DNA of 63,332 bases, counting the filler, from Octopus bimaculoides (Eukaryota): NCBI RefSeq assembly GCF_001194135.2. It is 3 parts of 3 records of this genome, joined end to end, with 100 filler letters (N's around TTAATTAATTAA, not from the genome) between each part and the next. Parts side by side here need not be neighbours in the genome. Positions count along the whole stretch, not along the records: positions 1 to 25,404 come from NC_068985.1; 2 more parts are not named here. One strand, written 5' to 3'. The notes under the pieces were generated by a model, which worked only from the letters and a program-made list of their open reading frames with translations, did not search any database and was not told where the DNA came from. Each line of letters begins with the position of its first letter. Positions within the stretch are counted from its first letter, which is position 1. The position numbers were made by a program, and so were the translations under genes. This document shows, in pieces, positions 1 through 63,332 of this stretch.

Positions 1-414
1 GGTCGCACAGCGACCACAGAGGGAGCGGTACCCTCCTCCCTGGTTGGCTGATTATGAAACCAATTAAGGTAGTTCGGGAGCGAGGAGTGAGTGGGAGAGC
101 CGGTTGAATGATCTATAGATCAGGGGGGCATGTGGTGTTATGGGCTGTGATGAGCTGTGTGTTGTGGTGGAGAGAGGTGAGGCAAACAGAGGTGAAACCA
201 GACCAGAAGGGCCAGACCGGAAGGGTCAGATCAGAAGTCGGCGACACGCGGTTGAAGGCTAGCACGTGGGGTGAGTCAGAAAACAGAGAGGTTACGAGAA
301 AGACGTGTTCTGATCAGGAGCGATCATGTACTCCGCTGCGGTCGACAAGGTAAGGTCCAACGTTTCATTCTGTCCTTTTGCTTCTTGTTGTCTTTTTTCC
401 TCCATCACACCACA
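1..414. mobile_element. GC/CpG-rich repeat, possibly the end of an LTR running off the window
   Basis: Sharp composition change from the AT-rich flank; ends ...CCATCACACCACA then ATATAT. No coding evidence. Confidence 0.3.
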
Positions 415-904
415 ATATATAATCATTAAATGTATAGATTGAATCTATATCTGAACATTTACAAATGGGAGATATTCTACATGTTTATATAAGTATATAC
501 AGATATATCATGAATTAATTACATTAATATTAGTATTAATATTTATATTCATAAAATGTAATTCCTATATCGTATTGAAACATGTGTAACACAGAATTAA
601 AATGGTACCACATATTCCAGTTTTTGTATTAATAATCACTAAAAATAACAAGTTTGCTCAGCAAGTAGCTTGATTTATATAAATAGCACTTTGTTGATGA
701 TTTTATTCATATTGATTAATCTTGCACAAAACTATATTTAGTACCATTCATGTACTTTTTTGGTTTTCTTCTTAGTTTTTTGAATGCTGAATCTTGTGTC
801 TGGAGACAAGTAGCACACATAGTCTTTGTCAATCCTCTAAGACTAGTGAGATTCATGCTATCAATGTTTCTCTTCACCCATTGAAAATCAATGCTGGCAT
901 TAAA

Positions 905-1830
905 GATATGAGGAAAGAGGAAGTTCCAGATGGTTGACGTTCTGGGGAAGGACTAGGTGTGAAATGCTAGCGTGGAGCCTGGGTGGATTAGACACTATAA
1001 GAGTAACAAGAGAAGGAAAGATGAATTGACCAGGAATACCTAAGAGATGATGGTATGAGCCCAACTACTTCCAAAGAAGAAAAGTTATTATAGCGGCAGG
1101 GAAGAAGATAGAGAGAAAAAATAGTGTGCCTATAGGCAAGAGTTTGGAACATGTCTATGAGTAAATTTGTGTCTCTCAAGTTGGCTGGCACTTTTTTGGA
1201 TGTGGTGGAAAATGTGTCAATCAACAGCACCATTCTAGATGTGGAACAATACTCCATTGAAAGCATCACCAGAGCTTTGTAAAATATCAATAATTGTTTG
1301 GAGTTAAAGTATCTTCAGGTCCTGAAGATACGAGCTACTTGTTGACATGTGGTCTTACCTGAATATAAGTATGTATTTTTATCAGAAGACCTCTTTGATT
1401 GTAGTGAGGGCTAAAATTTAGAATAATTGTGTGTGCTCTACCTGAATTGTTGCTTATTTTTAAAGCAAGGTGCTTTCTTGATATTTTCTTCATATGAATA
1501 TTTGTAGGGTTTTTTCCTCTTCAAAGAAATAAGCTTGGTCTTTTCCTCATATGAGAATGCTTTCAAGATCTTCATTTATTGGGCTGTTATAGGTTTGGTG
1601 AATGAAGTCTAAGTTGCAAAGCAGATGATACTTGGTTGGGGAAGGTGAGGAGAGAACAAAAGGTTGTATCACCTATGTAAGAGTGGGTGATCATTCGTGC
1701 ATGGAAAGAGAAAAGTGGGGGACAAAATTGAACCCTGGTGCACACTGGAAGCAATAGAGTAAAGAACAGAAAGAGCTCTTTCAACACTCAGTGCAACATT
1801 GAGACTCTAGCCTTGTGTCAATGTCAGAAA
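905..1830 (-). mobile_element. Degenerate L2/CR1/Jockey-group LINE, RT C-terminal part
   Basis: Frameshifted SVHQGSILSPT (cf. GVPQGSxLSP), HSYIGDTTF (cf. YADD) and FYKALVMLSMEYCS..LAYRH (cf. LYKAxxRPxMEYCS..LxHRR). Confidence 0.75.
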
Positions 1831-2199
1831 TTAGTATTAAAATAAAAATAGGGTGGTGAGTGACTGAAATGGTAGAGTGATGGATTAAATGTCTTGTGGT
1901 ATTTAATAATATGCCTTTCCGTCTGAGTTCAAACCCTACCAGGATTTTTCTGGGCTTGATAATATAAATATTAATCAAGTTTTGAGGTTGATATCTATAA
2001 CTGACTGTTCTCTCCACCTCCCATCCTTCATCCTCCTAAAAATTGTAGCCTTGTGCAAACATTAGAAATTATTATATCAAATATTAGAAATAATTTATTA
2101 CTCTCACAGTCAGTTGAATCACTGGCAAATACTAGAAAAGAATATGCTTTGCTAAGGAAGCCTAGCACAATTGAAACATTACCAAAGTTGCACCATGTG

Positions 2200-2460
2200 G
2201 AGGTGCATAGCTTAGTGGTTAGGGTGTTGGACTCATGATCATAAGATTGTGGTTTCAGTTCCCAGACCAGCAACAAACACAATATGTTCTTGAGGCAAAA
2301 CACTTCATTTCACATTGTTCCAGTTCACTCAGCTGGCAAAAATAAGTAATCCTGTGATGAACTGGTGTCCTGTCCTGTCCAGGTGGGGAATTTATACACC
2401 ATGGAAAACAGGAAACCAGCTTAGGAGTTGGCATGACTCAAGAAAGTAACTTTATCTTTA
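2200..2460 (+). mobile_element. tRNA-derived SINE
   Basis: A-box TAGCTTAGTGG and degenerate B-box GGTTTCAGTTCC, CORE-like TCTTGAGGCAAAACACTT, short simple tail. Confidence 0.7.
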
Positions 2461-2559
2461 CCTAAAGTTGCACTGTACATACCAAAGATGAGATGGAATT
2501 AACATTAGTCTTTTAGCTAATGTTTTATCTCATCACTGCATGCATGATTCATATTTTAG

Positions 2560-2790
2560 TTAAACCTTTTGATACCAATCCACCTGAGACTGCTTTTGGT
2601 TTTATGATACAAACGTTTTGTTTTAAATGACTTACATCAAAATCTTCCATCAAAATTTTATATCAATTTATGTCCCAAACACCAACTTAATAATGATAAG
2701 GTTATTTTATTACATTCTTCATTATTTTTTAACAGAATGAAATTAAGGCAAAATATTTCAATAGAATTATATGGTTGCAATATTAGCAAC
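2560..2790. mobile_element. Non-autonomous DNA-transposon-like repeat (piggyBac/MITE-like left end TTAAACCTTTTGATACC)
   Basis: Recognised from memory as an abundant octopus repeat beginning TTAACCCTTT; right end degenerate. Confidence 0.4.
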
Positions 2791-3248
2791 ATGCCAGAGT
2801 AATCCCATATTAAAGAATTTATATTTTAATTAGAATTTCTGTTAAAAATTTAAAGAATTAGATCATGACCTTTCAATGGGCCTGCTTTAGCATAATATAT
2901 GCAACAGTATATATATAAAGTTACAGATATTTTATCACCTCTTCAGAGTCTTGATAATATTGAAAAGTAATTGAAACACACAATCAGTATACTCATTAGA
3001 AAGTTATTAGAAATAATAGAAAGTGTTAAATCTTTGGACTGGTTACTTTTTATCCTTGATCAATTGATTATCTGGGTCTGTTATCACTCTTCCCACCTCT
3101 CTCTCTCTCTTTCTTAACACAGATTTTAACTAATTTCAGTATAAGTATATTATAGCTGTAAAAAGGTTTGAACCCAAAGCAACAGTATCTATATTCTGTC
3201 ACAAGTATTCTAAATGTCAAAAACACAATAAAAAATATCTCAACTGAC

Positions 3249-3452
3249 CTGAACAAGGTGGATATTTGAAAGAAACTGACTGGTTATGCTTGCTCCACAT
3301 GTGATAAGGACCACAAGCATAAATACTGGGTCCAGGTAATACTAATTTATGACTAGCATCATTACATTTCGGCTCACACAGCAGTGAATCATTTTCTTTC
3401 CAGCAATGTTGTGTACCTTGATATGGATCACTTGGTTTTTTACATTCAAATT
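3249..3452 (-). CDS. Exon: Sushi/CCP-like domain
   Basis: ttattcaacag|AA...G|gtcagt, 204 nt, phase 1/1. [67 protein letters not shown] follows the CxxPxxPxxG...C...C..GxW...PxC pattern. Confidence 0.88.
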
Positions 3453-6400
3453 CTGTTGAATAAAGTAAAAATTAAAATATTGTTCAACAGCTAATTATGA
3501 AGCAGAAGAAAATTTTGAAATAAAGAATATGCAAATACAAACCTTTTAAATGATAATGAAGTTTAATTTGAGAAAACATCTATTTATTATACTTTATTCT
3601 TGTAATAGGTTTGCAAGATCCTGGATGTGAATTCATGTGTTGAAACAAATCCTGATGTCTTGGGAGGGTCATTACATCAATAATAACAACACACACACAC
3701 TGATTCAATGCCACCTCTATATTCATCATCATCATCATTTAATGTCCATTGTCTATGCTCGCATGAGTTGGATGGTTTGACCAGGGTTGGCAAGTTGGAA
3801 GGCTGCACAAGACTCCAGCCTGATTTGGTATGGTTTCTACGGCTAGATGCCCTTGCTAACGTCAATACCTAGCCAATATCTAACTAACTAATTGATTGTT
3901 TGATTAAGCAGGCTTGGTTAGGATAATGAACCATGTGTCTTCCCTGAGCAGACCCTACAAAATAAAGAAACAAGCACAAGACTTTATGCACTGTATGTAG
4001 TTCTCTAGTTATGACCATAGAGGTAGGCTTAGAGTGTACATGTGGTGGCTAAGAAGAAATTAAATAATATCGTAAGGATGCCAGTAGAACCTGCCCTAGA
4101 TACTAGGGCAAACAATGGAACAGAATACAGTACTTATGCATTGAAAAATATATCTTTTTACTTGTAATATATATANNNNNNNNNNATATATAATGTATAT
4201 ATACTGTGCAAAACATGTCTATATGTACTGTACTTACGGTGGTTAAAAATTCTGAAGGTGCACACAGCTGATGAATTGTATTGATCAAATCCAATGTAGA
4301 TCACAGTATAGTCACCCCAATCAAAATTGGTAACTGAAAGTATAAATAAAATGGGCTATGTTTAGCAATGTTTAATGTAGTGTTAATATAGGTGGGTGAC
4401 ACAAAGATTGTGTGGTGGTAGGTCTAATATTCTTAGTGTTGTGGTGGTGGTAGCTGTGGTACCAGTGGTGGTAGTGGGTAGTTGTAGTAGTGGTGGTAAT
4501 GGCGTTGATGGTGACAGTAGCAACAGTGGCAATGGGGATGTTGATCTTAATGATATCAGTGTTATGATGATAATGGCTGTAATGATGATAGTGGAGATGG
4601 TGGTGGTGGTTGTGCTGCTGGTGCTGGTGTGGTGGAGATGCTTCACAGTATCTATTCCATATCTGTATGTTCAAATACTAGTTGCTCTCACCAAAACAGA
4701 AAAAGTAAATAAACGATATTTGTTCTGGTTCGTAATGTTTTAATGTTCTTAGAGTTCACTTTGTTGTAAACAGTTGGGTGGTTTTGGTCTCTGGTTCAAG
4801 GATAATTTCTTCCCTTCTTTCCACCAGTCTCCAAGACCCTGCAAAAAATATAAGGCCATGGGCACTGCCCTTCCTTCTCTGACATTTTTAACTTGTTTTA
4901 ATGTCCACTTTTTCGTTACTGTATGAGTTAGGTAGAATTCCTTGAGACAGAATTTCTAAGGCCAGATACCTTCCTTGTCACCAGCCTTCATCTATTTCAA
5001 ACAAGGTAATATTCTCCCATTGTCCTCCACATTTTCATGGAAAATTGAAAATAAATTACACTACTTATATAATATTGCTGCTCATGACTCAAGAAAGAAG
5101 ACGAGTATTACAGCAAGAATGAGTACTGTGCATAGCAGAAACATCCGACCCAGAGTCACAAAATCTGATTCAACAAAACTTGTGCCATGGTGTGGGAGTT
5201 TTGTCATCTACCTCAGTGAGTGGCCCTTGGCATCTATGGTGTCACAGTGGAAGGGGACAAAACACCCACAAAGCTGCTTCTCCATACGATGAGAAATCAA
5301 TTCTTGCATTGTCAGCAGACAAATGTTTGCCCAAAATATGTGACATTGCTGCTTATTCGTGACTATCACAGTGTCAAGATGAGACAGTCACACATTCATA
5401 CACACACACACACTTATATACACACACTGACATACATGCACACAAGCATAAATTTATACAATGGGTTTCCATAGTCAGCTGGTGATATAGTTAAATACAC
5501 ATGCTCCAATGCCAAGCATTGAGACTGAACCTGAAACCACCTGGCTAAAAGCAAACTTCTTAATCACACATACAAAAAAAAAATCTTAGTTTTCCATGAA
5601 ATGTGTTATTACCAAACAGAAAATAATTAAAAGAATTATAAATATTAAGCATACCTTCTGGTTCATAATTAAAAACAACTCTGTCAACATCTTTAAACTC
5701 TGGTTTGCTCCACTTCAGAGTACTCCAGGGCATAGATATATACAGCTTGTCAGAGGGGCATTTAATCACAGTTGGCAATGATACTGCAAATAGAAGTGAG
5801 ATTTATTTTGTTTAATCTATTTTTAATCTTTTGTTCTGAATGTAATGTACAAAATAGATAGAAATTGTCAAAAGCATCACATTGTAATCATCATTCAACT
5901 CTATCTGTCTACCTATCTATCTATCTATCTACCAGTCTGTCTCTGTGTGTATTTCTCTCTCTATATATATATATCAATCACCCACTACTGCTCTTGCAGC
6001 CTGAGGTGCCACCTAGGTACCACAACACCACTGTCTATCACCTTGGAGATACCTTACTTAATTCTCCCTCTCTCTCCCAAATGTGAAGACTCCTATGCAA
6101 AAACCTCTTGTCCAGCTCCACCCCTTGTATTTTAACCTCCATCTAGCATACAAAGGCAACATCTTCCTTCCCTGGGTTTTGTTGACTTACAAGCTACATG
6201 ATTTCAATAGTGCTAATGGCATGTAAAAAGCACCCAAATACACACAGTAAAGTGATTAGTATTTGGAAAGGCATCCAGAAGACACTGGAGTACGATGCAA
6301 TCCTAGACTAATTGAACCTTTACCAAACTATTCAACCAACGTCAGCATGGAAAATAGATACTAAGTGATGTTGATGATGATAATATGTATGTATGTCTGT

Positions 6401-9400
6401 TTGTCTCTGTGTATTCACATATCTGTATATAGATATACATGTTATATATATATATCCATATACGTGTGTAGATATATACATGGGATATATACATACATAT
6501 ATATATTAATAATAATAATAATAACAATAATAATCATAATAATAAGGATCTAGTTTTTTCATTTGCAAAATATGCATTTTTTAAAAGGAAGTAAAAAATC
6601 TGAAAATAGGCTATAATAATGTAGCCTTTCAGTTTCATTGCTTTGAAGGTATTATGTTGTGGAGAAAAAAAAATTGAAGAAAAAGTTGCTGAGGTTTAAA
6701 AATCGAAAAAAACTGAGTATTTTTAGCCAATAGCAAGACAGAAATTTTCTGCGTTTAGCGGAGCGTTGTCAACTTTGAGGCTGTACTCTGTGAAATTTAT
6801 AGTTTAGCATCTGACCTGTTCATTGTAGGTTTCTAAACAAACAGAAATACCTAATAAAATCAACATGTATCATCTTACTATTTCTTTTATCTAGTCATTG
6901 TATGTTATTATCGTTTTTTAAAATTTGTTATATCAATATATTTGTCTGTACGTGTTTACTTTATGTGTACTTCAGTATTATGTATACTTGCCATGTATTT
7001 ATGTACATCATTAATATATATGTGCGTGTGTGTGTGTGTGTGTGTGGGTGTAAACTATGGTAAGACTAAGGATCTAGTTTTTTTCATTTATAAAATATGC
7101 ATTTTTTAAAAGGAAGTAAAAATCTGAAAATTGGCTATAATAATGTAGTCTTCTAGTCTCATTGCTTTGAAGGTATTATGTTGTGAAGAAAAAAAGTTAC
7201 AGAGGTATAGAAATCAAAAAACGTATATTTATAGCCAATGGCGAGACAAATTTTCTGCGTTTAGCGAAGCGGTGTCAACTTTGAGGTTGTGCCCTGTGAA
7301 ATTTGTAGTTTAGCATCTGACCTGTTCATTGTAGGTTTCTAAACAAACAGAAATACCTAATAAAATCAACATGTATCATCTTACTATTTCTTTTGTCTCT
7401 TCATTATGTGCGTCTGTCTCCAAAACTCCAAAGTCGAGTAACGTTTTCATGCTTGGATTTGTAAACTACGATAAGAATAACACTGGTCAACAAAGAGTTT
7501 GTCCTAAGGAAAAGAATATCTGCATTTTATATGATTTTGCATGCAGAATTCAGAAATAACGTCAAATTATCTATATCACCCACAGTTTCTCTGTTCCACG
7601 GGCTAATTGACATTTTTATTAATAGAGTTAATCTAGTGAAATCATAAATCCAGCTATCTGAGTCAACGAGTCCCCAAAATATATGAAATGAAAAATATGT
7701 AAAAATACTAACACAGAAAAAGCATAGAAAAATACTAACACACAGAAGCACAGCTGCACAGACAACAGTGAACCACAACACAATGTGAGGCTGTCATGGT
7801 AACAAGCTTCTAATGACACACTGTCTGTTGATTGGCTAAAATTACCCAAATTTTCCAAATTTAATTCCAAATAACATCAGTTTCTTTAATTTACGGGATA
7901 AAGTAATTGGTTGATCGTAATCAATATTCAGAGTTGCATTGATACACAAAATTGAAAGCAATCTGAGCAAAATTAAGTGGGGCTCATTTTGCGAATGAGA
8001 AAGACCAAAACCAATAAGCAGCACAACCTCAAATGATGTCAGTTTAAAATTCCTTCTCCCTTTTTTTTTATCTTCAAATATTCCTACATAGCTACGCCAA
8101 AGAAAGTCAGTTAAAGATTTCTTCATCTTGTTTTTTTTTTGTTTACCTTCTCATGTTCTTAACTAGGTACTCTAATGAAAAGACGGCTTTGCCATGAGGC
8201 TAGCAGCACAGCACCAAAGAACATCAGTTTAAAATTTCTTTTCTTTTCTTTTTTTGCTTACCTTCAAATCTTCCTATGCCAAAGAAAGTCACTTGAAAAT
8301 TATCTCCCTCTTTTCTTTCTTTCTTTTTTTTTTTGTTTATCTTCAAATATTCNNNNNNNNNNNNNNNNNNNNNNNNNNNNNNNNNNNNNNNNNNNNNNNN
8401 NNNNNNNNNNNNNNNNNNNNNNNNNNNNNNNNNNNNNNNNNNNNNNNNNNNNNNNNNNNNNNNNNNNNNNNNNNNNNNNNNNNNNNNNNNNNNNNNNNNN
8501 NNNNNNNNNNNNNNNNNNNNNNNNNNNNNNNNNNNNNNNNNNNNNNNNNNNNNNNNNNNNNNNNNNNNNNNNNNNNNNNNNNNNNNNNNNNNNNNNNNNN
8601 NNNNNNNNNNNNNNNNNNNNNNNNNNNNNNNNNNNNNNNNNNNNNNNNNNNNNNNNNNNNNNNNNNNNNNNNNNNNNNNNNNNNNNNNNNNNNNNNNNNN
8701 NNNNNNNNNNNNNNNNNNNNNNNNNNNNNNNNNNNNNNNNNNNNNNNNNNNNNNNNNNNNNNNNNNNNNNNNNNNNNNNNNNNNNNNNNNNNNNNNNNNN
8801 NNNNNNNNNNNNNNNNNNNNNNNNNNNNNNNNNNNNNNNNNNNNNNNNNNNNNNNNNNNNNNNNNNNNNNNNNNNNNNNNNNNNNNNNNNNNNNNNNNNN
8901 NNNNNNNNNNNNNNNNNNNNNNNNNNNNNNNNNNNNNNNNNNNNNNNNNNNNNNNNNNNNNNNNNNNNNNNNNNNNNNNNNNNNNNNNNNNNNNNNNNNN
9001 NNNNNNNNNNNNNNNNNNNNNNNNNNNNNNNNNNNNNNNNNNNNNNNNNNNNNNNNNNNNNNNNNNNNNNNNNNNNNNNNNNNNNNNNNNNNNNNNNNNN
9101 NNNNNNNNNNNNNNNNNNNGCACAACACCAAAGAAACTTAATTTAAAATTTCTTCGCCCTCTTTTGGGCTTTTTTGTTTATCAATGTTTATCTTCAAGTA
9201 TTCCTACCTTGCTACTCCAAGGAAAAGATGACTTAGCCATGAGGCTAGCAGCACAGCACCAAAGAACATCAGTTTAAAATTTCTTTTCTTTTCTTTTTTT
9301 GCTTACCTTCAAATCTTCCTATGCCAAAGAAAGTCACTTGAAAATTATCTCCCTCTTTTCTTTCTTTCTTTTTTTTTTTGTTTATCTTCAAATATTCCTA

Positions 9401-12400
9401 CATAGCTACGCCAAAGAAAGTCAGTTAAAGATTTCTTCATCTTGTTTTTTTTTTGTTTACCTTCTCATGTTCTTAACTAGGTACTCTAATGAAAAGACGG
9501 CTTTGCCATGAGGCTAGCAGCACAACACCAGTCAGTTTAATATTCCCCCCTTTTTTCATTTTCTTTTTTTCTTTTGTTTGTCTTAAAATATTCATACCTA
9601 GCTACGCCAAAGAAAGTCAGTTAACAATTTCTTCTCCCTCTTTGCTTTTTTTGTTTATCATTAAATATTCCTACCTAGCTGCTCTGAAGAAAAGACCGTT
9701 TTGCCATGAGGCTTGTAGCATACACTTGAGTGAAATTCCTCTCCTCTCTATTATATATATACATATGAACGTAGTAGATAACAGCTAGCCTTTGGCCGCG
9801 TTTTGGACCCTGTTGTGTCCACTACTCTGATTGGTTGGTATTGGTGCAATTTATCTCTTTCTCTAGCATGCGCCAATATGCAGCCTTCAAATAAGGTCAT
9901 GTGTGACAGCCTGTTTTCTACCCAGCTTTGAGGCTACAATTCCTTATAAAACTCATTGTCTCAATGTCATTCAGTTCCAGACCTTTTAAGGTCTGGCCAT
10001 TGACCACACAAGACACCACCAGTTCCAGCAACACCACAACAGCAGCCACATGGGACTCACTAACTTCGTCCAACAGCATTCGGCCATCTCCATCTCTGTC
10101 GCCACCATTCGTCCTAACGTCAACATCTCTCTACATACACATCTCAACAAGCAACTCGCTCTGGTTACAACACTGCACTGTTCGTGAATTACTTCACCAT
10201 GGATCAACAGCAAGTATACAATCTGCAAGAACTCCTGTACCAAATGACCCAGGCAGCAGCATCTCAGCCACAACTTCATGTACGACATGTACCACAACCG
10301 GCTCGGCATCATCGCCGCGACTATCATGTACAATTGACTACGAACTGGTATTTATAATTTTTGTGTCTATGAACTTACTCCTCACTTCGATGGCTACAGA
10401 CTCTTTCACAGTCTCTTCTTCATCGCCATCCTTATATGTTCTTAACATGCATACGTCTATGCCTACACACACACGCATACATACTACTCTTATGTTGGCC
10501 TGTCTATTATTCTGTATATATGACGCACACACAATCACACATATTAACATATCAATAACTCTTCTCTTAAACATTCTACCCGGTTGTGTCTCTTATTTCC
10601 CTCTGACACATATATGCATTGTTCTATTTATATTTATTGTATCGACCGTGTGATGTACTAAGGAGCCATTCTTATCACCTCACTTTGCACAGATGTCACA
10701 AATCGGCAACCTGTTCCAGATCCTCAAGACTACAGAAACAATTATAATGGAAGGAGATACTCCACAGGTATCTCAACCTTCATGCCCATTATAGGGTTTT
10801 AGCACAATGCCAAATAACGTCGGTTTAAAATTTCGACCTCATGTTTATCTTAAATATTCCTACATAGCTGTGCCAAAGAAAGTCAGTTAAAGATTCTTCT
10901 CCCCCTTTGTTTTTTTGTTTATCTTCTTCAAATATTCTTACCTAGGCATTGTAATGAAAAGACGGCTTTATGATGAAGCTAGCAGTACAATGCCAAAGAC
11001 AGTCAGATAAAAATTTCTTCTCTCTCTCTTCATTTCTTCTTTTTTTGTTTCCTTCTCTTAAAATATTCCTACCAATCTACGCCAAAGAAAGTCAGTTTAA
11101 AATTTCCTCTCTAATGAAAAGATGGCTTTGCGATTGAGGCTGGCGGCACAGCACCAGAGAATGTCAGTTTAATATACCTTCTCCCTTAAAAAAATTTTTT
11201 TTATTTGTTTATCTTAAAATATTCCTGCCTAACTATGCCAAAGAAAGTCGGTTACAAATTTCTTCTCCACTTTGCTTTTTTTNNNNNNNNNNNNNNNNNN
11301 NNNNNNNNNNNNNNNNNNNNNNNNNNNNNNNNNNNNNNNNNNNNNNNNNNNNNNNNNNNNNNNNNNNNNNNNNNNNNNNNNNNNNNNNNNNNNNNNNNNN
11401 NNNNNNNNNNNNNNNNNNNNNNNNNNNNNNNNNNNNNNNNNNNNNNNNNNNNNNNNNNNNNNNNNNNNNNNNNNNNNNNNNNNNNNNNNNNNNNNNNNNN
11501 NNNNNNNNNNNNNNNNNNNNNNNNNNNNNNNNNNNNNNNNNNNNNNNNNNNNNNNNNNNNNNNNNNNNNNNNNNNNNNNNNNNNNNNNNNNNNNNNNNNN
11601 NNNNNNNNNNNNNNNGGTGTGATTTATTTATAAACAGCTAAAAGAAAACGGATAATACTGGTAAGTTGTTCAGTTATTTCCCTTGAATATTTTTATTTTT
11701 TTTATCCCCCTAAACTTGAAGATTACCCAGTTGAAAATATCTTTTCCCTGTTTTTTTTTATTTTGGCTTTTTGTTCAAGTATTCCTACCTAGCTACTCTA
11801 TTGAAAAGACGGCTTTGCCATGAGGCTAGCAGCACAAGCCAAAGAAAGTCTTTTCAATTTATTATTTTTTTGCTTATCTTAAAATATTCCTACCAATCTA
11901 CGCCAAAAGAAAGTCAGTTAAAAATTTCTTCTTCCGCTTTTCATTTTTCTTTTTTTTTGTTTATCATTTTAAATCATTGACATTTGGACCTGGTGAACAG
12001 AGATTTTATACAGGGTTCAAAATAGTAGACAAGAAGAAACTCAATGAATGGGTCAGGAAGATAAATATCACTGGTGATATCAGGACTGACATCACAGACT
12101 CCAACAATCTGATAAATGTAATCTCGATCTTTGTAGCTCGGAAGTTAGGTTTGAATGCCCAAGGTAAATGTCAACATAACCTAAAGGAACCATGGTGGAA
12201 AAGGAGAATAATGCAGTCTATTAACGGGACCAGAAAAAAATATTTTGGAACAGTGAGAGAAATATGTTGAGCTAGAGAAGAAGTGTAGAGTGAAGAGAAA
12301 GGGAATCAATGTTTTGATTGGCGCATTAAAACAGAGGTTGAAAGCTAAAGTGCATAAACTAAAGATATATGAACAGAAAATTGAGCAATATAGAGCTAAG

Positions 12401-15400
12401 ACTTTACAAACAATCAGAAACGAGTCTATCAGGAACCGGATGGGAAAGAAAAGGGTGAAAAAGCCATGCCAGATGCTGAAGAAAGTAAAAGATTCTGGGC
12501 AAACATGGTCTCCAGAGAAACAATGCAAAACTGAAGCAGACTGGTTAAAGAAACTCAAGGAGGAGAGTATCAGCAGGAGGATTTGAGAATAACTGAGATG
12601 ATTGGAGAACAGTGCAGGGGAATTCCTAACTGGAAAGTGCCTGGCCCAGATGGGGTTCAGAGATTTTGGTTTAAAAACTTCACAGGAGAATTGTAAGACA
12701 GCTGGACGAAATACTGAGTAGTGACATCCAAGTACCAGCCTGGATGACAAAAAGAAGAATGGTATTATGCCAGAAGGACCCAAGTAAAGTGAATGCAGTT
12801 GGAAATTTCTGACCAATATCTTGTTTGCCACTGACATGGAAACTGATGATGGCCATCATATTGAACAACATCTATAAGTACCTAGATGAGAACGACCTAC
12901 TACCAGTGGAACAAAAGGGATGTAGACGTAAAAGCATAGGAACAAAGGATCAGTTACTAATCGATAAGACTATCCTGGCTGACTGTAAGAAGAGACACAA
13001 AATTTTGGCGATGGCATGGGTGGACTACAGGAAAGCATGTGATATGGTTCCACATGTGTGGATTATTAAATGATTTAAACTGCTTAAGGTCTCCCACAAT
13101 ATCCTGAAGTTAATACAAAACTCAATGGCAATGTGGTAAACTGAACTCACAGCATGGGGAGATAAGCTGGGAGAGGTAAATATCACAAGAGGAATCTTTC
13201 AAGGGGACAGTCTGTCGCCTCTTCTATTTGTCTGCATACTGCCACTAACCAGCATTTTAAGAAAGTTGTGTGTGGGGTACATGCTAGGCAGAGTGAAAGT
13301 AAACAACCTGTGATATATGGATGACCTAAAGCTATTTGCTAAGACTGAGAAAAAAATTGAGTTTGACGGCAACTGTGCAGATGATTAGCAAAGATATTGC
13401 ATGGAATTTTCAAAAGGACGAAAATTAGTAAAAGCCATGGGATCAAGCTGGAAAGTGGTGGAACTATAAAGGAAGTCAGAGAGGAAGGATATAAGTACCT
13501 GGGTTTCATTGAAAGAGATAAGATGAAAGAAATGTACAGAAAATGTACATCCACAGTGCAGGATGTGCTCTGAGAAGGGAGAAAGTATAAGCCATATTGT
13601 TAGTGAGTGCTGTAATCTCACACAATGTAAATACAAAAGGAGACATGACAATGTGGCCAGATATGTCCACTGGCTGGTGTACAGTAAAGCAAACCTTGAG
13701 AGAGCCGAACAATGGTATGAATACAAGCCAGAGGGAGTAATGATAAATGAACATTACAAAATACTCTGCGATCTTAACATACAGTGCAACCAAGTCATAG
13801 AGGTGAGATGGCCAGATATTGTGATCATCCATAAAGATGAAAAAGAAGCAAAGATAATAGATGTTGCAATATCAGGTGATTCGAGGGTGAAATGTAAGGA
13901 AACAGAAAAGAGTGAGAAATACCAGCTGCTGTGAGATGAGATATGAAAGTTATGGGGCATGAGGAAAGTAATGGTGATACTGGTGGTAATTGGAGCATTG
14001 GGAGCAGTTTCGAAGAACTTTGAAAAGCATATTAAAAATATTGGAGCTGCTGTCAGGCTCGAAGTGATCCAGAAGACAGCTTGCATTCTAAGGAAATTAT
14101 TGTCTCTTTGAGTCACAGGAGAAGGCACTACTTGAAACCTTTGGTAATTTGTTATTGCCTGCTTTCAAGTAAAGATCAACTGGAAATTAAGAACTATCCA
14201 AGAGTCTCTCGGAATAACAATAATGATAATAATAGTGGCTTGACAGACAGTACAAACCCCCATTAGACGCAATATCTTCAATACCATGAGACTGGATACT
14301 GTGCAACATCTTAAATAATAGTAATAATAACTAGCAGAAAGACTGCCCTCCAGGCAGTTTTCTGCTAGTCATTTGGTAATATTTTCACAGTTGATTTTCA
14401 ATTCTATGTCTAATTATCTCTTTGTATAATGATACTCACTTGCTTAGTAAATATTGCTTTCAGTATTTTATCACAGTCATGATCTTTTTTAAACAGATAT
14501 CAAGGTAGTCCAACTACATTTAGTGTGCAAAAAAATAGCAGCGATCACAAGAGATTTTTGAATATCTATAGTGTATCAGATAGTCATAGCAACAAAGGCA
14601 CTTGATAATTCTTAGATAAAGATGGAAAGGAAATAAGTGATACGTGTATGTGTGTGAGAGAGAGAGAACATTGCAAATAACAAATGAAATTAACATGAAA
14701 TGACAAAAATCATATAAATAAAAGTTCTTTAAAAACTATCTTGTACTGAATAGTTAAATTTGTGAACTTGAAATATTCAATAATAAAAGGAATGTAAATT
14801 TTCCTGAAAACTTCAATTTATAAAAACTCTCACATGCTTAGTAAATATTTCTTTCAGTAATTTATCATGGTTGTAATATATTTCTAATTTAAACAGACTT
14901 GAAGGTAACCCAGCTACATTTAGCATGCTAGAAATAGCAGCAATCATATAGTTATTATTGTAAGGCTTATAGTATTCCAAACAGTCATACCAACAAAATC
15001 ACTTTGTAATTTTTTTTTTTTAAATTATACCTGTATATTAAAAAAATTTTCATTTTATCAAAAATATTCATTTAACAAACTCTGGAAACTGATATTATTC
15101 TTGAAATTGTGCCTTGTATCAAAGTTATACAGCTATTTTGTCTAATAGTATTCATTCATTCAATAAATTATTTCTTTACATTACATATATAGAATAAACT
15201 GTGAGTTTTGCAAATAGCAAATTAAATCTTGAAATGAATATATATTAAATTATCATTAATGAAAACAGAGGTGAGAGAGAGTGAGAGACTGTTGCAACAA
15301 ATTACCATTAAACATTAAAGTCTACTCTGCAATGAATGCAGGTTGTGCACTGTTTATCTTGATAGCAGATCACCATCTTGCGCACATGTGGTTGTGATTC

Positions 15401-15579
15401 ATGTCCCTGGTGTAGTACCCTTATCAGACAGGCAGTCATGATGGGTATATTGGGCTTCTGTATGCCAGTGTCACTCTGATGACATGCACTGCCCTCTCAC
15501 TCCTCGATAATAATAATAATAATAATAATATAAGAATGGAAGTCAACAGGCTATAATGGTGTGTGCGTGTTTATATCTA

Positions 15580-15644
<65 letters not shown>

Positions 15645-18600
15645 TAGACACTTATTGATTTTGATGTGTGAGCATGAAGTTATTTGTTGCTTACTCATTG
15701 AATTGGCATGTGAAGTGGTTGAGTATTCTACAGACACAACTATCTTTTATATAATCCATTGGTAGAATCAACTTGACATTGTGTGTGACAAGACTGGACC
15801 ATTGAATTACAGGAAAAGTTCATCCAACAAGCTTTCTAACCTCTTTCCATTTACCAAATTTCACCCACAAGACTTTGGGCTACCCACTACTATGATAAAA
15901 GCACTTGTCCAAGATGCCACTCAGTGGGATTGAACTTAAAACCATATGTTCTTTCGGTGAGCTTCTTAATCCCTCAGCCAAGCCTACGTCCATGTGTGTG
16001 TGAGTAGTTAATTTTGATATAACGAATTTTTGTTCGACCTTCATTACAACAATAATTGACTCATATTTCTTGCAGGTTGAGTGACTATTTTGCTCAAAAA
16101 CCTATTATGTTTAACCCTTAAACAAGATGCACCCCAGCCACCCCACTGTATATATATCCAAGAACAACATCCATGAACAATGCCAGCAGCAGCCAACCAT
16201 TGAAGACCAAGTCCAACAGCACAAGTTACTGTGGTTTGGCCACATCTGTAGGATGAGCACTGAAAGTCTACCATGCCAACTTATGCAGTGATAGTGACCC
16301 ACACACTGGAGAATCCAATGCAGTGCACCAAAGAAGACACGGGCAAAGCAAATTGAGGAAGACCTCAAGTCACAACACCTTGACCTTGGGAATACTTATG
16401 CTGGTGCCATGGATCAGAAAGCATGGAATCACCTCATCACCAAAGTCCATCATACAGCAGTACCCACAGTAGCATATTAGATGCCAGAAGGAGAATAACA
16501 TCAACTGACAGAAAAAAGATTTTTTTCCTTTCAAAGAAATTTCTTCAGCAGGTTTGGTCTCATGGCAGTTGGTACTCTAACCACTCACAGGCATTTTGTT
16601 TATATAGAAATTAATGTGCAGAAACATCTTTTAAAATTGTTACTTACTTTTATTTGTTTGTGGACAATTTTTCTTGATCTCACACATATCTGGTTTTATT
16701 TCAGAGTAGAAATCCAATAAATAATTTGGCAACATTAGCATATTTTTCACAAGATTGCTCAAAATATTCGATGGTGTTTGGCTTGGGTTTTTCCAAAAAT
16801 TCTGTAATTCTTCCTTCGATAAAGTTTGGTTGAGAATCCATAAACGACTGATCCGACCAGAGAAATAAGAGGGTTCAATTGCATGTTGTTTTGTGTTTAA
16901 TTTCCCACCAACAACTAGTAAACCCCTGAAATGTTAATGAAGATAAGTTTTACAAAGTAGTTTTCTGAAACTAGAATTATGTTTAAGTGAAATAATAATA
17001 CAGGCACTGGCTGTCATGACTTCTGGGCTTAACTGGTTGGCAGTTTTATCATGTACATTTTGCTGCCTTGGTATAAAAGATGGGCTACACCAAATATTCT
17101 GCTCAGTACCACAGATTTCCTTGTCAGTTGTATGACCTTAACCAGTTTAGCATGTATGTCCCTTGGTGGCAAATGATATGTGCATCTCTGATCATGAGCA
17201 GAAGTTGGGGGAGAGCATCATAGGAATTCTTTGGAGTTTGAATAATTCACCTTTGAAAACATGGGTGTTTCATTTAACATCCTTAAACAACCCTTATTCA
17301 GAGACCTTTTGTGTGAAGTGGGCTACTTGACTTGAAGAAAATTCTAATTTGGGCTCCACCTGCAAGGTCATGCTTTATGGTAAAGTCCAAGTCCAAGTCA
17401 GTTCCCTCGTTGATACAGTGTATACCTTCAGTGCTGATATCAGAATGGAGTTTGGACTGAGAAAGTGTGGTGTATTAGTATTGAAGAGAGGCAAAATCAA
17501 ATGTATGGACGGACTAATGATACTGTCGGGGGAGCTTATGAAGCAGATAGAAGAGACAGGCTATAAGTACTTGGGGATTTTGGAAATGGAGAAATTAATG
17601 GAGAAAGAAATGACAGAAAAATTTAAGGTGGAGTACTTACATAAACTGAGACTGATCCTTAAATCGAAATTAAATGGACCGTAGATGAACTAAACAAATT
17701 AGACAGAAAGACAAGTAAGTTGCTAACTAGATAAGGGTCACCCCACCCAAAAAGTGACACAGACAGACTGTATATACCAAGAAAAAGAGGGGAAAGTGGA
17801 CTTATTGGATGCAAACATAGCATTAGAGCAGAAGAAAACAACATAGCATGGTATGTAAAAAATGCCACAGAACTGCTATTATTAGTAGGAAGGTCAGGCT
17901 TGGGTAGGATGAAAGATTGCAAAGATAAAGCACTATACAAGAAATTGAAAATAGGTGGGTAAAAAAAAAGAATGCATGGTCAATTTCATAGGGATGCTGA
18001 AGATAAGACAGACAAAGAAAAAAGATGGCTGTGGATGACTAAAAGTGATTTAAAACTGGAAACGGAGGCTCTAATCTGTGCTGCCCAAGAGCTAGCACTA
18101 AGAACAAACTACATAAAATACAGAATAGACAACACAGCAGAAAGTGATAAGTGAAGAATCTGCGGACAAAACGGTGAAACCATATGGCATATTACCAGCC
18201 AATGTACGCCACTAGCCTAGGAGGAATATAAGAGATGCCACGACAATATAGCTAGGCTTGTTCATTGGACACTTTGCAACAAGTATGGACTTGACAGAGC
18301 AAAAAATTGGTATGACCACAAACCTGAAGGCATTGTCGAAAATAGAAATGCAAAGATTCTATGGGATTTTATAATTCAATGCAACCATGAAATTGAGAAT
18401 AAGAAGCTGGACATAGTTTTAATTGAGAAAGAAAATAAACTATGCTGGATCATAGACATAACATGCCCAGCTGACAACAAGGTACATGACAAGGAAGAAA
18501 GAAAAGTTGAGAGATATGACAGGTTAGCTTGGGAAGTTAAGCAGTTGTGGTCGCTGAAAAAGGTGGCAGTTGTACCAATAATTGTTGGAGCCCTGGGAAC

Positions 18601-19483
18601 AGTGGGCAAAAATCTCAAGAAGTACATGGCAGAAATAGGGGCTGCAATAAAGGTGGAGCACTTGCAGAAAACAGCACTGCTTGGAACTGCTCGAATACTC
18701 CAGAAGGTGCTCAAAAAATAGGTGTTACCTACAGTGTCACCTGTTCACTGGTAGTGAACAACTGACACTATAGTATACCTCTAGCATAAGAAGCTGTGCA
18801 AAGGCAACAATAATAATAACAATAATTCTTTCTTTCTGCTATAGGCACAAGGTTATAAATTAGAGAAGTGTGTTAGTCAATTTCATCAATCCTAGTTCTC
18901 ACCTGGGACTTATTTTATCAACTCCCAAAACAAATGAGAGGCAAAACCTTTCGCCTCAAATTGATATCAACATGGAAAATCCTAGATACCAAGAAGGCCC
19001 CATTTCATGATTTCAATAGTTTACAAAAAGAAACCGATCCAGTTACTTAATCATTTTTGCTTAAAAGTTTCAGAACCTTTTTCACTTATGCCAGCATAAA
19101 AAGAATGGCTACAATAAAAATCAATGACTACTTACAGTGATGGAATTTGTTTTCCATTACCAAGATTTTTTTCTAAAGTTAAGTCTCCATTGTGATAAAC
19201 CTCGAGGATTCCATTACTATTGCTCCATTGTAGTATCACATGATGCCAGATTCCATTAGTTAAAGATTTCAAGGTAACGGTGTGTGTGTCATCAAACATC
19301 TGGAGGGACAGAGTGTTACCATGTAAATGTACCAATTCTTTGGCGCCGAATACTGGATTTACCAAATCACTGAAATAGAAATCCATGTACTTCCGTAAAA
19401 TGAACCTATAGATTAGTATTATTTCATGATTGACTGGATACTGTTCAAGACCTCTTGTTTACCGTAACAAGAAACACATAAAA

Positions 19484-19517
<34 letters not shown>

Positions 19518-21257
19518 CATGTGCATTATGTCTGTATGGATATATACATACATACAGCACTGGTGTAGCTATGTGGTAAAAGGCTTGCTTCCCAACCACA
19601 TGGGTCTGAGTTCAGTCTCACCAAAGCCTTGTGAGTGGATTTGGTAGACAGAAACTGAAAGAAGCCCGTCATGACAGCACCGCATGACTGGCATCCATGC
19701 TAGTGGAGCGCTAAGAGCACCATCCAAGCGTGATTGTTGCCAGGGCCACTGACTCCCCNNNNNNNNNNAGCGTCACCTTACTGACACTTGTGCCAGTGAT
19801 ACATGAAAAACAACATTCTAGCGAGGGCGTTGCCAGTGCTGCTGGACTGGCTCCTGTGCCGGTGACACGTAAAAACACTATTTGAGTGTGGTCATTGCCA
19901 GTACCGCCTGACTGGCCCTCATGCCAGTGGCACGTAAAAGCACCCACTACATTCTCACAATGGTTGGCGTTAGGAAGGGCATCTAGCTGTAGAAACTCTG
20001 CCAGATCAGATTGGAGCTTGGTGCAGCCATCTGGCTCACCAGTCCGCAGTCAAACCGTCCAACCCATGCCAGCATGGAAAGTGGACGTTAAACGATGATG
20101 ATCATGATATATATATATATCTACGTATACAGATATATATATGTGTGAGTGTGTGCGTGTGTGTGTTTGTTCCCCCATCATCGCTTGACAACCAATGTTG
20201 GTGTATTTATGTCCCTGTAAACTAGCAGTTCAGCAAAAGTGACTGATAGAATAAGTACCAGGCTTACAAAAAATTAGTCCTGGGAGTCGATTTCTTCTAC
20301 AAAAAAAAATACCTTTTAAGGCAATGCTCCAGCATAGCTGCAGTCAAATGACTGAAACAAGTAAAAGAAATAAAAGAAATACATGATTAAGATGATTGTT
20401 TCCCCAAGCATAAGATCTCAGGTTAGGATTTCGGAATCATCAATTCAAGGCTTCATATTCCATAGCCAGGTACATATGGTCATCCTGGACAAAGCAATTC
20501 ATTACACATTGCTCCAATCTATACAGCTGACAATGTGTTGCACCTGCTGCAAAATGATGCCTCAGAGATTATTAAACCAAGATCTTGCAAATACAAGATG
20601 TCAATAGCACCTTACGTTTGCAAGATGTGGCATACAACAAGATGACTGAAAGTTATGCATACATGCATGATGATGGCCATCCACTCATGACTGAAAGCCA
20701 TTACTGACCTTTAGGAACATTGTGCACTCACAACTACCTTATACTTTACACTTGCAGTTTTGTTGGTGACTAATGAGCCCTGCTCTTGACAAACATACAT
20801 GACTGCAAATATTGCAGACCAGGCTTTCCCTATTCATTACACTAGCAGTGAATTTTCAAGCAGCATGCTTAAATTCTTCATTGGTATTGATTTTCAAAGG
20901 TATTGATTCTCTCTACCCATTTCCTCCATCTGTGGCGATGACAAGCATTGCTCTTCCAAGTCAGCCTCCCGCAATTCACAGGCCTTTCATGAGGACTTTA
21001 CACAGTCCTTAAATCGCAGTTTTGACTTCTGCTGGGGTTGCTTTCCAATGACAAGTTCTCCATATAGCATCTATTTAGGGATCCTACTATCATTCATTCT
21101 AACAAGGTGTCCAGGTCAACATAATCAGTGTTTGTGCACCATCACTTCAATATTCAAGATATTAGCTTTCCTCAGGACCTGTGTATCTGGAGTTTTTAAG
21201 GTCCAGCCAACATTCAGAATGTGTCTCAGACATCTCTGATGGAGGCGTTCAAGGACC

Positions 21258-21289
<32 letters not shown>

Positions 21290-23282
21290 AGAAAGAGCAA
21301 ACAATACTTACTTTGATCCATAGAGACATATACTTGTAGCAGATGCCTGTTTCTCATTGTTCATGTCTTCATAGTACTTTATCCAGAAGGTCATGGTCAG
21401 CTGATCTTCTATGATATGACTAAACTCATGTGCATTCATTGGTATAAAAAACCCTTTGGGTTTCAGAACTACCAAGTCACTTCCGTAGGGGATATCTATA
21501 AGATTATAATTAATTTTGAAATTTTAGTTTGGAGTATTTTCTTTTTGCTACTTCTTTATATATGTGTATATGTTGTGAACAGTGGTGGTGAAGGTGGCGA
21601 ATTATGTATTTAGGGATGTTAAAAAAATCTCTTGTATCATATTTATTTAGTTAATTAATGTATGCATTTTCCATAAAACCAGAAAGCTATGACAGACTCA
21701 GAAAGGTATCTTACAACTTTATGCATAAGCATAGAACACAACAAAAAAAAAAAACATCAATAAAGGAAGAAAAAGAAGAAACAAAGCAACTGTTAAATGT
21801 TTCTATTGTGAAATTTTTAAGTAACATCCATGACTTGGAAGATTTTAGTGTTCCTTGATATTGAAGGGTATCTCCAATATCTCAATCTCAATCATACAAC
21901 TATGTCTAATCCAATTGGAATAGATTTTTGTTCATAATGTCTTCCAAGTTGTTTTAGAATATTTTCCAAAGCTCCTTCATAATTATTGTTTGTTTCTAGT
22001 TGACCCCTAATGATAGTGAAGTAATTATGGAGGGTCAAAGTTTGAGTCATGGTATGAAGTCTGCCTCAGATATTTTCAAGTTCTGCTATCTTGAAATAAT
22101 CCAAATTATCTATTATGATGGCAGAGCTAGTAAATGATTCATATTGACTTTTAACTCTGTATCAAAGCAGGCTTTTTACATCCCATCATTTTGAGTTCAC
22201 ATCAGAAGCTGCATAAAATAGATACTAGTTGTTCAAAACTAACCACATTGAGTGAATTCTGATTATTTGCCCACAAAATAATATATTTCTCTCATACAAA
22301 CTTGCATTTGACATAAACTCACTTTTCTGTGACATCAGAAGAAAATTACAAGCTTCACTGCTTTCTTTATGTCACTTTTTTTACATCCTTTATTGTATAT
22401 ACAACACTACAAAATATATACAATGCTACATGAATATAAAATTCTCAAGTAGCACAGATGGTTTAGCGATAGTTCTTGCATCAATCCGCAAACAATACAG
22501 TTGGATAACCTCACTTGGCAGCTAAGTGTTCATAGGCTATCCCTATAGGTGGCGTCCTTTCAGCTGTTCACTTTGGCTGCATACCAAAAAGAATTCAGTT
22601 GGCGATTGGCATTTAACAAGCACAGACCTGTGTGTGACTCTCACAGCATTTATGCCACACATGTGCCATTAGTTCATCATGTTCTCCATTAGAATGTTTA
22701 GCCTATTTCAAATGGATTATTATCTTTGAGGGCTATCTCCTCAAGTTCCCTTTTTATTTTTCCTGAAAAAACTCTTTTGCTAATTACTAGGAGAATAACA
22801 TCGCATGTTTGGAGACACATCTTCTGTTGTTACATTTCTTGTAGTCTTTGTAAAATCCCACTGGGATGTTTGAGTCATATTCCATGCCAGAATAAACTTT
22901 TATATTTATTGGAGCCTTTTAAGTGACTTGCTTCTTTCTTGTTAGAATATACAAAGGGTATTCGACAGGAAGTGCTGAGAAAGGAACACAGAATGTCGGG
23001 AGAGAAAACTACCTATCCAGCATGACTACTTGTAACACTCCCAAATCATAAATGTACACACACACATGCACCACATACACACATGCAAAAAATCACAACA
23101 TATACAAGTTATTTGTTCCTATGTAGTGTTTCTTTAACTGTTACCTTTGAGACATTGTGACCCCCATTTGTTTGAAGGACACATGCAGATTGCTTGATTA
23201 TTCGTTACTTGACATTTCTGTCCAGCACATGATTTCTTGGAGCATGGATTAGTAACATTCTCACAAACTTCACCAGTATATC
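3249..23282 (-). CDS. Partial multi-exon gene: extracellular EGF + pentraxin/LamG-like + HYR + Sushi-like protein (SVEP1/fibropellin/uninflatable-like superfamily), 7 exons, 1263 nt, both ends missing
   Basis: Hand-spliced exons 23282-23145, 21495-21312, 19369-19136, 16925-16648, 5783-5655, 4333-4238, 3452-3249. All have AG acceptors and GT donors, junction phases 1,2,2,1,1,1 are compatible, and there is no stop: [102 protein letters not shown]. Confidence 0.9.
3722..3870 (-). mobile_element. SINE/RTE-type 3' tail with (GAT)n end
   Basis: Reverse complement reads ..GTTAGCAAGGGCATCTAGCCGTAGAAACC..CATCCAACTCATGCGAGCAT..TAAATGATGATGATGAT, homologous to 19960-20105 and 24630-24840. Confidence 0.8.
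4238..4333 (-). CDS. Exon: second half of HYR domain
   Basis: tactttcag|TT...C|gtaagta, 96 nt, phase 1/1. (V)[31 protein letters not shown] fits HYR FxxGxxxVxYxAxDxxxNxAxCxFxI. Confidence 0.92.
4390..4650. repeat. Degenerate (GGT/GAT/AGT)n trinucleotide low-complexity tract
   Basis: Direct reading; produces the poly-V/T/H pseudo-ORFs in the track. Confidence 0.8.
5395..5570 (-). mobile_element. tRNA-derived SINE head
   Basis: Reverse complement TGTGATTAAGAAGTTTGCTTTTAGCCAGGTGGTTTCAGGTTCAGTCTCAATG matches the head at 19560-19620. Confidence 0.65.
5655..5783 (-). CDS. Exon: first half of HYR domain
   Basis: ctatttgcag|TA...G|gtatgc, 129 nt, phase 1/1. [42 protein letters not shown] fits HYR PxxxxCPxD...WxxPxFxD. 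Confidence 0.92.
6215..6385 (+). mobile_element. Diverged SINE/RTE-type 3' tail
   Basis: GGCATGTAAAAAGCACCC..GGAAAGGCATCCAG..CAGCATGGAAAA..GATGATGAT; same family as 3722-3870, opposite orientation. Confidence 0.7.
6543..7394. repeat. Direct duplication of a ~340-bp sequence (6543-6888 and 7067-7394)
   Basis: Both copies start TAAGGATCTAGTTTTTT and end CATCTTACTATTTCTTTT; the last ~90 bp are essentially identical, the middle has indels. Confidence 0.9.
8030..11965. repeat. Intronic satellite/minisatellite of related ~60-80-bp monomers with higher-order structure, interrupted by two gaps and an insertion at 9714-10790
   Basis: Recurrent motifs TATCTTCAAATATTCCTAC, GCCAAAGAAAGTCAGTTAAA and GAAAAGACGGCTTTGCCATGAGGCTAGCAGCAC; blocks 8066-8200 = 9381-9520 and 8200-8352 = 9240-9395. 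Confidence 0.9.
9714..10700 (+). mobile_element. Probable LTR (TGT...ACA, ~990 bp) with ~90 bp of following internal sequence, inserted in the satellite
   Basis: Starts TGTAGCA immediately after satellite GAGGCT, ends GATGTCACA, TATAAAA near 9945, followed by PBS-like AATCGGCAACC. No TSD found. Confidence 0.45.
11975..14215 (+). mobile_element. R4/Dong-clade RLE-type LINE, disrupted and internally deleted (copy A)
   Basis: [102 protein letters not shown]; ends in a TAA-like tract. Confidence 0.92.
14330..14369. other. 40-bp near-perfect inverted repeat (hairpin)
   Basis: ACTAGCAGAAAGACTGCC-ctcca-GGCAGTTTTCTGCTAGT: 17 paired bases with one bulged G. Confidence 0.85.
14436..15010. repeat. Old diverged direct duplication (~14436-14610 and ~14828-15010)
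   Basis: Shared TGCTTAGTAAATATT..TTTCAGTA..TAAACAGA..AAGGTA..CTACATTTAG..AAATAGCAGC..ATAGT..AGTCATA.CAACAAA..CACTT. Confidence 0.75.
15340..15530 (+). mobile_element. 3' end of a (TAA)n-tailed retroposon
   Basis: Ends GATGACATGCACTGCCCTCTCACTC followed by (TAA)n; the same terminus occurs inverted at 49565-49597. Confidence 0.7.
15690..15995 (-). mobile_element. tRNA-derived SINE (head ~15840-15990) plus adjacent repeat fragment
   Basis: Reverse complement GGCTGAGGGATTAAGAAGCTC..GGTTTTAAGTTCAATCCCACTGAGTGGCATCTTGGACAAGTGC..CCAAAGTCTTGTGGGTGAAATTTGGTA. Confidence 0.7.
16040..16500 (+). mobile_element. RTE-clade LINE 3' remnant
   Basis: [48 protein letters not shown], the RTE C-terminal LRWFGHVxRM..W..QIxxDL..AxDRxxW pattern. 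Confidence 0.8.
16648..16925 (-). CDS. Exon: C-terminal pentraxin/LamG-like domain and Cys linker
   Basis: catttcag|G...A|gtaagta, 278 nt, phase 2/1. [44 protein letters not shown]...[12 protein letters not shown] matches LVxG...FxGxIxxxxIWxxxLSxEEI. Confidence 0.92.
17003..17372 (+). mobile_element. Abundant interspersed repeat; homologous copy at 41337-41710
   Basis: Shared AAAGATGGGCTACA..AAATATTCTGCTCAGTACCACAGATTT..GATATGTG..CTCTGATCA..GAGCATCATAG..GAAACATGGGTGTTTT..CCCTTATTCAG. Confidence 0.85.
17373..18805 (+). mobile_element. R4/Dong-clade LINE, 5'-truncated at the RT catalytic motif (copy B)
   Basis: [75 protein letters not shown] KxDIV; ends GTGCAAAGGC followed by AAC(AAT)n. Confidence 0.93.
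19136..19369 (-). CDS. Exon: core of pentraxin/LamG-like domain
   Basis: tatttcag|T...CT|gtaagta, 234 nt, phase 2/2. Lies inside track ORF 19132..19386; [26 protein letters not shown] matches the LamG3/pentraxin DGxWHHVxxTWxxxxGxxxxYxDG motif. Confidence 0.93.
19558..20105 (+). mobile_element. Composite SINE: tRNA-like head, internal tandem subrepeats, RTE-like tail ending (GAT)n
   Basis: Head GCTATGTGGTAAAAGGCTTGCTTCCCAACCACATGG..GAGTTCAGTC; tail TTGGCGTTAGGAAGGGCATCTAGCTGTAGAAAC..GGACGTTAAACGATGATGAT. Confidence 0.85.
20150..20385 (+). mobile_element. SINE 3' portion with CpG decay
   Basis: CATCGCTTGACAACC..GATAGAATAAGTACCAGGCTTAC..TGCTCCAGCATAGCTGCAGTCAAATGACTGAAACAAGTAAAAG; remembered as an abundant octopus SINE body. 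Confidence 0.75.
20660..21255 (-). mobile_element. RTE (BovB-like) LINE 3' remnant
   Basis: [54 protein letters not shown], with stops. Confidence 0.82.
21312..21495 (-). CDS. Exon: N-terminal third of pentraxin/LamG-like domain
   Basis: cttatag|AT...AA|gtaagta, 184 nt, phase 1/2. [60 protein letters not shown]; LTMTFWIK resembles the LamG/pentraxin (F/L)TxxxW(I/V)K strand. Confidence 0.9.
23145..23282 (-). CDS. Exon: end of one EGF plus a complete EGF domain
   Basis: ttgtaatag|GA...AAAG|gtaaca, 138 nt, phase 1/1. (G)[45 protein letters not shown] has canonical EGF spacing C-x4-C-x4-C-x8-C-x-C-x8-C. Absent from the ORF track. Confidence 0.93.
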
Positions 23283-23759
23283 CTATTACAAAGACAAAAT
23301 AATGTAAATAATTTAAAGGTACAAGAGTAGAAAAGTTATTGCTGCTTTGCTTAAAGACAAGCCTTACCTGGGTATCATTAGTAACAATAGACGTTTATAA
23401 TATATGTATTTTCAAAACATTTCTTTTCCAAAATTTTCTGTGAATTATATAAAAACTATTTTCAATCTTTTGAATGTTTTCTAGTCCGACAAACAACATA
23501 ATTTAAGGTTTCTAAACACTTAGTTGGATAATCTGAGAAACGTGTGCATGTATGTATACGTAAATATNNNNNNNNNNNNNNNNNNNNNNNNNNNNNNNNN
23601 NNNNNNNNNNNNNNNNNNNNNNNNNNNNNNNNNNNNNNNNNNNNNNNNNNNNNNNNNNNNNNNNNNNATATATATATATATGCATATATATATATATATA
23701 TGCATATATATATATGCTCATATATCATTTGTATTATTATATATGCCTGTCCAAAATTA

Positions 23760-25070
23760 TGTCCCTGCCGTTAGGCTTTACTTTCACACACGTCAGCTTA
23801 ATTCAATTCATCCTTAGTCGAAAGACACCCGTTGTACATGTCCTGTTATTTGTAATTTGTACCATTTCTCCATTTTTTCCGTTTTTGTTTTCCTATACAT
23901 TCACTGTCTTCTTCCAAGGAATCTAGTGCTCTTAGCTTAGTTTTTCCTTGGGTCTGTCCAGAATGGAGCAATTTTTAGTATAATCAGCTGAAATTGCAAA
24001 GATAATCTGGAATTCAACTGAGGAAAGAAAACTCCGAATGACCTGTCCTTGTTTTACTTGTATCGTCTGTCTGGATGTTTTGTTGTCCCCATTTTTGTGT
24101 CACCTAACTCTCTGGATGTTTGCATTCTTGTTCCATTTTTGTATTTTTTATATATAAATATATATATATATATGTTTGTATAGACCTATATCTATGTATA
24201 TATACCTGTGTATATATATATATATGTATGTATACATGCATATGCTCATATATCATTTGTATTATTATATGTACATATATATATATATATATGTATATAT
24301 ATGCATGTATATGCATGAAGTGCACCATTTTGGGCGTGGCCGTGGCTGCCTGACTGGCCTTCGTAGAATTTTCGAGCGAGATTGTTGCCAGTGCCCCTGG
24401 ACTGGCTCTTGTGCGGGTGACACATAAAATACACCATTTTGAGCGTGGCCGTTGCCCGTACCGCCTGACTGGCCTTCTAGGATTTTCGAGCGAGAACGTT
24501 GCCAGTGCCCCTGGACTGGCTCTTGTGCGGGTGACACATGAAATACACCATTTTGAGCGTGGCCGTTGCCAGTACCACCTGACTGGCCTCCATGCGGGTG
24601 ACACGTAAAAGCACCCACTACACTCTCTGAGTAGTTGGCGTTAGGAAGGGCATCCAGTTGTAGAAACTCTGCCAAATCAGATAGGAGCCTGGNNNNNNNN
24701 NNNNNNNNNNNNNNNNNNNNNNNNNNNNNNNNNNNNNNNNNNNNNNNNNNNNNNNNNNNNNNNNNNNNNNNNNNNNNNNNNNNAAATCGTCCAACCCATG
24801 CTAGCATGGAAAGCGGACGTTAAACGATGATGATGATGTACATGCATGTATATGTATGTATGTACGTACATGTGTGTATATATATGTATGTATATATATA
24901 TGTATGTATGTATGTATATATATATGTATATATATATATGTGTGTGTGTGTGTATGTGCATGTGTATGCATTTCTTATTTTTCTCTCGTTGTTTCTTTCT
25001 GTGTTCCTTTCTGTAGAAGAGCATAGGCTCGAAACGTTAAAGACTTTTTCACTTCCCAATCGTTATACTA
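23760..25070 (+). mobile_element. Penelope-like terminal repeat fragments (23760-24150 and ~24965-25070) split by microsatellites and a SINE
   Basis: GAAGAGCATAGGCTCGAAACGTTAAAGAC carries the Penelope-type CGAAAC motif; the body is recognised from memory only. Confidence 0.5.
24312..24840 (+). mobile_element. CpG-intact SINE of the 19.6-kb family with expanded internal repeat (~110 bp x 2.5)
   Basis: CACCATTTT unit starts at 24323, 24432 and 24546; tail TTGGCGTTAGGAAGGGCATCCAG..GGACGTTAAACGATGATGATGATG. Confidence 0.88.
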
Positions 25071-25350
25071 CTACTCTGTAGTATTTCAAGATATTTTAAC
25101 GTAATTTTGGTAACTATACCTGTTAAAATGAGATGTCAGTATTGTTTTCATTTTTGTGCAATTTAGATGACAATATTATTCACTGCATCTTCTATATATC
25201 TATATATACTTCCTATATATATCATTATCATCATTTTCATGTTCACTTTTCCCTGCTTGCATGGGCTGAAGGAAATTTATTGAGGCTCATTTTCAGCCAG
25301 ATGTTCTCCCTATTGACAAATCTCAACTGTTTTCAAGTGAGATATTTACG

Positions 25351-25404
<54 letters not shown>

Positions 25405-25504
25405 NNNNNNNNNNNNNNNNNNNNNNNNNNNNNNNNNNNNNNNNNNNNTTAATTAATTAANNNNNNNNNNNNNNNNNNNNNNNNNNNNNNNNNNNNNNNN
25501 NNNN
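25405..25504. other. Artificial scaffold-join spacer N44-TTAATTAATTAA-N44
   Basis: Exactly 44 N + 12 nt + 44 N; identical structure at 43436-43535; the 12-mer gives stops in all six frames. Confidence 0.92.
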
Positions 25505-25729
25505 CTTCAATAGTCTTTCACGCTTGTTACGTGGGATATCTCGTGTCCTCATGGCACATCCAAAATGCTCCAAATAAAAATAAATATAAAATTAAGCAAA
25601 TAAATAAATGAATGAATTAAGTGAACAAAAAAAATAAAATAACAACAAAACTCCCCTAGATATCTATGTATTTTACACTTATCAATGTTGTCTCTACGGC
25701 GTTCATTACGGGATGGGGTTGTGTGTACA

Positions 25730-25760
<31 letters not shown>

Positions 25761-28697
25761 GAAATAATAATAATGATAATGATAATAATAATAATTTATT
25801 CCCCATGACAAAGGTGGCAAAGTTAATATTCAGTGTTAGTGTTGATGTCTAAAGATTAAGGCAGTTAAATCGTCGTAGTTTTCACCTTTACTTCATGTAC
25901 ACACAACGAAAAGATATATCTATTTACCCCACCATTAATCATAATAATTAAAAAAATATAATCAAAATATAATCAAAATATAATCCAGTCAGAAACATAG
26001 CAGTAATGTCGTTACAAAACAAAAGAAACAGTGATGTCGTTATAAAACGAAACAAAAGATAAAGTAAAAAAAAAAAAAAGAACTTAATTGTTGGTGACAG
26101 TATAGTTATTGTCTAGCTCATGGTTCCAGGACCATATTATTTCGCTGGTCATTTTGGAGAGGGTAGGATGTTAGTTGAGGGCAATTTGATTTTTAATTCT
26201 AACAAGTCGAGTGTCCAGAGTCAATTTCTCGTCTTTGTATCTCTTGATACAGCGGGCGTGTAGGGGAGATAACTCTACATAGAATAAATTCACCTTCCAC
26301 GAATTTATTTTGAAAGACGGTAATGAAATTACGGTAGCATGTTCAGTTTCGTCTTCTTTGATAAATTAAGCGGGCATCTAATTAATTGAAATGAACGGAG
26401 AGATTCCTTTGATGTCATACACTACTAAAACAATAGTCAAACTAACTTGCTCGGCGCTCTCATGCAGGATAGGTTTTTGTAATTTCTTGTAAGAGTTGTC
26501 TCCACCTACCAGCCATATATAAAATTTATTAATGAGGGTAGAAATTGATATTAATCAATTAAAACCAGTGGTCTAGCATATTAAAAAAATCCGAAGATTA
26601 AAATTATATTACATACAAAAATAAGAGGAATGACTAGCAAAAGTGGACTCCTATATGCTAGAAATAGATGCCGAATCATCTAACCACGAAAAAAATATGT
26701 TCTCAGTAAAAAATTTCAGCGACACAACAGACTGTAAAAGGGCAAGCAGACTCCTAACTTTAAGATTTTTAGGCTGTTAAGAGCGAAACTTGATCTCCCA
26801 GTCAAATCAATAACTTATACAATTTCACATGTCTTTTTTCAAAATCATATACCGTTCTGTACATCAAATTATCCTATAATTATCTCAACACATTTTGTGA
26901 ATTTGTCTTCTCGTCTGCTTCATTCTCATACTCTACGTATTTTTCCATTGAAACGAGCGTCAATAGCGCCGTGTTTTATTGTGTTCATTTCAGATTTCAA
27001 TGTCTTGTGCATTCTACAGTGTGTCGCAGTTCATGCCGTACTTATCTCATTGCATCATGAAGAAAAAAAAAACATCTGCATTGTCTGCACAATATTTTTA
27101 CATCGTGTGTATCCACACTGCATCATGACAAATCTGCATCATCTGCACAGTATCTCCGTCCGCGTGTCTATCAAATTGTATCTCATCAAACGTCTTTTTT
27201 TTGCACCACATTAAATAGAGGTTTTGTCGGCGTCAGCGTCCTCTGTACAACATCTGACTGTGTGTATCACCCTACTTTAACATCTTAAATTTAAAATTCA
27301 TCCTATCGTCTACATCCAAACACGTGTTGTGTTGTCACTACGTATAGAATAAAGCTGTTTCACTTGCACCTTACAACATTGTGTTCTTTGCCTTGCAATA
27401 TATTCTGAAACCGCTTCATACATCAACATAGCACAATCCACTAAAACATTGCACTTCGTTCATTGTTCTAAGTTTTTTTTCTTCATTATTTCGAAATAAC
27501 ATCAAAGACGACGGAATGGTGATAGAGGGACTAACTAAAATCCAGACCAACTAAAATCCAAACAGTATTTAGTTTCATCTCTCTATATTCTGAGTTCAAA
27601 TTGCATCAGAATCGACTTTGTCTTTGCCTCTCGATGAGGGTAGGGACTGCAAAATATGGTACCAGTTATACACGCGGGAAAATTGAATAAGCAAAGCCAT
27701 AATTCCATGGTACAGAAGATTGGCCGCTTGCTGCTAATGCGAAAACGGATTAGTTGCAACTAATTATTTTTAATGAGCCCATATATATATANNNNNNNNN
27801 NNNNNNNNNNNNNNNNNNNNNNNNNNNNNNNNNNNNNNNNNNNNNNNNNNNNNNNNNNNNNNNNNNNNNNNNNNNNNNNNNNNNNNNNNNNNNNNNNNNN
27901 NNNNNNNNNNNNNNNNNNNNNNNNNNNNNNNNNNNNNNNNNNNNNNNNNNNNNNNNNNNNNNNNNNNNNNNNNNNNNNNNNNNNNNNNNNNNNNNNNNNN
28001 NNNNNNNNNNNNNNNNNNNNNNNNNNNNNNNNNNNNNNNNNNNNNNNNNNNNNNNNNNNNNNNNNNNNNNNNNNNNNNNNNNNNNNNNNNNNNNNNNNNN
28101 NNNNNNNNNNNNNNNNNNNNNNNNNNNNNNNNNNNNNNNNNNNNNNNNNNNNNNNNNNNNNNNNNNNNNNNNNNNNNNNNNNNNNNNNNNNNNNNNNNNN
28201 NNNNNNNNNNNNNNNNNNNNNNNNNNNNNNNNNNNNNNNNNNNNNNNNNNNNNNNNNNNNNNNNNNNNNNNNNNNNNNNNNNNNNNNNNNNNNNNNNNNN
28301 NNNNNNNNNNNNNNNNNNNNNNNNNNNNNNNNNNNNNNNNNNNNNNNNNNNNNNNNNNNNNNNNNNNNNNNNNNNNNNNNNNNNNNNNNNNNNNNNNNNN
28401 NNNNNNNNNNNNNNNNNNNNNNNNNNNNNNNNNNNNNNNNNNNNNNNNNNNNNNNNNNNNNNNNNNNCAGTTAATTATAATTTTATTCAACATACTCTCT
28501 TCTTAGATTCACACACTTATTAGAGTGGTCCTTCAGTTTTTCTAAGCCCTGCAAAGGAACTTGGAAGGCTGGGCCCCCAGCTGGGCCTTTCGCGATACCC
28601 TTAAAACCAGGAACATTTTAGCACCCCTTCGTATATATGGCATTTAACACGTACCCAAGAATCTTAATTTCATTTTTTGTCAAACGTTAGGAACCCC

Positions 28698-28741
<44 letters not shown>

Positions 28742-29984
28742 CTCTGAATATGGTACCAGTAATACACGCAGGTAAATTGAATAAACCGCTACCCTTTGAT
28801 CACATGGGATTTCTTTCCAACAACTTAATTTGAGACGATATAGAATTAAGCATGTTACTCTACATACCCCGAAGCATTCACTTGCATTGGAATTGAACTT
28901 ATGAACCAGCATCTGGTCAAAATGGTTCTATTCTTATAGAATCCAGTTTCTCCTGTACCAAAACAGATCTCAAGTCATCTTTTGATAATAAAGTATTCAA
29001 AACGATTCCTTTACTCACACCACTTCCGCCATTGCTTTTACTATGCCATTGACTCACCTGTCTCATGCCGCACCGTGTTAACATGCAGTTTTCATTTTCA
29101 TTTTCATTAAAGAAAATTTATTTTTAGCATTTTGTCAAATTTTCTAACGTCATGTGTTTTATCACACATTATATGTTTTTCGTAATCACACACTTATGTA
29201 TGTTTTGTTATTACATGTAATATTGTGCTTGTCTTATATTATATCACATGTACATCTGTTGTGTTGAAAGAGTCACAAACCATTTGGTCTTACATTATGT
29301 CATACTATCGCAATTTCATTTAGCTCCGAACTTAATTTAAGCTTTAAGCTTTGCAAATTAGTGCAACACGAGAAACGAAATTATATAGCACATTTTAAAC
29401 ATACTTAAATACATAAAACTAACAGAGACTAAGTAACTTGTGCTTAATCTCTTCACTGGAGATAAAATAACTACCAAATATAGGTTATTTCTGAATAATA
29501 GAAGGGGCTATACAGTTTCAATACTCGGTTGTAGTTGCCCACGGTGACTATCAACAATTGTTGAAAGCCACAAATGCTAAGCCGTTTAGATAAAGAAAAC
29601 GCCGTAAGACTCATTAAAGGAAATTCTTGAGGAACCTGGGACCATCCCACACAAAGGTTATTTGTTGGTTTTGTGGAATTCTTGAGAAAATGGTTTTTGT
29701 TTAGTTACAGTTTTAGTTATTAGTTATTACTTTTATAGTTACCCGTGGTTACATAATGTTGCATGGTTACACTGAGGACATATATTCTGCACATATCTAA
29801 AAAGAAAACATATCTATATATAATATACAAACTATACAAAAGCGCACATGTATATCGAGCATATTATTATGGTCGTTGATAGTTTAAGAATCTGTTGTCC
29901 ATTATAAATCTTGAAGTTATTTAGTGTAGCGTGTTGGTAATATAATCTGTTTATCAGGTTTTCTCTTATATAATGGGTATTATT

Positions 29985-30578
29985 ATCAATATACATATAT
30001 ACATACATATGCATATATATATATGCATATATATANNNNNNNNNNNNNNNNNNNNNNNNNNNNNNNNNNNNNNNNNNNNNNNNNNNNNNNNNNNNNNNNN
30101 NNNNNNNNNNNNNNNNNNNNNNNNNNNNNNNNNNNTATATATATATATATATACATATATTTATATGTATAGATATATATATATATATATTTATATGTAT
30201 AGATAGATATATATATATGTCTATATATATGTATATATATATGTATATGTCTATATATATATGTATATATATATGTCTATATATATATATATATATTTAT
30301 ATATGTATATATATACACATATATATGTATATATATATACACACATATATATATATATATATATATATCTATATATATATAGGTATATATATATATATGT
30401 ATAGATATACATACATATATACATGCATGGACCAGTCACTGGATAGGTTTGGCACAGAAATGTTGACATAAAGTGGTGAATAAATAGATCTTGGATATAT
30501 CGAGTTTGAAGTCTCTGTCTCTGTTAAATATACAAATTTAAAAGTTAAAAACCTTGAAATATTTATATATATATATAT

Positions 30579-30659
<81 letters not shown>

Positions 30660-30845
30660 TATACATTTATATACATATATATATATACATATATATACAT
30701 ATATATATACATATATATACATATATATATACATATATATACACATATATATATACATATATATACACATATACATATATAGATATACACACATATATAT
30801 ATATGTACATGTATATACACATACACACACACACACACATCTATA
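29985..30845. repeat. (AT)n-based compound microsatellite
   Basis: Direct reading; source of the YIYI pseudo-ORFs. Confidence 0.95.
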
Positions 30846-31173
30846 TCAGAAAGAGACGAAATGAGATGAAAGGAGACCCTTACCAAAATATTGGTGTTTA
30901 CCTTGTTTTGTATTTCTTTACAATTTGTAATTGCAAATTGTTCACACCTTTCAGTTTTCTGAGAAGAAACACATATAAACAAAATTAACCGCAGCCAAGC
31001 AGAATAGAGAACCTATTTTTGTGAAGTCCAAGAAATAATCGCAATGACGCCATAAAAGAGTCAATGACGTCACAGTCAAATGACGAAGTTTGTTTAGAGT
31101 GCATGTATGCGCGTGTGTGTATGAGTGAGTGTGTGTATGTGTGAGTGTGTGTTTACACGCAAACGCACGCATA

Positions 31174-31881
31174 TTGGTTGATAAATATTCATCCGCAATT
31201 CCAACATCCGAAAGTTTTCCGAGTGAGAGGATTTCCGCAAATAGAAAAGTTTTAGAGAGCAATGGGAAGATTCTCAAGGGATGTCCAGCTGTTATAGACC
31301 TCATGTCGTGTGCTTTACTCCACGTTGAATATTTAGAGAAAGGCCTGCAAATATCCTCAGAGGTTACAGCGAAGAGAAAAAAAGATTGCATCAACATTTA
31401 TCAGCACCACAGAAAGTAAAGCTGATGGAAAAATATGACAACGATGTGTGGTTGACTGAACAATTTGTGCATGGGAACAACCGTTACATACGGCTTTAAA
31501 AATAGGACAAATTACTGAAGGTCTATGCTGAGAAGTTAATGAGAAAAGAAAGACAAATAAAACTCCACACCAGAAGCAAAAATGAAGATTCTGCTCGTGT
31601 GTTGGCAGAATGGATTCTCCAAAATTTGAAAAACTAAAGCAGCATACGGCGCATCTCTCTTAGGAGAAGAAATCATGGCTAACGACTTCTACGACGAAAA
31701 GATCCTTGTTATTGTAGCAAATATCAATTGAAGAATCGTTTCGTATGTTTTCTGCATAAACTCATGTGAGTATAAAGAATGGCTGGCATCATCAACGCCT
31801 GTGTATATGTCTACAAAATTATTTAAAACTTTTATAAATTCACTACATAGTCTATAATAAATTTATATAACTAACTTTAGG

Positions 31882-31930
<49 letters not shown>

Positions 31931-31999
31931 NNNNNNNNNNCATATATATATACATATATATACATATATATATACATATATATACATATATATATATAC

Positions 32000-32044
<45 letters not shown>

Positions 32045-32175
32045 AAAAATATAATTGGATAACATGGCTAACGTTCTCAAGATACGCCATTTTATAGATG
32101 CAAATATATAATCATTTCGAAATCCGGAACACTTCTAGTCCCAAGAATTTCGGATAAAGGATTATGAACTTGTGT
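31174..32175 (+). mobile_element. Tigger/pogo (Jerky-related) DNA transposon, internally deleted, with (AT)n expansion inside
   Basis: Frameshifted SEEKKRLHQHLSAPQKVKLMEKYD..LTEQF/GTT../DKLLKVYAEKLM..KNEDSARVLAEWI (CENP-B-type HTH region); right end CGAAATCCGGAACACTTCTAGTCCCAAGAATTTCGGATAAAGGATTATGAACTTG then TGTA. Confidence 0.82.
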
Positions 32176-33179
32176 ATATCTATAAGCCGTCTATCAGCGT
32201 ACAGTTTACAGTACGGAGCATTCGCAAAGTCGCTATCGTGGTGTTTGAATATGTTTCACCTGCTGAAAGGTATGTGGGCTTGTCATAGTATATAGAATCA
32301 TTTATTTCTTAAGACTCGCACTTTCTTTCTCTCTTCATCTCCGATCTATCTATCTATCTATCTACTTATCTATCTATCTTAGTGTTTATATATATACATA
32401 CATACATATACATATATATATGCATACACATACATTCGTCCGCATACACACACAGCGATTATTACACTAGTAGCATGGAGAACATTATTCAACTCTTCGA
32501 TCTGAAAGTGCTTGTATAATGCATGCGAACATAGTGCCAAAAAAATAAAAAAATAAAAAGAAGCAACGGATTTTATGGAACGTCAGATGCAAAAATGCGT
32601 GTGTGTGTGTAGGTAGCTAAGTAGGTAGGTAATTTATCCCCTCCTTTTATGATTCAATAAAACCTTTTGTAAGTTCTATTTCTCTCCTTTAATACCCCCG
32701 CCATATTTTTCTGCTATTTATCGTTCAGATTTCCTTTATTCTGTTTCGGTAAATGGTTTATACCAAATACCGTAGTATTTGATTGTACATATAAATAGCT
32801 TCTGTGTTATGGAACACACATATATATACACACACATACATTACATACACAAACATATATAAGACGTGCCGATGTTTACGTCTTTATGAATGTTTTGCAA
32901 CGTTATGTACGTATGTGTGTATTTATGTGGGTGTGTGCTTTACGTCGTATTAATTTATTTATTTATATGGACGTAGTCGATTCCATTATATTGATGTGCC
33001 AGAAATTGGTTTTGTTGATAGATAAATAGAAATTTAGTAAATCACACCACTCCTACGTCTACTGACAGACATTGGGTTTGGTTCCATTACCAAAGCAATT
33101 TTCAATTGCTTTGTTTCCTAAGAGACAAAACTATTTCTATTAAGAGTTATGAATATATTAGGAGCACCACACATCTGTT

Positions 33180-33530
33180 GCGTATGAAAAATTCAAATGA
33201 GCAGTTTTTATTCTTCTTTGAGAACTACTTCATCTCAGAGTCATTGTGCAAGAATTTGGTGCCGTAATGAAGTGCACCTAAAGATGGTGCCTTTATGCTA
33301 CTAACTTTAAATAGGACACCCTTGATGGAAACACGATGCATAAACTGAACAGTGATGCTGTCTTTTTTTTACCACTAACCTTCCACAGGCAGCGGTTTGT
33401 TAGTTAAGATTATAAAACCTGAAGATAGATTGGAGAGAAATTTGACGACTGTTCTGAGTTTGTTGATTGGTTCATAAGGTCTTGAAGAAATATCGTGTTT
33501 CTATACAAACACAGCTGTTTTTGATCTCAT
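33180..33530 (+). mobile_element. Possible very degenerate Tc1/mariner-superfamily transposase remnant
   Basis: Weak: ..NEQFLFFFENYF.. and VHKVLKKY..TQL recall the N-terminal and linker motifs of DD37-type transposases. Confidence 0.35.
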
Positions 33531-35824
33531 TGATTATAGTTCCAGTACATAGCGAGGAGGAAATAACAAAGATGAGGCCAATAATATTTGAATACGCAAG
33601 CGCACGTAAATACATTTAATGGTGGCTTATCTGTGCATAATAGTCAACGGGGTGTAATAAATCCTGAACATGCAGCAGCCATCACGCATAGTTTGTCGCC
33701 AAAATCCATGTAGAAATCTAATAACAGAGACCTTCCTCTCTCTAATATTAAGAAGCTGGCTGAAAACTAAAGCGTTGTCCTCGTTGCCCAGCCCCTCCTA
33801 CCACCTTTCAATCAACTTCGTCTAACGACTTATTTGATCGAAGTCTGCACTGTCGCTGGCTAAGCATGGAACATAAACCATTCATAAATAATCCTATATA
33901 CATAAATAATCCTATTTACAAGCTTTTCTTAATTGGTCCCGTCAGCAATCATCATCATCAGCATCATCATCATTATCCTCATATAATCTTATTATTATTA
34001 TTTCAAACAACATATGTAGGTGAAAAGAGAGCGAGTGGAATGTAATAATAATAATAATAATGATAATAATAATGATAATAATAATAATCTCGAATACTTC
34101 TTTTTCCTACTTTCTTTCTAATGGCATCTTTGTTCTTCATTAACATGAAACTATTAACAAAATTGGCAGATACTCAAACTGATGTACTTACATTATACAA
34201 CTTATTTCAAATTTAACCAACCTAGACATCTAGGACATAGGCACGTCTATGTGATTAAAGAATTCACGAGGCTACACGGGCCTTTGGATATGTTCCTTCA
34301 ACCAAAGCAGTAGGTTGACCAATTCTTTTTCAGGGGAAACTCTAAAGAACTCAGGCTTTATATATATATATATATATATATAAACATGTGTGTGGGTTTC
34401 AGTTGCTGATATGCATATAAGTATTGGTGTAGGATATAGATATCGGCAAAGGTAACAGAAGAAGCGGTGCTTTACGAACAAAGTCCCTTGTATTGTGGTA
34501 GACACTCTCTTGTCACTCTTGCCGTCAAAAATAGCGAACCAATTGTTGTCCCTTTGGAAACATGTGACCAACAACGTTATTGTTCACAAATCACGACATG
34601 ATGGTGGTGATGATGATGATAGTGGGATATTGTCGTTAGTTTTGAGGTTGTTTGGTACACTTTTGGAAGACAGTTTTCTCATCATGCCTCGCATTAATTA
34701 TTTCTCATCCCCACTTTCTTTAATACCCTGGAGGTACAACGAGGTACTTGGGGGCCACCATAAAATTTAATCTTTAATTAAGAATACATATATCAAGGCT
34801 TTGGAACTGTCGTTATTATTGCTGCAGCTAACACTGTTGCTGCTGTTGCTACTGCTGCTTCTTTTTGTTGAACTATATATCACCTTACCCGTGTGATGCC
34901 TACATGCGACTTGGTCGATTGAACCATTAACAGTCAAATGTCTTAACTACTGGTAGAATAACGGTGTGGTGGTGGCAGTAACAGGACACGAGCCAACGAT
35001 GCCCTCAACATAGCTATCATCACTCCCTGCCTATTATAAGTCACTGACTCTACCGCATTGGTTGCCAACATTTACCGAACTCAGAAATTTGTTGAGTTAC
35101 GAGAGTCACGAGTAATGTTTAACACAGAACAATCTAAAGTTTCAATTGTAGTTTCATTGCACATTGACGAATATAAATGATAAAATAATAATGCTAAGAT
35201 ATTAATCAGGCCATATATTATATCGTTTATAGAAAATCATTCCAGAAAGATATAAAAATAAAGCCGTGTAACAGACCGTGTACTATAACGCCCGTAGTTT
35301 ATCGTCTCATAGGATATAAGGCAAAGACGTACTAAAAATGAAAATATCAACATATTCTAATAATAGCACGAAGTGACAGTAGAGTAGGGCATGGTTGGAT
35401 GGATTTTCAATATATTAATGGTTGATGATTATATAGTTTTGATTTATAGTAATCCCCGATTTCTCCGGCGAATTACTATCAAAGTCGGCACTGGAAGGTT
35501 TGAGCACAAAATGTAGGGAAGAAAGAACCTAAATTGTAGGTTACGTTTAGTCCGGCATTTCATCGTTTTTATTCCACTCCATACTACTCAACAACATTTC
35601 GAGTATCATAGAAAATTTCCGTCATTCAGCTTATCGCTTCTAATGTCTGTCATATTTTCTGTGTGTACGTAGGTTCCAAATATGTAACGTTCCAGTGGTC
35701 ATGCTTTGCTTCTGGACAAATGTCTGTAAATACATCTCGTGAAAAAAAAAAAACAAAAACAAACCCAAAACAAGGAAAAAAGAACGTAAATGAAAGCTTA
35801 ACACTGTAGCAAATATTATCATCC

Positions 35825-36442
35825 TCAGTACTTGTCTGTACTTTATTTTATCGACCACGGCGGGATGAAAGGCAAAACTTACCACGGTGGAATTTGAGTT
35901 CAGAACGTAGTAGGACCTAAATACGGTTAAGGTTTTTGTCCGACGCGCTAACGATTCTGCCGACTCACGCCAAATAGATTCATATGTAGGCAGAAGGTCA
36001 GCAATTATAAGAGGGCGGGCGGACTAGGAAATACCATCGATCCCACAACTTGACAGTTGCTATATTTTATCGGCCCCGAAAGGATTGAAAGCAAAGTTGA
36101 TCCCAGCGGGAATTGAACTCAGAACCGGAATAAAGCATTTTCCGACGCTCTAACGATTTTGCAGGTTCACCGCCTAAAATAATAATGATTTCAAATTTTG
36201 GCAAAAGGCCAGCGATTTCGGAGAAGCGAGTGCAAGTCGACTTCATCGATACTTATTTTATCAAGTGATACTTATTTTATCAACTGGTACTTAATTTATC
36301 GTCCCCGAAAGGATGAAAGACAAGGTCGAACCCCTGCTGAATTTGAACCCAGAGCGTATAGACGGACAAAATGCCGTTAAGAATTTTGTCTGCGCACTAA
36401 CGATTCTGCGTGCTCGCCACCATAACAATGATAATAATGATG

Positions 36443-36495
<53 letters not shown>

Positions 36496-36730
36496 TTTTA
36501 AAAGCATTCACTAGACGACAAATCTGGAGAGGGTGTGTGATCAGTCATGGAAAACGACCGAAGTAGTTAACGGGTACGTTATTTCATTGACTGCCCACGT
36601 CCACCGAGGAGATGAAGGGCAAAGATGACTTTGGTCGATTTGAATCTAGAACTTGCCGGGAGAGATCAATATATCGCAAGGTATTTCGACCAACGTTCAA
36701 TCGATTCATACACTCGACCGTTTCACGTCG
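35825..36730 (-). mobile_element. Cluster of four same-orientation tRNA-derived SINEs around a (TAA)n tract
   Basis: Repeated reverse-complement motifs GCAGAATCGTTAG, GAGTTCAAATTCC and TTTGCCTTTCATCC..GGGGxCGATAAA at ~35830-35970, 36020-36175, 36190-36420 and 36590-36730. Confidence 0.85.
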
Positions 36731-37139
36731 ACGTTTTCCAAACAATATACAGACAAGACAGAAACATTTTTCATTTCATATAAGAAACATAGAATAAAAG
36801 ATGGACGATCAGAAAACAACGTTACAATTAGTTAATATTCATTAATATATTAACTTAATTAACTTAAAAATCAACATAATTTCTGACGGTGTCTGCCAAT
36901 TTCTTGTGTGGTTAAGTGTGATACCTTTATAGAGGTTTGCTGTTGCTGTTGTTTTAGATTTGTTATTGTTTTTTTTTTGTTGTTGTTGTTGTTATTATTA
37001 TTGTAGTTGTTGTTATTGTTGTTCTTCATCCTATTTATTTCCTGATTGGTTGAATCGGAATTGTAGCAGCCACGTTCGTAGGTTATCAGATTTATATTGT
37101 GATCCCAGCTACTCACCATTTATTTCACGGGATGTGTGA

Positions 37140-37141
37140 GT

Positions 37142-37196
<55 letters not shown>

Positions 37197-37858
37197 NNNN
37201 NNNNNNNNNNNNNNNNNNNNNNNNNNNNNNNNNNNNNNNNNNNNNNNNNNNNNNNNNNNNNNNNNNNNNNNNNNNNNNNNNNNNNNNNNNNNNNNNNNNN
37301 NNNNNNNNNNNNNNNNNNNNNNNNNNNNNNNNNNNNNNNNNNNNNNNNNNNNNNNNNNNNNNNNNNNNNNNNNNNNNNNNNNNNNNNNNNNNNNNNNNNN
37401 NNNNNNNNNNNNNNNNNNNNATGCACATGTGTAAGCATATTTATGTACATGTACGCGCATATGTGATACATATATACATTACATAAATATTTATATATAC
37501 ACATATACGTATCTATGTATAAATATATACGTATATACATACATATAGACTCACGATATATGATAATATTTATATACACATGTATAGGTGTGTGTATACG
37601 TGTATATATGCGCGCGCGCACAAACACATATATACATGTATATGACATACGTGTGTATGTATGTATACGCATTATGACTTACGCGTATATATCTATACAT
37701 TTGTATATACGCATGTATGACATACATGTGTTTGTGTGTATGTATGTATGTATGAGTATATATATGTATACACACATACACACACGTATGTCATGTATAT
37801 ATATATATATATATGTATGACATACGCGTGTGTATGTATATATAGACACATACTGATG

Positions 37859-37889
<31 letters not shown>

Positions 37890-38005
37890 ATACACACATG
37901 ACATACGCGTGTATGTGTATATATATACATATATATACACACATGTATATGAAATACTCGTGTATGTATATATGCACACGCACACACCCAACACACACAC
38001 ACATT
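37140..38005. repeat. (GT)n plus compound AT/AC/GT microsatellite region with gap
   Basis: Direct reading. Confidence 0.95.
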
Positions 38006-39414
38006 CGTTTGTTTCAAGTATTATTTTCCTGTTCGTGGTTTGTTATATAATAGAAGTTGAATTGACTTAACTCTTAGAGAATTCTTAATGTAACATTTGG
38101 TGTGATTCTTTGATCGATTGTCTTTGAGATTTTGCTGTTGTTATTGTTGAGATTCTCGCCTATTAACTTCTTCTTCAACGCCAACTTTCTTTTTGTTTCA
38201 TTCCATCTTTGAGCTTTTTGCTTCCCGACTATTATTTTCTTTGTTCTTTTTCCAAAATAGGACGGTTCTAAGAATACATTTTCTCTATATTAATCTGCAG
38301 ACGTGGTAGCAGAAATATTATTAAGCATTATTATTATATATCTACAACATTAGTATATTTTACGTTCATATATACCCTGGCTTCAATACTGTATTCGGGG
38401 CTGGCTCTACTTTTCATTGTTGTTGTTTAGCGTCAGATCAATTCTGATTGAGCAGACACATGTTCAAAAGTGTTCGACCAATGAACATCACGTTCTTTCT
38501 TAGACATAGTATACTTCAGACTCTACTGTGTCTTATTGTTTTAAGGTGGTAGAGCGTCATTTGAGGGAGATTTAGCTGTTATTTATATCAAGCTGGACAA
38601 ACCTATCGATGCTCTTCGATTTGGTAGTTCTATGTAATAAATAACTAGTGTTGTTCTGGGTCTAACTTCATTCTATTGCTCTGCTCTAAATGTTTGATCT
38701 CGTGCCAGAATCATTAGGCTTTAAGTTCAATTCCTACCAAGCTCCACTTTACATTTCATTCAACCAAAATCAGTGAAATAAGTATTTACACGTGTATTTT
38801 ACCGTTTCCTTTCGATGAAATGTTAGAAAGTGTTCCACATCAACTCTTTTCAAAGATGGGTAACATTGACTGAGAGAGATAATCTCTTTTCTTCCTTAGT
38901 AGTCCATCGATCTCCGATGAAGACGTAGTCTGTGGCCTCAGCAGTCGGATAAAGGATGGCTGCCACAACATCCCGTGATATCGTTCATTTTAAATTAAAT
39001 TACCTATTCGTGGCCAATAAAATAGCAGGATTTACATAGTTTGTGTACTCCATGATGCAAGAAGCAAACTTTTAGCAAGTCATTTCCACCATCAGGTTCT
39101 TATCCTTTATCGACACATTTTCACTGCAGTCTTGCCACTTTAGAGAGCCATTGATGCCTCAAGGTCACATTTCCTCATAACAAGACCACATGTCTTGCAG
39201 TGCTTCATTTCTTCTTGTAAGGGTAGAACGAACTTGCTCATTGTACCTATTTTTAGCATGTGAGACCTGACTATCAAGGACTAAGCGAAGGTTTCACCAG
39301 ATTGAAAATATCAACCTTTTAAGTAGTACTTAAACAAACTAATATAAGATCAGCCATGAGCTTGGCTGTAAGTAGCTGAAATATAACTGGGGTCATCGTC
39401 AACATGTATGTGTA

Positions 39415-39449
<35 letters not shown>

Positions 39450-40673
39450 TCACACACACATATGAGGACACTTGTTTACATTTATACCGCGTAAAATGAG
39501 GTACTGCTGTTAATGACTAACTTGACGTTTCCCTAAATAGAAATTGATAAAACAATCATCTGACAAAAAAATGGACTGTGAGCAAAAGGATCGACAAATT
39601 TCTTGAAGGCTGTGCCCTAGCATGGCTGCGTCCTACTGGTTGAAACCAGTAAAAGAATGATGGAAATATGTAGACATATATAATGCAAAATGTTTATCAG
39701 TCAATCGCTCAATGAATAATAGACAACGATATTCTAAATGTTGTATCTACAATTGATTGCCTTCGACTTCATACCATAGTTAGACAGTTAGTTATATAGA
39801 CGGTACCAAAATAATGTTTATATTCATAAATATAACATGAATATATCACATTTTTATGTGTAATGTATTTACATGTGTCTTAACTGAAGAAAGTATTACG
39901 TAATGGATGCATTTCCTACTATATATTACGCAGACCGGAAACGTACATATTAAATGAGTTCAAAATATCACTATTTTTAGCTTAACTTCATTATCACATA
40001 CATACATACATACATCTAGGTATGTCTATTTATTTATTTATACACATACATACTTACGCATAATGCGCCCACGTCTACATTTAATATAAAGAAAATATAT
40101 TCTGACCTCTTTCTCCATTTTTTTTTTTGGCGTGAGGGAAGTATCCAAGAAAATTCCACAAGAAAAACCATTATGGAAATTCAATAATTTACATATTTTA
40201 CAGAAATAATGTATTTTCTTGTAGAATTTCTGCGACGAATGTTCCTTTACTGCTTTACATGTCCAAATATTTTTGCTAAATTTCTACATATTTTTAATAT
40301 TTTGTTTCTGGCTACAAAGGAATTTTGGTTTTAGCTCTTTGATTTTGAAACAGCAACAGCAGCAATAACCAAAAGAAATATCTTAGCTAAACGTTTTATT
40401 TATTCACTTTTACAATTTTTGCTTGGTAACGGCCTGTCTTTAATATATTATTTCAAGGGGTTTTCATTTTAATATCTCTTCTCTCTTTTGCCTGTTTGTG
40501 AAATCTTAATCGCAAATAGAACCCTTATTTTTTATTGTTCTTATTATTTTGCTTTTATTCCTATTAATTCTTTTAATTCAATCCAATGGCTACTCTAGTA
40601 ATGGTTCTTCAAAATTTATTGCTTGTGTCAGCAATTCTGTTCAAGTTTTTTTGATGATCATGTATATTATTAC

Positions 40674-40707
<34 letters not shown>

Positions 40708-40961
40708 ACGGCAGTGGATTGGCAGAACCGTCAGATGGTCGTACAAATTTCTTTGCGAAATTTGTTTCGGCTTCTTACGTTCTCTGCCGGGGTCTACTTT
40801 GCCTTTCATCCTTCCGGGGTCAATAAAACGAGTACCAGTCAAATACTGGGGTCGAATTGACCGACTGTCTTCTTTTCTAAGAGATGTGGCACACGCCTAC
40901 AACTCTTAAGGAAATCCTCATTCAAAATCATTATTTCATTTCTAAACCATTTCTAAATCAC

Positions 40962-40995
<34 letters not shown>

Positions 40996-42090
40996 GTTAT
41001 TACCATCATCATCATAGTATTAAGGGTGGTGAGCTGGGAGAAACAGTAGAGGGACTAACCAAATACTTTATTATAATATGTAGTCACCCCATTCGTTACA
41101 TTTCCAATATAAATCATACTGTACCAGACTTTACATTTCAGCTAACAGTAATATATTGAGGTCAAACCAGCGTAATGTACTTCTCAGCCTCATTCCTCAT
41201 CCCATTATCAAATTTGCGTTATACCCAGTCAAAAAGAGCTATTATTATAACTATTATTATTATTATTATCCTGTGATCCTTCCCAGACAAAAAAATACAT
41301 CGTCAATGAACCGTAACCAGATTATTATTATTATATGCCCTGATGTAGTACCAGGCAGTGGCTCTCATGGCTTCTGATCTTAACTGATTGGATGTGTTAA
41401 CATGGATGTGTTAACATGTATGTGTTTTGTCATGGTGTAAAAGATGGGCTACAACAAATATTCTGCTCAGTACCACAGATTTACTTGTCAGTTACTTGAC
41501 CTTAACCCGTTGAGCGTGTCTCTTAGTGGCTGACGATATGTGTATCTCTGATCAAGGGCAGAAGTAGTTGGGGAGCATCATAGCCATGTGCTGAGAGGAA
41601 TTCTTTGGGGTTTGAATGATTCACTTTCTGGAAACATGGGTGTTTTGTTCAACTTCCTTAAACAGCCCTTATTCAGGGAGTTTTGAGTGGCATGGGCTAC
41701 GCGACCCGAATTATTATTATCATTACTATTATTATTATTAATTATTATTATTATTATTATTATTATGGCGGTGGGTTGACAAACAAAATGTTTTATGACA
41801 TTTCTTCTGACTCTTTTCAAGAGGTCAACTTTGCCTTTCCTCTTTTCGAGGTCGATAAAATAAAGTACCAGTCAAATACCGGAGTCGATGTAATCAATTT
41901 GTTCTCCCACTAAAATTCCTGGCCTTGAGTCAAAGTTATTACTATTTCAAATTCTATTGAGGTCGACTTGGAATGTCACCCTTTCAGGGTCAAGAAAATA
42001 AGTACCAGTTGAGCATCAGGGTCGATGTAATCGACAAGCAACCCCCACCCAAAGTTAAGGCCTTGTGCCTATAATAGCAAGGATTATTAT
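40708..42090 (+). mobile_element. Cluster of tRNA-derived SINEs (~40708-40905, 41023-41170, 41765-41940, 41945-42090) and one copy of the 17.0-kb repeat (41337-41710), separated by (ATT)n
   Basis: ACTTTGCCTTTC..GGTCGATAAAATAA.GTACCAGT..GGGTCGATGTAATC motifs recur in each copy. Confidence 0.85.
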
Positions 42091-42296
42091 TGTTATTATT
42101 ACCATTATTATTATTATTAATAAATTCAAATTACGATAAACGTAAATAAACAAACGATGTTTGCTTTTTTTAGAAGCGTTGAGATGTCTTTTTTAGAAAG
42201 TTTAAGAAGTGATTTTAAATTCTCAATCGCAGAATGATGCTAATAATATAACCTGAACAGGATAAACTATCCCTATTTTGCAGAGAAAAGTGTAGG

Positions 42297-42372
42297 TGGC
42301 TAGCTGTGGACTCGAACTCACATCCCCGTGATTACATGTCACGATGCTTTGACCGATTAAGCTAAGCTACCC
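42297..42372 (-). pseudogene. tRNA-like sequence (Thr-UGU-like loop), probably a SINE head or tRNA pseudogene
   Basis: GGGTAGCTTAGCTTAATCGGTCAAAGCATCGTGACATGTAATCACGGGGATGTGAGTTCGAGTCCACAGCTAGCCA: A-box, B-box GTTCGAGTC, 5-bp stem CGTGA/TCACG with loop CATGTAA. A33 instead of U, one acceptor mismatch and a bulged T-stem argue against a functional tRNA. Confidence 0.65.
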
Positions 42373-43398
42373 ACTACAAATTCCTCTGCAAATTAAGATA
42401 TATAAATCTCGCTTTATGAGACGCTCTCATATGTTAAATTCAAATTACGATAAACGTAAATAAACAAACGATGTTTGCTTTTATTATTACTATTATTATT
42501 ATTATTATTATTATTATTACTGTCAACATCACCGCTATTTTGTTTATCTTCATTATGTCTCAAATATCCATATAAATTAAACTCTAAACTAACTCCCCTA
42601 CCTCGAGTTTATATCTACATAGTTATCCAATCCTCTTTATTTTATGTGGTTATTAAAATAAATACAAGTGAAGCACTGGAGTCGATGGTAAAGACTAATC
42701 CTGTCCCCTTGAAATCGATAAGCTTTATATAGTCTGTAAACTGCAGCGTCGTTAGGGATTTGATTTTTTTATAGTCCAAACAATGCTTCATTGCAATTCT
42801 GACGATAAGAGTGTGTTTAACCCGATAAAAGGAACTTCACTCGTAAAGTACCGTTCATTAAATTTTTAGATTTGTTACTTGGAACTTAGTTTCATCGTAT
42901 TAATATCTTCCGGTTGAAAAATAGAATTACTTTACTATCATCGTCAACAGTTGTGTGGTATATGTATTACCAGACTGCAACCGTGTGGTTCATATCCTCT
43001 AGCCTTGTACATTCATAGCAATGTTTTGTACACACAAACACACACATTGTACTTTATCATTGTGTGGTATATCAAATACAAAGGTAGAAATCAGTGAGTA
43101 GAGCTATCTATATATCTGCCTTTATCTTTTTCTGCTTGCCTGTCTGCCAGCATATCTATCTATCTAACTGACTGACTGACTGACTGACTATTTATCTATC
43201 TATCTATCTATCTATCTACCTACCTACCTACCTATCTATCTCTGAATTATTTCTTCAATTCTGTTAAACACTTGATTGTGAACGTTCTTCATATCACTAG
43301 AACGATGTTCATATCCTCTTCTTTCTGTCCGTTTTGCCTATATTTTTCGTTTGTTTTTCTGCCTATATTTCCCCCATTGCCTCCCTATTCCACATATG

Positions 43399-43435
<37 letters not shown>

Positions 43436-43535
43436 NNNNNNNNNNNNNNNNNNNNNNNNNNNNNNNNNNNNNNNNNNNNTTAATTAATTAANNNNNNNNN
43501 NNNNNNNNNNNNNNNNNNNNNNNNNNNNNNNNNNN
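43436..43535. other. Artificial scaffold-join spacer N44-TTAATTAATTAA-N44
   Basis: Same structure as 25405-25504. Confidence 0.92.
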
Positions 43536-43569
43536 TGTGTGTGTGTGTGCTTGCTTACATTATATACAA

Positions 43570-43607
<38 letters not shown>

Positions 43608-45171
43608 TCTATTTTTCTATATATGCACGCACGGACACACATATGCAGTAGAAGGTGTTGAAACTAGAAAAAGAAACATCTATGTTAGTCGAACATTTTG
43701 AATGCACCGTTGTCCATCCTCAGGACAGTCTTAGAGAATTTTGGATATTCAACTTACAGCTTTTATTAAAGCTACTTCATAAAACACAATAATGCAAATA
43801 ACAGGAAATTATTACATAGCTACAACACATTCTGTTACAGCTACTCCAGCCTCTGCAACAAGCAATAATTTTCAAGACAGAAATGATAGCTGCTAATTTT
43901 CCGAATAAACATGGTCAGCAAAAATAGAGGTAAACACAAGAATTTAATGAGTACAATCTATGTAAACGAACAACAGAAACTACCAACTCGTCATTGAATC
44001 TTTATTCTAAATTAAATGCAAACTGGAACGTAATTGACGATAATGTAGCCTCAATTAAACCTTACGTGTTTACAAGTAATACATTTTAATTAGATTATAT
44101 TTTAAGAGTTTTTTTGTTTGTTTTTGAATCAACAATTTTTTCTTTCTCGTTTTAATTGCACAATTCTGTGTTCTACTAGTAACTACATTAGTATTATTGC
44201 CAAGTACTGACAGTCTCGACTAATAAACGTCTGATATTCTCCACAAAACACTACCCTACTTTACATATTTAACAGATTTCATTAATAAGAGTTGTTACTA
44301 TATATTAGTTCTCGTGCAGGTGGCGAGCTACTACAATTATACTTAACAATTTTTTCGGCTCTTTACGTTCCGAGTTCAAATTTCTCCGATAAAATAAGTA
44401 CCAGTTGAACATAGAGTCGATATAATCAACTTACATTTCCCCTTGAACCAAAATTTGAAACAGTTATCTTTCTCGTGTGCTTCGTGTATGGCTGAGAAAT
44501 TAAGAATTCATATGTTCTTCAAGAAGTGAAATTAGAATTCATATAGTCTCTTAAAATTCAGATGGTCTCCGAAGTCTGTGAGGAAAAAAATGATAAACAG
44601 AATCTGTGGGTGCCCGAAGTATGGATTGTTTATATGTTGTTGGATGGTTGAGTTAAACAGTCACCCAATATACCTACCACCATCACTACCACATCCACCA
44701 CTTCTTCAAAAACTGCCATTTGAGTTTCTGTGAAATTTTCTTTGTTGTTGTGTATATTCAGACCAAGTTTTCAGAATGAAGATAGACTTTGTTATGCCAT
44801 TCTCCGGCAGGAATCAACCATTCTCGGGCAGGAATCAAGGCCACAGCTCTTCTTCTTTTGTGTAACTCATCAAAATAATTGCTCAGGATGTTGCGAAAAT
44901 ATCAACTTTCTGTGATTTTCTCTTAAAATTTTACTGAATTTATACTGAAACGATAGCAAATCAGTAGCAAGGTACACGTTAATTTTATAGTACTACCACT
45001 GTTTACTACAATAAACCATACTCATCTTGCTGTATCCACTTCGAGCAAGTTGGACTCGACTGCCGTGGACCAGTCCAACGTGCGTGTGTATTTATGTGTA
45101 TGTGTGCGTGTGTGTGTTGCATGTGTGTGTTTGTATATGTGTGTGTGCATATGCTGCTTGTATATGTGTGC

Positions 45172-45212
<41 letters not shown>

Positions 45213-46605
45213 CTAATCAGGTATTTCAGGCAAAAGCTTGGTTCTACTACTTTCTCCCTGTACAGAAACGTCCATAAAAAGATAGAAAAGTTCACATTAA
45301 AAGGATGGACGGTTAGGAGAAGAATCTTGTCATTTCCCATTAGAGGCATCGGAGACAAGCACTGTCCAGTAGACCATGATCGCTCGTGAAATGATAAAAG
45401 TACTGTTGCATGTTGTTGAATGGGAAAACTTGACATAAAGAGGCTGTCGCTCTATCCAGTAAACATTTCTGTTTTATTCACTTCACATTACAAACAGCAG
45501 CAACAAACATTGTCATATTATTTTGTGTAAAATTTCATTGAAAGCGACTTTGATTTTCATCGTTGCGGGATCCATAAAAATATCGTAGTTACTTAGTGGA
45601 GGTACTTATATCAACCACACCGCATTCTCCTCCCGTCGTCTGATGAGAACGGCTTTATAAATTATTTTAATTTGATCTGTGTTAAATTTAGTCCATACAA
45701 CATGATCTGTGATCTATATTGTATAATGTCTGTGTAGATAGAATAGCAACACAATATATTTAACTTTACACCAAGACTGATTCCATCATATTAACAGTGA
45801 AGCCTGAGGCTCACACAACCAGATAGAATCACCATCGAAGAGATATGCTGTAGTGTGCGAAACTTAATTAGATTGTACATTAAGTAAATATTGATTAACT
45901 ATCGCTCAATGTACCACCCATATTGAATATCGATTTTCACTATTATACTATTCGGGTATTTCTGACTCGTTGTTGACTGTTTATCGATTGTAGACGAACA
46001 GTAGTAAACCTTCGATTATTCTGACGTGTAGCGTCGCGGCATGCAGCATGTGGCATCACATACAAAATATATTTCCATATTTTTAATTGTTACATGCGAT
46101 ATTGACTTTGATCTGTGTCTAGTTGGGCAACGGGTATCGATACTAATGTATTGATAGAAAAATGGTTTTGTGTTCAACAGAAAATCATTCAAAACATGAT
46201 GCTGTCGTTGTCAATGGGTGCAACTTCCCAACCGGGCAGAGTTCCCTACCTTAACCCTAACCCTAACCTGGTGGATGCGCGGAATAATCTGAAGCAGTTT
46301 GTTCTCTTTTTAATAATCATCACGTGATCACCGAGATCACAGTCGCGTTTCAGCGACAGATTGCGAGACATTACTTATAAACATGGCATATCGAGTTTGA
46401 GATTTTTACACATGCATATACATGTACGCGTTTGTATATACATGTGCATATATGTGTGTATAAACGTATGTACATACACACACACGAATATATATGTAGA
46501 ACGAGTGAGTGAGTGAGAGAGAGAGGGGGGAGAATGAGGATTCGTAGTACAAACACGATAGATTGAACTCAAAACGAGTTATAAATATTTCTATATATTT
46601 AAATA

Positions 46606-47385
46606 TGGTACCATCCCGTAAATGATGCGGTTTTAAATATTTCTTTTATTTTTAAAAATGGAAATAAACAAGGTTCTATTTTAACCTAAAAATATACTCT
46701 TTCATTTTCTACAATGCTCTTCCATCTATCTGGTGGACTTGCAAGGGTCTTCTACCAAAATTCACTTGTACATGACGAAAAATACTCCTCCAGTACTGTT
46801 CTGACTTCGTCTACAGAATTCGTATTTTTTTCGTCCATATGATTTTGAAGACTACGGAATAAATGATTATCAGATGGGTCAATGTCCAGTGGATATGGTG
46901 GGTGGTCTGATGGAAGAACACCTTTCGTCTTTACACCAGAGATGGTAGTTTTTCTTCTAGCGCTGACTTAAGCCGTTCAATCTTCTCGCAGTAGGTTTTT
47001 GTTATCGTTTGGTTTGGGTTTAAATGTTCAAAGTGGACTAAACCTTTCATATCCCACCAAACAGATAACAAGACTTTACGTCGGTGAAGACCTTCCTTAG
47101 CTTGGGTTGCCGGTCTTTCTCCTTTTCCTTCCCACTGTCTTCGGCGATTGACATTTTTATAGAGAACCCATTTCTTATCACCAGTTACTATTCGGTCCCC
47201 AAAAGGTTCGTTGAGACGCGACACCGAAGAAGAACACACAATCTCTCTCTGCGCGCGATTAGACTCGAAAAGTTTGTGAGGAACCCATTCACCCAATTTG
47301 CTGATTTTTTTCAATGGCACGCAGGTGTCGATGAATGGTTGAATGACCAAATCCAAGCTTCTCTGCTAGTTCCTCAACAGTTGCA
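46606..47385 (-). mobile_element. mariner (DD34D) transposon, 5' end lost, frameshifted
   Basis: TVEELAEKLGFGHSTIHRHL, GEWVPHKL, IVTGDKKWVLY, KVLLSVWWD, HPPYPLDIDPSDNHLFRSLQN, PDRWKSIVENE; one TIR TGGTACCATCCCGTAAATGATGCGGTTTT after TA at 46604-46605. Confidence 0.92.
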
Positions 47386-49054
47386 TTATATACGAATTCA
47401 CCGAAAAAATATACTCTTTTCTCCGTAACACCATGTGCTACCTATTTCGATTTAATTAATTTCAGCTTACCAACATATTTCCACGTTTTTTCGTTTATAG
47501 TGGTGATATCACTACTAGAGTCCAACTGCATTCTACCACTTGTATTTCTGATTTTCCCCTTCACGAATTTCCTCATCGTTATATTACCAATTCCTTCCGA
47601 TGCTATACTATTTATTCTTTTTCTCCTTGTTCCGTCGCTTTGTCATCTTCATTCTACAGTGAGTCTTTATATGTCCTATATTACCACAACGAAAGCACTC
47701 CATTCTTTTAAATGGACATTTTGTCCTCAGGTGTATACCTCCTCATGCAAAACAGGGGTTTATTTCCTGATTTTTGTCGTGTTTGTTTAAGAAAACACTT
47801 GATCTCTATTATGACTATTTCGCACTTGCTTTACTTGGAAATAGGCTTTATTTTCAATTTTCTCTGTGTTGTGTCTCAATGTGACTATCCTTTCACATTT
47901 TTCTGACATTTGCTATAGGGTTACATCCTGGTTTTGTTCCAGCTTTGTGAGATTTCTAGTTCTGACTTCTGCGTCCTTTTCGGCAGTTAGTCCCTGTGTA
48001 CAAATCAGGAATTTGAACATATCCGAACTTAATTTATCCAGGTTAAACTTCTCGCAATCCCTGTTTACACCAACAGCATATGTGATAAAGTCGATGTTTT
48101 CCTCTATGTTCACACACTTCCAACGTGTGCTGAACAACGAGTTTTTTTCACTGAAAATGTTACACAATATATCTATTGTGTCATTAAAATTCATGTCCGA
48201 AGGTTTTCTTGGAAGTACATAATTACTGTATCGTTCATGTTCTGTTGCCACCAGTTTTCTCAAGATTAAGCACGTTTTCATCTCGTCGTCCCAATCTTTA
48301 CTTTCTTTCTCGAAGATTTTCTCATATCTTCTGTAGTATTCTTCGAAGGTAACTCCTTCGTCAGGTTCGTATTTGAACTTTGTTATGGAGTTTGCGACAT
48401 CGTCTGGCGAGGATTCTTTTTCTCACTTTCCTCACGACTTCAGTAATTGCAGCATTGTTGCTGTAATATTATCTGTTATTGTTGTTGCTCTTGTAGTTGT
48501 GTCTGCTGCTGTTGTTGTTCTCTTAGCTGTTGTTACTGTTTTTGCAACTCGAGCAAACCTGCCAACAAAATTTCCATATTTTTACGCTTTTTCGTAAATT
48601 TCGTTCACCATCTTTGTGAGTTTGTTAACTCCTCTTCCAGTTTCTATTAACCCTACGTGAATTGGTTTATCCGCATCAAGTTTATCAATTCCTCGTAAGT
48701 TGTTTAAATATTCGTCGTGTTTATTAATTCCTCTTGAGTTTTTAAATCTTCATCGCATTTATTAATTCTTCGTGAGATGTTTAAATCCTCGTCGGGTTTA
48801 TTAATTCTTCGCCAGTTGTTTAAATCCTCCTCGCCACTGTTATAATCTGTTATAATCCTTATAATGTTGGATTGTTATAACGCTCACTTTTTAGGATACC
48901 GTATACTTAAGTTAAAGCAACAAAGACACAACCATCTCTGTCTGCCTACTACATACTCTCTCATACATATTACATACTCTCTGTCTCCTACTCTCCTATT
49001 TATAGGGACACTTGTCAGGTGGCAGGGGTGTAGTATTATTATTAACTCCTTACA
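47380..49054 (-). mobile_element. Ty3/Gypsy (Mag-like) LTR retrotransposon 5' part: LTR 48838-49054, PBS, gag, zinc knuckle, start of protease
   Basis: LTR TGT..ACA of 217 bp then TGGCGAGGAGGAT (PBS); gag HERYSNYVLPRKPSD..SLFSTRWKC..VNRDCEKF..DAEVRTR; CFRCGNIGHIKTHC; MQLDSSSDITTINEKTWK. Confidence 0.9.
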
Positions 49055-49545
49055 AAGATATCAATGCCTCAGTGCATCCTTTCAGATCACTTTTTTGTCA
49101 GCCATCTCCAAATGTTGATCTTGTCTTTTCCTTTGATTTCTCTAAGAGTTTTGCCCATGCTGTGGTTTCATTTTCCAGTTGTTTACTCTTTCTTCTTCAT
49201 CTTGTTTCTTAAACGCCTGTGTGTACATCACATTTTCAACCAACCCAGACAGTTGTTCTTGTTGACAACACAGATCTTGCATCCTGTGAGACCTCTTCCA
49301 CCCCTGTTTCTAGGCGCATACAGTCTGTCAGTATCGATTTTGGGGTGTAGTTCCTTGTTAATTACCATCACTTTTCTAGTTTCCCTGTCTAGTTCCTCAA
49401 ACTCATTCTTTGTCAACCTAACTATAACTGCGCCGTATCGCAAGGAAACAGCCCATCTCTTCATTGTCTTGATTTTGTTTTTTCCATTTAGTCTGTTTCC
49501 CATAATTAACCTGGTTCTTCTGAGATAGTCTCGCTTGAAACTTTT
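49055..49545 (-). mobile_element. R4/Dong fragment (copy C), cut by the Gypsy LTR
   Basis: LNGKNKIK..WAVSLRYGA..LDRETRK..LHPKIDTDRLYAPRNRGGRGL; its TEALI codons abut the LTR edge at 49054. Confidence 0.88.
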
Positions 49546-49614
49546 TATTACTATTATTATTATCACCGAGTGAGAGAGCAGTGCATGTCATCAAAGTTAT
49601 TATTATCATTACTG

Positions 49615-49964
49615 TTCTCATATACACTCAACAGATTAGACTGTTGGAAAAGAAAAGAATCCTACAACGAGTACCCTTAGATGCCAAGAACCCTCTAAGT
49701 ATCCTAGATGTCCCTTATGACACTGCTTTCTGGAGCTGTGCTAAACTGGGTTTTATGTCTATTTACTCTGTCCATCTGTTCAGATCTTTAGATAGAGTTC
49801 CCAATGCACCTATAATTACATTTTACCCTCACTTTCCATTGTCTCTGTAATTCAATAGCCGGGTCCTGGCACTTAGCTATTTTTTCTATACTTCTCATAT
49901 TAATTAATATTCGCATCATTTGGGATTGTAAAGTCTATTATCTGGTACTTTCTATTCTCTTTAT

Positions 49965-50025
<61 letters not shown>

Positions 50026-50598
50026 CAAATGAGTCCTTCTAACTTCTACTACTCTCAGTCTGAATGTTAAAGTCCCACAACGTCTTGTATTCATTGGGTC
50101 AAGGGGCATGCAACATCAACTATACAGTGTATGTAATGGTGCACCCTGTCCACTACCACTAGGTCCGGTTTGTTATGCTGTAGCACCTGATCTGTTTGGA
50201 TTGGAAAATCTCAGAGGATTTTGTTCGTCTCCGACTCTGCCACTTCCTGCGGTTTGTGCTCATACCACGTCTTGCCTCTCTCTAGCCCTCACTTTTTGTA
50301 GTTTCCAATGAAGCACTTTCGCTACCTGGTTGTGTCACCACAACTTGTAGTAGTTTTGGGAATTTGTTCATGATATTGTCAATGGTTTCATCCACCCTAT
50401 TGTAGATGCCGCACAGCGGGGATATTTGGTCATTCTTCAGGTTGACCTTCCAGCTCGTGGCCAGAGCTTGGTTCTGTGCTACCAGTATAATGTTCTCGGT
50501 CTCTTTTCTTAGGGTTCCTTTCATCAGCCAATCCCACCTATTCTTCCCAATAATTTATGTTGTGGTTACATGGAATTGATTGTGTAGTTCCTACTTGC
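49615..50598 (-). mobile_element. R4/Dong 3' fragment (copy D) with internal (TAG)n
   Basis: WDWL..GTLRKETENIILVAQNQALAT, YQIIDFTIPND, GTLSKDLNRW..LQKAVS*GTSRILRG. Confidence 0.85.
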
Positions 50599-50645
50599 GT
50601 AATTCTATTATTATCATCATTATTATTATTATTATTATTATTATT

Positions 50646-63332: not shown

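Follow-up and report, generated by a model that had tools for sequence, protein, structure and literature searches.

On the minus strand of Octopus bimaculoides DNA, seven exons between positions 3249 and 23282 of the window (the whole stretch analysed here, 63,332 nucleotides, whose first 25.4-kb piece holds the locus) very probably represent a real stretch of an animal protein-coding gene for a large extracellular mosaic protein. The gene is presumably expressed, and it may be unannotated, fast-evolving or non-functional. The 421 residues would be an extracellular part of the large protein, in which an EGF tail, a complete EGF-like module, a pentraxin-like LamG domain, a two-cysteine linker, a HYR domain and a six-cysteine Sushi-like module would follow one another. 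This set of modules corresponds to that of the matrix and adhesion proteins of the SVEP1/Polydom group, and the model is an ordinary if divergent representative of a known kind: it adds one SVEP1/Polydom-like mosaic, whose pentraxin-like domain has lost its disulfide and its signature, and brings up neither a new mechanism nor an open question.

The exon model and its reading frame

The model was rebuilt independently from its outer coordinates only, which gives seven exons, 1263 nt and 421 codons with zero stops, in exact agreement, in count and end points, with the single frame described in the sequence-only reading. The exons are collinear on the minus strand, with compatible phases: E1 (23145-23282, 138 nt, phase 1 in and 1 out), E2 (21312-21495, 184 nt, phase 1/2), E3 (19136-19369, 234 nt, phase 2/2), E4 (16648-16925, 278 nt, phase 2/1), E5 (5655-5783, 129 nt, phase 1/1), E6 (4238-4333, 96 nt, phase 1/1) and E7 (3249-3452, 204 nt, phase 1/1). 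The junctions had been described as mostly phase 1, and phase 1 is indeed found at 6 of the 8 exon boundaries of the model. The splice sites are canonical, as proposed, and the phases fit at each junction. Each acceptor is a YAG preceded by 17 nt that include 9-13 pyrimidines (the mean for the window is 8.1, sd 2.8), and each of the seven donors agrees with the consensus at 5-6 of 7 positions, which is the case for only 60 of the 1347 minus-strand GTs (4.5%). Half of the eight GTAAGT hexamers of the minus strand are donors of the model; those of E2 and E4 both read AAA/GTAAGT. None of the 14 splice sites is degraded or weak.

The probability that 421 random codons contain no stop is about 4e-11 at a stop-codon frequency of 0.055, a value that is weakened by the free choice of splice sites, so that the real evidence comes from the domain matches that cross junctions. 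Sequence as AT-rich as this one allows stop-free chains when AG and GT can be chosen freely, and composition is no help in telling exons from introns (36.7% and 36.3% GC, respectively); the model could be a chance concatenation of open stretches chosen by eye, with no gene behind it. We consider this explanation ruled out for all practical purposes: the matches to two Pfam domains, with scores above or close to the cut-offs, each run unbroken across splice junctions, PDB and library matches reach E 4e-23, the splice consensus is enriched, and part of the model aligns in a single stretch to P0016 (KAL3867860.1, a hypothetical protein of 3881 aa from the mussel Sinanodonta woodiana). The E3 acceptor at 19369 gives a gap-free alignment to P0016, while an alternative acceptor 36 nt upstream does not; E6 was picked among 10 stop-free 96-nt phase-1/1 AG..GT candidates between E4 and E7, of which it has the best splice consensus (a GTAAGT donor) and the sole HYR-like sequence.

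The model is open at both ends: each outer boundary is a phase-1 splice site, and an initiator Met, a signal peptide and a stop are all lacking. This supports the earlier proposal that the model covers an internal part of a secreted or membrane protein that is much larger. E1 opens with the EGF tail YTGEVC, hence the rest of the preceding EGF module must lie upstream; the stretches 1-3248 and 23283-25404 of the 25.4-kb piece yielded no additional exons. The module boundaries fall on phase-1 introns, and phase-1 introns in this position are the classic layout of exon shuffling. Judging from the five N-x-S/T sequons, the paired cysteines and the exclusively extracellular module types of the 421-residue peptide, the protein is probably secreted or membrane-anchored and would act in cell-matrix adhesion or ligand binding.

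The gene had been called hidden, with five of its exons missing from the ORF track. The latter is true at the default 60-aa cut-off, where the list shows just E3 (ORF 19132-19386) and E5 (ORF 5560-5778), E2 appearing too at 50 aa. The former is not biology: the gene looked hidden because a bacterial-style, ATG-to-stop ORF list cannot display eukaryotic internal exons. The value of the result is mostly practical: the ORF track of the scan is shown to miss ordinary eukaryotic exons, and the exact exon model could serve as a seed for annotating a large matrix/adhesion gene where the assembly is rich in gaps and repeats.

Modules of the predicted protein

The claim of a LamG/pentraxin module is borne out by three kinds of matches. 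Two phase-2 introns divide the domain between three exons: E2 encodes its N-terminal third, E3 its core (with a 10-residue motif, letters not shown) and E4 its C-terminal third, followed by a 38-aa linker with two cysteines. Pfam Laminin_G_3 (PF13385) matches model aa 75-225, across E2-E4, over profile positions 16-150 of 151, with 36.7 bits for a cut-off of 27.6 (E 5.9e-9); Laminin_G_2 is also above its cut-off (25.9 versus 22.9 bits), whereas Pentaxin (PF00354), which scores lower than Laminin_G_3, does not reach its gathering score (21.4 versus 25 bits). For model aa 118-242, the PDB entries that match best are all pentraxins (E 1.6e-6 to 8e-3), the top one being neuronal pentraxin-2 (NPTX2, 9lad_C, E 1.6e-6), in an alignment that crosses the E3/E4 junction. 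The E3 peptide alone has 111 matches at E<=1e-3 among 1.84 billion representatives, the best at 4e-23; 9 of the 9 that were scanned carry Pentaxin/Laminin_G_3, and the library matches of E3, when they are searched back with tblastn, mark only 19069-19449 on the minus strand.

Pentraxins bind ligands in a calcium-dependent manner and form cyclic oligomers; their PROSITE signature is H-x-C-x-[ST]-W-x-[ST]. The model shares W-H-H, G-x-L-x-x-G and F-x-G-x-hydrophobic-S with the pentraxins of solved structure (the neuronal pentraxins NPTX1/NPTX2, PTX3, SAP and the Limulus SAP-like pentraxin), but it differs from them in the low Pentaxin score given above and in the absence of both the signature and the disulfide pair. 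Where NPTX2 has H-I-C-I-T-W-T-T, the model has H-V-I-L-Q-W-S-N, in which only H and W are kept. Both cysteine positions of the intradomain disulfide are empty (…MTFW… and WHHVILQW), as is also apparent from the comparison with P0016, which has 'ASLCFWMK' for 'TMTFWIK' and 'WHHICV' for 'WHHVIL'. Moreover, the domain is here one module of a mosaic protein, unlike a free pentraxin subunit. There is one unpaired cysteine in the pentraxin-like domain, at aa 103.

The proposed HYR module also holds. Its N-terminal half is encoded by E5 and its C-terminal half by E6 (27 residues, letters not shown). When E5 and E6 are scanned alone, Pfam HYR (PF02494) matches over profile positions 6-79 of 81, nearly its full length, across the E5/E6 junction, with 25.3 bits for a cut-off of 21.7 (E 2e-5); within the whole model, the score is 20.5 bits, just below the cut-off. 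The HYR domain of P0016 is the top phmmer match, and its Smith-Waterman alignment to the model is gap-free and crosses the same junction. Like other hyalin repeat proteins, the model combines a full-length match, the two conserved cysteines (CP…, …C-T-F; here aa 287 in IKCP and aa 346 in AVCTF) and an adjoining Cys-rich CCP-like module; it differs from them in having a single HYR, with a phase-1 intron inside and a marginal score in the context of the whole model.

The EGF and Sushi modules of the earlier reading stand in part. After the tail of the preceding EGF module, E1 encodes one complete six-cysteine module (31 residues, letters not shown) with the spacing C-x4-C-x4-C-x8-C-x-C-x8-C and an aromatic/Gly before C6; the corresponding regular expression has a single match across all six frames, exactly at E1. 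The sole PDB matches of E1 are EGF repeats of Notch1 (E 0.28-0.87), with all cysteines aligned, the EGFs of P0016 reach E1 by tblastn with E 0.25-1.5, and those of its EGF-pentraxin units align to E1. Pfam EGF has no match in the model at E<=10. The six-cysteine pattern and the Notch matches at E~0.3 tentatively suggest an EGF module.

E7 encodes a six-cysteine module that is Sushi/CCP-like by Cys/Pro/Trp spacing only. It reads C-KKP…C…C…W…PPC, with the four consensus cysteines of Sushi (PF00084), a Pro that follows C1 and a Trp that separates C3 from C4, and here too the regular expression has a single match across all six frames, exactly at the exon. E7 has two extra cysteines, as do the six-cysteine Sushi repeats of P0016, to which its Smith-Waterman score is 40, compared to 24.5 +/- 5 for shuffled sequences; 4 of 500 shuffles reach 40 and z is about 3, which makes it a weak match. 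Neither Pfam (at E<=10) nor the PDB sequences match E7, and an ad hoc HMM built from the P0016 Sushi repeats scores about 0 bits on it. The single-sequence AlphaFold2 model of E7 is all-beta, with a pLDDT of 49, and its Foldseek matches are meaningless. E7 would therefore be a putative Sushi module as regards its spacing and its resemblance to P0016, and the claim finds no support in Pfam, PDB or structure.

The open frame and the conserved residues also bear on whether the gene is functional. It may be that the locus is a non-functional copy, either an unprocessed pseudogene or a duplicated piece of an SVEP1-like gene that is now dead; its exons and splice sites would then look intact because it was inactivated recently or at a site beyond the window. 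Such a copy would account for the lack of a close homologue or annotated protein in large collections, for the loss of the pentraxin signature and disulfide cysteines, for the unpaired cysteine and for the transposon debris that saturates the locus. However, the frame runs over its 421 codons without stop or frameshift at the background stop frequency, every splice site is preserved, the HYR, EGF and Sushi-like modules keep all their conserved cysteine pairs, and the two pentraxin cysteines were lost as a pair. The joint loss of the latter fits a constrained domain better than decay, and we regard a non-functional copy as improbable compared to a functional gene.

Relatives and the order of the modules

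P0016 contains VWA, HYR, Ephrin_rec_like, 15 EGF, 18 Sushi and 4 Pentaxin matches. Model aa 2-228 (E1-E4) align in a single stretch to each of its four EGF-pentraxin units, unbroken over the E1/E2 and E2/E3 junctions; no other protein of the library aligns in this way to both the EGF and the whole pentraxin-like domain. The identity is 31-38% over E1 and the E3 core by tblastn, and about one third or less in the aligned stretches. The disulfide cysteines of the pentraxin domain and the WHHIC motif, both missing from the model, are present in P0016, whose HYR, contrary to that of the model, is not adjacent to a pentraxin domain. On these alignments, we take P0016 to be a low-identity family relative of the model rather than its orthologue. 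No relative above about 40% identity was found in a collection of 15 billion proteins, and a word-indexed search with the whole 421-aa peptide returned nothing, even at E<=10.

The domain set of Polydom/SVEP1 (sushi, von Willebrand factor type A, EGF and pentraxin domain-containing protein 1) has been described (PMC12549020). The model shares the EGF, pentraxin-like, HYR and Sushi/CCP module types with these proteins, and its EGF lies directly before the pentraxin-like domain (E1, then E2-E4), as in SVEP1/Polydom and as aligned to the units of P0016. The rest of the order is different. In human SVEP1, the EGF block comes after the HYR units, and Sushi repeats come after the pentraxin (PMC12549020), whereas in the model, provided that no exon is hidden in the gaps of intron 4, the HYR follows the pentraxin-like domain after the 38-aa linker. 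The N-terminal vWA and the long C-terminal Sushi tail of SVEP1/Polydom are absent from the window and would be encoded beyond the 25.4-kb piece.

In invertebrates, polydom-like genes are known to have expanded, with shuffling of their domain sets (PMC12549020). The order EGF, disulfide-less pentraxin-like LamG, HYR and six-cysteine CCP-like module is absent from the 111 nearest relatives found among 15 billion public proteins. One possibility, which we put forward with some reserve, is that the model belongs to an unannotated, lineage-restricted, fast-evolving polydom-like gene with this order; if true, it would be a further example of shuffled domains in a matrix/adhesion family that is expanding in invertebrates.

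Gaps, repeats and continuity of the locus

The four N gaps are all intronic, inside simple or interspersed repeats, and touch no exon or reading frame. In intron 6 (3453-4237), the gap 4176-4185 (10 N) lies 53 nt past the E6 donor in a (TA)n run that is seen on both flanks. Two gaps, 8353-9119 (767 N) and 11283-11615 (333 N), are inside the degenerate repeat array (about 7.8-11.96 kb, repeat families D3-D9) of intron 4 (5784-16647, minus strand, 10,864 nt including both gaps); the segments 8140-8352 and 9185-9397, around the first one, are 93% identical. The fourth, 19759-19768 (10 N, in intron 2, 19370-21311), falls inside a SINE-like repeat unit present on both sides, and its flanks align to a 114-nt tandem unit at 24348-24589.

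These gaps raise the question of the continuity of the model. Real exons from two or three paralogous loci (E1-E4, E5-E6 and E7) may have been joined over N gaps by scaffolding, or more exons may lie in the gaps. No protein domain bridges the E4/E5 join (767 + 333 N) or the E6/E7 join (10 N), which rely only on scaffold, strand, phase and domain logic, and the order pentraxin-like then HYR is found in 0 of the 111 library relatives. On the other hand, the exons are on the same strand, collinear and compatible in phase, and the two flanks of each gap are of the same repeat type (TA run, repeat array or SINE-like unit), as in repeat-collapse gaps within one locus. The sole gap-crossing join that can be tested, that of E2 and E3 across the 19759 gap, is correct in order and orientation, since one protein domain continues over it. 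A scaffolding chimera is, in our opinion, even less probable than a non-functional copy, and a single locus remains the preferred reading. In intron 4, neither tblastn with the SVEP1-like P0016 nor a regular-expression scan detected an extra EGF, Sushi or HYR-like exon.

The introns are filled with decayed LINEs, SINE-like units and microsatellites. Intron 4 contains a decayed non-LTR retrotransposon, antisense to the gene, at about 12.7-14.1 kb on the plus strand, which is recognised by its RVT_1 match (E 3.5e-13) and whose translation contains stops.

The exon model

The sequence-only reading had claimed that a seven-exon, 421-codon part of a gene lies on the minus strand between 3249 and 23282, with EGF, LamG/pentraxin, HYR and Sushi modules. 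The exon model was rebuilt from the sequence, the outer coordinates being all that this reading had supplied. When the stop-free stretches of the minus strand are listed and their borders read, six clear exons are obtained, which join into 389 codons. For the missing exon, all stop-free AG..GT intervals with phase 1 at both ends were enumerated between E4 and E7: ten have the required 96 nt. Of these, 4238–4333 fits the splice consensus best, with TTTCAG as acceptor and GTAAGT as donor, and no other candidate encodes a HYR-like peptide; this interval provides the second half of the HYR module, which the six-exon model was without. The exons of the rebuilt model, all on the minus strand, are E1 (23145–23282), E2 (21312–21495), E3 (19136–19369), E4 (16648–16925), E5 (5655–5783), E6 (4238–4333) and E7 (3249–3452). 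They sum to 1263 nt, or 421 codons without any stop, the intron phases are 1, 2, 2, 1, 1, 1 in this order, and both ends of the model are open, in phase 1. This independent rebuild thus gives exactly the numbers that had been claimed. It had also been stated that five exons are missing from the ORF track, which is correct but trivial; a start-to-stop list at the default 60-aa cut-off shows E3 and E5 only.

A stop-free chain alone is little proof of a gene when splice sites can be freely chosen. All seven model donors match 5–6 of the 7 consensus positions, as do only 60 of the 1347 GTs of the minus strand; GTAAGT occurs eight times on this strand, and four of these hexamers are model donors. 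The acceptors all have YAG, preceded by pyrimidine-rich tracts. The G+C contents of exons and introns are alike (36.7% vs 36.3%), so that composition is uninformative. The decisive evidence for a gene is that protein domains cross the junctions unbroken.

The pentraxin-like domain and the EGF-pentraxin unit

The claim of a LamG/pentraxin module is borne out by all three collections searched. In a Pfam scan of the 420-aa peptide, Laminin_G_3 matches residues 75–225, encoded by E2–E4, with E 5.9e-9 (36.7 bits, for a cut-off of 27.6), Laminin_G_2 passes its own cut-off, and Pentaxin scores 21.4 bits, under its cut-off of 25. The ten PDB matches with E below 0.01 are pentraxins without exception, the top one being neuronal pentraxin-2 (E 1.6e-6), whose aligned region spans the E3/E4 junction. 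E3 alone, compared with 1.84 billion representative proteins, gives 111 matches at E<=1e-3 (best E 4e-23, 22–47% identity); Pentaxin or Laminin_G_3 is present in all nine of the matches that were scanned, in several repeats in most of them.

Among these relatives is a 3881-aa protein of the freshwater mussel Sinanodonta woodiana (KAL3867860.1, hereafter P0016), which contains VWA, HYR, Ephrin_rec_like, 15 EGF, 18 Sushi and 4 Pentaxin domains, that is, the domain set of SVEP1/Polydom (sushi, von Willebrand factor type A, EGF and pentraxin domain-containing protein 1). Model residues 2–228, which cover E1–E4 and hence the EGF module and the entire pentraxin-like domain, align unbroken to all four EGF-pentraxin units of P0016. 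This alignment in one stretch supports junctions 1/2, 2/3 and 3/4 and favours the E3 acceptor at 19369. An alternative acceptor at 19405, 36 nt upstream and phase-compatible, was rejected because the 12 residues that it adds would break an alignment that has no other gaps.

The domain is not that of a canonical pentraxin: the signature position reads HVILQWSN vs HxCx[ST]Wx[ST] in pentraxins, and the two cysteines of the classical pentraxin disulfide are absent together. The cysteine pairs of the EGF, HYR and Sushi-like modules are all retained, and the model contains five N-x-S/T sequons. Since cysteines were lost as a pair, the other pairs are kept and sequons are present, a functional extracellular protein fits better than a decaying one, and it is improbable that the segment is a pseudogene.

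The pentraxin-like and HYR domains are joined by a linker of 38 residues (residues 243–279; 16648–16760, minus strand), which has a C-x5-C pair (DMCEIKKNC) and resembles no known family. The top five E3 matches, two from the hemichordate Ptychodera flava and others from ENA contigs, each have 5–9 tandem pentraxin/Laminin_G_3 domains, an architecture quite unlike the mosaic of the window, where the pentraxin-like domain is single.

HYR, EGF and Sushi-like modules, and the identity of the gene

The HYR module had been correctly recognized. Its Pfam score is 20.5 bits in the full peptide and 25.3 bits when it is scanned alone, above the cut-off of 21.7; the match covers profile positions 6–79 of 81, across the E5/E6 junction, and the alignment with the HYR of P0016 is gap-free.

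The two other modules are the weaker ones. E1 opens with YTGEVC, a classic EGF ending that belongs to the module before, and then has a full C-x4-C-x4-C-x8-C-x-C-x8-C module. Pfam EGF does not match E1, and in the PDB E1 matches Notch1 EGF repeats alone, weakly (E~0.3), with every cysteine aligned. E7 has six cysteines, with a proline following the first and a tryptophan ahead of the last, a spacing that is also that of the six-cysteine Sushi repeats of P0016. Each of the two spacing patterns occurs once in the six frames of the window, at E1 and at E7. E7 has no match in Pfam or in the PDB, and an ad hoc Sushi HMM gives about 0 bits. Folded alone, E7 yields a single-sequence AlphaFold2 model that is all-beta with a pLDDT of 49, and the Foldseek search with this model returned meaningless matches. 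A Smith–Waterman score about 3 sd over shuffles is the sole positive Sushi signal besides the spacing; we therefore refer to the E7 module as Sushi-like, and putative.

The feature encodes an inner part of a large mosaic protein, secreted or in the membrane, with modules of the SVEP1/Polydom type; it is an ordinary eukaryotic gene fragment, divergent within a known kind. That it is internal had been proposed already, and agrees with the window having neither a start nor a stop for it, nor any signal peptide or transmembrane segment. The order of the modules, EGF, pentraxin-like, HYR and Sushi-like, differs from that of human SVEP1, in which HYR is N-terminal to the EGF block and Sushi repeats come after the pentraxin (PMC12549020). 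Reshuffled domain sets are already known in invertebrate polydom-like families (PMC12549020). No orthologue was found in the collection searched with E3, which includes mollusc, hemichordate and cnidarian NCBI proteomes, with no relative above ~40% identity to E3, and a word-indexed homology search with the full spliced peptide gave no match even at E<=10.

Gaps, repeats and other surroundings

Piece 1–25404 has 36% G+C and six N runs. Microsatellites and interspersed repeats are densely packed in it, as they typically are in scaffolds of animal genomes. No gap touches an exon or the reading frame. The gap at 4176–4185 is in intron 6, 53 nt beyond the E6 donor, with TA repeats on either flank; those at 8353–9119 and 11283–11615 are in the 10.9-kb intron 4, within a degenerate array; that at 19759–19768, in intron 2, is inside a SINE-like unit which also forms a 114-nt tandem at 24348–24589. 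They look like repeat-collapse gaps of one locus. The join of E2 to E3 across the gap is proven, because the domain runs on across it; for the E4/E5 and E6/E7 joins, the support comes from strand, order, phase and domain logic only. It is very improbable that the scaffold is a chimera. No further exon was detected in the flanks or introns by listing open stretches, by tblastn with the 111 relatives including P0016, or by regex; hidden exons within the intron-4 gaps are conceivable.

The intron-4 array (about 7800–11960, plus coordinates) consists of T-rich units of ~90–200 nt with the common core GCCAAAGAAAGTCAGTTAAA, and surrounds both large N gaps. Some copies about 1–1.3 kb apart are 93–100% identical (93% for 8140–8352 vs 9185–9397, 99% for 8061–8216 vs 9375–9530), and assembly duplication may therefore account for part of the array. 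Between two array blocks is the longest gap-free ORF of the window (9928–10653, plus strand), 241 aa, Ser/Thr-rich and without a Pfam match.

Intron 4 also contains a decayed non-LTR retrotransposon, antisense to the gene (~12700–14130, plus strand; RVT_1 E 3.5e-13), with a YMDD motif, a Cys/His tail and several stops. Pfam scans of single plus-strand intron ORFs were empty, and RVT_1 emerged once frames were joined. A second LINE 3' fragment, in intron 3 (~17300–18750, plus strand), has a weak zf-RVT-like match and shares the tail motifs '…IIDVAI…' and 'VIGALG' with the first. Motifs such as '…LEYCS…' in the open stretches 990–1810 (minus), 16127–16291 (plus) and 21125–21304 (minus) are presumably LINE ORF2 tails; one of these stretches starts 8 nt past the E2 donor.

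Scans for Rfam families and for tRNAs gave no match. The SINE-like element, richer in G+C, is present in several copies (24348–24589, 19700–20021, 24552–24692 and ~3680–3870), with a ~57/114-nt internal repeat, GTTGCCAGTGCC…CTTGTGCGGGTGACACATAAAA, and one tandem of 2.1 copies; we take it to resemble a common cephalopod repeat. In intron 5, a cryptic simple repeat (4372–4743) carries His/Thr-rich ORFs of 87–115 aa on both strands and looks like low-complexity, non-coding sequence. Long microsatellites are (TA)35 at 15572–15642, (TA)n at 24149–24302, (TATG)n at 24836–24957 and (AC)25 at 25354–25404, the last of which reaches the end of the piece.
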